Of a stretch of DNA of 64,000 nt, positions 1 to 64,000 are shown piece after piece. The notes below the pieces were generated by a model that worked only from the letters and a program-made list of their open reading frames with translations, ran no database searches and had not been told where the DNA came from. Made by a program: the position numbers and the translations under genes. Source of the stretch: an uncultured Fidelibacterota bacterium (GTDB taxonomy: Bacteria > Fidelibacterota > Marinisomatia > Marinisomatales > Marinisomataceae). Within the stretch, counting starts at the first letter, position 1, and each line of letters opens with the position of its first letter. The stretch spans positions 62,320-126,319 of the forward strand of contig CACHCR010000001.1 in the NCBI GenBank assembly GCA_902578385.1. The letters run 5' to 3'.

Positions 1-244
1 CCATTTCAATAATTAATAATTGTTCAACCATACTTTCTCTCGAAGATTCTAAAATTTCTTGATATATTAACGGATCAGTATTTGGATTTATTTTTTGTTG
101 AGCAGCTACAGCGTTTGCTGCCAATACAACATCACTCATCAAAACAATTTTATTTTCAACTACAGATGCAACTCTATCAAGCAATATTTCTTGTTGTGCC
201 TCGATAAAAGAGGTTATTAATAATATATATAATATTTTTTTCAT
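1..244 (-). CDS. SurA-like periplasmic chaperone/PPIase, N-terminal part only (gene runs off left edge of window)
   Basis: Hand translation of the minus strand from ATG 244..242 gives MKKILYILLITSFIEAQQEILLDRVASVVENKIVLMSDVVLAANAVAAQQKINPNTDPLIYQEILESSRESMVEQLLIIEM... It has a signal-peptide-like start, then the LDR-V-x-x-V-V-x-x-x-I pattern I associate with SurA N-terminal domains. The ATG overlaps the mnmG stop (ATGA). Absent from the ORF track because it is truncated. Confidence 0.45.
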   Translation of the reverse strand, partial: MKKILYILLITSFIEAQQEILLDRVASVVENKIVLMSDVVLAANAVAAQQKINPNTDPLIYQEILESSRESMVEQLLIIEM

Positions 245-2130
245 TTTTGTTTCACGTGAAACGGTCGTTTCAAATATACTAATAAAATTGAAATATCCGA
301 TGGCCTAATACCATTAATTCTTTGTGCTTGACCAACTGTTTGAGGCTTTATATTAATAAATTTTTCCCTACTTTCATTAGAAAGGCTTAAAATTGAATTA
401 TAATCAAATTCTTGAGGAATAATCATATCTTCATATATTTTAATTTTATCAATTTCCTCTTTTTGTCTATTTATATAACCGCTGTATTTAATAATTGTTT
501 CTGCTTCAAATAAAGTTTCTTTAATCATGTGTTTTGTTAACTTATTTGAGGATATTTTTATATCAATTTCAAAGTTTTTAATAGAAACCTTTGGTCTTTT
601 TAAAACTACAGACATTTTTGTTGGTTCTTTTATTTCTTTTTCATCCAAGGCCTTTAGACTCTTGTTAATTTTGTTTGGATCTATATTATTCTTTTCTAAA
701 TATTTTACAATTGAATTTGTTTTTTCAATTTTATATTGGAGTTGATCAAGTGTTTTTTCGTCGAGTAAACAATATTTTCGCGATATTGATAACAGTCTTT
801 GGTCTGCATTAGACGATCTCAGTTGCAACCTATATTCTGCTCTAGATGTAAACATTCTATAGGGCTCATTTGTATCTTTTAAAATTAAATCATCTATTAA
901 AACGCCAATATATGCATCGTTTCTTTTTAAAATAAGGGGATCTTCATTTAAAATATAACACGATGAGTTTATTCCAGCTATAATTCCCTGTGAAGATGCT
1001 TCTTCATATCCTGACGTTCCATTTATTTGCCCCGCCAAAAATAAACCTGAAATTGCCTTGCTTTCTAAGCTGTTTTTTAATTGTGAGGGATAGAAAAAAT
1101 CATACTCTATAGCGTAGCCAGGCCTTATAAATTTAACATTTTCTAAACCCCTTACTGTTTTTAAGCATTTTAACTGAACACTCTCGCTAAGACTTGTAGA
1201 AAATCCATTAACATATATTTGTTTGGATTTTGTCCACTCTGGCTCAAGCTGTAAAAGGTGAGAGGGGTTTGAGCTAAATTTATATACCTTATCCTCGATA
1301 GAGGGGCAGTATCTGGGTCCGGTTGCCATGTCTTTCCCTGAATACATTGCGGAAGAAGAAAGGTTATCTAAAATCATACCATGTGTTTTATTGTTTGTCC
1401 TAAATGAAAAACAAGGTTCATCTTTAGGTTTAAAATTTTTTGTTCTATAAGACAGGGGAGAGGGGTTTTTGTCTCCATAATCCGCACCCCCCACATTCCA
1501 GTTAATAGAATTTTTTTGAACCCTTGGTGGTGTTCCTGTTTTTAACCTTCCGGACAACAAACCAAAAGAGTTTAGATTTTCTGTAATTCCTTTAGCCCTT
1601 TTTTCGCCATATCTTCCAGCATTAATTTGTTTTTCTCCTATGTGTATTAATCCATTTAAAAAGGTTCCACAGGTTAATACTGCGGCAGAACAGGGTATTA
1701 AAGATTTATCTTTTAAAACAACACCACAAACAGTGTTGTTTTTAACCTTTAAAGAAACAACCTCCCCCTCTAAAACATCTAAACCAACATCACTAATATG
1801 TTTTTGAGCAATTTTTTCATAAAGATTCTTATCAATCTGAGACCTGGGAGACCAGACAGATCTACCCTTTGATTTGTTTAGTGTTTTGCTTTGAAGTGTT
1901 GACATATCAGCAAAAAAGCCCATTACACCTCCCAGCACATCAACCTCCTTTACCATTTGGCCCTTGGCCAGACCTCCCACGGCAGGATTACAAGACGTTC
2001 TGCCGACAGATTTTTTATCCATTGAAATTAATAGGGTTTTAACACCTCTTTTATGTGAAGAAAGGGCAGCCTCTATGCCGGCGTGACCACCACCAACTAC
2101 AACAACATCATATTTGTTTTTGTGTTTCAC
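241..2130 (-). CDS. mnmG: tRNA uridine 5-carboxymethylaminomethyl modification enzyme MnmG (GidA)
   Basis: 629 aa. N-terminal FAD motif YDVVVVGGGHAGIEAA. Full-length GidA-like sequence. GTG start at 2130..2128. Canonical position next to mnmE. Confidence 0.95.
   Translation of the reverse strand: MKHKNKYDVVVVGGGHAGIEAALSSHKRGVKTLLISMDKKSVGRTSCNPAVGGLAKGQMVKEVDVLGGVMGFFADMSTLQSKTLNKSKGRSVWSPRSQIDKNLYEKIAQKHISDVGLDVLEGEVVSLKVKNNTVCGVVLKDKSLIPCSAAVLTCGTFLNGLIHIGEKQINAGRYGEKRAKGITENLNSFGLLSGRLKTGTPPRVQKNSINWNVGGADYGDKNPSPLSYRTKNFKPKDEPCFSFRTNNKTHGMILDNLSSSAMYSGKDMATGPRYCPSIEDKVYKFSSNPSHLLQLEPEWTKSKQIYVNGFSTSLSESVQLKCLKTVRGLENVKFIRPGYAIEYDFFYPSQLKNSLESKAISGLFLAGQINGTSGYEEASSQGIIAGINSSCYILNEDPLILKRNDAYIGVLIDDLILKDTNEPYRMFTSRAEYRLQLRSSNADQRLLSISRKYCLLDEKTLDQLQYKIEKTNSIVKYLEKNNIDPNKINKSLKALDEKEIKEPTKMSVVLKRPKVSIKNFEIDIKISSNKLTKHMIKETLFEAETIIKYSGYINRQKEEIDKIKIYEDMIIPQEFDYNSILSLSNESREKFINIKPQTVGQAQRINGIRPSDISILLVYLKRPFHVKQK
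249..262. repeat. 14-bp perfect palindrome GTTTCACGTGAAAC, copy 1 (5 nt upstream of the surA-like ATG, inside the mnmG 3' end)
   Basis: Read directly from the sequence. A 15-nt identical string, TGTTTCACGTGAAAC, is also present at 2123..2137. Confidence 0.6.
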
Positions 2131-2137
2131 GTGAAAC
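2124..2137. repeat. 14-bp perfect palindrome GTTTCACGTGAAAC, copy 2 (spans the mnmE stop / mnmG GTG start junction)
   Basis: Read directly from the sequence. The mnmG GTG start (2130..2128) is the centre of the palindrome. The mnmE stop TAG is at 2137..2139. Confidence 0.6.
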
Positions 2138-3432
2138 TACTTTCCTACACAAAAAGAAGAGAAAACGGCATCTAAAACGTCATCCTTCGTTGTCTTTGAG
2201 GTTATATTATCTAAAAAGGATATTGCTCTGTTTAGGTCTTCTACGACAAGTTCTAAAGAGTTTTTTTCACTTAACAAAGCACAGGCACTTTTTAGCTGAT
2301 CTGCACAAGAACTAACCGCAAAGCACTGCCTCTTTGTTGTTAAAAGCACATTTTCGGTTATATTTTTATTTATTAATGACTTATATATTAGAGTTTTTAA
2401 CTCAGCTATATTTTTTCCGGTTTTTGCTGAAATACAAATGTCATATTTTTTGTTTTTATTGGGGTTTTTAACATCAATTTTATTAAAAACCTGCAGACTG
2501 TTTTTATTTTGACTGTTTTGATTGTTGTGGTTTAATAAAATTACCAAATCAGCATCCCTAGACTCTTCAACAGATCGAGCTACACCAAGCTTTTCTACCA
2601 CATCTACCGACCTGCGCAAGCCGGCGGTGTCTTTTAATAAAACAGGAAGACCGCCTATATAAATATTTTTTTCTATTACGTCTCTAGTTGTGCCCTCAAT
2701 ATCTGTAACTATTGATTGGTCTTTGTTTATTAGGGCATTAAAGAGGGTCGACTTTCCCGCATTTGGCGGACCAACAATAACAACAGAAGCGCCGTCTTGA
2801 AACATTCTGGATTCGTTAAAAGACTCTAATAAAGATGCCAGGGTTAACACCGTTTTTGTGAGAACGTTTAAAGAATTTTTAATAAGGTTTGGCTGAAGCT
2901 CGTCTTCTGAAATGTCCAAGTTGAACTCAAGGTTTGCAACCACCGAAATCAAGCTTTTTTTACACACACCTATTTCCTTTGAAAGGCCCCCCTTAAGGTT
3001 TTTAGCTCCAGCTTTTACACCAGCAATAGACTTTGAGTGAATAATAGAAGAAACGGCCTCTGCCTCCGAAAGATCCATTTTATCATTAAGGTACGACCTT
3101 TTTGTAAATTCGCCAGGCTCTGCCAGGCTTGCCCCTGCCGCAAGAGATAAATCAATAATTTTTGAAACAATAACAGGATTTCCGTGACATGAAATTTCAA
3201 CCATATTTTCACCCGTGTAAGAATTAGGCGCAAGGTACGTTGTTATAACAGCTTCATCAAAGACAACATCGTCTTTGTCAACGAGCAAATGAACGCCGGA
3301 GCCCACAGATTTTTTATGTAGATTGGCGCCCCTGATAAACGAGGACACATTTTTTAAAGCTCCCCTTCCAGAAACCCTAACAACAGCAATTCCGCTTATT
3401 CCTGGTGGGGTTGAACAGGCAACTATTGGCAA
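2137..3432 (-). CDS. mnmE: tRNA modification GTPase MnmE (TrmE)
   Basis: 431 aa. G1 motif GPPNAGKSTLFNAL, G3 motif DTAGLR, C-terminal FCVGK (C-x-G-K tail typical of MnmE). Confidence 0.95.
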   Translation of the reverse strand: MPIVACSTPPGISGIAVVRVSGRGALKNVSSFIRGANLHKKSVGSGVHLLVDKDDVVFDEAVITTYLAPNSYTGENMVEISCHGNPVIVSKIIDLSLAAGASLAEPGEFTKRSYLNDKMDLSEAEAVSSIIHSKSIAGVKAGAKNLKGGLSKEIGVCKKSLISVVANLEFNLDISEDELQPNLIKNSLNVLTKTVLTLASLLESFNESRMFQDGASVVIVGPPNAGKSTLFNALINKDQSIVTDIEGTTRDVIEKNIYIGGLPVLLKDTAGLRRSVDVVEKLGVARSVEESRDADLVILLNHNNQNSQNKNSLQVFNKIDVKNPNKNKKYDICISAKTGKNIAELKTLIYKSLINKNITENVLLTTKRQCFAVSSCADQLKSACALLSEKNSLELVVEDLNRAISFLDNITSKTTKDDVLDAVFSSFCVGK

Positions 3433-3447
3433 AACTTACGTCCTTTT

Positions 3448-5100
3448 TTATGATTTTTCGTTGTTGATTATTTTTTGTTGTGCTATTTGCATAATATTAA
3501 AACACAAATAGTATAAATTTAGCCCCGAAGGAAAAGAATAAAACAAAAAGAACATCATCCCCGGAAACATATACTTCATCATTTGTTGTGTTGCTTCCTG
3601 CGCCGGATCTCCCCCAGCGGGCTGAGAGGCTGAGCTAAGCTTCATTGTGTAATACATTGAGGCTGACATTAAAAACGGAAGAATGTTAATTGGAATCCCA
3701 CCGAGGCTAAAAAGAGTGTCTGCTGCAGACAGGTCGTTAATCCAAAAAACGAAAGATTCCCCCCTAAACTCTATAGTGTTTCTAAAGACCATAAACACCG
3801 ACATCAACACCGGCATTTGAATTAAAAGAGGAAGACATCCGGCAAGAGGGTTAATTTTATGTTCTTGAAAAAGAGCAGCCATTTTTTGTTGCTGGAGAGT
3901 TGGGTTGTTTTTGTATTTAATTTTAATGTTGTTCATAATAGGAGAAATTTCCTGCATCTTTTTAGACGATCTGAGTTGTTTAGCCATAAGGGGGTATGTA
4001 ACAAGCTTAATAAGAACCGCAAAAAGAACCACAACAACACCATAGTTTGGTATTAGTCCATATAGCAAAATCATAATGCTATATACCAACCAAGAAACAG
4101 AAGAAAGCCACTGCCAACCAAGAATTTTTTCTTCAAGACCCACACCCAAAGCTTCAACGCTTGTATAGTCAAGGGGTCCCAAATAAAGCTTGTTTTTTTC
4201 AAGGTTTATATCCTGTGTTATGTTTATGTCTACACCAGCCCTTGAGAAAGAGGGGTATTTATATAGTTCCACCATATCAGATTTTTGAGGAACAAAAAAT
4301 ACACCAAAGTACTTGGTTCTATATCCAGCAAAGTCCACCAAACCAACATATTTTTTAGTTTCTTCGCTAATGCTTTTTGTGTTTGAAGGTCCAAAAAAGC
4401 CAGCAGAACCAACCCTAAAAGACTCAATACTACCAACCTGACTAACCAAACCCTCCATAAACATGGCATCTTGTGAACCCTCGTGTTCGGGAAGACCCCC
4501 AACCCAAGATAAAATATATTTTTCATCAAGAGAGCTTTCTTTTATTTCCCTTAGGCTAACATCAACATCAACCTCATAAGAATTATAATAAAAAGTAAGC
4601 TTTTTAGTTACCGGTTGACCCATATAAGCTGTTTCAAAAACCATTGAAGAGCTGCGATTTTCTTCTGAAAGAACAACAGAACCACCAGACACAATAGACC
4701 AAAGTTCGTCCAAAACAACAACTTCGCCCGACTGGTTAATAAAGCTTACAACCAGGTTTTTTTTGTTTTGATTGTCAATTAAGCCCAAAGACTCTTCTGA
4801 GCTTTTAAGGTGTTTTTTTAGATTAAAAGAAAAAATAGAGCCACCCGCAAGATTGTTTATTTGTGCAACATAAGATCCCCCGTCAACGACAAGCGTTTCA
4901 CTCTCTATGTTGTTTTCTGGCGCCCCTGTTTTTTTGAGAACTTTTTGATCTTGTTTAGAATATTTTTCAACAACAGTTGTGTCAGCCGAGGGTAGGTCTT
5001 TAGGATCTTTTTCAGAAGGAGAAATAAGCTCAAGATAGCTTGGCCACAATAATAATATTGCACCGATTAAAATAAAACCAGTGAGAGTTTTGCGATCCAT
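3448..5100 (-). CDS. yidC: Membrane protein insertase YidC (long Gram-negative type with periplasmic domain)
   Basis: 550 aa. N-terminal TM segment, large periplasmic region, and a C-terminal 5-TM core containing PLAGCLPLLIQMPVLMSVF. Canonical position near rpmH and mnmE. Confidence 0.9.
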   Translation of the reverse strand: MDRKTLTGFILIGAILLLWPSYLELISPSEKDPKDLPSADTTVVEKYSKQDQKVLKKTGAPENNIESETLVVDGGSYVAQINNLAGGSIFSFNLKKHLKSSEESLGLIDNQNKKNLVVSFINQSGEVVVLDELWSIVSGGSVVLSEENRSSSMVFETAYMGQPVTKKLTFYYNSYEVDVDVSLREIKESSLDEKYILSWVGGLPEHEGSQDAMFMEGLVSQVGSIESFRVGSAGFFGPSNTKSISEETKKYVGLVDFAGYRTKYFGVFFVPQKSDMVELYKYPSFSRAGVDINITQDINLEKNKLYLGPLDYTSVEALGVGLEEKILGWQWLSSVSWLVYSIMILLYGLIPNYGVVVVLFAVLIKLVTYPLMAKQLRSSKKMQEISPIMNNIKIKYKNNPTLQQQKMAALFQEHKINPLAGCLPLLIQMPVLMSVFMVFRNTIEFRGESFVFWINDLSAADTLFSLGGIPINILPFLMSASMYYTMKLSSASQPAGGDPAQEATQQMMKYMFPGMMFFLFYSFPSGLNLYYLCFNIMQIAQQKIINNEKS

Positions 5101-5101
5101 T

Positions 5102-5242
5102 TTATGAAGAAACGGTAAGACGTTTACGACCCTTTTTCATGCGGGAAGACAAAACCTTTTTTCCACCAACGGTCGACTTTCTTTTCATAAAACCGTGCTT
5201 GTTTTTCCTTTTTCTGTTGCTAGGCTGATACGTTCTTTTCAT
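5102..5242 (-). CDS. rpmH: 50S ribosomal protein L34
   Basis: Not in the ORF track (46 aa). Hand translation of the minus strand gives [46 protein letters not shown], the classic L34 sequence. Stop TAA at 5104..5102, one nt from the yidC ATG (5100). Confidence 0.9.
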
Positions 5243-5258
5243 AATAATGTATTGCCGA

Positions 5259-5286
5259 AATATAGTCCAATTAAACTATTTGTAAA
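5259..5286 (-). promoter_or_regulatory. Candidate sigma70-type promoter for rpmH (-35 TTTACA, 16-nt spacer, -10 TATATT on minus strand)
   Basis: The minus strand reads TTTACA aatagtttaattggac TATATT, about 17 nt upstream of the rpmH ATG. Consensus match only; no experimental support. Confidence 0.3.
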
Positions 5287-5383
5287 ACAAATAAAACCAC
5301 ACACAAAAACCAAAAAAGTCTATGCAAGAACAAAAAAAGAGCGTAAAGTAGTGGAATATGAACATAAAAATATGTTAATAACG

Positions 5384-5392
5384 TGTGGATAA
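5384..5392 (+). promoter_or_regulatory. Perfect DnaA box (TGTGGATAA = complement of TTATCCACA), 3 nt upstream of the dnaA ATG
   Basis: Exact 9-mer read from the sequence. It lies in the AT-rich 153-bp rpmH-dnaA divergent spacer. Confidence 0.6.
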
Positions 5393-5395
5393 CTT

Positions 5396-6736
5396 ATGAA
5401 CTATAAAGAAATTTGGAAAAAAACAGAGGAAGACCTTAAAACAAGCCTACCTGCGCACGCTTATGAGGCCTGGATAGAAACCCTTTCTCCCGTTGGCGTT
5501 ACAAACCAGATATTTATACTAGAAGCGCCCAACCAGTTTGCCTATGACTGGATTATAAACAACTACCACGATATAATTTTATCTTCTTTGAGGGTGGTGG
5601 AAAAAGATCTTGAGCTTAAAATTTCTATTGCTCCCCAATCAGAACAAAACATTTCATCTACAGAGCTTGACCACGAAGAGCCCACAAAACAAAGCAATGC
5701 AGGAAAAAGAAGCAACATTAACCCAGCAAACATTTTTTCTGCTTTTATAGAGGGACCAAACAATGTTTTTGCAAAAAATGCAGCACACAAGGTTGCAAAC
5801 ACCCCCGGATCTTCTGACTTTAACCCGCTTATTATATATGGCGGTGTGGGTTTAGGAAAAACCCACCTTTTACACTCAATTGCAAACGAGCTTATAGGCT
5901 CCAAAAAACAACTTAATGTTGTTTTGGCCTCTTCAGAAAAATTTACAAACGACTTTATTGCCAGCATCCAAGAAAACAAAACACTAGACTTTTCAAAAGT
6001 TTATAGAAAAGCTGATGTCCTGTTAATTGACGATATTCAGTTTTTTCAAGGCAAAGAACAAACACAAGAACAGTTTTTTCACACCTTCAACGAGCTTTAT
6101 ACAAGCGGCAAACAAATAGTTATGACAGCAGACAGGTATCCCGGTGAAATGGTTGGTCTTCAAGACAGGCTTTTGTCAAGGTTTGAGTCTGGTCTCCACG
6201 CAGATATACAGCCACCCGACTTTGAAACCCGGGTTGCAATTTTATCAACAAAGGCAAAACAAAACAACGTCAAAATTGAAGGAAGACACCTTGAAAAAAT
6301 TGCATCACACGTCCGAACAAACATTAGAGACCTTGAGAGCTGTGTAACAAAAATATTTGCACACGCCACCCTTTCGGGGGACAAAATTAATGAGGCGCTG
6401 GTTGAGTCTATAATAAGAGAAAGGCTTGGTGATCAGGGTTACGGACAGGTCAACATGCAAGATGTTGTAAGCGGTGTTTGTGGAATATTTTCTGTTTCTC
6501 AAGAAGAGATGGTAGGCCAGTCAAGAAGAAAAAACATTGCAGAAGCAAGGCAAGTTGCAGCATACATGGCTCGAGAAGTTTTAGACATGCCGCTGAGCGA
6601 AATAGGCGTACACCTAGGAGGAAGAGATCACACAACAATTATGCACGCACACAAAAAGGTCTCAGAACTATTAAAAAAAGACGATAAATTTAAAAGAAGA
6701 GTAGATATAATTTATAACGAGCTAAATCTTAGCTAA
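5396..6736 (+). CDS. dnaA: Chromosomal replication initiator DnaA
   Basis: 446 aa. Walker A GGVGLGKTHLL, Walker B/sensor region LLIDDIQFFQGKEQTQEQFFHTFN, C-terminal DNA-binding helix region GGRDHTTIMHAHKKV. Confidence 0.95.
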   Translation: MNYKEIWKKTEEDLKTSLPAHAYEAWIETLSPVGVTNQIFILEAPNQFAYDWIINNYHDIILSSLRVVEKDLELKISIAPQSEQNISSTELDHEEPTKQSNAGKRSNINPANIFSAFIEGPNNVFAKNAAHKVANTPGSSDFNPLIIYGGVGLGKTHLLHSIANELIGSKKQLNVVLASSEKFTNDFIASIQENKTLDFSKVYRKADVLLIDDIQFFQGKEQTQEQFFHTFNELYTSGKQIVMTADRYPGEMVGLQDRLLSRFESGLHADIQPPDFETRVAILSTKAKQNNVKIEGRHLEKIASHVRTNIRDLESCVTKIFAHATLSGDKINEALVESIIRERLGDQGYGQVNMQDVVSGVCGIFSVSQEEMVGQSRRKNIAEARQVAAYMAREVLDMPLSEIGVHLGGRDHTTIMHAHKKVSELLKKDDKFKRRVDIIYNELNLS

Positions 6737-6746
6737 AGGAAGAAAG

Positions 6747-7190
6747 ATGGCAAAAGGAACAGTAAACAAAGTAACACTTATAGGAAGGCTTGGTCAAGAC
6801 CCCGAAATAAGGTTTACAGGAGATGGAGCGGCGGTTGCTAGTTTTAGCGTAGCCACCAACGAATCTTGGAAATCAAAAGACGGAGAGACACAAGAAAGAA
6901 CTGAGTGGACAAAGGTCACGGTGTTTGGTTCTACTGCAGAAAAATATGTACAGCCATATGTCAAAAAGGGAACGTTAGTTTATATAGAAGGTTCTTTAAA
7001 AACTGACAAATGGCAAGACAAAGAAGGTAACGACAGATATTCAACCGGAGTTGTGGCAAACAATTACGGAGGGGTACAAATACTGGGTGGAGGAGAAGGC
7101 GCCTTAGATTCTTCTTCTGGTATGAACCAAGAGCCTGTAAAAAAAGAAAATCTAGATCAAACAGTAGAAGACGACGACCTACCTTTTTAA
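6747..7190 (+). CDS. ssb: Single-stranded DNA-binding protein
   Basis: 147 aa. OB-fold N-terminus NKVTLIGRLGQDPEIRFT, a Gly-rich linker, and the acidic tip DDDLPF at the C-terminus. Confidence 0.95.
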   Translation: MAKGTVNKVTLIGRLGQDPEIRFTGDGAAVASFSVATNESWKSKDGETQERTEWTKVTVFGSTAEKYVQPYVKKGTLVYIEGSLKTDKWQDKEGNDRYSTGVVANNYGGVQILGGGEGALDSSSGMNQEPVKKENLDQTVEDDDLPF

Positions 7191-7193
7191 AAA

Positions 7194-7811
7194 ATGAGAG
7201 AACCCCACCCAAGAAGCTGGCCAATAAGGTATGTTATTGGGGTCTTTTCGCTTTTTCTTTGTAGTGTTCTTACAAAATTTTCTGTTGAGGGTAAAAACAA
7301 CCTGCCTCCAACAGGGCCATATATATTGGCGCCAAACCACATAGACGATGTTGACCCAGCACCAATCACAGCTGCGGTTGTTAAGCCTATCACATATCTT
7401 ATGGCAGAAGACCAAGCGGAGCTTCCTTGGTACAAGGCGTGGGGACCCTGGTCTTATGGGGTTATGTTGGTAAACAGATCAAACCTTCAGATTTCTACGA
7501 TAAAAAACATTCAAAAACAAATACAAAAAAAAGAGATAATTTGCATTTTCCCGGAAGGAACCATAAAAGGAGAAGGGCTTAAAAAAGGGAAAAAAGGGGT
7601 TGCATATTTTGCAATAAAAAACGAAATACCAATCATTCCTACCGCCGTCATAGGGACTAAGGGAATTTTAGAAAAAGCAAGAGCAATGAAAAGAGAAAGG
7701 GTGAAGGTTGTTTTTGGAAACCCTATATTTACAAAGAGCGGAGACAGTGTTGATGACATAACCGCAAAAACAATGCAGGAAATTAAAAAATTATTACCTA
7801 AAAACTATTAA
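7194..7811 (+). CDS. plsC: 1-acyl-sn-glycerol-3-phosphate acyltransferase family protein
   Basis: 205 aa. Acyltransferase motifs NHIDDVD (H-x4-D) and FPEGT. Confidence 0.8.
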   Translation: MREPHPRSWPIRYVIGVFSLFLCSVLTKFSVEGKNNLPPTGPYILAPNHIDDVDPAPITAAVVKPITYLMAEDQAELPWYKAWGPWSYGVMLVNRSNLQISTIKNIQKQIQKKEIICIFPEGTIKGEGLKKGKKGVAYFAIKNEIPIIPTAVIGTKGILEKARAMKRERVKVVFGNPIFTKSGDSVDDITAKTMQEIKKLLPKNY

Positions 7812-7825
7812 AAGGGAGAAAAACG

Positions 7826-8161
7826 ATGAACATAGAACTATTGACAACAGTACTCAAAATTGTGATTTCAACAGCCCTGTTTTTTGTTTGGGTTGTAAGG
7901 TATGACAACATAATTACAGAGTTTAGAAAAGACTACAATTACCCAGACTGGTTAAGAGACCTTACGGGGATTGCAAAACTTTCTTGTGCAGCAATGTTGT
8001 TGAGCACAAACCAAGACTTAAATGAGCTGGGACTAAAAGGAATTATAACATTAATGGTGTTTGCAATACTTACACACATAAGGGTAAAAAGCTCTTTTAG
8101 AAAGGCTGTTCCTTCGGTGGCACTAATGTCTCTTTGTCTTGCACTTCTTTATTTTGGCTAG
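7826..8161 (+). CDS. Small multi-pass membrane protein (DoxX-like?), function unknown
   Basis: 111 aa with three or four hydrophobic segments. The DoxX-like assignment is only an impression. Confidence 0.35.
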   Translation: MNIELLTTVLKIVISTALFFVWVVRYDNIITEFRKDYNYPDWLRDLTGIAKLSCAAMLLSTNQDLNELGLKGIITLMVFAILTHIRVKSSFRKAVPSVALMSLCLALLYFG

Positions 8162-9159
8162 CTGTTAACAAAAACAACCTTACCAACAACGCCACGCTTA
8201 GCAATTTTTTCAATTGCTGCAACAGAGTCCGACATTGGGATGGTTTCAGATATAAAGGGAGTTAGTTTTCCAGCCCCCAAAAGCTCACCTATTTCTTTTA
8301 GGTTTTGAGCGTTTTGTTTCGGCTCCTCCTGCTGAAAGCGCCCTATAAAGACGCCAGAGACAGCACAACCCTTTAACAACATAAGGTTGGTTGGAAAAGA
8401 CGGAATTTTTCCCGCAGCAAAACCAACAACAAGATATGTTCCTCCCCAACCAATAGATCTTAAAGCCGGCTCAGCAAAACAGTCGCCTATTGGATCGTAA
8501 ATTATTGAAAAACCGCCGCGAACGCTCTTGGACTTTAGCTCTTTTGTAAACGCTTTTTGACCCTCTTTGTTAAGTTTTTCTTCACCATAAACGACAACAT
8601 CGTCAACGCCATACCCAGCACACACCTCAGCCTTTTCTTTAGTAGAAACAGCGGCCACAACCCTAGCCCCAAAAGATTTTGCAATGTCTACAGCAGCCAA
8701 ACCAACACCACCGGCGGCCCCCAAAACTAGAACTTCATCATCCTTGTTGATGTCCGCCCTTTGAACAAGGGCATGATAGCTTGTGCCATAAACCATAAAA
8801 ACACCAGCTGCAATGTGGAAAGGAAAGCTTTCAGGAATTGGGAATGCCATCTGTGCAGGTAACACAATCTTTTCTGCAAAAGCGCCAAAGCCTTTAAAAA
8901 AAGCAACACTATCCCCAACGCTATGCATATCAACACCCTCTCCAACCGAAGAAACAACCCCAGCACCTTCATGTCCCGGCGAAAAAGGCCTTTCTGGCTG
9001 AAATTGATAAAGGCCCTGAACAATAAGGCTGTCAGGGTAATTTAGGCCAGCCGCCTTTATGTCCACAACGACCTCGCCCGGACCGGCAACAGGGTCTGCC
9101 ACCTCTTCCCAAACAAGATCTGAAACCGGCGCAAACTTCTTACAAATAATAGCTTTCAT
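8158..9159 (-). CDS. NADPH:quinone oxidoreductase / zeta-crystallin-like medium-chain dehydrogenase
   Basis: 333 aa. MDR fold pattern GHEGAGVVSSVGEGV and Rossmann motif VLVLGAAGGVGLAAVDIAK. Begins 8 nt downstream of the purH stop on the same strand. Confidence 0.8.
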   Translation of the reverse strand: MKAIICKKFAPVSDLVWEEVADPVAGPGEVVVDIKAAGLNYPDSLIVQGLYQFQPERPFSPGHEGAGVVSSVGEGVDMHSVGDSVAFFKGFGAFAEKIVLPAQMAFPIPESFPFHIAAGVFMVYGTSYHALVQRADINKDDEVLVLGAAGGVGLAAVDIAKSFGARVVAAVSTKEKAEVCAGYGVDDVVVYGEEKLNKEGQKAFTKELKSKSVRGGFSIIYDPIGDCFAEPALRSIGWGGTYLVVGFAAGKIPSFPTNLMLLKGCAVSGVFIGRFQQEEPKQNAQNLKEIGELLGAGKLTPFISETIPMSDSVAAIEKIAKRGVVGKVVFVNS

Positions 9160-9167
9160 AGTTACTC

Positions 9168-10700
9168 CTAGTGTTTAAAAACCCTAAACCCTGTAAAGGC
9201 CATAGCAATTTTATTTTTATTACAAGACTCTATCACCTCAACATCTCTAATAGATCCGCCCGGCTGAACAATTGCTGCAATTTTATGTCGAGCCATAGCC
9301 TCTATTGAATCTTTAAAGGGAAAAAACGCGTCAGATGCCACCACACACCCTTTTGGTATTTTTGTTTTTTCAAAAGCAATTTTTGTGGCATCAACCCTAC
9401 TTGTTTGTCCGCCAGAAATGCTAATAATTTTGTTGTTTTTAGCCACAACAATAGCATTAGACTTTGTGTGTTTAACAACCTTCCAAGCAAATAAGGCAGT
9501 TGAAATTTGGTTTGGAGTCAATTTTTTCTTTGTTGGAACAACAAGCTGGTTTTTAAGAAGCTTCGAATCGTCACGCTCCTGACCCAGGCTACCACCACCA
9601 ATCGTTTTGATTGAAAAACCCGCAGAGGAGTAGTCTTTTAGGCTCAATACGCGCAAGTTTTTTTTCTTTGAAAATATTTTTAGCGAACCGGCGTCAAAAG
9701 AAGGAGCAACTATAATTTCAAAAAAGACCTTGTTTATTTTTTTTGCAAGACCAACAGTACATTTTTTATTTAATGCAACCACTCCACCAAAAGCCGAAAG
9801 ACTGTCGACAGCAAGGGCTCTAGAGAAAGCCTCAGTAATGTTTTTTCCTACACCAATACCGCACGGCGAGTTATGTTTAATAATAACGCAAGCGGGAGAC
9901 TTTTTAAATTCTGATAAACACTGCAAAGCTGCGTCGCCATCTAGGTAGTTGTTGTAAGAAAGATCCTTGCCTTGAATTTGTTTGGCCTGAGGAATTCCAG
10001 AAGAAAAGCCCGTATCCGCTTTAACCACAAAAGCCTCCTGGTGCGGGTTTTCTCCGTAGCGCAAAGAAATATGTTCATCACCCTTTTCAGATAGCTCATC
10101 AAAAATTGTTTGATCATATTCTGCACAATGACCAAAAGCTTTTTTAGAAAGCTTAAACCTTTTTTTCTCTGAAACACCGCCCAAAGAAAGATCTTTAGAA
10201 AAACTAGAATAGTCTTTAGGGCTTACAACAACACTAACCCATTTAAAGTTTTTAGCAGCAGCACGAATCATTGTTGGCCCACCGATATCAATGTTTTCTA
10301 TCTTGTCATCTAGAGAAGACCCCGGTGTTTTTGCGACCCTTGAAAAGGGATAAAGGTTGCAAACAACTAAATCAATCCAGCAAACACCATGCTCTTCGGC
10401 CTCTTGTTTGTCTTTATCTCTTTGGCCTAAAATGCCACCAGAAATTAAAGGGTTTAGGGTTTTTACTCTTCCGCCAAAAATTTCTGGAAACTTGGTTATG
10501 GTGGATATTTTTTTAACACCTATTCCACCTTTTTTGAGAGCTTTTGCAGTTCCTCCGGTGGCAACAATTTGAACCCCAAATTTTTTTAAAGACCTTGCAA
10601 AAGGTAGTAGCCCCTTTTTGTCAGAAACAGAAATTAAGGCAGTTTTTGGAATTATTTTGTTACCCATCCGCACCAGGAAGTTCTGGACCTTTTTTATCAA
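9168..10700 (-). CDS. purH: Bifunctional AICAR transformylase / IMP cyclohydrolase PurH
   Basis: MGS-like N-terminus ALISVSDKKGL...GGTAKAL and an AICARFT domain. C-terminus is FTGFRVFKH. The real start is probably the internal Met at 10667 (MGNKIIPKTALISVSDKKG). Confidence 0.93.
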   Translation of the reverse strand: MIKKVQNFLVRMGNKIIPKTALISVSDKKGLLPFARSLKKFGVQIVATGGTAKALKKGGIGVKKISTITKFPEIFGGRVKTLNPLISGGILGQRDKDKQEAEEHGVCWIDLVVCNLYPFSRVAKTPGSSLDDKIENIDIGGPTMIRAAAKNFKWVSVVVSPKDYSSFSKDLSLGGVSEKKRFKLSKKAFGHCAEYDQTIFDELSEKGDEHISLRYGENPHQEAFVVKADTGFSSGIPQAKQIQGKDLSYNNYLDGDAALQCLSEFKKSPACVIIKHNSPCGIGVGKNITEAFSRALAVDSLSAFGGVVALNKKCTVGLAKKINKVFFEIIVAPSFDAGSLKIFSKKKNLRVLSLKDYSSAGFSIKTIGGGSLGQERDDSKLLKNQLVVPTKKKLTPNQISTALFAWKVVKHTKSNAIVVAKNNKIISISGGQTSRVDATKIAFEKTKIPKGCVVASDAFFPFKDSIEAMARHKIAAIVQPGGSIRDVEVIESCNKNKIAMAFTGFRVFKH

Positions 10701-11058
10701 TCAGCTTGTCTCTGTATGCAAGAGCAACTAGCGCAACCGCCAAAAGTGCAACAGAGGCTGAAAGATACAACGAATCAATTCCTGTGATCTCTTCAAAAGA
10801 AATGTGTCTTGCAAGCGCAAACATTCCAATATAAAGCGGATAACGAACAGGTATTTTCCCGGTTGAAAAAAAGATGTTTACCATCTGCATAATTTCAAGA
10901 TAAATAAATAACATCAAGACGTTTTGCACCTTAAGGCTGCCGCTGATGAAAACACTATTTATTTCCTCAAAACAAAGAAACATAACCATCCCAAGTATTA
11001 TTAAATGCAACACTCTTTCGATAAGAGTTATTCCGCTAAAAAACATTTTAGTATTCAT
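10660..11058 (-). CDS. PsiE-family (phosphate-starvation-inducible E-like) inner-membrane protein
   Basis: 132 aa, 4 TM. The segment LFIYLEIMQMVNIFFSTGKIPVRYPLYIGMFALARHISF closely parallels E. coli PsiE [39 protein letters not shown] (recalled from memory). It overlaps both neighbours (purN stop, purH start). Confidence 0.6.
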   Translation of the reverse strand: MNTKMFFSGITLIERVLHLIILGMVMFLCFEEINSVFISGSLKVQNVLMLFIYLEIMQMVNIFFSTGKIPVRYPLYIGMFALARHISFEEITGIDSLYLSASVALLAVALVALAYRDKLIDKKGPELPGADG

Positions 11059-11623
11059 TATTACTCCAGTTGTTAATTATCTCAATAAAAGCTTCTCCCT
11101 CGAGCTTTTGCACTCTTTCTTTAAGAGAATCAATAGAGTCATTTTCAAAAACGGGGCAAGATTTTTGCAACAAAATTGGACCCCCATCAACCTCTTTAGT
11201 AACCAGATGAATTGTACACCCAGTCTCTTTGTCGCCAGCATCTAAAACGCTTTTATGAACATCGCTGTTCATGCCCCCAGCATACTTTGGCAGCAACGAA
11301 GGGTGAACATTAACTATTTTGCCAAACCATCTGTCAACAAACTCTGATGAAAGAATTCTCATAAACCCAATAAGCAAAATTAAATCAATTTTTTTATCCT
11401 CTAAAATTTGTGACATTTCAAAATCAAAAACATCACGTTTTTTATTTTTATGACAAATAAAGTGGTTTTCTATTCCATAACCCCTGGCTTTTTTTAGAAT
11501 ACCAGAGGTTTCGTTGTTTGACAGCACAACCTCAACGGTGGCCGAAAGGCCACCAGAGCCAATGGCCTCGACAATAGGAACAAGGTCTGTTCCGTTGGTT
11601 GATCCAATCACGGCCAACCTCAA
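11048..11623 (-). CDS. purN: Phosphoribosylglycinamide formyltransferase PurN
   Basis: 191 aa. Contains the formyltransferase signature NVHPSLLPKYAGG. Confidence 0.9.
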   Translation of the reverse strand: MRLAVIGSTNGTDLVPIVEAIGSGGLSATVEVVLSNNETSGILKKARGYGIENHFICHKNKKRDVFDFEMSQILEDKKIDLILLIGFMRILSSEFVDRWFGKIVNVHPSLLPKYAGGMNSDVHKSVLDAGDKETGCTIHLVTKEVDGGPILLQKSCPVFENDSIDSLKERVQKLEGEAFIEIINNWSNNEY

Positions 11624-12927
11624 CCCAGCAACTCCTTCATTCTTTTGGTTCTAGAGTCAATTAGTTTTTTTGTACCAATATCTTTTCTGTGAAAAAGATT
11701 TCCTGAAATTTTTGATATTTTATCCTCGGCAAAAGATTCAGCTTGTTTAATGTCGCTGCTTTTTCCAACAACGGCGGCTGTTCTAGAGCCACAGGCTATT
11801 AACTTTTTGTCTTTTAACATTACCGATGCAAGAAAAAGTGACGAGTCATTTTGATTACAAACAACCTCAAACCCCCTTGAGGGCTTGTTAGGATAGCCAA
11901 CGGGCACAACATATTTACAGACAGTAGCAAGCCTTTCAAAACAGACTTCTTGTTTTTCTAGAGACCCACCAACTATAGACATGCAAACAGATAAAAAGTC
12001 TGATTTTAATATGGACAATACGTTCATTGCCTCTGGATCTCCAAAGCGAGCATTATATTCAATTACCTTTACCCCGCTCTTGGTTAACATAAAACCACCA
12101 TATAGCACACCAACATAGGGCGTGCCAGTTTCTTTAAAAAGCTGTTTAGCAACAAGCTCGTTAGTTTTCTGAGCATCGCTAATGTTTTTTTTGCTTAAAA
12201 AGGGAAGAGAGTGGTTTTCAAAAGAATAGGTTCCCATTCCACCAGTGTTTGGCCCGGAATCCCCCTCATACGCTCTTTTGTGGTCTTGAACGACGGGCAT
12301 GTGCTTGCAAACCTTTCCATCTACAAAGCTCATCAGTGAAAACTCTTCTCCAACCAGCTTTTCTTCAATTAAAAATTTTCCACCGACCTTAACTATTTCG
12401 CCAACATAATCAAGAGCCTCTTTTATGTCCTTTAAATGTTCACCAGAAACACGAACACCTTTTCCGCCCATGAGACCATCAAACTTTATTACATATTCTC
12501 CCCCCAGCTGTTTTATAAACTCCTCAACACCCTCAGCCGAAGAAAATTCCCTTCTTTTTGGGTTTTTTTCTGGACAACATAGATCAATTATTGTTCTGGC
12601 AAAAGACTTGCTAGCCTCTATCATTGCAACCTCTTTTTTGGGGCCAACACAACGAACACCAACCATCTCAAGCTCGTTAACAACACCGCTAGCAAGAGGG
12701 TTTTCTGGACCAATGATTGCCAAATCAATTTCTTTTTCTTTACTGTAGGCAACAATGCTAGAGACAGCCTCAACATCAGAAACAAAATAGTCTTTACAAA
12801 GCCTACTAATCTGTGGATTTATGTCCTTAGATATACAAAAAATGGAGTTTTCTATTAAGCTTTGTGAAATGCTTCTAACAATTGCAACCTCTCTGGCTCC
12901 CGACCCCAAAACCAAAACATTTTTCAT
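11620..12927 (-). CDS. purD: Phosphoribosylamine-glycine ligase PurD
   Basis: 435 aa. ATP-grasp enzyme with DSGPNTGGMGTY and FGDPE motifs. ATGA overlaps with both purF and purN. Confidence 0.95.
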   Translation of the reverse strand: MKNVLVLGSGAREVAIVRSISQSLIENSIFCISKDINPQISRLCKDYFVSDVEAVSSIVAYSKEKEIDLAIIGPENPLASGVVNELEMVGVRCVGPKKEVAMIEASKSFARTIIDLCCPEKNPKRREFSSAEGVEEFIKQLGGEYVIKFDGLMGGKGVRVSGEHLKDIKEALDYVGEIVKVGGKFLIEEKLVGEEFSLMSFVDGKVCKHMPVVQDHKRAYEGDSGPNTGGMGTYSFENHSLPFLSKKNISDAQKTNELVAKQLFKETGTPYVGVLYGGFMLTKSGVKVIEYNARFGDPEAMNVLSILKSDFLSVCMSIVGGSLEKQEVCFERLATVCKYVVPVGYPNKPSRGFEVVCNQNDSSLFLASVMLKDKKLIACGSRTAAVVGKSSDIKQAESFAEDKISKISGNLFHRKDIGTKKLIDSRTKRMKELLG

Positions 12928-14375
12928 TCTTTAGAAGCGCGGTTATTTTCAAGCTCTGATAAATATTCTTTAGATATTTTGCCTGCACAATATTTACCTG
13001 TAAAAACAGAGTCTTCAAAGCTTGTTATGTTTGGGTTACCTATGTGTGCTGCCATTCTTAGGTCTTCAATGTCTTGGTAGATGAGCTCGTCTGCCCCAAT
13101 AAACAGCTTAATTTCTTCAACAGTTTTTCCATGTGCAACAAGCTCTTTTGTTGCGGGCATATCTATACCATAAACATTTTGGTGGCGCACAGGGGGAGCG
13201 GCAGAAGCAAAATAAACATTTTTTGCTCCCTGTTTTCTCACCATCTCAACTATTTTTTTTGATGTGTTGCCACGAACAATCGAATCATCAACCAACAAAA
13301 CATTTTTATTTTTAAACTCAATTTCTATTGGGCTTAGCTTGTGAGCAACAGACCTTTTTCTAATGCTTTGTCCTGGCATGATAAACGTCCTGCCTATATA
13401 TCTGTTTTTAATGAAGCCTTCCCTATATTTAACACCAAGCTTATGAGCAACCTGCATAGCAGATGTCCTGCTTGTGTCTGGAACAGGTATCACAGCTTCT
13501 ATATTAAGTTGTGAATACTCTTTGAGAATTTTTTCTCCTAGAAAATCCCCCATTCTTAATCTCGATTTATGAACAGATATAGAGTCAATAACAGAGTCAG
13601 GGCGGGAAAAGTATACAAACTCAAAAAGACAAGGGGAGTGAGAAATAGACTCCGCACAAACACCCTTTTCTACAACACCTTCTTCTGATATAATGATGGC
13701 ACTGCCGGGATCAACATCATGTTCAAAGTCGTAGCCCAGGGCGCTTAAAGCAGAGCTTTCTGAGGCAACCATAAAAGAGCCATCACCCTTTTTACCCAAA
13801 ACAAGAGGCCGAATCCCATTTGCGTCTCTAAAGGCTACCAAACCAACACCACCAACAACCATCGTTACGGCAAAACCACCCTCACATCTTTTATAAACCT
13901 CCCTCAGCGCTGCAAAAACATGACTACTTTGTAATACGTCAAACTTTGTTTTTGATAGCTCATATGCAAAAAGATTTAACAACACCTCAGAATCAGACTG
14001 GGTGTTAAACTGACAAAAGTGAGTCTCCAAAAGAAATTTTTTCATTTCGTCGCTGTTGGTAAGCGTTCCGTTGTGTGCTAAACAAATATTTACAGGGTTT
14101 GAAGAGTAAAACGGCTGTGCCTCTGAAACATCTGAGCAGCCAGCGGTGGGATATCTTACGTGGCCAATTCCTACGTTGCCATCCAAACCCAAAGATTCGC
14201 TTGTTTTAAAAACCTCAGTTACAACACCAAGCTCTTTATGAAGGGAAAGTTTTTTGTTATCCCAGGTTGCAATGCCGGCTGCGTCTTGCCCCCTGTGTTG
14301 AACCTGAATTAGAGCGTCATAAATTTCACCAGAAACGTTTTCTGTTGGGTGGTATAGACCAATTATCCCGCACAC
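12924..14375 (-). CDS. purF: Amidophosphoribosyltransferase PurF
   Basis: 483 aa. N-terminal nucleophile MCGIIG and PRTase motif VLLVDDSIVRGNTS. Confidence 0.95.
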   Translation of the reverse strand: MCGIIGLYHPTENVSGEIYDALIQVQHRGQDAAGIATWDNKKLSLHKELGVVTEVFKTSESLGLDGNVGIGHVRYPTAGCSDVSEAQPFYSSNPVNICLAHNGTLTNSDEMKKFLLETHFCQFNTQSDSEVLLNLFAYELSKTKFDVLQSSHVFAALREVYKRCEGGFAVTMVVGGVGLVAFRDANGIRPLVLGKKGDGSFMVASESSALSALGYDFEHDVDPGSAIIISEEGVVEKGVCAESISHSPCLFEFVYFSRPDSVIDSISVHKSRLRMGDFLGEKILKEYSQLNIEAVIPVPDTSRTSAMQVAHKLGVKYREGFIKNRYIGRTFIMPGQSIRKRSVAHKLSPIEIEFKNKNVLLVDDSIVRGNTSKKIVEMVRKQGAKNVYFASAAPPVRHQNVYGIDMPATKELVAHGKTVEEIKLFIGADELIYQDIEDLRMAAHIGNPNITSFEDSVFTGKYCAGKISKEYLSELENNRASKE

Positions 14376-14376
14376 C

Positions 14377-15768
14377 TTACAGCTCCTCCAAAATTTTATT
14401 TATTTCGCCGAGGTATGTATGGGGAGTTAATTCAAGAAGTGCTTTTTTATCTTTTTCAGCAATGTTAAGACCGTCAACCAGCCGTAGATAGGATTTTTTT
14501 GTTAATGGTTTGCCCCTTGTTAGCTTTTTGATCTTGTCATAGGCGGACACGTCACCAGATTTTCTTAAAATTGTTTGTATGGCTTCTGCAAGAATGCTCC
14601 AGCTTTCATCCAACTCTTTTTTCATCTGTGCCTTGTTTGGAGAAACTCTCAAAACCCCCCTAGCAAGGTTCTTATATGAAAGGAGAGAGTGAGCAAAGCC
14701 AACACCAATGTTTCTAAAAACAGTGCTACCGCTTAAATCCCTTTGAAGCCGCGACTTCGTAATTCTAGATGCCAAAAAAGAAAAGTTGTTGTTTGCTATA
14801 TCTAGATTTCCTTCAGCGTTTTCAAAAAAGATCGGATTAATTTTGTGGGGCATTGTGCTTGAGCCGACTTCACCAACCACGTTTTTTTGAACAAAAATAC
14901 CTCTACTTATATATAGCCACATATCTACAGAAAAATCAGAAAATATATTATTAATTCTCACAAAAGAGTGCAACAGTTCAGCAAGAGAGTCCCCGGATTC
15001 AACTTGTGTAGAAACTGGTGATTGTGTGAGGCCCAGTTTTTTTATAAACCTTTTTGAAAATGCCGACCAGTTAAAGCTTGGGAAAGCAACCTTGTGAGCC
15101 GCATAAGATCCTGTTGCTCCAGAAAGTTTCGCAAGGAGCTTTGTTTTTTTTACTAAAACAAGCTCTCTTTCTACCCTAGATATAAAAATAGCAACCTCTT
15201 TTCCAAGGGTTGTAGTGGTGGCAGGCTGTCCGTGCGTAAGTGACAGTAAAGATAAAGATTTTGTTTTTCTTGAAAGCGCTCTAAGCTCTTTAAGAACGCC
15301 TTTTATTGAAGGAACTATTATATTTTCGACAGCCCCCTTTGTCATTAAAGAGTATGCTGTATTGTTAATATCTTCTGATGTAAGGCCAAGGTGTACAAGT
15401 GGCACCAAATCATTTCGGCCTGCCCTTTTTAGTTTTTCTGATATAAAGACCACCACAGCATTTACGTCGTGATTGGTTTTTTCTTCAATTTTTTTTATTT
15501 GTTTAAAGTCTTTTGCTGAAAACTCAGCATATAGGTTTTTTAAGGAGGTTAAAGCCTTTTTGCTTAAGCTGCGGGTTTTGTGAAGGGGTTTGCAATCGAC
15601 CAAGGCCAAGAGGTATTTTACTTCAACCATTACGCGATAGCGCATTAGTGCCTGCTCTGAAAAATATGCTTCTAATTCAGAGACGTTTTGTTTATATCTC
15701 CCGTCGATTGGAGAAATACTGCTCACATTGAACCGACGTTTAGTATTCTGTGTACTGCAATAGCACAA
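14377..15768 (-). CDS. purB: Adenylosuccinate lyase PurB
   Basis: Fumarate-lyase signature GSSTMPHKINP. The ORF-track start (15768) overlaps purE by 46 nt. A GTG at 15726..15724 overlapping the purE TGA (GTGA) gives VSSISPIDGRY..., the usual PurB N-terminus, and is the more likely start. Confidence 0.9.
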   Translation of the reverse strand: MCYCSTQNTKRRFNVSSISPIDGRYKQNVSELEAYFSEQALMRYRVMVEVKYLLALVDCKPLHKTRSLSKKALTSLKNLYAEFSAKDFKQIKKIEEKTNHDVNAVVVFISEKLKRAGRNDLVPLVHLGLTSEDINNTAYSLMTKGAVENIIVPSIKGVLKELRALSRKTKSLSLLSLTHGQPATTTTLGKEVAIFISRVERELVLVKKTKLLAKLSGATGSYAAHKVAFPSFNWSAFSKRFIKKLGLTQSPVSTQVESGDSLAELLHSFVRINNIFSDFSVDMWLYISRGIFVQKNVVGEVGSSTMPHKINPIFFENAEGNLDIANNNFSFLASRITKSRLQRDLSGSTVFRNIGVGFAHSLLSYKNLARGVLRVSPNKAQMKKELDESWSILAEAIQTILRKSGDVSAYDKIKKLTRGKPLTKKSYLRLVDGLNIAEKDKKALLELTPHTYLGEINKILEEL

Positions 15769-16118
15769 TTCCCAGGATCTAACACAGTAAGAACAGGAGT
15801 CTTGCTTGGCATCTGAAGCGTTGAATGTATGTTAACGCTCATATCAACCTTGTCTTTGAAAGGGGGACAGGCGATTGTTGGTTTGTTGCAGTTAGCACCA
15901 ACAAATCCAGAAAGAGCGTTTGACCTTCCAGCAATTGTAACAAACACAACAGCGTCTTTTTCTCCAAAAGACCTAATAATTTCTAGAACCCTTTCAGGGT
16001 TTTTGTGGGCAGATGCAGCATGAACCTCATGTTCAACACCAAGAGTGTCAAGAACACCGGTGATTTTATCTGCGTGAGGCTGGTCGGACGTTGAGCCCAT
16101 GATTAGTACAGCTTTCAT
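15723..16118 (-). CDS. purE: Class II PurE-type AIR carboxylase (CO2-dependent, PurK-independent type)
   Basis: 131 aa. It has GSTSD, SAHK (class I enzymes have SAHR) and IAGRSNALSGFVGANCNKPTIACPP. The last parallels the animal PAICS AIRc segment [25 protein letters not shown], not the class I AGGAAHLPG pattern. Signatures are recalled from memory. Confidence 0.85.
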   Translation of the reverse strand: MKAVLIMGSTSDQPHADKITGVLDTLGVEHEVHAASAHKNPERVLEIIRSFGEKDAVVFVTIAGRSNALSGFVGANCNKPTIACPPFKDKVDMSVNIHSTLQMPSKTPVLTVLDPGNCAIAVHRILNVGSM

Positions 16119-17116
16119 AATAATTCCTTTATGTTTTGAGTAATGCGTTTATTAATGTTGTCGAGGTTGGGAAAGACAAACTTTTCTCCCGTAATTAGCT
16201 CATATAATAAAATATATCTTGCTGAAAGTTCAGCAACAAGCTCGTCCGGAGCGTCAGGTAAAACCTCGTCATTGTAAGGATCACAGTTTTTTGCGAACCA
16301 AAGCCTTAAGAATTCTTTATCAATATTTTCAGGCTCTTGTCCATTCTTAATTCTGTCCTTATAAGAGCCGCTAATCCAAAATCTGCTTGAGTCAGGGGTG
16401 TGTATTTCGTCAACAAACTTAATTTTACCAGAAGAGTCTTTACCAATTTCATATTTAGTGTCTACAAGAATTAATCCATTTTTCTCTGCAGTTTTTTGAC
16501 CAAAAGAAAAGAGGTCTAGGCTCATTTTTGCAGCAAAATCATAATCTTCAGCCGTCATAAGACCAAGCTCGATAATCTCTTCTCTAGACACCGGACGATC
16601 ATGCACCTTGTCTTTGGTGGTTGGGGTCAGCATTGGTACATCAAGCTTATCGTTTTTTGTTAAACCCTCAGGAAGAATGTTTCCGCAATATTCGCGATCA
16701 CCCTTATTATATACTGTCCAAAGAGAGGTGTCAGTTGTCCCGGTAATATATCCCCTAACCACAAACTCAACAGGAAACACATCACACTTTTCTACAATTG
16801 AAACGTTTGGGTCAGGTGTTGATATTAGATGGTTTGGAAAAAGGTGTTCTGTTTGTTTGAACCACCAAGCGCTAACAGAGTTTAAGACTGCCCCCTTGTA
16901 TGGAATTGCAGCTAAAACACGATCAAAAGCGCTTTGTCTGTCGGTAGAAATCATAATAACCTTCTCGTTTAAAAAATAGGCGTCCCTTACTTTTCCGACT
17001 TTTTTATTTGGGGCGTCAATATTGGTGTCCTGAATGGTATTAGTCAGGTTCTGGTTAATTTCCTGATAATATTTTTTGTCAATATTCATGACATTTTTGT
17101 GAAACGGGATTAGCAA
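16115..17116 (-). CDS. purC: SAICAR synthetase PurC (long, ~320-aa type)
   Basis: Motifs GKVRDAY, STDRQSAFD and ILVDTKYEIG. The likely true start is the ATG at 17089 (MNIDKKYYQ...). ATGA overlap with purE. Confidence 0.9.
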   Translation of the reverse strand: MLIPFHKNVMNIDKKYYQEINQNLTNTIQDTNIDAPNKKVGKVRDAYFLNEKVIMISTDRQSAFDRVLAAIPYKGAVLNSVSAWWFKQTEHLFPNHLISTPDPNVSIVEKCDVFPVEFVVRGYITGTTDTSLWTVYNKGDREYCGNILPEGLTKNDKLDVPMLTPTTKDKVHDRPVSREEIIELGLMTAEDYDFAAKMSLDLFSFGQKTAEKNGLILVDTKYEIGKDSSGKIKFVDEIHTPDSSRFWISGSYKDRIKNGQEPENIDKEFLRLWFAKNCDPYNDEVLPDAPDELVAELSARYILLYELITGEKFVFPNLDNINKRITQNIKELL

Positions 17117-18323
17117 AAATATGACTATTTAAAATTAAATCCACATCTTTTTTTCTGGAACCTGAATTAATTTTTATTTCCCAAACAACGCTTCTTTGAA
17201 CTGAATTTAAACCTGTAAAATTAAAACGATCGCGCAACGTTTGTGTTATACTTTGACCATGAATATCATCATTGTTTCTAACCAGAAACCTGTCAACACC
17301 ACTGCTTTCACCTATTTTGGTCATATATTCTTTGCTGGGATTAAACAAGACATCTGTTGCAAGAAGACTGTTAAGGTCTATGTCGCCATCAATTTCAAAA
17401 TGAACATATTTTTTTATTTTAGCATCAATTCCAAGCCCATTAATGCATTTTTCAACAGAGCCTGCTTCATTATCTGCGATAATTGTTGAAATAAGAATCT
17501 CTGTTTTGTTTTTATTTTTTTCAAACCTTTGAACCCTTGTTTTTTTAGACTCAAACCTTAGGGCTTTATAGCTAAAAGGCTTGTCGGACTCAATATATTT
17601 CTTCATACTTGAAAAAATATCTCCAGCTTCGTTGTTTAGGGTTCGTTCGGGATGGGGCATCATTGCCATTACATTACCAGACGGGTTGCTTAGTGCGGCC
17701 GCAGAAAACAAAGACCCGTTAGGGTTTGTGGGGAAGTCTTTAGAAAGCAGCCCGCTGCTATCACAATACTGATATGTTATTAAGTTGTTGTGTAATATTT
17801 CTTTTTCAACATCTTTATCAAAAACAAAGCGCCCTTCGGCATGTGCTATTGGTACGCGCAAAGGCTTACCGCCTTTTTTAGCAAATGCAGAGAGCGAGTC
17901 TTCATTAGGTTTTATGTAACACCACTTGTTGTAATAGCCGGTTCCAACAATTCTATTTCCAACTACCCTTTTGTTGTCTGCTAAAGAAACCAGGGTGTTA
18001 AAATTCTCATTACCCGGAACCAGCCCCGACTCTACTAAAATTTGAGCCCCATTACAAATGCCCAAAACTGGCTTGCCCAGCAAAGACTGTTTTTTGACCT
18101 CTTGCATAACCGGTTCAAGGGATGCAATTATTCCTGACCTAGATCTATCCTCAAAGGAAAAGCCACCAAGAATAATATATCCAGCATAATTTTTTAACAT
18201 GTCAGGGGGGTCGTTCCAAAAATGTCCGAAAGGCTCAAAACCATGCTTTTTCAACATGTTTATAGTTTCATTTTCTGTATTAGACCCAGGAAACTGAATA
18301 AAGGCTATTTTTTTACTGCTCAC
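17079..18323 (-). CDS. purQ: FGAM synthase glutaminase PurQ fused to two C-terminal PurS-like repeats
   Basis: 414 aa. Residues 1-~240 are PurQ (catalytic GICNGAQIL, MMPHPERTL). The remaining ~170 aa contain two segments with the PurS pattern, ending ...DVLFNPSKEY and ...HIFANPVSQKCHEY (compare B. subtilis PurS ...LLANTVIEDYRYEV). Confidence 0.8.
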   Translation of the reverse strand: MSSKKIAFIQFPGSNTENETINMLKKHGFEPFGHFWNDPPDMLKNYAGYIILGGFSFEDRSRSGIIASLEPVMQEVKKQSLLGKPVLGICNGAQILVESGLVPGNENFNTLVSLADNKRVVGNRIVGTGYYNKWCYIKPNEDSLSAFAKKGGKPLRVPIAHAEGRFVFDKDVEKEILHNNLITYQYCDSSGLLSKDFPTNPNGSLFSAAALSNPSGNVMAMMPHPERTLNNEAGDIFSSMKKYIESDKPFSYKALRFESKKTRVQRFEKNKNKTEILISTIIADNEAGSVEKCINGLGIDAKIKKYVHFEIDGDIDLNSLLATDVLFNPSKEYMTKIGESSGVDRFLVRNNDDIHGQSITQTLRDRFNFTGLNSVQRSVVWEIKINSGSRKKDVDLILNSHIFANPVSQKCHEY

Positions 18324-19359
18324 TTAAGTGCACCGAGTTTAGACCGTCTTTTATAATAAAACCAATTTCACTACAGTTGTCTTTTCCAACCAGTGAAACC
18401 AAGCGCTCTTTTTGACTTTTATCTATAATTAATACTAACCCAATTCCCATGTTAAAGGTTTGATATAAATCTTCTTTTTTAATATCAAGGTTGTTTTGTA
18501 AAAACTTAAATATTGGAATCTTGCCCCAAGACTTAGTATTAACAGATAAAGAAAAATCCTTAGGAACAACCCTTGGAACGTTGTCCACCAATCCACCGCC
18601 AGTAATATGAGAAATGCTTTTAAGCGCTATTCCAGCACCAACCGTTTTTTCGATTAGAGAACTATAGTTTGTGTGAGGCGCCAATAAGCTGTCGCCTATT
18701 GATATATTATAGCCAGGCAATGTGTCTGATGTGGTAAGACCCATAGATTCAAAAATTAATTTTCTTGCCAAGGAGTAACCATTTGTATGTAAACCGTTTG
18801 AAAAAACGCCAATAGCAATATCACCATCACAGACGCTAGATCCATCAATTATTTTATTCTTTTCAACAACGCCGGTTGCTACCCCCACCAAGTCATATTC
18901 GTTTGCACGGTATGTTCCAGGCATTTCAGCAGTTTCTCCGCCTACTAAGGAAACCCCATGTTGTTTACATTCTTGGGCAACACTTTTAATAACCTCAGAA
19001 ACAATATTTTTGTCAAGACTGCTACCAGCAACATAGTCCAAAAATGTTAAGGGAACGGCGCCCGTAGCAGCAACATCATTACAACACGCATTAACCAAAT
19101 CGTGCCCTATATATTTAAAGTTGTTTGCGGCCATAGCAACAGACATTTTGGTTCCAACCCCATCAATACTTTGAACTAAAACAGGGTCTTTAAACTCGCT
19201 TAAAACATCTTTTAAAGAATACATTGAACCAAAGCCGCCAATCGAAGACAGGACGTTTTTGCTATATGTACTGCTAATATCTTTTTTTGACATTTCAATA
19301 GCCTCATCAGCTTTTTTAATATCTACTCCCGCATCTTTATAGGTTATTTTTTTATTCAT
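18313..19359 (-). CDS. purM: AIR synthetase PurM
   Basis: 348 aa. Contains the DGVGTK motif (QSIDGVGTKMSVA) and has PurM architecture. Confidence 0.95.
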   Translation of the reverse strand: MNKKITYKDAGVDIKKADEAIEMSKKDISSTYSKNVLSSIGGFGSMYSLKDVLSEFKDPVLVQSIDGVGTKMSVAMAANNFKYIGHDLVNACCNDVAATGAVPLTFLDYVAGSSLDKNIVSEVIKSVAQECKQHGVSLVGGETAEMPGTYRANEYDLVGVATGVVEKNKIIDGSSVCDGDIAIGVFSNGLHTNGYSLARKLIFESMGLTTSDTLPGYNISIGDSLLAPHTNYSSLIEKTVGAGIALKSISHITGGGLVDNVPRVVPKDFSLSVNTKSWGKIPIFKFLQNNLDIKKEDLYQTFNMGIGLVLIIDKSQKERLVSLVGKDNCSEIGFIIKDGLNSVHLSEQ

Positions 19360-21685
19360 TTTTGTAACCTTTCCCTAAGCGAGTTTTCCCAAACCCTTTT
19401 TGCCTTTATTAAATCTAGTTCTATGAAATTTTTAATAATAATTTTGTTGGAATCAACAGTTTTACCAACCTGTTTATAGCTACAGTTCTTGTTGTTTAGG
19501 ATTTTTTCAAAAGCAGCTGAGTTTTTTTCTGAAACCTCAACAAGAAAAGAAAGATTTTCGCTAAACAAACAATTTTTATCTAAGCCCTCAATAACACAGC
19601 CAATATCGTTTAAAAAGCTCATTTTTGTGGCAGTGGTAGCGAGACCGCCCAGCCCAACATAAGAACAAGATTGTAGTAACATGTCTTCATTTGCTTCTAG
19701 AACACAGCCTAACATATTGTTGTATTGTTTTAAATCAACCCCTTCAACTTTTGTGTTGTTAATTCCAAGAATATCGCTAACAATGCTGCCACCAAGAAAA
19801 GTAGACGTTTCCCCCAATAAAAACAAGTTTGACGACAAAGACTGAAACCCGTTTTTTAAAATTCTTTTCTTTTTAATCTTTCCAAAACACCCAATCATTG
19901 GGCTTGCCGGTATAGAACGATCACCACTTTGATTATAAAAACTCACATTGCCCGCAACAATGGGCAGATTTGTTGTTCCGTTAAAGTGCATATTGTCACA
20001 AACATCTCTTATTGCAAGACAGCTTTGTGAAAACTGCCACATTTCTTCTGGTTTTTCGGGGTTACCAAAACACAGACAGTCTGTAAGGGCAATAGGGGCG
20101 GCACCAACTGAAACAGTTTTTGCACAACCCTCTAAAACAGCATATTGAGCCACCAAATAGGGGTCAATTTTACCGATTGCGGGGTTGTGAGAAAGAGCAG
20201 CAGAAAAACAGTCTTCTTTAATTTCTTTTGGAAACTTGTCAGAGTTAAACGGCGCCACTACCCCAGCATTTGTTTGTCCTCTTTCGCTCACAACCCTACC
20301 TTGAACATTTTTATCATAAGACTCATATACTGGCCCACGTGAAGATACGTTTTCGTGGGCTAAAATCTTCAACATCAAATCATTATAGTCCAAAATTTTT
20401 GGCAAATCCTTGTCTTTGGACACAATCACTTTTTTAGACATTGGACGATCATACACAAAGCCCTCATTAATTTTTTCAATAGGGCCGTCCACAAGTTTTT
20501 TGTCACCTGCATACACCGTATAGTGTTGGTCTTTTATAATTTTACCCACAACGCTTGCTTGAGCCCCCATTGAAACATTGGGAAAATCAAACTTCTTGTT
20601 ATAGTGATCTAAGATAGTTTGTGTTAGATCTTTTGGGCTTGCCCACATAAAGCGCTCTTGGGTTTCTGAGCATAAAATAATATGCCCGTCAAGCTCCGGC
20701 ATACTTGTATGAATTTTGTCTACCCACACTTCTGCACCAAAGCCTGCTGCATCTGCTAGCTCTATACTTGCACAAGCAACGCCGCCGGCACCCAAGTCTT
20801 TAAACCCCACAGCATCTATTAAATTATTTTTTTCTAAATATTCAAAAAGAGCATAGGTGGATTTGAGAATGTGTCTTTCCAAAAACGCATTTGGCTCTTG
20901 TACTGCACCCTTGTTTTGTTGTTCTTTTTCCTCTTCAAGCTCTAGGGAGGCAAAGCTTGCACCACCAAAGCCGCTATTGTCTGTAGGCTTACCAACCAAT
21001 ATTAAATCATAATCAACTGAATTTTTTGGAGCCCTAGACCTAATAACGCACTTTTCTTTCACAACCCCAGCTGTTAACACAGTAACTAAGCAATTTTCAT
21101 TATATTCTTTGTCAAAATATAAATCGCCGCAAACGTTAGGAATTCCTAAAGGGTTACCGTATCCAGCAATACCAGAAACAACCCCGTCGCTAATCCACTT
21201 AGTTTTATTTCTATCAACATCTCCAAACCTCAAACTGTCTCCTAGAGACACCACCTCTGCACCCATACAACAAACATCTCTAACATTGCCTCCCACGCCA
21301 GTAGCCGCACCCTCATATGGCACAATTTGGCTCGGGTGGTTGTGTGATTCGTGACTTACAACAAGACCATACCTTTCACCCTTTTTGTCGGACGTCAAAG
21401 AAACAATCCCTGCATCATCTTTTGCACCCAAAATCACGTGCTTGCCGCTGGTAATAAAATGTTTGATATGATTTTTACTGCTTTTATATGAACTGTGTTC
21501 TGATCCTTGGATTGAAAAGAGCACCAGCTCTGTTAACGTGGCTGGTCTTTTTAAAAAAGAGAATTGAATTTTTTTTGCCTCATCTATACTGAGAGGAATA
21601 TTTAAATCTTCAAGAACCTGTTTGATTTGTTCGTCAGAGCTAGAGGAAAAATCAATTGTGTCCCAGCTAGCTATTTTGTTACTCA

Positions 21686-21686
<1 letters not shown>
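19356..21686 (-). CDS. purL: FGAM synthase subunit PurL (small PurL type)
   Basis: 776 aa. Contains VVSHESHNHPSQ and duplicated AIRS-like domains. It lacks the glutaminase and PurS-like domains of large PurL. Confidence 0.95.
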
Positions 21687-22999
<1,313 letters not shown>

Positions 23000-23006
23000 T
23001 TATGTT

Positions 23007-24248
23007 GTGAGTTTTTTATACCAAAACAATACTTTAAAAATTTTTTTAATTTTTTTCTTATTTGTGCTACAGGGGTGTGCTGTTGCGGGGTCAGTCCTTG
23101 TGCCCCTAGACTCTATTGAGCCTCCAAGAGGAAAATATGATATAGGTACACAGGTATATTTTTGGACCGACCAATCGCGAGGTGAAGTATATACAACAGA
23201 TCCCTCAGACTTTAGAGAGCTTATGGTGCAGGTTTGGTACCCAGCTAAGGGCGGTGCAGGTTATCAAAGCGCACCGCATGTTACTTTCCCAAAAAAAGCA
23301 ATCTCGAGCATAGCAAGAACGGCAGGGCTTCCTGCAAATTTTGGTAAGCATGGAACACAGCTTATATCAAGCAGTGTATATGGCCTTACACCAATACAAA
23401 ACGAAAAATTTCCTTTAATCCTTTTTTCGCACGGGGACGGAGGGCTCTTAAATCAAAACACATCACAAGTTGAAGAACTGGTAAGCAACGGTTATGTTGT
23501 AATTGCTTGCAATCACACATATAATGCAAGCATTACGTTTGATAAAAACGGAAAAGAAATATTATATAAACAAAATGTTAGTTGGAACGAGCAGGCCCAA
23601 TACCACAAAAAATATTATACAAACCTATTAATTAATTATAGATACAAAGACCTACTTTTTTTGTTAAACACCTTGAAACAAGAAAATTTTAATGATGGAA
23701 CAAACAACCCATTTAAAAACATTATAAACTTTGACAACGTTGGAGCAATGGGCCACTCTATGGGTGGAGGAACCGCTTACACAGCAATGCTTAAAGACAA
23801 AAACATTAAAGCGGGTGTCGCATTAGACGGCTGGTTTTTTGGACTGCTTGATAGCGAGGCATCAAAAGACACTAAAAAACCATTTTTACACATTGGTCAG
23901 GAACAGTTTCTTGATGATGAAATTGAGGGAGACATAAACGACTCAAACGACGGGAAAAAGAACTTTACGATTTATAACACCATGTTAAAAAACAACAAAG
24001 AAAGTTATGGAGTATATATTAAAAACAGTCTTCACTATTCATATACAGATCTCAAGTTAATTTATAGATCAGGCTCTCCGCTGTCTATTCCCTTAAACAG
24101 CCTTGGTAGAGTTGATAAACAAATTGTCGATGCCGTGATGGATAAAACAGTGTTAGATTTTTTTAATTATGCCCTTAAAAACCAGGACATAAATATCAAC
24201 GATTACAACACCTATAATGGCCAGGTAATTTACAACAAATACCCATAA
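23007..24248 (+). CDS. Secreted lipoprotein, alpha/beta hydrolase of the PAF-acetylhydrolase/lipase-like type
   Basis: 413 aa. Lipobox FVLQGC, PLILFSHGDGG...NGYVVIACNHT, and nucleophile elbow GHSMGG. GTG start. Confidence 0.6.
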   Translation: MSFLYQNNTLKIFLIFFLFVLQGCAVAGSVLVPLDSIEPPRGKYDIGTQVYFWTDQSRGEVYTTDPSDFRELMVQVWYPAKGGAGYQSAPHVTFPKKAISSIARTAGLPANFGKHGTQLISSSVYGLTPIQNEKFPLILFSHGDGGLLNQNTSQVEELVSNGYVVIACNHTYNASITFDKNGKEILYKQNVSWNEQAQYHKKYYTNLLINYRYKDLLFLLNTLKQENFNDGTNNPFKNIINFDNVGAMGHSMGGGTAYTAMLKDKNIKAGVALDGWFFGLLDSEASKDTKKPFLHIGQEQFLDDEIEGDINDSNDGKKNFTIYNTMLKNNKESYGVYIKNSLHYSYTDLKLIYRSGSPLSIPLNSLGRVDKQIVDAVMDKTVLDFFNYALKNQDININDYNTYNGQVIYNKYP

Positions 24249-24353
24249 ACAAATTCTCTGACGACAAAAAACATTTTTATCGTCGATAGGCAAAAAAAAA
24301 TTAGCAAAAAAGTATTGACATCTACGGAAACAATCGTCAATTTAGGTGGAATT

Positions 24354-24386
24354 AGCTTCCGGAAGGGCACGAACCCTTTGGAAGCT
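24354..24386 (+). promoter_or_regulatory. GC-rich stem-loop in the 5' leader of the TBDR operon (AGCTTCCGGAAGGG-CACGAA-CCCTTTGGAAGCT)
   Basis: About 13 pairs (including 2 G-U and one bulged A), read directly. It stands out in an otherwise AT-rich 250-bp spacer. No U-tract follows, so it is not a classical terminator. Confidence 0.4.
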
Positions 24387-24497
24387 GTGTATATATAGTG
24401 AGCTTTTACACATATATATAATAGGGTAAGAAATAAAAATGAAAAAAAACAATAAACAAAAATTTGTATATATAAATACTCATTTGGAGGTAGAATA

Positions 24498-27400
24498 ATG
24501 AGAAAACTACGTATGTTAATTGCGCTGGTTGTCCTACCAACAATGATGTTTGCACAATCAACTACTGCTAAGTTAGCGGGGGTTGTTGCAGATGCTGATG
24601 GTAATCCGTTGGTTGGTGCGAACGTTGTGGTTGAAGGATCAAACCTTGGTGCAGCTACCGATGAATTAGGTAGATACTATATTCTTGACGTTCCTGTAGG
24701 TACTTATGACCTAAGAGCCGAGTATATTGGTTACACAACTGTAATTGAATCAGGAGTAAAAACATCAGTTGGTTTTACAACATCTGTTGATTTTAACCTT
24801 GACGTAGCAGCTGTGGCCGGTCAGGCAGTTACAGTAACAAGAGAAAGACCATTAATTAATCCAAATGCCACAAATACAACTCGTGTTGTTGATAAAGAGT
24901 TGATTGATGCATTTGCTGTTAGAGGGGTAAGCAATATTGTAAACCTACAAACAGGTGTTGTTAATGGATATTTCCGTGGAAGTAGAAGTGGAGACAGTCG
25001 TTACTATGTTGACGGTGTTCCAGTTAAAGATGTTTATGGCGGTGGAAACCTTCTAAACGGTAACTCACAAGCAGCCTTGCAAGAGATCTCAGTTCAAACT
25101 GGTGGTTTCTCTGCGGAATACGGTGGTGCTAATGGTGGTATCGTAAACATCACTACTAAAACAGGTGGATCTGAATGGACATCTAGAGTTGGATTTGAAT
25201 CTTCTTTAGGATCAGACCCAGACACAGATCCTGATAAGCTTTATACAGATGGATACCAAAATGTAAACTTTGATTTTGGTGGTCCAATAAGCGACAACAT
25301 TAAAGTATACTTATCTGTCGAAAGTAAAGAAAAAGGCGGAGACGTATCATACAGTTATTATCCAATGATGGATGCTATGCCGATGCAAGACGCTCCACCA
25401 GCTGATTACTACAGCGATGGAACAGATGGATTGTCATACGGAACGGATGAAAATGGCAATAAGATTCATCACATTGAAACTGTTATTAGAGATAATCAGA
25501 CTGACCCAGCTTTATTAGCTTCAGGGGTAGCTGCTTATGATACAACCTATGTTGTCTACAGTAATTATAGACGTATGTATGGTCAACAACCACAAGATGA
25601 TAACGAAAGAGTTACTATCAATGGTAATATGACCATGGACTTTGGTCCTTTACGTTTAAAACTTGGTACTCAGGCATATGACTATGAAGGACATAGTTAT
25701 AGTTGGAGTAGAGTATATGGTGGAACAGACGGTTCATTTATTAATGAATCAGATTTCGCTATGGGATACTTAAATGCTAGATACACAATTAGTCCATTAT
25801 CATATATTAAGGCTTCATTGTCACAACAGACATATGAAACTACTACAGGTAATGAAAACTACTTAAATGATATCGAAGCATATGGTAGAAGAACAAAGGC
25901 GTACGGATCTCCTAATTATTACAAAAGAGATGGTACAGGCTTTAACCCACTATCACCGGATGAATTCTTTGGTGTAGTTGGTTTTGGTTCTCAAACAACA
26001 AGCTTTAATACTAGAAAAACAACAACGAACACTCTTAGCTTTGACTACACAAACCAAATTGGTTACAACGAGTTCAAGTTAGGTGCTTCTATTGATAATC
26101 ATGAAATCACTAGATACGGCTTAAGTGCTTCAGGGGTTGCAAGAGCAATTTCTCAGGTTGATGCAAACTATGATGGTGTTGCAACAAACGAAGAAATTAT
26201 TGCAGCAGGAAGTGACCCAGCTGACTGGAGATTTATTAACTATAGATCGTTGTATGTTACAAATCTAGGATACAATATTTATGGTGATGAGTGGAACGGA
26301 ACATATAATCAAGACGATCATATGTTAGCTCCAGCAGAGCCAACACAATCACGTTTCTACATTCAAGATAAGCTTGAATTTAAAGATGTAGTTGTTCAGT
26401 TAGGTTTATCATTCGAAACTATCGATACAGGTGCTATGGCTCCTGACTCAGATAATGACGGTTATGGTGATTCTGACGGTTTCAACAATCTATACTTTAA
26501 CAGACAACGTGTAGATAGAAACGGTGATGGAAACGGTAACTATGTTTGGAAAAAAGTTGAAAAAGAAACCGCTACTCACCCAAGAATAGGTGTGTCATTC
26601 CCAGTGTCTGATCGTACAGTATTCCGTGCGAATTATGGTACACACTGGCAATCAGTACCTATGTCTTATTTATATCTTTCAGATTCACAGCTTTCAGCTG
26701 ACATTTTAGCTGGTAACGCTACTGCATCTGAGAATCCTGCACTTAAGCCTGAAAGATCTACTCAGTATGAAATTGGTATTGAGCAGCGTATTGGAGCATT
26801 TGCTTCATTAAAGGTTGAAGGGTTCTATAAAGAAAGTAAAGACTATTTAACGCTTGCTAATCGTACAGAGGCATTCACCAACACAGGTGGTGCTGATACT
26901 CAGCAAAACTGGGCACAATACCAAAATGGTGACGTTATGGTATCTCAAGGTTTGACAACAAACTTTGAAATGCGCAGAACAAGAGGTTTGTACGCACAAG
27001 CTAACTATACTTACTCAGAAGCTAGAGGTACTGGTTCATACGGTGGACAGAACTTCTACATTACTTGGATTGGTACAGATGATGGTTATCCAAAAGCGAT
27101 GAACTTATTAGACTATGACCAAACACACACAGCAAACGTAATTCTTGACTGGAGATCACCTGATGCTACAGGCGCTCTAGCAAACACAGGATTTAATGCT
27201 GTTATGAGTTTTGGTAGTGGTACTCGCTATACCCCATCTCAAATCTATAGTACAGTTTTTGAGAATCGCTGGGAGTTCCCAGAAGGACCAGTAAACTCAG
27301 GTACATTACCTGCATTTTCAAACTTAGATCTACGTGTTGATAGAGCTATCAGCCTTGGCGGTTTAACTGCTAATGCATATATAGCTGTGTTTAACGCATT

Positions 27401-27614
27401 AGATAATGAGCAAGTAAATGATGTTTATCATGGTACTGGTAACGTAGCCGAAGATGGCTGGGTTGCTACTGAAAGTGGGCAACAATGGCTTGCCAATAGA
27501 TTATCTGTCAATCCTGATGTCGATGCAGCTGCTATGTACGAGGACAACCTAGCGTTTCCTGGTAGATGGAACAGACCACGTCAAGTAAGGGTTGGTTTAA
27601 ACATTAGTTTTTAA
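24498..27614 (+). CDS. TonB-dependent receptor-like outer-membrane protein (CarboxypepD_reg + plug + large beta-barrel; SusC/RagA-like architecture)
   Basis: 1038 aa. Signal peptide MRKLRMLIALVVLPTMMFA/QS. Carboxypeptidase-regulatory-like domain (KLAGVVADADGNPLVGANVVVEG...GTYDLRAEYIGY). Plug-like FRGSRSGDSRYYVDGVPV. Long barrel ending RVGLNISF with terminal Phe. SD GGAGG upstream. Confidence 0.85.
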   Translation: MRKLRMLIALVVLPTMMFAQSTTAKLAGVVADADGNPLVGANVVVEGSNLGAATDELGRYYILDVPVGTYDLRAEYIGYTTVIESGVKTSVGFTTSVDFNLDVAAVAGQAVTVTRERPLINPNATNTTRVVDKELIDAFAVRGVSNIVNLQTGVVNGYFRGSRSGDSRYYVDGVPVKDVYGGGNLLNGNSQAALQEISVQTGGFSAEYGGANGGIVNITTKTGGSEWTSRVGFESSLGSDPDTDPDKLYTDGYQNVNFDFGGPISDNIKVYLSVESKEKGGDVSYSYYPMMDAMPMQDAPPADYYSDGTDGLSYGTDENGNKIHHIETVIRDNQTDPALLASGVAAYDTTYVVYSNYRRMYGQQPQDDNERVTINGNMTMDFGPLRLKLGTQAYDYEGHSYSWSRVYGGTDGSFINESDFAMGYLNARYTISPLSYIKASLSQQTYETTTGNENYLNDIEAYGRRTKAYGSPNYYKRDGTGFNPLSPDEFFGVVGFGSQTTSFNTRKTTTNTLSFDYTNQIGYNEFKLGASIDNHEITRYGLSASGVARAISQVDANYDGVATNEEIIAAGSDPADWRFINYRSLYVTNLGYNIYGDEWNGTYNQDDHMLAPAEPTQSRFYIQDKLEFKDVVVQLGLSFETIDTGAMAPDSDNDGYGDSDGFNNLYFNRQRVDRNGDGNGNYVWKKVEKETATHPRIGVSFPVSDRTVFRANYGTHWQSVPMSYLYLSDSQLSADILAGNATASENPALKPERSTQYEIGIEQRIGAFASLKVEGFYKESKDYLTLANRTEAFTNTGGADTQQNWAQYQNGDVMVSQGLTTNFEMRRTRGLYAQANYTYSEARGTGSYGGQNFYITWIGTDDGYPKAMNLLDYDQTHTANVILDWRSPDATGALANTGFNAVMSFGSGTRYTPSQIYSTVFENRWEFPEGPVNSGTLPAFSNLDLRVDRAISLGGLTANAYIAVFNALDNEQVNDVYHGTGNVAEDGWVATESGQQWLANRLSVNPDVDAAAMYEDNLAFPGRWNRPRQVRVGLNISF

Positions 27615-27640
27615 TTAAATAAGAAGGTAAAGAGGTAGAT

Positions 27641-30600
27641 ATGAAAATCTTAAAGAATATTACCGTATTCACATTGGTGATGTTGCTATCAGTTTCTACT
27701 GTACTTGAAGCGAGGGACAAAAATGTCTCTAACTTTAGTAGCAGCACATCTAACTATGTGGATTCTGTCGGTACGTTCGATGGGAATAAGATCTATGCCG
27801 ATGTAGCCAACAACGGCCTCTTCCTGGATTACCACGTTTCTGGTGATTCAGCGTTAGAGTGGCCTAAGGGTACGGGTGTACACTCAATCTTCCAATCTGC
27901 ATTGTGGATGGGAGCGACAGTGAACGGATCTATTCGAACTATCGTTGGAGATTATACACAAGATATGGGTCCAGGCCCATGGGGCGGTGACCCGCTAGCT
28001 GCGGTTCACAGAATCTATAAAGTTGAGAAGAGTATGTTAGCTTCTCCTTTAGATTTTGCTGACTTCCAAGAATGGCCAGTTGATTTTGGTGCACCTTGGG
28101 TGGACGTTGATGGTGATGGAGTTTACTCTCCACTTCCAGGCGGTCCTGATCATCCTGAGTTTCTAGGAGACCAAGTGCTTTGGTTTGTTAGTAATGATGG
28201 TGATCCAGCGTATAAGCTAAATTTTGGTACATCTCCATTAAATGTAGAAATTCAAACAACTATGTTTGGATTTGATAGACCTGACGTTTTTGGTGACATG
28301 GTGTTTTTAAAACAGCTTGTTATTAATTATGGTTCAGATGACTTGGTAGATACATATATGGGACTATGGTCCGACCCTGACCTAGGGTATGCTGGTGACG
28401 ACTTTGTTGGTTGTGACGTAGATCTAGGTATGGGATATGTATGGAATGATGGGGCAGACTCACAGTATGGTACTTTAGATATTGGTACTCCTGCTGCTGG
28501 ATATGACTTCTTCCAAGGACCTATGGTTCCTTGTGAAGACGGTGATTCAGAAGCAGTATGTCCAGCTGAAGGTGCTAAGATGTTTGGTACTCGTCACCCA
28601 GGTATGAAAAACCTTAAAATGTCATCTTTCGCATTCTACATTAATGGTGATGCGACTTACACTGACCCTTCAGATGAAACTGAAGGATACTTTTACTTAC
28701 AAGGTTTAAGAAAAGATGGTAGTGCATATCCAGCTGAGATTGCAGGAGACCTATATGATCAGAAATTCTGTTTCTATGGAGATCCTAACGATGCAGCTGG
28801 TCACAGTACAGCGAACCCAGTTGATGGTAACTATGCAGCATCTGCTGACAGACGTTTCCTAATGAGTGTTGGTCCGTTTACTATGGCGGCTGGAGACTCA
28901 CAAGAAGTTGTGTTTGGTATTTTCCACGCAGCTGGTGGTGACGCTTTATCATCTGTGGCATATTTAAAAGAAGTTGATGCTCTTGCTCAAACAGCATATG
29001 ACATTGACTTTGCATTGCCAGATTCTCCACCTTCACCAAACGTAACAGCAAGTGCATTTGCAGACCAAATTATTTTGGTTTGGGATGATACTGCTGAAGA
29101 TTACGTAGCGACTAGTGAAGTTGATCTTGATGCAGCAGGTAACCCAACAAACTTTGTGTTTGAGGGATACAATGTGTATCAATATGAAACTGCATCTGGT
29201 GCTGGAGCGAAGAAAAGATTAGCAACTTACGATGTCGTAAATGGAGTTACTGAAATTTATGATACTGTATTTAATGCTGAGCTTGGAGAAAATATTAGTA
29301 TTAGAACGCAGTTTGGATCAGACAGCGGATTAGCACAATTTCACGCAATTAGTACTGATGGATTAAGTGGTAATTCAAAACTGATTACAAACAGAGCATA
29401 TTATTATGCTGTAACAGCATACGGTTATAATGCAGACGGTATTCCAAAAACATTGGAAAGTAGCCCTGTATATTTAACTGTAAGACCTGAAGTTCCAAAT
29501 ACAATGTCAGCAGGAGAAGCAACTGCTTCTGCCGGTGATGTTGTATCAGCAGCTCATGACGGTCCTTCACAGGGTTCTGTGGATATGATTGTTGTGGATC
29601 CATCACAATTAACCGGGGATGATTACTCAGTTACTTTTGACGATGCGATGCCTGATGGAACTGTTGCGGTAAACTGGACTCTGACTAACGTTACTGATGG
29701 TAATGTATTAGTTGCTAACAACCCTGTTGTTGGTGGTGTTAATACTGCTACCGGTTTAGAAGTTGGTCCGGGTGGAACTCCAGTTGTTGAAGGTTTCCAA
29801 GTACAGGTTAATGGTCCTCAAGAAGACCTATTATCTGTAAGTGAGTGGGACCACGGCTGGAAAGAAAATGGTGTATTAAGAGACCCTGCGGTTTCATATG
29901 TACCATGGGCTAGTTTAGGACGTACAGGTTATATTATTGAAAACAGAGCTGGTTTACACTATTCAGCTCCGTATAATCGTGACTTCGATAGATTTAACTA
30001 TTGGGAGTCAGACGATGTAGAGCTTGACTTTAGCACTCCATCACTTGGATGGGACTACATTTATGAGTGGGTAAACAGTTATGTTCCATTCTCAACATAC
30101 AGACATAATTTTGCTACTGGTCAAAAAGAGCAAATATATTCTGGATATTGGGACTATGACCGTAACCTTGACTATGAAGGTAGTTTTGCAAACGGTGACT
30201 GGGCTGGACCAATTTATGGTGCACCAGCATGGGAGCCTATTTATGCATTTGTAGGTCATATTGCTTCACCATATGATCCTGCTTTAGAAGCACAATACAT
30301 CGCAGATGATGATTTAATTACATCAGGAGGTTGTGGTTGGGCTTACGTTTGTGATAATTACACAACAAGTGGAGCAACAATTACATATCCATACATGACA
30401 GCGACATTATTCACTGATTATTTAGGGTCTAATGTGCTTCCTACTCAGGCTGGACACGCAGCATGGGGTAGTGGCTATTCAACAGCTAGTTCTGTTGTCT
30501 GGGAAATGAGTAAACCAAATTCTTCAGCTGATACATTTACCTTCTCAACAGCTGGCTTAGAAATGGTTTCAAATGATTATGATCCAGACAGAATTACTGT

Positions 30601-30904
30601 ATGGCCAAATCCATACTATGGATATAATCCTGAAGAAAGAGACGCTCTAGATAGAAGAGTTATGTTCAGTCACCTTCCAACAGAAGGTCCTGCAACAATT
30701 AGAATCTTCGCTCTAGACGGTACTCTAGTAAGAACTATTAAGCACAACGATGCAGGTTCACAGCATACATACTGGGATATGAAGAACAACTTCGAACTTC
30801 CAGTTGCTAGTGGAATGTACGTAGCACACGTAGAGACTAACAGAGGAGATAAAATCCTCAAGTTAGCTGTAATTCAACCAGAACAACGTCTCGACGTTTA
30901 CTAG
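27641..30904 (+). CDS. Large secreted/cell-surface protein with a T9SS type-A C-terminal sorting domain; function unknown
   Basis: 1087 aa. Signal peptide MKILKNITVFTLVMLLSVSTVLEA. The C-terminal ~90 aa fit the T9SS CTD pattern (ITVWPNPYYG...ATIRIFALDGTLVRTI...HTYWDMKNNFELPVASGMYVAHVET...KLAVIQ). An FN3-like segment lies at ~29020..29440 (PPSPNVTA..IILVWDD..FEGYNVYQYE..YYYAVTAYG). I found no HExxH, GxSxG-in-context or other catalytic signature. Confidence 0.75.
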   Translation: MKILKNITVFTLVMLLSVSTVLEARDKNVSNFSSSTSNYVDSVGTFDGNKIYADVANNGLFLDYHVSGDSALEWPKGTGVHSIFQSALWMGATVNGSIRTIVGDYTQDMGPGPWGGDPLAAVHRIYKVEKSMLASPLDFADFQEWPVDFGAPWVDVDGDGVYSPLPGGPDHPEFLGDQVLWFVSNDGDPAYKLNFGTSPLNVEIQTTMFGFDRPDVFGDMVFLKQLVINYGSDDLVDTYMGLWSDPDLGYAGDDFVGCDVDLGMGYVWNDGADSQYGTLDIGTPAAGYDFFQGPMVPCEDGDSEAVCPAEGAKMFGTRHPGMKNLKMSSFAFYINGDATYTDPSDETEGYFYLQGLRKDGSAYPAEIAGDLYDQKFCFYGDPNDAAGHSTANPVDGNYAASADRRFLMSVGPFTMAAGDSQEVVFGIFHAAGGDALSSVAYLKEVDALAQTAYDIDFALPDSPPSPNVTASAFADQIILVWDDTAEDYVATSEVDLDAAGNPTNFVFEGYNVYQYETASGAGAKKRLATYDVVNGVTEIYDTVFNAELGENISIRTQFGSDSGLAQFHAISTDGLSGNSKLITNRAYYYAVTAYGYNADGIPKTLESSPVYLTVRPEVPNTMSAGEATASAGDVVSAAHDGPSQGSVDMIVVDPSQLTGDDYSVTFDDAMPDGTVAVNWTLTNVTDGNVLVANNPVVGGVNTATGLEVGPGGTPVVEGFQVQVNGPQEDLLSVSEWDHGWKENGVLRDPAVSYVPWASLGRTGYIIENRAGLHYSAPYNRDFDRFNYWESDDVELDFSTPSLGWDYIYEWVNSYVPFSTYRHNFATGQKEQIYSGYWDYDRNLDYEGSFANGDWAGPIYGAPAWEPIYAFVGHIASPYDPALEAQYIADDDLITSGGCGWAYVCDNYTTSGATITYPYMTATLFTDYLGSNVLPTQAGHAAWGSGYSTASSVVWEMSKPNSSADTFTFSTAGLEMVSNDYDPDRITVWPNPYYGYNPEERDALDRRVMFSHLPTEGPATIRIFALDGTLVRTIKHNDAGSQHTYWDMKNNFELPVASGMYVAHVETNRGDKILKLAVIQPEQRLDVY

Positions 30905-30916
30905 GATAAGGAGAAT

Positions 30917-31972
30917 ATGAAAATGAAAAATACATTTAAAATCTTCCTTGGATGCGCAGTGTTAGTTTCAGCTTTAACCGCTGGTACAGTGAGATCACAA
31001 GGTACTGCTGGTGCCTCACAGCTTCTAATTCCAGTCGGTACTGAAACAGTCGCACTTAGCGGAACAAACGTTGGTACGGTAGCTGGAGTAGATGCATTAT
31101 TTACTAATGTAGCTGGTTTAGCTAGACACAACTCTGGGTTACAAGGAACAGTTTCAACCACCTCATACATTGCCGATATTGACGTAATGTATGCAGGAAT
31201 GGTTGTAGCAATGGGAGAAACAGGTACTTTTGGTATGACAATTAAATCTCTTGATTTCGGAGACATTCCAAAAACTACTGCTTTCGCACCTGAAGGTGAC
31301 GGACAGACATTCTCCCCAAGTTTCTTCACAGCAACCGCAGGATTTGCTAGAGCATTTTCTGATCGTGTTAATGTAGGTTTCGCAGGAAAATTAGTTTCCG
31401 AAACTATTGAAGAAACATCTGCTACAGGTATGGCATTGGATGTTGGAGTACAATATCGTTTTCCAAACCAACCATTAACATTTGGTGTAGCAATGAAAAA
31501 TGTTGGAAGTAGAATGCACTATGATGGTATTAACTTAGATCAGGACATGGTTCCTTCAGATTCTGAGTCGGGATCATCATCAGAGACATTTAGAATAATT
31601 GCTGATAACTTTGCGTTACCAACAAGTCTAGATCTTTCTGCAACTTACTCTTTATTAAACAATTTAGATGTAAGCGCAACTTTCACTAATCACTCATACC
31701 AGGCTAACACAATGGCTCTTGGAGCTAAATATGTGTTAGGTTCATCATGGTTTGGTGCAGCAACTACAATGACTATTGGGGATGAAGAAAAACCAACTGG
31801 TCTTTCAGATGCTGACTGGGATGAATGGAGTGGTACATTCTGGGGCCTATCAATGGGTGCTGGAGTTACTATTCCTGTAGGTGATTACATGATGCATGTT
31901 TCATACGCTATGAGAACTGCTAATGAGTACTTTGATGATCACAGTACTATGCAGGTCACATTTGATTTCTAA
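30917..31972 (+). CDS. PorV/PorQ-family outer-membrane beta-barrel protein
   Basis: 351 aa. Signal peptide, then GTAGASQLLIPVGTETVALSGTNVGTVAGVDALFTNVAGLA. This fits the PorV/UPF0164 N-terminal pattern (G-x-x-G-A-x-F-L-x-I-x-x-G-A-R-x-x-A-M-G-G-A...D-x-x-A-x-x-x-N-P-A-G-L-A, from memory). Alternating beta-strand pattern; ends in ...VTFDF. SD AAGGAG. Confidence 0.65.
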   Translation: MKMKNTFKIFLGCAVLVSALTAGTVRSQGTAGASQLLIPVGTETVALSGTNVGTVAGVDALFTNVAGLARHNSGLQGTVSTTSYIADIDVMYAGMVVAMGETGTFGMTIKSLDFGDIPKTTAFAPEGDGQTFSPSFFTATAGFARAFSDRVNVGFAGKLVSETIEETSATGMALDVGVQYRFPNQPLTFGVAMKNVGSRMHYDGINLDQDMVPSDSESGSSSETFRIIADNFALPTSLDLSATYSLLNNLDVSATFTNHSYQANTMALGAKYVLGSSWFGAATTMTIGDEEKPTGLSDADWDEWSGTFWGLSMGAGVTIPVGDYMMHVSYAMRTANEYFDDHSTMQVTFDF

Positions 31973-32006
31973 AGCTGTTCATATAGTTTAGAAAATGAAA
32001 TAAGTT

Positions 32007-32030
32007 AAAGGGCTCAGAAATGAGCCCTTT
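32007..32030. terminator. Bidirectional intrinsic terminator between convergent PorV-like and M23 genes (AAAGGGCTCA-GAAA-TGAGCCCTTT)
   Basis: A 10-bp perfect stem with a GAAA loop, and the T-run continues as TTTTT (32028..32032). Read directly. Confidence 0.65.
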
Positions 32031-32034
32031 TTCG

Positions 32035-32802
32035 TTACTGTTCAAATAATAAATCGATATTATTTTTTAGTAACTCAGTGGGAATATTTTGTCCTATAAA
32101 ATATCTCCCCTTAGAATCGTCAAAAAATATTTCCCAATGTAAGTGTGCCCCTTTTTTATTTTGAAGCGCACCTGAAGAAGTGCCAGTATTGCCTGAAAAA
32201 CCAATTACATCCCCTTGTGCTACCACAGAGCCAGCTATTATATCATCTGGAATGGATGAAAGGTGAGAATAGACCGTAATTGTTCTAAATTTTGTTGTTA
32301 AGCTATATCCGTGATCAATGACAACAGACTTACCCAATAATATAAAATTATATATATCTTCCGGAGTTTTACCAACTTTTGCTGATATTTCTAAAAAGGA
32401 ATTGTAGGTATCTATATCAACGTCTTTTTGGTAACCGTTACTTCTTACTATAACCCCATCATAAACAGCCCTTATTGGATGATTGAATGGGGCAGAAAAG
32501 TCTACACCCACATGATGACCTGACCTATACTCCCTTTTTGCGTTTGGCAACAGATTTAGATACTCAGGCACTACATATCCTTCTGCAGGAAGAATTAACT
32601 TATCTTTTAAATCATCTACATGTAGATAAGTTTGTTCATTTTGATAGAAGATATATCCATCTTTATCCTTTTTTTCATTTAAAAGGTCATAGCTAGATGT
32701 TGGAGCTGCACAAGCGCCTATAAACACAATACTTGCTATATATAAATGTTTAATCTTCATTTTTTTCAACCACATAAGTAGAGTTTTTATATACAAAACC
32801 AA
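32035..32802 (-). CDS. M23-family (LytM-type) metallopeptidase, probable lipoprotein
   Basis: Contains HHVGVDF and GAHLHWEI (the H-x-x-x-D and H-x-H M23 motifs). The likely true start is the ATG at 32760 (MKIKHLYIASIVFIGAC, lipobox). Confidence 0.85.
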   Translation of the reverse strand: MVLYIKTLLMWLKKMKIKHLYIASIVFIGACAAPTSSYDLLNEKKDKDGYIFYQNEQTYLHVDDLKDKLILPAEGYVVPEYLNLLPNAKREYRSGHHVGVDFSAPFNHPIRAVYDGVIVRSNGYQKDVDIDTYNSFLEISAKVGKTPEDIYNFILLGKSVVIDHGYSLTTKFRTITVYSHLSSIPDDIIAGSVVAQGDVIGFSGNTGTSSGALQNKKGAHLHWEIFFDDSKGRYFIGQNIPTELLKNNIDLLFEQ

Positions 32803-33295
32803 CCTTACAAATACTTTTATTCAAGTCCGTCCAAATCATTATAACATCACTATCTAAAATTACACTATTTATTTTATTATCTACATAACCTTTATCTATT
32901 TGCTTAATATCTAGTCTATAAAGCCTTAAATCTTCCACCTCTTTGCTAAAAAGATAGCGTACAGCAACCTTTTCTCCATCAAGCAAGGTAAAATCATAAA
33001 GCCACTCATCTTCTTTTGTAATGGATTGAAAAGATAGTATTGATGTAAACAGGTTGTTAGGAATAAAGCTTTGATTTTCATATTCAATACTTTCATTTAA
33101 CAAAATTTCTCCAAACCAATCAGAGGCTGATATTTCAATAATATCATCTTCAATTTCGATGTCTATAACGTCTTGAAATACAAACAACCTTAGATCTTCA
33201 TTTATCCAATATTCAAACGAAACCGAAGACTCAATTTTATTGTTTGCTAATAATTGGCAAAAAAGAAAAGCAAAAATGTATACGATTCTTATCAA
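32750..33295 (-). CDS. Hypothetical secreted protein
   Basis: 181 aa with signal-peptide-like MIRIVYIFAFLFCQLLA and an acidic body. No family recognised. It is translationally coupled to mgtE (upstream) and the M23 gene (downstream). Confidence 0.4.
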   Translation of the reverse strand: MIRIVYIFAFLFCQLLANNKIESSVSFEYWINEDLRLFVFQDVIDIEIEDDIIEISASDWFGEILLNESIEYENQSFIPNNLFTSILSFQSITKEDEWLYDFTLLDGEKVAVRYLFSKEVEDLRLYRLDIKQIDKGYVDNKINSVILDSDVIMIWTDLNKSICKVGFVYKNSTYVVEKNED

Positions 33296-34662
33296 TTTAT
33301 TAAAATTGTTGATGCTATAACGAAGTATAATGCTACTCCTATTATATCAATTGCTGTTGTTACAAACGGTCCTGTCGATATCGCAGGATCAAAACCAAGT
33401 TTTTTTAAAACAATTGGAACGCTTGCTCCCACTGCTGTGGCAATAGTCATTGAACAAAATATACTTAAACCTATTACAAGGCCTAAATTAGACATATCGA
33501 TTCCTGTAATATATTCTGCAGTAAATCCAACAACCAAACCATAAGCAACCCCTAAAATACTTCCAACAAGAAGCTCTTTTAAAATAAGAGGAAATGTATT
33601 GGCTGCATCTACTCTTCCAGTCGCTAACCCCCGCACAACAATAGTAGAAGATTGTGTGCCTACATTGCCACCAACACCAATGATTACGGGAATAAAAGCG
33701 GCCAAAACAATGATTTGTTCTAGTAATGAGTTGAAGTAGCTTATTATACCAGCGGCGCAAATACCGCCTATTAGGCTTGCAAGTATCCAAGGAGCCCTAG
33801 ATTGTGCATTTTCAATAGGAGATTTAAGTAAAATTTCTCTATCTTTTCCAACACCAGCCATTTGTAAGAAATCTTCAGAAGCTTCCTCCCTAATAATGTC
33901 AACAACGTCATCAATAGTAACAATTCCTAAAAATTTATTTTGTCTATTAACAACAGGAAGAGCAAGATAGTTATATTGCGCAACTTTTTTTGCAACCTCT
34001 TCTTGATCGGTGCTTGTTGAAGCAGCTTGAATATCTTTAATCATTATTTCTTTCAATTTTTTAGAGTTCTTTGAGGTAACTAGAGTTCTTAACGAAACAA
34101 CACCAACTAATTTTTCTTTATTATCTAAAACATAAAGATAAAAAATCTTATCGTTTTCAGGGAAAGACTGAAGTTTTTTAATACTTTCTTTAACAGTGGT
34201 GTTTTGATTTAATGTAAATGTTTCTTTTGTCATAACACTACCTGCACTGTCGTCAGGATAAGACATTATTTCTTCAACATCATCCTTATCATCTACTTCA
34301 ATTTTGGTCAAAATTTCTTGTTGCTTACTTTCTGGAAACATTCCAATAATGGTCGCCTGATCGTTTGTATCAAGATACCTAAATATTTTTGAAATACTTT
34401 TTTCACTTTCATGCTCAAGCACTTTTTCAATCAATGAATCATCTAATTCTTCTAAAAGCCTTGCTTTATGAAGAGAGGTAGGACACAAGCTAAAAATCTT
34501 TTTTTGATCATACTGACTTAAGCTCCTCATTATTAGCGCTACATCTGCTTGGTGAGTTTTACGCAATATTTTAGATATGTTGGTGTGAGCGCGTCTTCGT
34601 AATAGGCGTTGCATTGTGCTTCTGAGGAGTGAAATTTCTGTAGAAAATATAGCTTTTTTCAT
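33292..34662 (-). CDS. mgtE: Magnesium transporter MgtE
   Basis: 456 aa. MgtE N-domain, tandem CBS (PVVNRQNKFLGIVTIDDVVDIIREEASEDF), and a 5-TM C-terminal domain. Confidence 0.9.
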   Translation of the reverse strand: MKKAIFSTEISLLRSTMQRLLRRRAHTNISKILRKTHQADVALIMRSLSQYDQKKIFSLCPTSLHKARLLEELDDSLIEKVLEHESEKSISKIFRYLDTNDQATIIGMFPESKQQEILTKIEVDDKDDVEEIMSYPDDSAGSVMTKETFTLNQNTTVKESIKKLQSFPENDKIFYLYVLDNKEKLVGVVSLRTLVTSKNSKKLKEIMIKDIQAASTSTDQEEVAKKVAQYNYLALPVVNRQNKFLGIVTIDDVVDIIREEASEDFLQMAGVGKDREILLKSPIENAQSRAPWILASLIGGICAAGIISYFNSLLEQIIVLAAFIPVIIGVGGNVGTQSSTIVVRGLATGRVDAANTFPLILKELLVGSILGVAYGLVVGFTAEYITGIDMSNLGLVIGLSIFCSMTIATAVGASVPIVLKKLGFDPAISTGPFVTTAIDIIGVALYFVIASTILIN

Positions 34663-34718
34663 TGTATTGGATTTTCTATAAATTAACTCTACTTTATAAC
34701 ATATTAAAGCGATAGTAA

Positions 34719-36179
34719 ATGGCCAAAATTACAAAACAAAGTGAAAATTTTTCTAAATGGTACACAGATGTTATACTTGATGCTGATTTAGCTGATTATG
34801 GACCAGTGAAAGGAACGATGGTTGTTAAACCATATGGCTTTTCCTTGTGGACAAATATTAGAAATAGTTTAAATCAAATGATTATTGACAGTGGACATGA
34901 AAATGCATACTTCCCTCTTTTTATTCCAAAAAGTTTTTTAGAAAAAGAAGCAAAACATGTTGAGGGATTTGCTAAAGAATGTGCCGTAGTTACGCATTCA
35001 AAGCTTATATCAGAAGATGGATCCTTAACAGTAGACCCAGACTCTAGGTTAGAAGAAGAAATAATTGTAAGACCGACTTCAGAAACAATTATTTGGCATA
35101 TGTTCAAAAAATGGATTACATCTTATAGAGACCTTCCCTTAAAGGTTAACCAGTGGGCAAATGTTGTTCGCTGGGAAATGAGAACCAGGTTATTTCTAAG
35201 GACTTCTGAGTTTTTGTGGCAAGAAGGACACACAGCTCATGCCACAAAAGAAGAAGCAATGGAAGAAACACTATTAATTGTTGATATCTATCGCAAATTA
35301 TTTGAGGAACACCTTGCTATTCCAACGATGATTGGAAGAAAATCTAATCTTGAAAGGTTTGCTGGCGCAGATGAAACTTTTTCAATCGAAACTATGATGA
35401 GAGATAAAAAAGCTTTACAAGCTGGGACTTCTCACTACCTAGGAACAAACTTTGGCTCGGCATTTGATGTAAAATTTCAAAGCAAGGATAACAAAGAGCT
35501 TCCAGTTTATGCCACAAGCTGGGGAGTTAGTACAAGGATGGTAGGCGCATTAATAATGGTTCATGGGGATGACAAAGGATTAAAAATTCCACCAAAAATT
35601 GCTCCAACTCAAGTTGTTATTATTCCAATAAACCCCAAAAATCAAAAACAAGAAGAATTCACTAGCTTTGTTGATAGGGTTAACCAGGGTCTTGTTGGTC
35701 AAAATGTTAGAACTTTTATTGATGATAATAATGAAAGCCCAGGATTTAAATTTAATAAGTGGGAGCTTAAAGGAGTGCCTATAAGAATTGAAATAGGATT
35801 AAAAGAGTTTGAAAATATGGAAGTCACTGTTTGTAGAAGAGATAATTCAGAAAAACAACAAGTTCCAATCGACAAAATTGATGAAATACCTATTATTTTA
35901 CAAAACATTCAAGACAGTCTTTTTAATGACGCAAAAACTTTTATGGATGATAATACATGCACAGTAAACACTTTTGCTGATTTTACAGAAACCTTATCTA
36001 ATGACAACCAATTTATCAAAGCATATTGGGACGGGACAGATGACACTGAACTTCAAATAAAAGAAAAAACCAAAGCAACAATTCGTTGTATATTAGAAGA
36101 TAACGAAGATTCGTCTAATAAGTGTATTTTCTCAGGGCAGACGGCAAAGCATTTGGTAGTTTTTGCTAAGGCTTACTAG
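34719..36179 (+). CDS. proS: Prolyl-tRNA synthetase, archaeal/eukaryote-like type (no INS editing domain)
   Basis: 486 aa class II aaRS. It starts with the FSKWYTDV pattern, has a C-terminal extension, and ends in Tyr (..FAKAY), as in archaeal-type ProRS. Confidence 0.9.
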   Translation: MAKITKQSENFSKWYTDVILDADLADYGPVKGTMVVKPYGFSLWTNIRNSLNQMIIDSGHENAYFPLFIPKSFLEKEAKHVEGFAKECAVVTHSKLISEDGSLTVDPDSRLEEEIIVRPTSETIIWHMFKKWITSYRDLPLKVNQWANVVRWEMRTRLFLRTSEFLWQEGHTAHATKEEAMEETLLIVDIYRKLFEEHLAIPTMIGRKSNLERFAGADETFSIETMMRDKKALQAGTSHYLGTNFGSAFDVKFQSKDNKELPVYATSWGVSTRMVGALIMVHGDDKGLKIPPKIAPTQVVIIPINPKNQKQEEFTSFVDRVNQGLVGQNVRTFIDDNNESPGFKFNKWELKGVPIRIEIGLKEFENMEVTVCRRDNSEKQQVPIDKIDEIPIILQNIQDSLFNDAKTFMDDNTCTVNTFADFTETLSNDNQFIKAYWDGTDDTELQIKEKTKATIRCILEDNEDSSNKCIFSGQTAKHLVVFAKAY

Positions 36180-37248
36180 TGAAGTGAAAAACATTATTAA
36201 TATTTCAAACTCAATTTTAATTCTACTTACCGTTATCATAATCTATTTCTTAGTGTGGCCAGTCCCAGTAGAGCCAAACTCATGGGAAAGCCCGAGGGAC
36301 ACTAGAGCAGATTCTTTATACTCCTTGAATCAAAAATTAAAAGACATAAAGATATTTTGGACCAATGATGGATACAGCGGTCCGGAAGATATTGTCCTAA
36401 AAAATGGTAAAATTTATGTAGGCTATGATAATGGCATAATAATGAGTAGTGACGGCATTTTTTCTAATACAGAAGGCAGGCCACTTGGGATGGCTTTTGA
36501 TTTAGAAGACAACTTAATCGTTGCAGATGCCATTCAAGGCCTTCTTTTAATAGATATGAGTGGTACAGTTAGTACTTTGTCAATTAAATCAGACTCAGAC
36601 AATATTCCGTTTAAGTTTGTAGATGATTTAGACATCGCAAGCGACGGTAAAATTTATTTTTCAGATGCATCAAGTAAGTATGGGTATGGCAGTGATAGAT
36701 TAGAGCTTTTTGAGCATTCCTCCAATGGAAGATTATTGGTCTATGATCCAGCCACCAAAACAACAACAACCCTATTAAAAGACTTATACTTTGCAAACGG
36801 AGTAGCGCTTAGTAGCGATGAGTCCTTTGTTTTAGTCAATGAAACATTTATGTATAGAATACAAAAATATTGGTTAAAAGGAGATAAAGCCGGAACCTCA
36901 GAAATTTTTATAGAAAACTTACCCGGTTTTCCTGATAATGTATCTTCAAACGAAGAAGGTATTTTTTGGGTTGCGCTATTTAACCCAAGAAACAATTTTG
37001 TTGAAATGTCATCGAATAAACCATTTTTAAGGAAAATGGTTTTAAGGCTTCCAGAATCATTACAGCCGCAACCACTTAATCATTCTTATGTTCTTGGCAT
37101 AGATGAAGGCGGTAAAGTAGTCCATAACCTACAATATAAAGCAGAAGAGGCCTACTCTCCAATTACGAGTGTTAAGCAATATGAAAGCGATTTATATTTT
37201 GGAAGCTTAACACATACAGGTTGGGGTAAAATAGAAGCCCCGAAATGA
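36163..37248 (+). CDS. Strictosidine-synthase-like / APMAP-like six-bladed beta-propeller protein with N-terminal membrane anchor
   Basis: 361 aa. Contains GRLLVYDPATKTTTTLLKDLYFANGVALSSDESFVLVNETFMYRIQKYWLKGDKAG..LPGFPDN, which is the Str_synth family pattern. TTG start overlaps the proS end by 17 nt. Confidence 0.6.
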   Translation: MLRLTSEVKNIINISNSILILLTVIIIYFLVWPVPVEPNSWESPRDTRADSLYSLNQKLKDIKIFWTNDGYSGPEDIVLKNGKIYVGYDNGIIMSSDGIFSNTEGRPLGMAFDLEDNLIVADAIQGLLLIDMSGTVSTLSIKSDSDNIPFKFVDDLDIASDGKIYFSDASSKYGYGSDRLELFEHSSNGRLLVYDPATKTTTTLLKDLYFANGVALSSDESFVLVNETFMYRIQKYWLKGDKAGTSEIFIENLPGFPDNVSSNEEGIFWVALFNPRNNFVEMSSNKPFLRKMVLRLPESLQPQPLNHSYVLGIDEGGKVVHNLQYKAEEAYSPITSVKQYESDLYFGSLTHTGWGKIEAPK

Positions 37249-37919
37249 AAATAAAAACCCACGCATTTGTACTAAAGACAACAATCTTCAAGGAGTCAAG
37301 TTTAATAATTAGGCTTTTTACGCGAGAAAAAGGTAAGTCCACATATATTGTAAAAGCAGCAATGAGACAAAAATCTCCTAATAAGGCGATATATCAACAA
37401 CTAAATGAAGTACAAATTGATTACTCGCACTATCCAAAAAGACAAATTCACCCGGTTTACAGCGCCAAACTCTTAAATGATTGGCCAGATATATGTTCCG
37501 ATCTTAAAAAAACGGTATTATGTACATCCATGCTCGAAATAATTGACAAAACGTTTGATGAAGATATTCCTGACAAAGAAATCTATAAAGTTTTAAGCGC
37601 AGTTATGCACTATTTTAATAATCAGAATAAAAACTTAAACAATGCATTTTATTATTTCGTATTACACTTTCTTAAGAATAGTGGTTATGATATTTTAAAT
37701 GCAAAAAAACATCCAATAGTTGTAAGGTTTGAACAGAAAAATCAAAACCTGTTGAGCGACCTAAATAATATTTTTAATACAGATTTTTCTACACAAAATA
37801 AAATAATTAAAAACTTAGATTATGATAAAAAAATAATGACCCAATTTATGTCTGAGTTAGTTAGGTACCATTTTCCAGATGTAAAGTCATTTAAGGTAGC
37901 AAAAGATGTATTTAATTAA
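37245..37919 (+). CDS. recO: DNA repair protein RecO
   Basis: 224 aa. The N-terminal OB-fold pattern (AFVLKTTIFKESSLIIRLFTREKGK) is typical of RecO. It is a divergent homologue. Confidence 0.65.
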   Translation: MKIKTHAFVLKTTIFKESSLIIRLFTREKGKSTYIVKAAMRQKSPNKAIYQQLNEVQIDYSHYPKRQIHPVYSAKLLNDWPDICSDLKKTVLCTSMLEIIDKTFDEDIPDKEIYKVLSAVMHYFNNQNKNLNNAFYYFVLHFLKNSGYDILNAKKHPIVVRFEQKNQNLLSDLNNIFNTDFSTQNKIIKNLDYDKKIMTQFMSELVRYHFPDVKSFKVAKDVFN

Positions 37920-37921
37920 AT

Positions 37922-38206
37922 TTACTGCTCAGAAACTTTAAAAACTCTTTCACCGGGCTTAACCATCTTAAATTTTTCACGGGCAATTTTCTCAATATAC
38001 TTTTCATCAAATTTTAACTTTTCTTCTTCTTTTTCTAGAAGAGCAATTTGATTTCTTAAATTATTTATTTCATTTTGAATTTCTAGCTTCTCTTTTTTTA
38101 ATGACCATAGATTAATTAAACCTCTGTCACTAAACAGTATAAGAGATATACAGCCAACAATTATAGCTACCATTAGCATATTAGTTAGTGAGAAAATTGA
38201 TTTCAT
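37922..38206 (-). CDS. ftsB: Septum formation initiator (FtsB/DivIC family)
   Basis: 94 aa with an N-terminal TM helix followed by a coiled coil. It sits immediately downstream of eno, a common arrangement. Confidence 0.6.
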
Positions 38207-39486
38207 TTTATAAAACTTAAGCTGTTACAAAAAGTCGGAGACTCCAGCATTTCTTCAATGCGTAAAAGCCTATTATATTTGGCGGTTCTGTCTGATCGAC
38301 AAACTGAACCCGTTTTAATTTGACCACCACCCATAGCCACCGATAAATCAGATATAAAAGTATCTTCAGTTTCCCCAGATCTATGAGAGATTATATAATT
38401 GTAGTCATTTGATTTTGCTATTTCAATTGATTCAATTGTTTCAGAAACAGTACCTATTTGATTTAATTTTATTAATATAGAATTAATAGATTTCTCATCT
38501 ATAGCTTTTTGTAATTTTTTAGGATTTGTCACTGTTAAATCATCGCCTACAATTTGAATTTTATCTCCTAGCACCTTATTCAAGCTTGTCCAACCCCTCC
38601 AATCATTTTCATCTAAACCATCCTCAATAGAAACAATCGGATATTGACTTATAAGGTTCTCATAAAATGAAATCATCTCATCTGTACCTAGAATGCTTCC
38701 ATCAACTTTCAAGTGATATTTACCATCTTTATAAAAACTTGATGCTGCGACATCCAGCGCTAGCGAAATATCTTTTCCGACTACAAAACCTGCTTTTTCA
38801 ATAGAGTTAAGCAGCATTTCAATGGCATGGTCATTAGACTTTAAAGCAGGTGCAAAACCGCCCTCATCTCCTACTGTGGTATTTAGACCATGACTCTTTA
38901 ATTCATTTTTTAAGCAATGGAAAACCTCCGAACCCATTTGAATTGACTTAGAAAAACTTTCAGCTCCATGCGGAAACAACATAATTTCTTGAAGATCTGA
39001 TCCTTGATCAGCATGCATTCCCCCATTTAACACATTAATCATTGGAATTGGCATGATGCTACTCTTTGGATTTAAATATTCATATAGCGGTTTATTAAAA
39101 AAAGATGCACTAACCACAGCACAAGCCATAGAAATTCCTAAGCTAGCATTTGCTCCGTATGTGCTTTTATTCGGAGATCCATCAAGATTTATAAGCAACT
39201 CATCAATTGATTTTTGGTCACTAGCGTCTTTACCAATTAATGCTGGTCCAAAGTGATTTATTACATTATTTACAGCACTTAATACCCCCTTACCATTAAA
39301 TCTACTAGAATCGACATCACGCAACTCTAAGGCTTCAAATTCTCCTGTTGAAGCTCCCGATGGCACAGCAGATAATCCAGTATGTCCAGAAGCTGTAACC
39401 TCAACCTCAACAGTTGGAAAACCTCTTGAATCTAAAATCTCACGAGCATGAATTTTTTCTATTATAGGTTTTAATGTTTTTTCCAC
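38203..39486 (-). CDS. eno: Enolase
   Basis: 427 aa. Contains the signature [20 protein letters not shown] start. Confidence 0.95.
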
Positions 39487-39609
39487 AAAAAAAGTTAATG
39501 CCTATAATTATCATATGAAATACTAGATTTTGCCGACATTTTTTAAAGTTTTACAAAAAATGATACAAAAAAGGCATTTTTTTATTTCATACATATTGTT
39601 TAAAAAAGG

Positions 39610-39638
39610 TTGATTACCCCAAAAAAAGAGACTATAAT
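39610..39638 (+). promoter_or_regulatory. Candidate sigma70 promoter (TTGATT - 17 nt - TATAAT) for the small-peptide locus
   Basis: Read directly: -35 at 39610..39615 and -10 at 39633..39638. About 140 nt upstream of the first peptide ATG. Confidence 0.45.
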
Positions 39639-39705
39639 TATAAATAAGATGAAATTTTGGCAACTTTTTATAAGATTTAATCATATTGACATGATTAATG
39701 ATGGG

Positions 39706-39748
39706 GGCAAAAAAACTATTTAGTTTGTAGGTTTTTTGCCTTTTTTTT
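39706..39748 (+). terminator. Intrinsic-terminator-like hairpin + T8 run inside the 5' leader (candidate attenuator or sRNA 3' end)
   Basis: GGCAAAAAA(A)C ... GGTTTTTTGCC forms a ~10-bp stem, followed by TTTTTTTT (39741..39748). No plus-strand gene lies upstream that it could terminate. Confidence 0.5.
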
Positions 39749-39780
39749 AACTAGTTATTAACTAATCAAGGAGGAATAAC

Positions 39781-39987
39781 ATGGCTTCATGGGATTCAAT
39801 GTTAAATGGTGCTTTAAACGGTCTAACAGGTGTAGTAAAGGCTGCGATTATCTTTTTTGTTTTCGCAGGTATTCTTTTCGACACACCAGTTGATGCACTA
39901 GGTGGTATAATGGGTTTTGTAGATACTTTTCTTAATGGCGGACTAACAGGACTACTAGTTTTAGTTGTCTTTTTGTCTTGGCTGTAA
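39781..39987 (+). CDS. Small glycine-rich two-TM membrane peptide, paralogue 1 (unknown family)
   Basis: 68 aa. Strong SD AGGAGG. Two hydrophobic helices with GxxxG-like spacing. It shares GIL(F/Y)D and GG(L/V)(T/A)GL(L/V) blocks and a C-terminal Trp with the next ORF. Confidence 0.5.
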   Translation: MASWDSMLNGALNGLTGVVKAAIIFFVFAGILFDTPVDALGGIMGFVDTFLNGGLTGLLVLVVFLSWL

Positions 39988-40011
39988 ACTGATCAGTATT
40001 TACTAATAAAT

Positions 40012-40036
40012 AGAGCTCCTCTTTTTGAGGAGCTCT
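40012..40036 (+). other. 10-bp perfect stem-loop between the two peptide genes (AGAGCTCCTC-TTTTT-GAGGAGCTCT), no U-tract
   Basis: Read directly. It is followed by AAAAG, so it is not a canonical terminator. It could be a partial terminator or an RNA-stability element. Confidence 0.4.
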
Positions 40037-40059
40037 AAAAGCTCGAAGGAGAAAACACA

Positions 40060-40272
40060 ATGAATAATGTGATAAAAAAAATCAATGATTTCTTAGGCAT
40101 GACTACAGGCCTTTTGATTAATTTGATTGTTGCTGGTACTATTATCGGTATTCTTTATGATGACATTTTTGGTGTCATTGCAGGAATTGGTAATGCAGTT
40201 AACACTATTGGAGACGGTGGTGTTGCTGGATTAGTAGCAGTTATGCTCGTCGCAATGTGGATGAAAAAATAA
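40060..40272 (+). CDS. Small glycine-rich two-TM membrane peptide, paralogue 2 (unknown family)
   Basis: 70 aa. SD AAGGAG. Same architecture and conserved blocks as 39781..39987. Confidence 0.5.
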   Translation: MNNVIKKINDFLGMTTGLLINLIVAGTIIGILYDDIFGVIAGIGNAVNTIGDGGVAGLVAVMLVAMWMKK

Positions 40273-40300
40273 TCTAGTTTTCTTTTACATTGATTGATAT

Positions 40301-40330
40301 AAAAAGGGCTCAAATTTTGAGCCCTTTTAT
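40301..40330 (+). terminator. Intrinsic terminator after the peptide pair (AAAAAGGGCTC-loop-GAGCCCTTTT)
   Basis: GGGCTC/GAGCCC stem extended by A/T pairs, followed by a T-run. Read directly. Confidence 0.6.
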
Positions 40331-40354
40331 ATTATTTTTATAATAATTTAGACA

Positions 40355-41506
40355 GTGAAATTATTTATAATATACTTCCGACTATTTCTTATTCTTATTT
40401 TTTCATCTCATATATTTGCAAATAATAATCAAACCCTAAAGTTTTTTGAAAATAATGTTTTATTAGGAGAAATTAAGACAATACAGAATAATCAATTTTT
40501 TTCTGTGAATGATTTAGCAAAAATAACAAATTCGAAAAAATTTATAAACGATCAAACAGAGAAAATTATTTTCTATGTTGATAATAAGAAAATTAAAGTA
40601 ACCAACGATATAGCTTTTATTTTAATTGAAGATAGTCTCTATCAATTGTCTTCAAAAGTAATTAAGGATAAAAATGACTATTATCTTCCTATTGATTCAT
40701 TTTTTAATATTATTAATAACCTGTCAAAAGATTTTTCAGCTGCATTGACTTCTCAAAGAATTTCCTTTTCTACTAGAAAAATCACTGTGACCCCAAATAA
40801 AAAAGTTGATTTAAGTAACGAAAAACAAAAGTGGGAATTTAAAACAATTGTAATTGATGCTGGCCATGGCGGGAAAGATCCTGGAGCTGTTGGATATAGG
40901 GGTACCAAAGAAAAGGATATTGCTTTAGATGTCGCAAAAAGACTTGAAAAGAAATTATCTAAAAATTTGAATGTTAAAATAGTTATGACAAGAGATGAGG
41001 ATATTTTCTTAAGACTAAGCGAGAGAACAAAAATAGCAAATGAAAATAATGGTAGTCTATTTATTAGTATTCATACCAATGCAGCTGAGGATAGAAGGGC
41101 AAGTGGATTCGAAACATTTTTAATTGGTCCAAATAAAAATGAAGCAGCTGTTAGAGTAGCTGCTAGAGAGAATGCTGTACTAGAGCTAGAAGGAATATCA
41201 GGACAAAAATTAACAAATGAAGATTTAATTAAAGCAACCATAGCTCAAAGTGCTTTTGCATCAAAAAGTGAACAGTTTGCTTCTATGGTACAAGGCGAAA
41301 TCAAAAAAAGAGTACAAAGTAAAGATAGAGGAGTAAAACAAGCAGGATTTTATGTCCTTATGGGAGCATCAATGCCGAACGTATTAGTTGAGTTAGGAAT
41401 TATTTCCAATCCATCTGAAGAAAAAAAATTAAGAAGCCCTCAATATCGTGATCAACTAGCTACAGCTATTTACAGAGCAGTTGAGCAATATCAAAAAACA
41501 TTATAA
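40355..41506 (+). CDS. N-acetylmuramoyl-L-alanine amidase (Amidase_3, AmiC-like)
   Basis: 383 aa. Signal peptide, then the catalytic domain VIDAGHGGKDPGAVG ... SIHTNA ... E(LG). GTG start. Confidence 0.85.
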   Translation: MKLFIIYFRLFLILIFSSHIFANNNQTLKFFENNVLLGEIKTIQNNQFFSVNDLAKITNSKKFINDQTEKIIFYVDNKKIKVTNDIAFILIEDSLYQLSSKVIKDKNDYYLPIDSFFNIINNLSKDFSAALTSQRISFSTRKITVTPNKKVDLSNEKQKWEFKTIVIDAGHGGKDPGAVGYRGTKEKDIALDVAKRLEKKLSKNLNVKIVMTRDEDIFLRLSERTKIANENNGSLFISIHTNAAEDRRASGFETFLIGPNKNEAAVRVAARENAVLELEGISGQKLTNEDLIKATIAQSAFASKSEQFASMVQGEIKKRVQSKDRGVKQAGFYVLMGASMPNVLVELGIISNPSEEKKLRSPQYRDQLATAIYRAVEQYQKTL

Positions 41507-42752
41507 CATAATTAATTCTACGTTAGAATATTTATATCAACTTCACAACCGCGGCATAAAATTAGGCTTAGATAATATAAAAAGCGTTCTTAATGAATGT
41601 GGGAATCCTCATGAACAGTTCAAATCAATTCATTTAGCAGGAACTAACGGGAAAGGATCAACAGCATCCATCATTGCTAAAATATTACAAGTTTCAGGCA
41701 TGAAGGTTGGGCTGTACACATCCCCTCACTTATTAAATTTTAACGAGAGAATTAGAATTAATGGTAAACCGATTAAAGATAGTGAAATAATCAGCTTTAC
41801 TAGAAAAAACAGAGATTTTTTTGAAAAGAATTCAATTACTTTTTTTGAAGCTACCACATCAATGGCATTTGATTATTTTAAAAAAAATAATGTAGATATT
41901 GCGATTATTGAAACTGGTCTTGGTGGAAGGTTAGACTCTACAAATGTTTTATCCCCCATTCATACTATTATTACTGAAATAGATTTTGACCATACACATC
42001 TTTTAGGCGATACAGTAGAGGAGATTACTGCAGAAAAATGTGGAATTATAAAACATAGAACCCCGAACACAACAATTAATACAGATTATAATATAGTCAG
42101 TGTAATTGACAATTTTTCAAACAAACAAGACACCACAACACACTATATTAACAAAAAAGACATTACTATCAATGAGCATAGAACAAAAATGCTCCATTTA
42201 AAATATAAAGATGAAAGCTATATATTACCTCAAGCAGGTTCTTTTCAGGCAGAAAATGCAATACTGGCTATTGAAACAATAAAAAAAGAATTTAGAAATA
42301 TTAACCATAATCAAATACAAAAGGGGTTAAATAAGTGGTTTTGGCCTGCTAGAATGCAAAAAATGGCTGATGATATATTTTATGACGTTGCGCATAATAG
42401 TTCTGGGGTGAATATTTTAACTTCAGACCTTTTAAATATATATAAAAAAAGACCAGTTGGTTTGGTAGTAATGAAAAATGATAAAATTAGACCTGAAATT
42501 ATTAATCTGTTTGAAAATGCTTTTCAAGAGTTAATTATATCAAGCATACCATCAAAAGACATCCTTAAAAAGGATGACATAAAATCAATAAATAGTCTTA
42601 AAGATTATCAATTTATAGAAAACTTAAATGATGCTTTAGATTTTCTAAAAAGAAAAAAATTCAATGGACCAAAAGTAATTTTTGGAAGCCATTATATTGC
42701 AAAATACGTATATAGTTTTTTTGATTTTTCCTTTGACAAAGGCAATATATAG
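41481..42752 (+). CDS. folC: Folylpolyglutamate synthase / dihydrofolate synthase
   Basis: 423 aa. Mur-ligase P-loop HLAGTNGKGST. Its start overlaps the amidase gene end. Confidence 0.85.
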   Translation: MSNIKKHYNIINSTLEYLYQLHNRGIKLGLDNIKSVLNECGNPHEQFKSIHLAGTNGKGSTASIIAKILQVSGMKVGLYTSPHLLNFNERIRINGKPIKDSEIISFTRKNRDFFEKNSITFFEATTSMAFDYFKKNNVDIAIIETGLGGRLDSTNVLSPIHTIITEIDFDHTHLLGDTVEEITAEKCGIIKHRTPNTTINTDYNIVSVIDNFSNKQDTTTHYINKKDITINEHRTKMLHLKYKDESYILPQAGSFQAENAILAIETIKKEFRNINHNQIQKGLNKWFWPARMQKMADDIFYDVAHNSSGVNILTSDLLNIYKKRPVGLVVMKNDKIRPEIINLFENAFQELIISSIPSKDILKKDDIKSINSLKDYQFIENLNDALDFLKRKKFNGPKVIFGSHYIAKYVYSFFDFSFDKGNI

Positions 42753-42811
42753 TGTAATTTGTAATTCAAGGTGATTCTCCCCCTAAGAAATTTCACAACA
42801 ATCGAGGAATT

Positions 42812-44092
42812 ATGAAACTAACTGAATTAAAAGACAAAAAACTAATTGAATTAAAAGAAATTGCGAAGCAAATGAATATTGAAAAATCATCATCGATGTC
42901 AAAAGATGATCTTATTAACGCGATTTCTTCTTCATCAAGCAAAAATGATGATAACCAAAAATCTAGCAGCGACAATAACAACAAAACTGAAAAAATGGCT
43001 GCTGGAGTTTTAGAAATTTTACCTGATGGATACGGGTTTTTAAGAAGTGTTAATGATAATTACTTACCAGGTCCTGAAGACATTTATGTCAGTCCATCTC
43101 AAATCAAAAGATTTAAACTTAAAACAGGCCATTTCGTTGAAGGAAGCACAAGAGCTCCTAAATCCAAAGAAAGATTTCACGCGCTCTTACAACTATCACA
43201 AGTAAATGGTGTTCATCCAGAAAAAATTAAAGATCAGAGAAAATTTGACAAATTTACTCCACTTCATCCAAATGAAAAATTTAACTTATCTAATACAAGT
43301 GATATGTCAATGCGAATTATGGATATGGTTGCACCAATAGGTAAAGGACAACGTGGACTAATTGTAGCACAACCAAAAACTGGTAAGACTATTTTAATCT
43401 CAAAAATAGCAAATGCAATTAGGAGAAATCATCCAAACACTGTTCTTATAATTCTTCTTATTGATGAAAGACCTGAAGAGGTAACAGATATGAAGAGAAG
43501 TGTAGACGCCGAAGTCATTGCATCTACATTTGACGAGGGACCAGAAAGACATGTTCAAGTATCAGACATGGCATTAGCTAAAGCACAAAGACTAGTAGAG
43601 TGTGGAAAGGATGTTGTCATTCTTTTAGATAGTATAACTAGATTAGGTCGTGCACATAATGCAGTAATTCCCCATAGTGGTAAAATATTATCAGGTGGTG
43701 TTGATTCAAATGCTCTTAGAAAACCTAAAAAGTTTTTCGGTGCAGCACGAAATACAGAAGAAGGAGGAAGTTTGTCCATTATAGCTACTGCCTTGATTGA
43801 TACTGGAAGTAAAATGGATGGAGTAATTTTTGAAGAGTTTAAAGGAACGGGTAATATGGAGTTAGTATTGGACAGAGAATTAAGTGATAGACGTATTTAT
43901 CCTGCATTTAATATTGTGAAGTCTGGTACTCGTAAAGAAGAACTTTTGTTATCTGATCAGCATTTATCTAGAATGTGGATATTGAGAAAGATGTTGGGTG
44001 AAATGTCAACCGAACAAGCAATGCAGTTTATGACAGATAGAATGAGAAGAACAAAAACTAACCAAGAATTTCTTGATTTAATGAGTCAGTAA
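42812..44092 (+). CDS. rho: Transcription termination factor Rho
   Basis: 426 aa. N-terminal Rho_N domain, cold-shock-like RNA-binding domain ([15 protein letters not shown]), Walker [16 protein letters not shown], and [13 protein letters not shown]. Confidence 0.95.
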
Positions 44093-45289
44093 ATGTCCAA
44101 AAAATTTTCTAATCTTGTAGAAAAAATAAAACCATCATTTACTCTGCAAATGACAGCAAGAGCAGCAGAGCTAAGAGCTCAAGGTGAAGATGTGATAAAT
44201 TTTGGTGTTGGTGAGCCTGATTTTAATACACCCGATCATATTATAGAAGCTGGGAAAAAAGCAATGGTTGATGGGTATACAAAATACACACCTGGTTCAG
44301 GAATGCTTGAGCTGAAAGAAGCAATTCAAACAAAGCTAAAAGATTTAACGGGCATTAATTATAACCCCGAGAATATTATTGTATCAAATGGAGGGAAACA
44401 GTCATTATCAGTTGTATGTCAAGCCTTGTTTGATTCGGGAGATAAAGTCGTAGTTTTTAGTCCATACTGGGTATCCTTCCCTGAATTTGTAACAATAGCA
44501 GGAGCTGAACCTTTATTTGTTAATACTATTCCTACTAAACAATTTGAACCAGATTTTGATGATTTATTAAACAAAATAGATGAATCTGTGAAAGGTGTAA
44601 TTATTAATTCTCCCAGTAATCCAACAGGAGGAGTTTGGTCAGATGATGCAATCATTAAATTGTTAAAATTAAGTAAAGAAAATAATTGGATAGTTATTTC
44701 GGACGAGACTTATGAAGAGCTTGTGTATGATAATGAATTCAAAGCAATTGAAACCTTAGATAAACATAATTGCGAAATTATCACTATTCGAAGCATGTCT
44801 AAAACATATGCTATGACAGGGTGGAGAATTGGCTATACAACAGCTGATAGCGATATAGTTAAAGCTATGTCAAAAATTCAGGGTCAAACCACCTCCTGCC
44901 CCAATGCAATTGGTCAAAGAGCATCAATTGCAGCTCTTTTGGGGGATCAACAGCCGGTGAAAAATATGAAAGAGAAATTTAGAAACCGTAGAACTGTAAT
45001 GTTTAACGAGCTTAATAGCTTAAAGCATGTTCAATGTGATATGCCAGGAGGAGCTTTTTATATGTTTCCTGATTTCTCATATTACTTAAATAAAAAAAAT
45101 CCGGAAGGAAAAATTTTACAAGACACTTTCGACCTTTCTGATTATATTCTCGCCGATGCTAAAGTTGTGACTGTAGCTGGTGATGGATTTGGCGCAAGTG
45201 GATATTTAAGATTTTCCTTTGCAACAAACAAAGAAACAATCATAAAAGGCATTCAGAGAATAAGAAAAAGTTTAGAAAAGCTTAAATGA
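44093..45289 (+). CDS. Class I pyridoxal-phosphate aminotransferase (aspartate aminotransferase-like)
   Basis: 398 aa. PLP-lysine region [15 protein letters not shown] and INSPSNPTG. Confidence 0.85.
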
Positions 45290-45540
45290 AAAAAGATACA
45301 CATTCAAAAGATTATAGATTGGTAGTTTTCGAGGATAGTTCTTGTAATTATTCCTTCTTAACTAGGTCTACAGTAAAAACTGATAAAACCATCAAGTGGG
45401 AAGATGGAAATGAATATCCTTTATTTAAACTGGATATTTCAGATCAATCGCACCCCTATTACACTGGTCAAAGAACGCTTGTTGATACTGCAGGAAGAAT
45501 TGAAAAATTCAACCGCAAATACAATAAAAAAGATTCTTAA
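45286..45540 (+). CDS. rpmE: 50S ribosomal protein L31, type B (zinc-independent form)
   Basis: 84 aa. Contains SHPYYTGQ and has no CxxC pairs. It resembles the YtiA/YkgM type. ATGA overlap with the aminotransferase gene. Confidence 0.85.
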
Positions 45541-45570
45541 AGCCTCTTTTTTTAATAATTTAATTAAATA

Positions 45571-46626
45571 ATGGATATTCTATCAAAGGCTAATAGCATC
45601 GTTTCTGATTATGATAACATCATGCAACAGATGATGGACAGTGAAATAATGCTAAATCAGGAAAAAATGACTTCACTATCAAGGGAGAAAAGTGCACTGG
45701 AGGAATCATATCAACTTTGCAAAAAATTTATTGATTTAAATAAACAATTGTCCGAAGTAGATGAAATGAAAGATGATAAAGAGTATGAGGAGCTGGCTAA
45801 GGAAGAGTCTGTCACTATAAATAAACATATTGCTGCAGTTGAAGAAAAACTTAAAAAGATATTAATATCTGACGACCCAAATGATAATAAAAATGCTATA
45901 ATTGAGATAAGAGCTGGTACTGGTGGAGATGAAGCTGGCTTATTTGCTTCAGATTTAATGAGAATGTATTCAAGGTATGCAGAGGATAATAATTTAAAAG
46001 TTAATATTATGGATATTCACGAAACTGGTGTTGGCGGCCTTAAATCTGCAACATTTAGTATAGAAGGCCCTAAAGCTTATGGAATTTATAAATATGAAGG
46101 CGGAGTTCATAGAGTTCAAAGAATCCCAAAAACAGAATCTGGTGGTCGAGTTCATACTTCAGCTGCTACAGTAGCTGTTTTACCTGAAGCAGAGACTGCT
46201 GAAGTAGAAATCAATGATGCAGAAATTAAAATTGATACTTACAGAGCAAGCGGAGCTGGTGGACAACATGTTAACAAAACAGAATCTGCAATTAGATTAA
46301 CACATATACCAACAGGTTTAGTTGTAACCTGTCAAGACGAAAGTTCACAACATAAAAATAAAGCTTCAGCAATGAAGGTATTAAGATCTAGGTTGTTTGC
46401 ATTAGAACAAGAAAAATTGAACAAAGACAGAGATGAAATGAGGAAATCATTAGTTTCCACTGGTGATAGATCAGCAAAAATTAGAACTTATAATTTCCCA
46501 CAAGGAAGAATAACTGACCATCGCATTAACTATACCACCCACAAACTTCAGGCCACACTTGAGGGGGATCTAAATCATTTAATTGAACAACTTAAGCTAG
46601 CCGAAGAAAGCGCTCAAATTGAGTAA
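45571..46626 (+). CDS. prfA: Peptide chain release factor 1
   Basis: 351 aa. GGQ motif (SGAGGQHVN) and a P-x-T anticodon-like tripeptide (RIPKTES). Confidence 0.95.
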   Translation: MDILSKANSIVSDYDNIMQQMMDSEIMLNQEKMTSLSREKSALEESYQLCKKFIDLNKQLSEVDEMKDDKEYEELAKEESVTINKHIAAVEEKLKKILISDDPNDNKNAIIEIRAGTGGDEAGLFASDLMRMYSRYAEDNNLKVNIMDIHETGVGGLKSATFSIEGPKAYGIYKYEGGVHRVQRIPKTESGGRVHTSAATVAVLPEAETAEVEINDAEIKIDTYRASGAGGQHVNKTESAIRLTHIPTGLVVTCQDESSQHKNKASAMKVLRSRLFALEQEKLNKDRDEMRKSLVSTGDRSAKIRTYNFPQGRITDHRINYTTHKLQATLEGDLNHLIEQLKLAEESAQIE

Positions 46627-46628
46627 AA

Positions 46629-47477
46629 ATGAGCGGCAATATTACTTTAAGAGATTATTTAAAATTACAAACTTCTAAACTAGCAAGTACTAATGTACAA
46701 GAGATAAAAATCAAAAGTGAAATTCTTGTTCAAAATCATCTAAAATTATCAAAAGCAGATTTATATTTAGAAAATATAGAAATTTCAGTTAAAGACATCA
46801 AAGTCATGGATAAAATGTTTTCTGAGCTTTCTAAAAATAAGCCAATACAACATATTATAGGTGAATCTTATTTTTATGATAATAGATTTTTAACACCGCC
46901 TGGTGTTTTTATTCCTCGTCCAGAAACCGAACTTTTAGTCGATTGTGCAATTGATTTTTTATCAAAAAGAAAAAGTTCTTTAACAGTTGTAGATTTTTGC
47001 TCGGGTAGCGGTTGTGTTTTACTAAGTGTTGCAAAAAAATTCCCAAATCATAAATATATTGGAATTGACATATCGGATATTGCTATTGATGTAGCACAAA
47101 AAAACAGTCAATTTTTAGATTTAAAAAATGTACAATTTATTAAAGATGATATTTTTAATTATTTATCTCCTAAAGCAGATCTTATTATATGTAATCCTCC
47201 CTACCTAGCAACAAATGAGATAGATAATCTAGAGGAGTCAGTCAAGAATCACGATCCTATAGAAGCGCTTACAGATTTTAAAGATGGAACATCTTTTTAT
47301 AAATACCTTATCATAAATTTTGAAAAATTAATCAAGAAAAATGGTGCCATGTTGTTGGAGCTTCCATTTTCTGAAGTAACAAAAAATATAATTTCTTTTA
47401 ATACTGATTTTAACAATAAAAAATCTGTTTTTTTCAAAGATTTAGAAGGAAAAAAAAGAGTAATTAAGATATATTAG
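46629..47477 (+). CDS. prmC: Release factor glutamine N5-methyltransferase PrmC
   Basis: 282 aa. SAM motif VDFCSGSGC and catalytic NPPY. It directly follows prfA. Confidence 0.85.
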   Translation: MSGNITLRDYLKLQTSKLASTNVQEIKIKSEILVQNHLKLSKADLYLENIEISVKDIKVMDKMFSELSKNKPIQHIIGESYFYDNRFLTPPGVFIPRPETELLVDCAIDFLSKRKSSLTVVDFCSGSGCVLLSVAKKFPNHKYIGIDISDIAIDVAQKNSQFLDLKNVQFIKDDIFNYLSPKADLIICNPPYLATNEIDNLEESVKNHDPIEALTDFKDGTSFYKYLIINFEKLIKKNGAMLLELPFSEVTKNIISFNTDFNNKKSVFFKDLEGKKRVIKIY

Positions 47478-47483
47478 GTATAT

Positions 47484-50400
47484 ATGAAAAGCGAATTTAT
47501 TCATTTACATAATCACTCAGATAATAGCTTGCTTGATGGAGCTCAAAATATTCCATCTGTTCTTGAAACAATTACAGACTTGGGTATGGATTCAGTTGCA
47601 CTTACAGAGCATGGAAATTTATTTGGGGCAGTTTCATTTTATAAAAAGGCCAAAGATAAAAATATTAAACCAATTATAGGCTGTGAAGTATATGTAGCTA
47701 AAGGAAGTCGTTTCACGAAAGATAGATCAAGTGGAATGGGGCAGTATAATCACCTAGTTCTTATTGCTCAAAATTATCAGGGCTATAAAAATTTAATGAA
47801 GATCGTTACTCACGGGTATTTAGAGGGCTTCTATTACAAACCCAGAGTTGATACAGAGATTTTAAAAAAATATAATGAAGGTATTATATGTCTTTCTGCA
47901 TGTTTGAAGGGTATTTTACCAGAAACATTAATTTATAATGGGCTAGAAGCAGGAAAAAAAGTTGCTGAAGAATACTCAAGTATTTTTCCTGGAAGATATT
48001 ATATAGAATTACAAAATCATGGAATTCCAGAAGAGCTACAAAATATTCAACTAGCAACAAAGCTGGCTAAAGAAATGAATTTGCCTATCATTGCAACAAA
48101 TGACGCACACTATGCTAAAAAAGAACACTATAAAGCTCATGATGTGCATATTTGCATTGGCACAGGAAAGCAATTATCAGATAAAAATAGACTAAAATAC
48201 CATGGAAAAGAGTTTTATTTTAAATCTCAAGATGAAATGTTTTCTTTATTTAAACAATTTCCACAAGCACTTGAAAATACAAGAGCTTTAACTGATTCTG
48301 TAGACTTACAAATTCCAATGGAAGACTATCATCTTCCATGGTATTCAATTCCTGGTGATAAAAAATCAAAAAATGTAGATGAATACTTAAAAAATTTATG
48401 TACTGCAGGCTTAGAGAAGAAATATGAAAACCTTAATAGCAATATTAATGAAAGAGCTGAATATGAGCTATCCGTTATCAAAAAAATGGGGTTTGCCAGC
48501 TACTTCTTAATTACTGCAGATTTTGTAGAGTATGCAAGAAAAAATAAAATTCCTGTAGGCCCTGGAAGAGGCTCTGCTCCTGGTAGTATAGTTTCCTATG
48601 CTTTGGGTATTACAAATATAGATCCATTAAAACATAATTTAATTTTTGAAAGATTTTTAAATCCTGACAGAATAAGTATGCCAGATATAGATATAGATTT
48701 CTGTGTAGAACGACGAGGCCAAGTAATTGATTATTTAAAAAGTGTTTATGGTGAAGATTCTGTAACTCAAATTATAACTTTTGGTAAAATGAATGCTCGA
48801 GCAGTAATTAGAGATGTTGGAAGAGTGATGAGCTACTCTTACTCTGAGGTTGATAAGATAGCTAAAATGATTCCAGAAGGACCAAAAGTTACTTTAGATC
48901 AGGCGTTAAAGCAGAATTCAGATTTAAGAACTGTATCACAAACTAATTATAAGGATTTGATAGATAATGCTAAAGTTTTAGAGGGAATGACAAGACATGC
49001 ATCAATTCATGCTGCGGGGGTGGTGGTTGCTCCAGGAGATTTAACTGATTTTGTCCCACTATATAGATCGTCTCAAGGAGATGTAACTACACAATATGAT
49101 ATGAAGGAACTAGAATCAATTGGATTATTAAAAATGGACTTTCTTGGTTTAAGAAATTTAACAGTTATTGATAAAACCATTGATTTGATTAAAAAAAGAT
49201 TCGACAAAAATATCGATATTGATAAAATTGATATGGAAGATCCTAAGGTCTATGAACTATTTGCCAAAGGATTAACTGTAGGAATATTTCAATTCGAGTC
49301 TGCAGGCATGAGAGAGTTTTTAAAGAAACTTAAACCAAAAGGAATTGATGGATTAATTGCTATGAATGCATTGTATAGGCCAGGACCAATGCAAAACATT
49401 GATAGGTATATTAAACGTGCCCATGGTAAAGAAAAAGTTGAATATGTCCACCCTCTACTTGAGGAGGCACTAAAAGAAACTTATGGTATTATAGTTTACC
49501 AAGAGCAGGTAATGCAAATTGCAAATATTATCGCTGGATTTACACTATCTGAAGCGGATGAAATGCGTAGAGCAATTGGTAAAAAGATACGCTCTTTAAT
49601 GGATAAAATGGCTGAAAAATTTGTTAAAGGAGCAGTCAAAAATGGTTTATCGAAGGCGAAAGCCAAACAGATTTTTGATTTAATTGACAAGTTTGCACAG
49701 TATGGTTTTAATAAAAGTCATTCTGTAGCATATTCATACATTGCTTACCAGACAGGTTGGCTTAAAACCCACTACACTGCAGAATTTATGTCAGCTAATT
49801 TGACAAGTGAAATGAACAACACAAATAAAGTGGTTGTTTTGATTAATGAGTGTAGAAAGCTAGATATTAAAGTACATGCCCCTGATATTAATAAATCAGG
49901 AATCAATTTTGAGCCGTTGAATGACAAAGAAATTTCTTTTGGGCTTAATGCAGTTAAAAATGTGGGAGTAAAAGCATTAGAACAATGTATCGAAGTAAGA
50001 AATAAGCACGGAGAATTTAAGTCTATGTTTGATTTTATCTCTAAGGTAGATCAAAGACTTGTAAATAAAAAAGTATTAGAAAGTTTGATTTTAGCTGGAG
50101 CATTTGATTCATTAAATAATAATCGAGCTCAACTGTTTGAAGCTGTAGATTTAGCAATTAACTATGGAAACCAAGTTGATAAAAACTCCAATAAAGACCA
50201 AATAAATTTATTTGGAGACCAAGAGGATTTAGTAAAGATACCTGAGTTGCCTATTATTGAAGATTGGGATAATCAGGAAAAACTTTCAAAAGAAAAAGAA
50301 GTGCTTGGTATATATGTATCAGGAAATCCACTTATTAAATACGCTGATATAATAGAAGAATTAAGTAATTATGATTTTTCTGAAAAGAAAATACTTAAGG

Positions 50401-50906
50401 AAAATACCGTTGTAAAAATTGGGGGGGCAATAACAAATTTTAAACTACATTTTGATAAAAAAAATCAACAAATGGCATTCTTTAACCTTGATTGTTTAGG
50501 AGGCCAAGCTGAAGCCATCATTTTTCACGATGCTTTTGATAAGTATAAAGAAATTATTAAAGATAACAACATTGTTTTTCTAGTAGGTCATACATCTACT
50601 CAAAATGATTTTGCTGATTTAAAATTAATAGTTGATGAGGTTGTTCCTATTAATCATGCAAAGAAAGTTTTAAAGCTCAACCAGGTGAATATTAGGCTAC
50701 CAAAAAATTCTTCAAAAGACCTGATGAATGATATTGTTGAATTAGCAAAACAAAACAAAGGAGATCATTCATTTATAGTACATATTCCATCTGAAAATAA
50801 TCAAGAAAGAAAAATTATATCTAAGAAAATTAAAGTGTCGAGCAACAATCAATTTTTAATTTTATTAAGAGATTTATTAGGAGAATCAAACGTCTGGATT
50901 GATTAA
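47484..50906 (+). CDS. dnaE: DNA polymerase III alpha subunit
   Basis: 1140 aa. PHP domain HLHNHSDNSLLDGA, then the polymerase core and an OB domain. Confidence 0.95.
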   Translation: MKSEFIHLHNHSDNSLLDGAQNIPSVLETITDLGMDSVALTEHGNLFGAVSFYKKAKDKNIKPIIGCEVYVAKGSRFTKDRSSGMGQYNHLVLIAQNYQGYKNLMKIVTHGYLEGFYYKPRVDTEILKKYNEGIICLSACLKGILPETLIYNGLEAGKKVAEEYSSIFPGRYYIELQNHGIPEELQNIQLATKLAKEMNLPIIATNDAHYAKKEHYKAHDVHICIGTGKQLSDKNRLKYHGKEFYFKSQDEMFSLFKQFPQALENTRALTDSVDLQIPMEDYHLPWYSIPGDKKSKNVDEYLKNLCTAGLEKKYENLNSNINERAEYELSVIKKMGFASYFLITADFVEYARKNKIPVGPGRGSAPGSIVSYALGITNIDPLKHNLIFERFLNPDRISMPDIDIDFCVERRGQVIDYLKSVYGEDSVTQIITFGKMNARAVIRDVGRVMSYSYSEVDKIAKMIPEGPKVTLDQALKQNSDLRTVSQTNYKDLIDNAKVLEGMTRHASIHAAGVVVAPGDLTDFVPLYRSSQGDVTTQYDMKELESIGLLKMDFLGLRNLTVIDKTIDLIKKRFDKNIDIDKIDMEDPKVYELFAKGLTVGIFQFESAGMREFLKKLKPKGIDGLIAMNALYRPGPMQNIDRYIKRAHGKEKVEYVHPLLEEALKETYGIIVYQEQVMQIANIIAGFTLSEADEMRRAIGKKIRSLMDKMAEKFVKGAVKNGLSKAKAKQIFDLIDKFAQYGFNKSHSVAYSYIAYQTGWLKTHYTAEFMSANLTSEMNNTNKVVVLINECRKLDIKVHAPDINKSGINFEPLNDKEISFGLNAVKNVGVKALEQCIEVRNKHGEFKSMFDFISKVDQRLVNKKVLESLILAGAFDSLNNNRAQLFEAVDLAINYGNQVDKNSNKDQINLFGDQEDLVKIPELPIIEDWDNQEKLSKEKEVLGIYVSGNPLIKYADIIEELSNYDFSEKKILKENTVVKIGGAITNFKLHFDKKNQQMAFFNLDCLGGQAEAIIFHDAFDKYKEIIKDNNIVFLVGHTSTQNDFADLKLIVDEVVPINHAKKVLKLNQVNIRLPKNSSKDLMNDIVELAKQNKGDHSFIVHIPSENNQERKIISKKIKVSSNNQFLILLRDLLGESNVWID

Positions 50907-50909
50907 ATT

Positions 50910-51326
50910 ATGAGCATGACAATAAATCCTCCAATTAGAATACTTATGGCTAAGCCAGGTCTTGATGGCCACGACAGAGGCATTAAAGTTTTAGCAGCAG
51001 CATACAGAGATGCTGGAATGGATGTAATTTATTTAGGTCTTAGGCAAACACCTGAAAGTGTGGTCAAAGTTGCTATACAAGAAGGCGTCGATGTAATAGC
51101 TCTTTCAATACTTTCTGGCGCACATATGACTATTTTTGAAAAAGTGATGAAGTTAATTAAAGAAAATAATTTAAAAAATATTTTGGTAACTGGAGGTGGC
51201 ATAATTCCAGAAGAAGATTCTGAAGAATTATCTAAATTAGGAGTTGGCAAGCTGTTTGGACCAGGCACACCAGTAAAAGAGTCATTGGATTATATAGAAA
51301 ATTGGGTAAAAGACAATAGAAGATGA
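50910..51326 (+). CDS. Methylmalonyl-CoA mutase-type cobalamin-binding small subunit (stand-alone B12-binding domain)
   Basis: 138 aa. Contains the D-x-H-x-x-G motif (LDGHDRG) and SILSGAH...GGGIIP. Confidence 0.8.
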   Translation: MSMTINPPIRILMAKPGLDGHDRGIKVLAAAYRDAGMDVIYLGLRQTPESVVKVAIQEGVDVIALSILSGAHMTIFEKVMKLIKENNLKNILVTGGGIIPEEDSEELSKLGVGKLFGPGTPVKESLDYIENWVKDNRR

Positions 51327-51733
51327 TTTCTAATATTACGAACACTTTTATAAAAGCAAAAAAAGCGTTTACAAATGAAAATTTTAATGAATCGCAAAAT
51401 TTGCTAAATAAAGTTCTCAAACACGATAAAGATTTTTTATCAGCTTATTTATTATTATATCAAATATATGATAAAAAAAAATCTCCCAAAAAAAATACAA
51501 TTTATAAGGAGCTAAAAAGGTTAAACCCAAAAATTAAAATTAAACATACCCCAATAACTGTAAGAAAAAAATCAGTTACGGGAACGCCTGAATTGGTAAC
51601 TTTATCATTAATAAAACTTATGATTTCACAAGGTAAAACCTTGCAGGCTAAAAAAAATTTACGGTTAATAATTAAGCATTCAAAAAATAAGAGAGACCAA
51701 GACAAAGCAAAAAATATATTAAATAATTTTTAG
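51323..51733 (+). CDS. Hypothetical basic protein (possible single TPR-like helix pair at N-terminus)
   Basis: 136 aa, Lys-rich. ATGA overlap with the preceding gene. No family recognised. Confidence 0.3.
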   Translation: MISNITNTFIKAKKAFTNENFNESQNLLNKVLKHDKDFLSAYLLLYQIYDKKKSPKKNTIYKELKRLNPKIKIKHTPITVRKKSVTGTPELVTLSLIKLMISQGKTLQAKKNLRLIIKHSKNKRDQDKAKNILNNF

Positions 51734-51741
51734 AGGCTAAA

Positions 51742-52830
51742 ATGAGCACAGAATATTTTCAAAGAAGGCATAATAAATTAAGAAGTAAACTAGCAAAAGA
51801 GAATTTAGATGGTATGCTGGTTACAAACTTGACACACATTAGATATTTATGTGGTTTTACTGGCTCAAGTGCAACATTGCTAATTTCAGGAGATAAAGTA
51901 CATTTTATTACAGATGGAAGATATGTCGTACAATCCGAGAAAGAGGTTAAAGGAGCTAATATAATTATTGATAGTATTCCACATATTGAAGTAATTAAAA
52001 ATCAAAACCTATTAACCCCTGGATCCAAAATTGCCTTTGATGGAAATAGTGTAAGTCATCAAGCATATCAACAAATATCAAAAGTGCTATCAAATCAGCA
52101 ATTAGAAAATATTACTGGCGTAATTGAAAAAATGGCAATGTCAAAAGATAGCAAAGAAATAGAGGCTATAAGAACTGCAGTGGAGATTACCGATCAAGCT
52201 TTTGCAGAAGTATTACCAATGGTTAAAATTGGTGTAGAAGAAAAAGTTATAGCAAATCAATTATCATTCCTTTACAGAAAATATGGAGATTCAGATTCTG
52301 ACGCATTTGCAGCTATTGTTGGTACAGGACCAAACTCTGCAAAACCGCACCATACACCGACTGATAGAAAAATTGGACAAGGCGAATTGTTAGTAATCGA
52401 CTCTGGAGCAAAATTTGCTGGTTATCATGCAGATATGACCAGATCATTTGCAACTAAAGGATTTTCAGAAGAACAAAAATCAATCTATGACATTGTTCTT
52501 AATGCACAAATAAATAGCATCAATGGCATTAAAGCCGGAGCATCTTGTAAGTCAATTGATTCTATCGCAAGGGATCATATAACTCAAGCTGGCTATGGTA
52601 AGTTTTTTGATCATGGACTTGGTCATTCACTTGGACTTGAGATTCATGAAGAGCCAAGATTCAGCAAGGTAAGCAAAGATATCCTTGAAGAAAATTATGT
52701 TATGACAGTTGAACCTGGTATATATGTAAAAGATATAGGTGGAGTAAGAATTGAGGATGACATAATTGTTACTAAAGATGGTTCAGAAATTCTCAATAAA
52801 ACATCTAAAGAATTCCAAGTAATTTCATAA
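51742..52830 (+). CDS. Xaa-Pro aminopeptidase/dipeptidase (M24B)
   Basis: 362 aa. Creatinase-like N-domain and M24 metal-ligand signature HGLGHSLGLEIHE. Confidence 0.85.
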   Translation: MSTEYFQRRHNKLRSKLAKENLDGMLVTNLTHIRYLCGFTGSSATLLISGDKVHFITDGRYVVQSEKEVKGANIIIDSIPHIEVIKNQNLLTPGSKIAFDGNSVSHQAYQQISKVLSNQQLENITGVIEKMAMSKDSKEIEAIRTAVEITDQAFAEVLPMVKIGVEEKVIANQLSFLYRKYGDSDSDAFAAIVGTGPNSAKPHHTPTDRKIGQGELLVIDSGAKFAGYHADMTRSFATKGFSEEQKSIYDIVLNAQINSINGIKAGASCKSIDSIARDHITQAGYGKFFDHGLGHSLGLEIHEEPRFSKVSKDILEENYVMTVEPGIYVKDIGGVRIEDDIIVTKDGSEILNKTSKEFQVIS

Positions 52831-53795
52831 TGTTCAGAAAAATTTCAATTTTTCTAATATTTTTTCTTTGCTCATGCGTTGAAAATCTAATTCATATCTC
52901 TATTTTTGATAATGGAAGTTATATAGTGAATTATACATCTATAGGAGATAAAGATGATTTATTAGATAGTGATTTTGTGCATCCAAAAACCAATGAAAAA
53001 CATGAGTGGATTACATCGTTAAACAAAAAAAGTGAAAGTAAAAGTAACGAAGTATGGGAAAAAGAAACTATTTTGTCATCACCAACAAAATCAAAATTAA
53101 TTTTTACTAATTCATCAAACTTGCAATATGATATAGATATAAGTAAAAGCTCCTTCATATTTTGGGATACTTACTCATTTAACTCAAACATTAAAAACTT
53201 AGAAATTGATGTTAAATACCCAGAAATAGATAGATATTTAAATGTCAATGAAGACGACCTATCTTGGCTTGTTCCTGCTAAAAAATATATTTTTTCAGAA
53301 AGTATTAAAATTTATCGAACGCAAAATGAACTTAATGAAATCACTGTTGATAGAATAAGCAATCAAATTGACTCATACATTTCCTATGTTGAAGAAAAAG
53401 AGTATGAAAAAGAATTTAGTAGAAAATCTTCTGATATATTTAAAGATGCATTATCATCGATGAAAAAACGCTTACCAGAGAATTTCTTTTTTGAAATAAC
53501 ATTAATTATAGACGAGCTCGAAATGGAGTTTAAAAAAAATACCGATTTAATGCTGGATAGCTTCACATTTAGTGTGGCTATACCAGGAGAATTAAGAAGT
53601 ACGAATGCATCATTAGTTAGCGATTCAGATAATACTCTTTATTGGAGTTTTGAGTTTAGTGACATTGCCACTAATCATTTCAATATGTATGCACATTCAA
53701 TAGTTATTAATAACTTAGTATTACAATTATTTTTTATACTAATTGTATTATTTTTTATAGGATTTATATGGAAAAAACGATTAAAAAAAGAATAG
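52830..53795 (+). CDS. Hypothetical lipoprotein with C-terminal TM helix
   Basis: 321 aa. Lipobox FFLCSC and a C-terminal hydrophobic segment LVLQLFFILIVLFFIGFIW. No family recognised. Confidence 0.35.
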   Translation: MFRKISIFLIFFLCSCVENLIHISIFDNGSYIVNYTSIGDKDDLLDSDFVHPKTNEKHEWITSLNKKSESKSNEVWEKETILSSPTKSKLIFTNSSNLQYDIDISKSSFIFWDTYSFNSNIKNLEIDVKYPEIDRYLNVNEDDLSWLVPAKKYIFSESIKIYRTQNELNEITVDRISNQIDSYISYVEEKEYEKEFSRKSSDIFKDALSSMKKRLPENFFFEITLIIDELEMEFKKNTDLMLDSFTFSVAIPGELRSTNASLVSDSDNTLYWSFEFSDIATNHFNMYAHSIVINNLVLQLFFILIVLFFIGFIWKKRLKKE

Positions 53796-55783
53796 ATAGC
53801 TTAATCGCAGAAATTAATAATCATAACTATGCATATTATGTTTTAGATGATCCAAAATTAACAGATATTGAATATGATGCGTTATTTCGTGAGCTTGAAA
53901 CCTTAGAAAGGGATAACCCTAACCTAATTTCTAAAACATCTCCAACTCAAAGAGTTGGCCATCCAGTAACAAGTGGTTTCAAAAGTTATGAACATTCAAT
54001 TCCTATGCTTTCTCTATCAAATGCAATTAATGATGAGGAAATTAATGATTTTCATAAACGTATAGTAAAATGGTTAAATAATTCAGAGGTTAACTTTGTA
54101 GCAGAGCCTAAAATTGATGGTTTGGGTGTGTCATTAATATATGAAAATGGATTACTAAAAAGAGCATTAACTAGAGGAGATGGTTTTAAAGGCGAGGATA
54201 TTACACATAATGTTAAAACTATAAATGCTGTCCCATTGGAATTAAGGCAATCAAAAAAGAAAACACCATCTTTTATTGAAGTTAGGGGTGAAATTTTTAT
54301 GAATATTTCAGACTTTAATCAATTAAACAAAAATCGCGAAATATCAGATGAAAAAATCTTTGCCAATGCTAGAAATGCAGCGGCAGGCAGTGTAAGACAG
54401 CTTGATCCAAATATTACAGCTTCTAGAAATCTTTCAATTTTTTGTTATGAAATTGGTGGAAGCAAAGATATTAAGCTAGATAATCAAATTGAAATGCTTG
54501 AATATCTTAAATCTGTTGGATTACCAGTTAATCCTTTATCTAAAAAAATTACTTCTTCAGAGGATATGGTTTCTTATCATCATACTCTAGAGACTAATCG
54601 AACGCATATTGATTATGAAATTGATGGTTCGGTGATAAAAGTGAATAATTACCAAAAAAGAGAAAGGTTAGGATTAAGATCACGTTCCCCAAGATGGGCT
54701 ATTGCGGCAAAATTTAAAGCAAAACAAGCAGAGTCCCAGATAATAGGTATTGATTTACAAGTTGGTAGAACGGGAGTTATTACGCCGGTTGCAAAAATAA
54801 AAGAAGTTGATTTATCTGGTGTTATGATTTCTAGCGCTACTCTTCATAATCAAGATGAAATTGATAGGAAAGATATAAGAATTAACGATTTTGTATTAAT
54901 TGAAAGATCAGGGGACGTAATTCCTAAAATTACTAAAGTTTTGAATGAAAAAAGACCTAAAAATACGAAAAAATTTTCAATTAGTGATTTTAATTGGCCT
55001 GATCCGGAATGTAAAATCGAGCGCGTTGATGGAGAAGCAGCTTATAGATGTACCAACCCAAATTGTAAATCAAGAGTAATGGGTGTCCTTGAACATTTTT
55101 GTTCAAAGAATGCAATGAATATTGAAGGAATGGGACCTCAAATCGTTAAACAGTTGTTGGAAGCAGACTTATTAATAAGTTTTGATGATATATATAAAAT
55201 TAAATACGAAGATTTAATTGAATTAGATCGTTTTAAAAATAAATCTGCCATGAATCTTATCGATTCAATTAATCAGTCTAAAAAGACAACATTTCCAAGA
55301 TTTTTATTTGGACTTGGAATCCCTAATGTGGGACAACACATATCAAGGGTAATAGATAGATACTGTAATTCATCTCTAGAAAAATTGACCGAGTTAAAGA
55401 TTGAAGAAATGAAAGAAATTGATGGAATTGGTGAAACGGTCGCTATAGCCATAGAAGATTATTTTAAAAATGATAATAATAAAAGTATCATTGAAAGTTG
55501 CTTAAAGTTAGGTGTTAAGATTATACCTACCACTTATGATACTAGTACAATGAGAATGCTAAATCAAAAAATAGTTATAACAGGATCTTTCGAAAGTTTA
55601 TCGCGAAGCGATCTTAAGCTTAGGTTGGAAAATTTAGGAGCTACCGTTACTTCTTCAGTTTCTTCTAAAACTGACGCAGTTATAGTTGGTAAAAATCCAG
55701 GATCAAAATTATCAAAAGCTCAGGATCTAAATATTAGGATTGTAGAAGAAAAAGATTTGATCGGATTTCTAGGTGAAGCTTAG
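53768..55783 (+). CDS. ligA: NAD-dependent DNA ligase LigA
   Basis: 671 aa. Adenylation motif EPKIDG, a Cys4 zinc finger (CPECK...CTNPNC), HhH repeats and a C-terminal BRCT domain. Confidence 0.95.
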   Translation: MEKTIKKRIDSLIAEINNHNYAYYVLDDPKLTDIEYDALFRELETLERDNPNLISKTSPTQRVGHPVTSGFKSYEHSIPMLSLSNAINDEEINDFHKRIVKWLNNSEVNFVAEPKIDGLGVSLIYENGLLKRALTRGDGFKGEDITHNVKTINAVPLELRQSKKKTPSFIEVRGEIFMNISDFNQLNKNREISDEKIFANARNAAAGSVRQLDPNITASRNLSIFCYEIGGSKDIKLDNQIEMLEYLKSVGLPVNPLSKKITSSEDMVSYHHTLETNRTHIDYEIDGSVIKVNNYQKRERLGLRSRSPRWAIAAKFKAKQAESQIIGIDLQVGRTGVITPVAKIKEVDLSGVMISSATLHNQDEIDRKDIRINDFVLIERSGDVIPKITKVLNEKRPKNTKKFSISDFNWPDPECKIERVDGEAAYRCTNPNCKSRVMGVLEHFCSKNAMNIEGMGPQIVKQLLEADLLISFDDIYKIKYEDLIELDRFKNKSAMNLIDSINQSKKTTFPRFLFGLGIPNVGQHISRVIDRYCNSSLEKLTELKIEEMKEIDGIGETVAIAIEDYFKNDNNKSIIESCLKLGVKIIPTTYDTSTMRMLNQKIVITGSFESLSRSDLKLRLENLGATVTSSVSSKTDAVIVGKNPGSKLSKAQDLNIRIVEEKDLIGFLGEA

Positions 55784-56942
55784 CCTTTTTCTAATTTTAA
55801 TAACTAGTTTTATTTTTTCAGAAAATAATCTATCATTTCAAACACAATTAGTATCTGAAGGGTTTTCTAGACCACTACTTGTAAGATTTCATCCTGAAAC
55901 AAACTCTATGTTTGTGGTAGAACAAACTGGGAAAATTAAATTTATTGAAAATAAGAAGATAACTACTTTTATAGATTTATCAGATTTAGTTTTGACAGGG
56001 CCAATCCCAGATGAAAGAGGGTTATTGGGGATGGCACTTCATCCAAGCTTTGCACAAAATGGACTATTTTATGTATCCTATGTAGACAAGAATAATTTTT
56101 CTGTTGTTGCTCGTTATTTTTATGACAACATAAAACAAAAAATAGATTTTACATCAGAAAGTAAATTATTTCACTTTGAGCAGCCTTATGGGAATCATAA
56201 TGGCGGTCATCTTGAATTCGGTATGATAGACAATTTTCTATATTTAGGATTTGGAGATGGAGGGTCATCAGGCGACCCTCAAAATAATGCGCAAAATTTT
56301 GATAATTTTTTAGGCAAGATATTAAGGATTGACGTAAATACAGAAAGCGGATATTTAATACCAAAGTCTAATCCTTATATAAATAAACCAGATAAATTAG
56401 ATGAAATTTGGGTGTATGGCTTAAGAAACCCTTGGAGATTCAGTTTTGATAGACAAAACGGTGATCTTTATATAGGAGATGTTGGACAATACTTATGGGA
56501 AGAGATTAATAGAATTAGCTCAAATCAATCAAATGTTAATTTTGGATGGAAGATTATGGAAGGAAAACATTGCTATGAAAATGAAGCATGTAACCAAGAC
56601 GGATTAACAATGCCTATATTTGAATATCCAAGTGATGCATCATATGCATTTAGTCTGATGGACATTAACCAAAAAAATGTATATGGATGCTCTGTTACCG
56701 GTGGATATGTTTATAGAGGTAGTAAAATTAATGAACTAAAGGGATTATACTTATTTTCAGATTTTTGTACAGGAAAAATTTGGTCTTTGAATCCAGTTGA
56801 CGGTACAACAAAAGATTTAACTACACAATTATTAGGGGAAAAGAAAAGTATGATTTCTTCCTTTGGCGAAGATATAAACGGTGAATTATATATAGTGGAA
56901 TTTTCAGGAAGTATTTATAAAATAGTACCCTCAAATGAATAA
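55773..56942 (+). CDS. PQQ-dependent sugar (glucose/sorbosone) dehydrogenase-like beta-propeller, secreted
   Basis: 389 aa. Signal peptide, then ERGLLGMALHPSF and GNHNGGHLEFG motifs. GTG start. Confidence 0.75.
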   Translation: MKLSLFLILITSFIFSENNLSFQTQLVSEGFSRPLLVRFHPETNSMFVVEQTGKIKFIENKKITTFIDLSDLVLTGPIPDERGLLGMALHPSFAQNGLFYVSYVDKNNFSVVARYFYDNIKQKIDFTSESKLFHFEQPYGNHNGGHLEFGMIDNFLYLGFGDGGSSGDPQNNAQNFDNFLGKILRIDVNTESGYLIPKSNPYINKPDKLDEIWVYGLRNPWRFSFDRQNGDLYIGDVGQYLWEEINRISSNQSNVNFGWKIMEGKHCYENEACNQDGLTMPIFEYPSDASYAFSLMDINQKNVYGCSVTGGYVYRGSKINELKGLYLFSDFCTGKIWSLNPVDGTTKDLTTQLLGEKKSMISSFGEDINGELYIVEFSGSIYKIVPSNE

Positions 56943-57864
56943 AAACCTAGCAATTAAAATCAACAATCTTTTTAAGACTTACGATAATGTAAAAGCAGTT
57001 CAAGGTATTGATTTAGAAATCAATAAAGGAGAATTTTATGGCTTGTTAGGCCCGAACGGTGCTGGAAAGTCAACTACTATTAACTCAATTACAAGCTTAG
57101 TTAAGCCATCAAATGGAGATATTGAAATTTTTGGCAAAAATATTGAAAATAATTTCAGATTTACTAGGTCTCAAGTTGGAATTGCACATCAAGAAGTAAG
57201 TACGGACTGGTTTTTCCCTTTAGAACAATTATTATATTTTCAGGCTGGTTTCTATGGAGTATCTCGATCAAATGCAAAAGAAAGAATTGAATATTTATTA
57301 GAAAAATTAGGTTTATCAAAGCATCGAACAAAAAAAATGCGTGAGCTATCAGGGGGAATGAAACGTAGGTTGCAAATAGCTAAAGCTTTGGTACATGATC
57401 CGGAAATAATTATTCTTGATGAACCTACTGCTGGTGTGGATGTTGAACTTAGGCATGATTTATGGTTGTATTTACAAGAGCTTCATAAAGATGGTAAAAC
57501 AATATTACTAACTACTCACTATATTGACGAAGCAGAGCTTTTATGTGAGCGAGTAGGAATCATTGATAAAGGAAAGTTAATTGTTGAAGATACTGTTTCT
57601 AATTTAAAAAAAATGGTTAAAAACTCATCACTTGAAATTCGATTAAAAGACAATATTAATAAAGATCTAAGTTTTTTGAGCGAATATGATTATAAAATTG
57701 ATGAAAAAATTGTTCAGATTTTTACTGATACACCAAACCTTGAATTACCTTCAATAATTTTAAAATTTTCTGAAAAAAATATTCAAATTGAAGATATTCA
57801 TATTCCAAAAACATCGTTGGAAGATGTCTTTCTAGACCTAACAGGAAGGAAAATTAATGATTAA
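56935..57864 (+). CDS. ABC transporter ATP-binding protein (ABC-2 subfamily)
   Basis: 309 aa. Walker A GPNGAGKST, signature LSGGMKRRL, and Walker B ILDEPT. Confidence 0.85.
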   Translation: MNKNLAIKINNLFKTYDNVKAVQGIDLEINKGEFYGLLGPNGAGKSTTINSITSLVKPSNGDIEIFGKNIENNFRFTRSQVGIAHQEVSTDWFFPLEQLLYFQAGFYGVSRSNAKERIEYLLEKLGLSKHRTKKMRELSGGMKRRLQIAKALVHDPEIIILDEPTAGVDVELRHDLWLYLQELHKDGKTILLTTHYIDEAELLCERVGIIDKGKLIVEDTVSNLKKMVKNSSLEIRLKDNINKDLSFLSEYDYKIDEKIVQIFTDTPNLELPSIILKFSEKNIQIEDIHIPKTSLEDVFLDLTGRKIND

Positions 57865-58621
57865 AAATTGGGTTGGTTTTTATACTCTTTCTTCAAGAGA
57901 AATCATGAGATTTTTTTCTGTATGGAGACAAACTATAATACCAGGAATAGTTACTACACTATTATACATATTTGTTTTTGGAGTAGCTCTTGAGAATAGG
58001 ATTAGTGAGATAGGTGGTGTTTCATATAAGATATATATCTTACCAGGATTATTAATGATGAATGTGATTACTAATGCAGTTGCAAATTCCGCTTCTTCAA
58101 TGTTGCAAATGAAATTACTTCAAACACTTCCTGAACTTTTGATTACTCCACTTTCTAGTCTTGAATTATCCTTATCGTTCATAATTGGTGGAGCTATCAG
58201 AGGATTTGTTAATGGAATTTTAATTCTTTTAATTTGCTGGCTTGCAGGAATGCCCATTTTAAATCTCCCCCTTACATTATTTTTTATTCTTTTAGTTTCT
58301 TGGTCATTTTCGAGTTTAGGTCTTTTTGTAGGACAGTTGTCTGACTCATGGGACCAGCTAGCACTAATACAAAATTTTGTTATCACACCCTTTAGTTTTC
58401 TTGGAGGAATATTTTATTCAATTAAGATGCTTCCTGGTTGGGCCATGACTTTAAGTCAAGTAAATCCAATCTATTATGCAATAAGCGCATTAAGAGAAGC
58501 AACGCTTGGTGTTTCAGATGCTTCATTTCTTACAGCATCAATCTTTTTAATCTTATTTACTATAGGTACAACAGTAATGGCAGTTCAACTTATGTCAACA
58601 GGGAAAAAAATTAGGTTTTAA
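57857..58621 (+). CDS. ABC-2 type transporter permease
   Basis: 254 aa, six TM segments. Its start overlaps the ATPase gene end. Confidence 0.8.
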   Translation: MIKNWVGFYTLSSREIMRFFSVWRQTIIPGIVTTLLYIFVFGVALENRISEIGGVSYKIYILPGLLMMNVITNAVANSASSMLQMKLLQTLPELLITPLSSLELSLSFIIGGAIRGFVNGILILLICWLAGMPILNLPLTLFFILLVSWSFSSLGLFVGQLSDSWDQLALIQNFVITPFSFLGGIFYSIKMLPGWAMTLSQVNPIYYAISALREATLGVSDASFLTASIFLILFTIGTTVMAVQLMSTGKKIRF

Positions 58622-58649
58622 TTTTTGTTTAATTGATTTAAAATAGGCC

Positions 58650-59750
58650 ATGCAAAAATTAAAAAAGGCTATCCTATTTCTAGAGGATGGCCTTTTTTTT
58701 ACCGGGAAAAGTCTTGGTAGCAATGGTGAAACTTTTGGTGAAGTTTGCTTTAATACTGGAATGACTGGATATCAAGAGATACTAACTGATCCTTCCTACT
58801 CTAATCAGATGATTGTAATGAGTAGTCCGCACATAGGTAATTATGGTACTAATAACAACGATACAGAATCTGAAAAAGTTTATGCAACAGGTTTTATAAT
58901 TAAGAGTGAATCTTTACAGCCTTCAAACTGGAGATCTGAAGAATCTCTTTCATCATTTTTGAAAAAGCACAGTATAGTTGGTATTCAAGACATTGACACA
59001 AGAGCATTAACTATTCATATAAGAAAAAATGGTGCAATGAGAGGAATCATTTCAACTGAAGATTTTAATCTCGATAGTTTGGCAAGCAAAATTGAGAATA
59101 TACCTAAAATGGAAGGACAAGATTTAGCAATTAAAGTTGCAAGAAATAAAAAAGTTATTTTATCAAACACTAATAATCCTGTTTATAAAATTGCAGCCAT
59201 TGATTTTGGAATGAAAAGCAATATATATGATATTATGCTTGATCATAAGGCTGAAGTTGAAATTTTTCCTGCAAATGTATCACACGATGAAATACTTTTA
59301 TCTAACCCTGATGGTATTTTTCTATCAAATGGACCAGGAGACCCTGCCGCAGTAACATATGGTATAGAAACAGTAAAAAATTTACTAGGTAAGAAACCTA
59401 TCTTTGGAATATGTCTTGGGCATCAAATTCTAGCTTTAGCATTGGGTGCAAACACATTCAAAATGAAGTTTGGTCATAGAGGTATAAATCAACCAGTAAA
59501 AAATTTAATTACAAACAAAGTAGAAATTACATCCCAGAATCATGGATTTGCTGTTGACGAAGATACTCTACCATCGAACGTCACTGTAACACATAAACAC
59601 CTAAATGATGATACTGTTGCTGGAATAAGCTGTAATGATATTTTAGCATATTCAGTTCAATATCATCCTGAAGCTAGTCCAGGACCACATGATTCAAGGT
59701 ATGTATTTAAGGAATTTTTCAATATGATGAAGAGCAATGCCAAAACGTAA
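58650..59750 (+). CDS. carA: Carbamoyl-phosphate synthase small (glutaminase) subunit
   Basis: 366 aa. Catalytic GICLGHQ and the C-terminal triad region [11 protein letters not shown]. Confidence 0.95.
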
Positions 59751-62700
59751 CGATATAAACACTATCCTAGTTATAGGAGCTGGGCCAATTGTTATTGGGC
59801 AGGGATGTGAATTTGATTATTCTGGCACCCAAGCTATAAAAGCTTTAAAAGAAGAAGGATATAGAGTCGTGTTGATTAATTCTAACCCTGCTACCATCAT
59901 GACTGACCCTCAATTTTCTGACAAAACCTATATTGAGCCTATTTCTACTGAGTATGTTGAAGCAATAATTAAAAAAGAAAAACCAGATGCTATTTTACCT
60001 ACTGTTGGAGGTCAAACTGCTTTAAATGTTGCTATGAAACTAGATGAAGAAGGAATACTTAAAAAGTATGATGTTGAACTAATAGGGGCTAACAGAAAAG
60101 CTATTGAAACTGCTGAAAGTAGAGAAATGTTCAAGCAGGCTATGTTAGAAATTGGCCTTGATTTGCCATATGGATATACTGTTAAATCACTGGATGAGGC
60201 TAAAAAGTTATTAGATAAAATTTCCCTACCTGCTATTATCAGACCCTCCTTTACATTGGGTGGCTCAGGCGGTTCTGTTGCATACAATGAAGAAGAATTT
60301 GAGACATCAGTAAATAAAGGGTTGAAAGAAAGTCCAACTGGACAGGTCCTTGTTGAAGAATACTTAAACGGTTGGAAAGAATACGAATTAGAACTTATAC
60401 GCGATTTAAATGATAATGTTATAATTATTTGTTCAATTGAAAATATTGATCCTATGGGTATACATACCGGTGATTCTATTACAATTGCTCCTGCGATGAC
60501 TCTTAGTGATAAAGAGTTTCAAGTAATGCGAAATGCGGCTATAAAATGTATTAGAAAAATCGGTGTTGATACTGGAGGTTCGAATGTTCAGTTCGCAGTT
60601 AACCCAGTTGATGGAAGAATGGTGATAATTGAAATGAATCCAAGAGTTAGTAGATCTTCTGCTTTAGCTTCAAAAGCTACAGGATTTCCAATTGCAAAAA
60701 TTGCTGCAAAGCTTGCTGTTGGATATTCTTTAGATGAACTAAAAAATGATATAACAAACAGAACATTAGCTGCTTTTGAGCCAACAATTGATTACATAGT
60801 TACAAAATTACCTAGATTTGATTTTGAAAAATTTTCATCGGCTTCTGGAAAACTTGGTGTTCAAATGCAATCAGTTGGCGAAGCAATGGCAATTGGAAGA
60901 ACATTTAGAGAATCATTTCAAAAAGCTTTTCGTTCCCTAGAGCTTAATTTACCAGGATTTGAAACTAAAGATCCAAGAGATGAAGATTTAGATATTAAAA
61001 GATTTAGAGAGCTAGACATTAAATCTTTAAATGATGGTAGCGCATTTAGGATGTTAAAAGTCAAAGAAGCAATAAAGCAGGAATTTTCAATTGAAGAAAT
61101 TCATAAAAATACTGGTATTGATCCATGGTTTTTAACTGAGATTCAAGAAATAGTTAATATTGAGAAAGATTATTATACTGTAGACAATCTTCAGTTTTTA
61201 AAAAAGAATGGATTTTCTGATTTACAGATAGCTCGCTTAAATAATTTATCTGAAGATGAAATAAGACAAATGAGAATTGATCAGAAAATTACACCAGTTT
61301 ACAAATTAGTAGATACTTGTGCTGGTGAGTTTGAAGCAGAAACTCCTTATTCATATTCTACATATGAATCAGAAAACGATTTGCAACCTCTTGAAGGTAA
61401 AAAAATTATGATTTTAGGAGGTGGACCAAACAGAATTGGCCAAGGTATTGAATTTGATTATTGTTGTGTACAGGCAGTATTTGGTTTGCGTGAAGCTGGT
61501 TATAAATCAATAATGGTTAATTGCAATCCTGAAACTGTCTCAACTGATTTTGATTTAGCAGATAGACTATATTTTGAACCAATTACATTTGAAGATATTA
61601 TGAATATCATCAATTTTGAAAAGCCAGATGGAGTATTAGTACAATTTGGTGGACAAACACCTTTAAAAATTGCAAACCAACTCTCTGAAGCTGGAGTTAA
61701 AATATATGGTACCTCATCAGATAGTATCAATCTTGCTGAAAATAGAGAAGAGTTTGCAAAGGTAATTAATAAATTAAATATATTAACTCCTGACTATTGT
61801 ATAGCAAAAAATTATGATGATATTTATAGTTATGCTGAAACTGCAAACTTCCCTGTATTAGTTAGACCAAGTTTTGTTTTAGGTGGAAGAGCAATGCAAA
61901 TTGTTTATTCTAAAGAGCAATTGGTTGATTATGTATTTAGATCTGCTGAAGCTACAAATGATCACCCAATTTTAATTGATCAATTTATTGAAAATGCATT
62001 TGAGTTTGATGTAGATGCGCTTTGTGATGGAGAAGAAGTTTTCATTGGAGGGATTATGCAACATATTGAAGAAGCTGGGGTTCATTCAGGTGATTCTTCA
62101 TGTGTTATACCTCCATACGAAGTTAGTGATTCAGTAAAAAAAGAAATAGAAACAATCACAACTAAATTAGCATTAGAGCTTAAAGTAATAGGTCTGATTA
62201 ACCTTCAATTTGCTGTAAAAGATGAAAAAGTATATGTATTGGAGGTAAACCCAAGATCGAGTCGTACAGTTCCATTTGTTAGTAAATACAGTAACATTCC
62301 ATTAGCAAACATAGCCTCACAGATTTCAGTAGGTAAATCATTAAAAGATTTTAAACTCAAAAAAAATAATTTTGAACATTATGCTGTAAAGAAAGCTGTT
62401 TTACCATTTAATAAGTTCAAAGATGAAAAAGTTTTTTTAGGCCCTGAAATGAAATCTACAGGTGAGGTAATGGGTATCGATATGAGCACAGGTAGCGCCT
62501 TCTTAAAAGCTATGAAGTCAGATGGATATAATGTTCCAAAAACAGGCACAGCTTTCTTATCAGTTAATAAAACAGATAGGAAAGGACTTGTTCCAATAGC
62601 AAAAAATTTAGTGGATTTAGGTTTTAATCTTGTAGCTACAAAGGGCACATGCAAGTTTCTTAATGAACATGGTATTATTTGCGATGATATGTTCAAAGTT

Positions 62701-62934
62701 GGTGAAGGAAGACCAAACGTTGTCGATGAAATTCTAAATGATAATATTCAATTAGTGGTCAATACGCCCGAAGGACCACAATCAAGATTTGATGAAGAGG
62801 CGATTGGTAAAACATCAGTAATGAAGAATATTTTAACTATTACCACACTTCCAGGAGCTAGAGCTGCTATTGATTCTATGAAACATTTGAATGATATTAA
62901 TGTTAAGGCACTGCAAGAATATTTTAAAAAATAA
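59737..62934 (+). CDS. carB: Carbamoyl-phosphate synthase large subunit
   Basis: 1065 aa. Duplicated ATP-grasp halves and an MGS-like C-terminal domain. Overlaps carA by 14 nt. Confidence 0.95.
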
Positions 62935-62944
62935 TTATTTATAG

Positions 62945-64000
62945 TTACTTATAAGAATCAATATCTGGACAAACACAAAAGAAATTTCTATCTCCAAAAG
63001 CGTTATCTATTCTAGATACATATGGCCAGAATTTATTTTCTTTATTCCATTTTGTAGGGAAAACCGCATTTTCTTTTGAATACGGATGATTCCAATCATC
63101 ACAAATATCATGAACTGTATGAGGGGAATTAACTAAAACATTATCCTCTTGTGGCATTTTACCTGATTCTATTTCTTCAATTTCTTTTCTGATTGCAATC
63201 ATGGCATCACAAAATTTATCAAGCTCAGATTTTGCTTCACTCTCTGTCGGCTCAATCATCAATGTTCCTGGTATTGGCCAAGACATAGTAGGTGCATGAA
63301 AACCATAATCAATTAATCTTTTAGCAATATCTTCATTAGTTATATTGGCTGTTGATTTAAACGATCTGCAATCAACGATAAACTCATGTGCATTTAATCC
63401 GCTTTTACCTTTATAAAGAATAGAATAATCTTTTTCTAATCTTTTTGCCATGTAATTTGCAGATAAAATTGCCACTTGAGATGCTTTTAAAAGACCATTT
63501 GCTGCCATCAATTTCATATAGATATAAGAAATTAAAAGTATACTAGCACTACCAAATGGCGACGATGATACTGAGTAGGAAAAATCTTTATCCGTAAAAC
63601 TATGCTGTGGTAGATGTGGTTTTAATTTTTCATTTACACAAATTGGACCCATGCCTGGCCCACCTCCACCATGTGGTATACAAAAAGTTTTATGAAGATT
63701 AATATGCATAACATCTGCACCAAACTTTCCTGGTTTACATACACCAACCATTGCATTTAAGTTTGCTCCGTCCATATAGACTAATCCACCATTTGTATGA
63801 ATCAAATCACATATTTCATCGATATTATGTTCAAATACACCGTGTGTTGATGGATAAGTAACCATCAATGATGATAGTCTATCACCAGCTTCATCAACTT
63901 TTTTACTTAAATCTTTAAAATCTATATTACCATGATCATCACATTGTACTATTACAACTTTAAGTCCTGCCATAATTGCACTTGCTGGATTTGTTCCGTG
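62945..64000 (-). CDS. gcvPB: Glycine dehydrogenase (decarboxylating) subunit 2, C-terminal ~350 aa (gene continues past right edge)
   Basis: PLP-lysine region [18 protein letters not shown]. The reading frame stays open upstream of the track's Met to the window end: hand translation of 64000..63974 gives HGTNPASAI, the conserved GcvPB motif. Confidence 0.85.

Follow-up and report, generated by a model that had tools for sequence, protein, structure and literature searches.

In the attachment complex of P. gingivalis, the barrels PorQ and PorV each hold one surface protein, PorZ and PorU respectively, by its sorting domain (PMC12365241), which makes incomplete the statement in a first-pass annotation of the present DNA that dedicated adaptors are not described for PorV. 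The operon analysed here lies in a 64-kb stretch of SAR406/Marinimicrobia DNA (64,000 nt, hereafter the window) and resembles these pairs in that a 14-strand PorV/PorQ-family barrel (gene 3) is encoded with one surface protein carrying a type-A-like sorting domain (gene 2); of the equivalog models, PorQ gives gene 3 its highest score, and the nearest counterparts of the gene 2 domain are the sorting domains of PorZ and PorU. However, the passenger of gene 2 is unrelated to the PorZ propellers or the PorU sortase, its sorting domain, which would be retained, is followed by an extra aromatic tail, and here the genes share one operon with a TonB-dependent transporter (gene 1).

SusC-SusD and RagA-RagB are like the operon in having a large TonB-dependent barrel with a carboxypeptidase-regulatory-like domain encoded upstream of its surface partner, and in that both members are highly expressed and duplicated as pairs. 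Unlike them, gene 1 fails the SusC/RagA model (34 versus 368 bits), gene 2 is not a lipoprotein and is all-beta with a sorting domain, showing neither TPR-like helices nor the fold of SusD, and the anchor would come from a third gene. In the PorP/SprF shuttles of Flavobacterium johnsoniae, which serve type-B cargo, a cargo gene is likewise linked to a dedicated barrel that fixes its location, and the sorting domain would likewise hold both secretion and targeting signals (PMC12618676). The present barrel is instead of the PorV/PorQ family and the domain type-A-like, and known PorP/SprF cases come without a TonB-dependent transporter. Oar of Myxococcus xanthus and PorF (PG0534) of P. gingivalis are, like gene 1, TonB-dependent-receptor-like barrels, and Oar presumably shares the CarboxypepD_reg-type architecture of gene 1. 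Both have been linked to the secretion of proteins or to late steps of the T9SS, and not to classical nutrient import (PMC6434023, PMC5445135, PMC12704123); for neither is an operon described that joins it with a PorV-like barrel or a sorting-domain protein. Finally, the BAM complex of Bacteroidota (BamA-BamG-BamH) also has a FadL-like 14-strand barrel set against a larger barrel as a platform for surface proteins (PMC12578637). Its components belong to other families, its function is outer-membrane protein assembly, and its surface partners are lipoproteins.

In the dark and mid-depth ocean, SAR406/Marinimicrobia rank with the most abundant heterotrophs, and to our knowledge almost nothing is known about their uptake of organic matter. 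TonB-dependent transporters of Marinimicrobia are among their most transcribed genes in situ and are prominent in ocean metatranscriptomes and metaproteomes, in data that are not specific to gene 1 (PMC13096325, PMC5776962).

Layout and expression of the locus

The features discussed below are, in window coordinates:

24315..24343, plus strand: predicted promoter, TTGACA (24315-24320), 17-nt spacer, CAATTT (24338-24343); from hexamer conservation
24354..24386, plus strand: 5'-proximal mRNA hairpin, AGCTTCCGGAAGGG-CACGAA-CCCTTTGGAAGCT; RNAalifold consensus stem
24498..27614, plus strand: gene 1, predicted TonB-dependent transporter, 1038 aa; from Pfam domains
27641..30592, plus strand: gene 2 passenger, residues 1-984; from an AF2 model and Pfam, profile and Foldseek searches
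30593..30874, plus strand: gene 2 C-terminal sorting domain, residues 985-1078, a T9SS type-A-like beta-sandwich; from conservation, PF18962 and PDB profile matches
30875..30904, plus strand: gene 2 C-terminal tail QPEQRLDVY, residues 1079-1087, plus stop codon; from the family alignment
30917..31972, plus strand: gene 3, 351-aa PorV/PorQ-family (FadL-like) outer-membrane barrel; from NF033709 and a PorV structure match
32007..32030, no single strand: bidirectional intrinsic terminator, AAAGGGCTCA-GAAA-TGAGCCCTTT; from a pattern scan and direct reading

The three genes (24498-27614, 1038 aa; 27641-30904, 1087 aa; 30917-31972, 351 aa) are co-directional on the plus strand, with gaps of 26 nt between genes 1 and 2 and 12 nt between genes 2 and 3, exactly as first annotated. 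Because the neighbouring genes are housekeeping genes and synteny is stable in all 24 Marinimicrobia loci, a mobile-element or island origin was ruled out; dnaA is located ∼18 kb away. Within the 64-kb window gene 3 is the sole PorV-family gene, no genes for SprA/Sov, PorKLMN or PorU were found, and none of the ∼43 genes scanned gave a SusD-like Pfam match. The module is seemingly single-copy in the streamlined SAR406 genomes sampled.

The intergenic region before gene 1 (24249-24497, 249 nt) holds a putative promoter preceded by an A-rich tract. Among 16 related Marinimicrobia loci both hexamers are invariant and their flanks variable. The hairpin starts ∼4 nt past the inferred transcription start, and 9 of its 21 predicted pairs are altered on both sides across the 16 loci (RNAalifold), so that compensatory changes are present; it is probably an mRNA-stabilising stem. 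With a promoter at 24315-24343, the transcribed leader would be ∼150 nt long rather than the 250 bp first described. Because no Rfam family was found in the window at the gathering score, the leader is not a known riboswitch.

All three genes have strong Shine-Dalgarno sites (GGAGGT, GAGGT and AAGGAG for genes 1, 2 and 3), as the first-pass annotation had noted, compared with a match of at least 5 nt in only ∼6 of 42 other window genes, and the Shine-Dalgarno region of the leader is invariant in the aligned related loci. Downstream, the terminator that had been noticed earlier has a 10-bp stem flanked by T-runs on both strands and is also used by a convergent M23 peptidase gene. Codon usage differs between the operon and the other genes for CGT (0.85 versus 0.37), GGT (0.58 versus 0.35), ACT (0.41 versus 0.29), CCC (0.00 versus 0.14) and AGG (0.03 versus 0.31). 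The bias first reported, towards GGT, GCT, ACT and GTT, is real though not in that exact form: GGT and ACT are raised, and GTT is not enriched relative to other genes. Taken together, promoter, 5' hairpin, Shine-Dalgarno sites, codon bias and the ∼18-kb distance to dnaA point to a strongly expressed operon.

The transporter, the surface protein and the barrel

The domain content of gene 1 marks it as a TonB-dependent transporter that also has a CarboxypepD_reg domain: a signal peptide is followed by the CarboxypepD_reg N-terminal domain (PF13620, 62 bits, above cut-off), a TonB-box-like segment AVTVTRERPLI, the plug (PF07715, 26.1 bits, gathering score 23.9), a large barrel (PF00593, TonB_dep_Rec, 72.6 bits, gathering score 27) and a C-terminal Phe (...GLNISF). 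Distant orthologues keep the C-terminal motif, and the TonB-box-like region is kept in them as xVxVxAERPLI. The protein had been given a SusC/RagA-like architecture, of which the CarboxypepD_reg domain, plug, barrel and terminal Phe are confirmed. Membership of the SusC/RagA family does not hold, as TIGR04056 gave 34.3 bits against a cut-off of 368.25, over the N-terminal residues 25-82 only (61 bits for an orthologue), and the PDB match to RagA covers only the N-terminal 213 residues (E 1.7e-4). Because gene 1 is not a SusC/RagA member, a 'SusD-less SusC' is the wrong frame for this operon.

Gene 2 encodes an all-beta protein of 1087 aa with a Sec signal peptide (residues 1-25), a conserved acidic beta-rich N-domain (∼41-460), an Fn3-like domain (∼466-620), an Ig-like domain (∼630-745) and a variable region (746-980). 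The AF2 model was made from a 62-sequence alignment reaching other phyla (pLDDT 86, pTM 0.73); an earlier one, built on 24 close homologues, had a pLDDT of 56 and could not be used. Across 29 diverse family members no Pfam domain was found in the first ∼730 residues, and sequence profiles against PDB gave a titin Fn3 match at profile positions 509-618 and no other match to the passenger. Foldseek against PDB returned only local beta-sandwich or Ig-array likeness at TM 0.1-0.2, with the N-domains of GH94 and GH116, complement proteins and S-layer proteins as partners; the top match was PorZ (E 2.5e-6), with a TM to 5m11 of ∼0.1. We do not take these similarities as a sign of a glycosidase or other enzyme; Pfam, PDB profiles and Foldseek gave no recognisable ligand-binding or enzymatic domain and did not place the protein in any characterised enzyme family. 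A lipoprotein was rejected as well, there being no Cys near the signal peptide, and Pfam gave no SusD-like match, in line with the first reading of a signal peptide without lipobox and nothing SusD-like. The family is very large, comprising thousands of 50%-identity clusters that have no annotated domain.

Conservation within gene 2 is highest in the sorting domain, at 91% mean pairwise identity compared with 57-82% for the other domains. Its own scores are below the cut-offs (TIGR04183, 16.9 versus 23; PF18962, 16.8 versus 27), and at the family level 14 of 17 sorting domains match PF18962 at E ≤ 0.1 (best 2.3e-7), relatives P0140 and P0166 being above the sorting-domain cut-off. The assignment of a T9SS type-A domain made from the sequence is supported for the family and sub-threshold for this protein. 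The best PDB sequence matches of the domain profile, which are weak, are the sorting domains of PorZ and PorU, and one gene 2 orthologue matched the PorZ model NF052228 over its C-terminal 93 positions only (34 bits versus 260), scoring higher there than on the generic sorting-domain model. Gene 2 is not PorZ itself, because NF052228 fits only the sorting domain and TM to 5m11 is ∼0.1.

Moreover, gene 2 lacks the usual ending of a type-A domain, a last beta-strand with basic and hydrophobic residues: a 9-residue tail follows. This tail, QPEQRLDVY, is 100% identical in 24 Marinimicrobia sequences, and '(P)EERLDx' with a final F, Y or W is found in 35 of 41 distant family members. Ordinary sorting-domain cargo in related loci has no such tail and ends in '...KKMMLLK'. 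With conservation peaking in the sorting domain and a tail that does not vary, the C-terminus is unlike what one would expect of a signal removed by cleavage and then lost.

An outward-acting receptor was also considered, in which gene 1, like Oar of Myxococcus, would export or assemble gene 2 and the barrel would receive it, giving a mini secretion and anchoring system and possibly a surface coat. Oar is needed to secrete the protease PopC (PMC6434023), the Oar-like barrel PF25183 is on record for distant gene 1 orthologues (loci L025, L027, L028 and L115), receptor and gene 2 form a tight pair in duplicated arrays, and gene 2 is Ig/Fn3-like with weak S-layer similarity (Foldseek for gene 2, Pfam for the distant relative P0121). 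However, PF25183 was not reported for gene 1 itself at E ≤ 0.01, a protein of 1087 aa is unlikely to pass through a plugged 22-strand barrel, and gene 2 bears a T9SS-type sorting domain in organisms that must have a general T9SS, to judge from the ordinary sorting-domain cargo encoded nearby. We consider this reading quite improbable.

Gene 3 is a PorV/PorQ-family protein as first proposed (NF033709, 116.2 bits versus a cut-off of 90), and its family profile matches F. johnsoniae PorV (6h3i_F, E 6.9e-18). It reached 41.4 bits of the 250 required on the PorV equivalog model NF033710 (orthologues 65-82) and 82.4 of 220 on the PorQ model NF033711 (orthologues 85-108); the orthologues always score higher on PorQ than on PorV. 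Having missed both cut-offs, gene 3 was accepted neither as PorV proper nor as PorQ proper. These equivalog models were presumably built mostly from Bacteroidota sequences, hence a sub-threshold score does not exclude orthology. One orthologue had a weak BamG match (32 bits), and a lipoprotein was discarded because the Cys of 'FLGC' is not conserved. As judged from these scores and its gene neighbours, gene 3 belongs to a distinct clade of the PorV/PorQ family that is linked to the module throughout the loci surveyed.

Conservation of the trio and its possible roles

All three proteins have orthologues in other phyla, at identities of 28–32% for gene 1, 31–39% for gene 2 and 32–36% for gene 3. 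The receptor/gene 2/gene 3 arrangement is present in 9 of 9 distant gene 2 homologue loci, which include Ignavibacteriae, Eisenbacteria, KSB1 and a second Marinimicrobia lineage. In a gene-3-centred metagenome scan, with a 3-sequence gene 3 alignment as query, a gene 2 homologue was directly upstream of the gene 3 homologue in all 56 distant loci, and a receptor preceded the gene 2 homologue in each of the 26 loci with room for it. The trio stays adjacent, with short gaps, in unrelated neighbourhoods of different phyla. Adjacency of receptor, sorting-domain protein and PorV-like barrel, whose loss in relatives would have counted against the first-pass proposal, is thus conserved in all loci examined, and this pattern indicates joint inheritance of the three genes in several phyla of the FCB group (Fibrobacterota-Chlorobiota-Bacteroidota). 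As none of the related loci examined breaks up the trio, we see in it what looks like a surface machine not described before; searches of the literature on Marinimicrobia, T9SS, PorV-like proteins, GWxTD and Fidelibacter gave no description of the module, which agrees with the earlier remark that the combination has not been characterised.

Contigs L054 and L067 each carry gene 3 twice, either copy accompanied by a separate receptor and surface protein, which argues for a dedicated barrel. In loci L032 and L033, duplicated receptor/gene 2 pairs share one barrel, thus receptor and surface protein look like the core and the barrel like an accessory. The dedication of the barrel proposed at first is supported by the separate trios and the constant linkage of the clade to the module.

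These observations bear on a simpler account, in which gene 3 is the general PorV and gene 2 an ordinary abundant T9SS cargo, cleaved and then lipid-anchored or released, so that the operon merely reflects shared high expression. Gene 3 is the sole PorV-family gene of the 64-kb window, its equivalog scores are compatible with orthology if the models are mainly Bacteroidota-based, as we assume, SAR406 genomes encode many sorting-domain proteins in need of a shuttle (PMC5596340), and PorV is reported to serve type-A domains in general (PMC12618676). However, a strict order with short gaps across phyla is unlikely to result from convenience of co-expression, the two gene 3 paralogues of some contigs each lie within their own trio, and the sorting domain and unique tail are the most conserved parts of gene 2, with co-resident ordinary cargo lacking the tail. 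This account is in our view distinctly unlikely, if less so than the outward receptor.

The trio might also be T9SS machinery itself, a non-Bacteroidota counterpart of PorF/PorZ/PorQ acting in late secretion and in the attachment of cargo to lipopolysaccharide, with gene 2 binding or delivering a surface glycolipid. The P. gingivalis T9SS has a predicted TonB-dependent receptor with a plug, PG0534/PorF (PMC5445135), whose partners are unknown, and porF, porQ and porZ mutants have a common partial phenotype (PMC12704123). The gene 2 sorting domain is closest to PorZ, also its top Foldseek match, gene 3 is nearer PorQ than PorV, and an apparently single copy in the SAR406 genomes sampled would suit machinery, as would the lipid A acyltransferase and heptosyltransferase genes after the module in 11–15 metagenome loci and LptD in locus L114. 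Nevertheless the PorZ model fits the sorting domain only, and the passenger is a beta-sandwich protein rather than two propellers. Moreover, several lineages carry tandem duplicates of the receptor/gene 2 pair that differ in their variable regions, which is unusual for core machinery, and for part of a machine such expression signals are very strong. We regard this reading as unlikely, although it is the most probable of the three alternatives.

The reading that we prefer, to which we give slightly less than an even chance, is that the barrel anchors the surface protein in the manner of PorQ-PorZ, beside the transporter, for substrate capture. Gene 2 would be exported by the T9SS and keep its sorting domain and aromatic tail, with no cleavage and no attachment to lipopolysaccharide, and through these parts the gene 3 barrel would hold it non-covalently at the surface, like PorQ-PorZ and PorV-PorU. 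More speculatively, the acidic N-domain on its Fn3/Ig-like stalk, tethered beside the transporter, could capture substrate and hand it to gene 1 for TonB-energised import, a role like that of SusD and other surface glycan-binding lipoproteins for SusC in Bacteroidota. If the operon were the main capture-and-import device, it would be a third way to give a TonB-dependent transporter a surface partner, besides SusD-type and Slam-dependent lipoproteins. It would also give a role to the unannotated gene 2 family, indicate that a type-A-like sorting domain can bear its own targeting signal for a PorV-family barrel reserved to it, and offer a link, open to testing, with the so far unexplained PorF, PorZ and PorQ of the Bacteroidota T9SS. 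A broader proposition, which we hold as doubtful, is that the FCB phyla outside Bacteroidota (Marinimicrobia, Ignavibacteriae, KSB1, Eisenbacteria, Zixibacteria and Kryptonia) share an ancient outer-membrane capture-and-import machine in which the substrate-binding partner of the transporter, rather than being a lipoprotein, is exported by the T9SS and permanently held in a dedicated PorQ-like barrel by its aromatic tail and uncleaved sorting domain; the machine would be the functional counterpart of SusCD and maybe the evolutionary source of PorF-PorZ-PorQ.

Gene neighbours of the module vary among phyla. A GWxTD protein gene is often found beside it in other phyla, and together with the lipid A acyltransferase and heptosyltransferase genes counted above this is a hint of an envelope-biogenesis rather than a nutrient role.

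Layout and expression signals of the operon

The three genes lie on the plus strand with gaps of 26 and 12 nt, as the first-pass annotation had placed them, and with their flanking elements are as follows.

24315-24343, plus strand: predicted promoter TTGACA-N17-CAATTT, preceded by an A-tract; invariant in the alignment of the spacer with 15 loci
24354-24386, plus strand: leader hairpin, with both-side changes in 9 of 21 predicted pairs in the same alignment
24498-27614, plus strand: gene 1, TonB-dependent transporter, 1038 aa
27641-30904, plus strand: gene 2, surface protein, 1087 aa
30917-31972, plus strand: gene 3, PorV/PorQ-family barrel, 351 aa
32007-32030: terminator, a GC-rich hairpin of 10 bp with a T-run on either strand; closes the operon and also serves a convergent M23 peptidase gene

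The 249-nt spacer 5′ of gene 1 was compared by alignment with 15 related loci. In this alignment the leader also holds an AT-rich palindrome and an A-rich spacer, and the ribosome-binding region before gene 1 is wholly invariant; no Rfam family matched the leader. Strong Shine-Dalgarno sequences were found where the annotation had reported them, with GGAGGT, GAGGT and AAGGAG before the starts of genes 1, 2 and 3, respectively, and only ∼6 of the 42 remaining window genes likewise match the anti-SD core over at least 5 nt. The terminator is bidirectional, as described. The claimed codon bias is present, since GGT (0.58 versus 0.35) and CGT (0.85 versus 0.37) are preferred relative to the other 40 window genes, and CCC (0 versus 0.14) and AGG (0.03 versus 0.31) are avoided; however, the enrichment in GTT that had been included in this claim was absent. 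The sequence observation of the first-pass annotation is confirmed, with small corrections needed. Compared with other window genes, the trio proteins are high in Gly, Ala, Thr and Asp and low in Lys and Ile.

Conservation of the trio

The trio is kept in 24 of 24 Marinimicrobia loci, but this says little because the whole neighbourhood is syntenic there. We therefore rely on more distant relatives. A look-up centred on gene 2 covered nine homologues (∼31–42% identity) from Ignavibacteriae, Ignavibacteriales, Eisenbacteria, KSB1, a second Marinimicrobia lineage and unnamed lineages, and the trio arrangement was present at all nine, in unrelated neighbourhoods. The order receptor, gene 2 and ∼340-aa barrel is complete at seven of them; in the other two (L032 and L033) the arrays are broken by the contig end, and the barrel follows one gene-2 copy while the receptor adjoins the other. 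Orthology to the trio of the window, for the first five loci, was at 28–32% (gene 1), 31–39% (gene 2) and 32–36% (gene 3) identity. Moreover, a distant gene-3 profile was scanned against metagenomes, yielding 80 loci spread over numerous JGI and ENA projects. A gene-2 homologue precedes gene 3 in every copy with >700 nt of upstream sequence (56/56), and a receptor lies upstream of gene 2 at all 26 complete loci with room. The adjacency in relatives on which the annotation had staked its proposal thus holds both at the gene-2 loci and at the gene-3 copies, and its central inference, that the genes form a functional triad whose PorV-family barrel is dedicated, withstands this check. This strict co-inheritance shows that the trio is a functional unit.

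Tandem duplicates of receptor and gene-2 pairs occur in several lineages (loci L025, L032, L033, L048, L050, L054 and L067). Two full trios are present in each of L054 and L067, and in L032 and L033 one barrel is common to two receptor and gene-2 pairs. From these arrays, the receptor and the surface protein look like a 1:1 core, and the barrel like a shareable accessory.

The three proteins and their possible roles

The gene 2 family is very large: 6,801 of the 50%-identity cluster representatives searched match with E <= 0.001, and 1,746 with E <= 1e-30. Gene 2 carries a Sec signal peptide and no lipobox, as noted in the first pass, and a Pfam scan of 29 diverse family members gave no domain over the first ∼730 residues. 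The AF2 model, for which 62 sequences from across phyla were aligned, is all-beta and confident (pLDDT 86, pTM 0.73), with the following predicted parts.

Residues ∼41-460: acidic N-domain, conserved, with motif WSDPDLGDAGDDFVGCD (AF2 model)
After the N-domain: Fn3-like domain (AF2 model and titin Fn3 match)
Residues ∼630-745, after the Fn3-like domain: Ig-like domain (AF2 model)
Residues 746-980, window 29876-30580: variable region (AF2 model)
Last domain: C-terminal beta-sandwich (AF2 model)

Foldseek against the PDB returned no enzyme fold, and similarities were low-TM and local only. The data suggest that gene 2 has an exposed middle part that is modular and may be diversifying. Evolution is fastest in residues 746-980 and also in 630-745 (mean identity 57–58% among close relatives, compared with 91% for the sorting domain), and in many family members the middle is swapped for unrelated segments; one relative, P0140, has an M12/M43 metallopeptidase and cadherin-like repeats inserted.

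The sorting domain is the most conserved part of gene 2, with a mean pairwise identity of 91% versus 57–82% elsewhere within Marinimicrobia, and 50% versus 27–44% for the rest across phyla. It had been called a T9SS type-A domain. On its own it scores 16.9 against a cut-off of 23 and is thus sub-threshold, but PF18962 is matched by 14 of 17 family sorting domains, with relatives scoring past the cut-off; by these profile scores it appears clearly type-A-like at the family level, as a specialised, tailed subtype. The 9-residue tail QPEQRLDVY that follows is invariant among Marinimicrobia, and 35 of 41 distant members have a ‘(P)EERLDx’ tail with final F, Y or W, whereas ordinary sorting-domain cargo in the same loci ends in ‘...KKMMLLK’ instead. 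Among solved structures, the sorting-domain profile lies closest to the corresponding domains of PorZ (E 0.007) and PorU (E 0.025), and in one orthologue the C-terminus of the PorZ model outscores the generic sorting-domain model. These matches are weak, yet they all point in one direction.

Gene 3 belongs to the PorV/PorQ family, as proposed (116 bits; cut-off 90), and a profile of the family matches PorV of F. johnsoniae (E 6.9e-18). It was rejected as PorV proper (equivalog 41 versus 250) and as PorQ proper (82 versus 220); the PorQ score exceeded the PorV score in every orthologue scored. Dedicated adaptors had been said not to be described for PorV. This needs correction: in the attachment complex PorQ anchors PorZ and PorV anchors PorU (PMC12365241), an established precedent for a barrel of this family dedicated to one sorting-domain protein, to which we liken genes 2 and 3. 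In the current literature PorV is described as the generic partner of type-A sorting domains, and dedicated shuttles as a feature of type-B cargo (PMC12618676); gene 3 could be a general PorV and gene 2 its ordinary cargo, a reading we consider quite unlikely. A stable anchor pair of genes 2 and 3 would fit better than a cleaved export signal: the sorting domain resembles those of PorZ and PorU and is exceptionally well conserved, the tail is private to the family, and the barrel leans towards PorQ. In such a pair the barrel would anchor gene 2 through the sorting domain and tail. In the Bacteroidota BAM, a FadL-like barrel is likewise a platform for surface proteins next to a larger barrel (PMC12578637).

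In gene 1 the CarboxypepD_reg, Plug and TonB_dep_Rec barrel domains each exceed the Pfam cut-off; the protein also contains a conserved segment resembling a TonB box and ends in Phe. The architecture described as SusC/RagA-like is present, but family membership is not (TIGR04056, 34 bits versus a cut-off of 368, with the match confined to the N-terminal domain). The Oar-like barrel signature PF25183 is present in several distant orthologues, and an outward, Oar-like role of the receptor (PMC6434023) has been weighed; we regard it as improbable. Because an intact TonB-dependent importer is always the first gene, the function is most simply read as capture by a surface protein tethered beside its transporter. 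Gene 2 may, as we tentatively propose, be held next to gene 1 in the capture-partner role that SusD and related lipoproteins have for SusC, and might there capture substrate for uptake.

A GWxTD-domain protein directly follows the trio at 24 of 45 loci with room, about half of the non-marine loci. In many non-marine relatives among L034-L113 it is ∼465 aa long (TIGR04514/PF20094) and starts 0–50 nt past the barrel (for example L034:2594-3988 and L028:11391-12794), often followed by genes for a lipid A acyltransferase, a GT9 heptosyltransferase, Sua5 and an M23 peptidase. GWxTD, lipid A acyltransferase and heptosyltransferase genes beside the trio were found neither in the window nor in the Marinimicrobia loci. 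The LPS-gene neighbourhood seen in other phyla fits a T9SS accessory module, a counterpart of PorF, PorZ and PorQ; P. gingivalis PorF is a TonB-receptor-like T9SS component whose mutant resembles those of porQ and porZ and which has no known partners (PMC5445135, PMC12704123). We consider such a module unlikely and retain the tethered capture protein as the working reading. Full-text literature searches found no description of the module, the gene-2 family or the GWxTD proteins. The parts are of known kinds; new are the way they are combined, how widely this combination occurs, and a sorting domain that carries a tail.

Host and genomic setting

Gene-2 homologues with 67–95% identity come from SAR406 genomes, both single-cell and metagenome-assembled, that carry the label Marinimicrobia, Neomarinimicrobiota or Fidelibacterota; one of these is a record of 969,550 bp with the label ‘chromosome: 1’. 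The locus also occurs on contigs in MAGs labelled Nitrosomonadales, Hyphomicrobiales and Cryomorphaceae (L012, L015 and L024), with receptors at 82–92% protein identity to that of the window, and these labels most likely reflect binning contamination.

The 64-kb window holds no further TonB-dependent receptor, sorting-domain protein or PorV-like gene, and the operon's neighbours are purine-biosynthesis and other housekeeping genes. As dnaA (5396-6736) lies with yidC, mnmE, mnmG and ssb at 241-7190, ∼18 kb separate it from the operon, which is presumably close to the replication origin; the cumulative GC skew has its minimum at ∼22–24 kb. Directly 5′ of the operon, in the same direction, 23007-24248 encodes a 413-aa alpha/beta hydrolase, which falls in the PAF acetylhydrolase family and also gives a weak PETase-like match. 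The hydrolase has the same place in most Marinimicrobia loci (50–78% identity) and not in other phyla, being moved in L009 and not detected in L010. A 97-nt tRNA-Leu(GAG) lies at 10906-11002 on the minus strand between purH and purN (ARAGORN), and because it overlaps the mechanical 132-aa ORF at 10660-11058, the latter is probably no gene. GC content drops sharply at the end of the operon (∼32000), from 0.37–0.42 over 2–32 kb to 0.29–0.33 over 32–64 kb.
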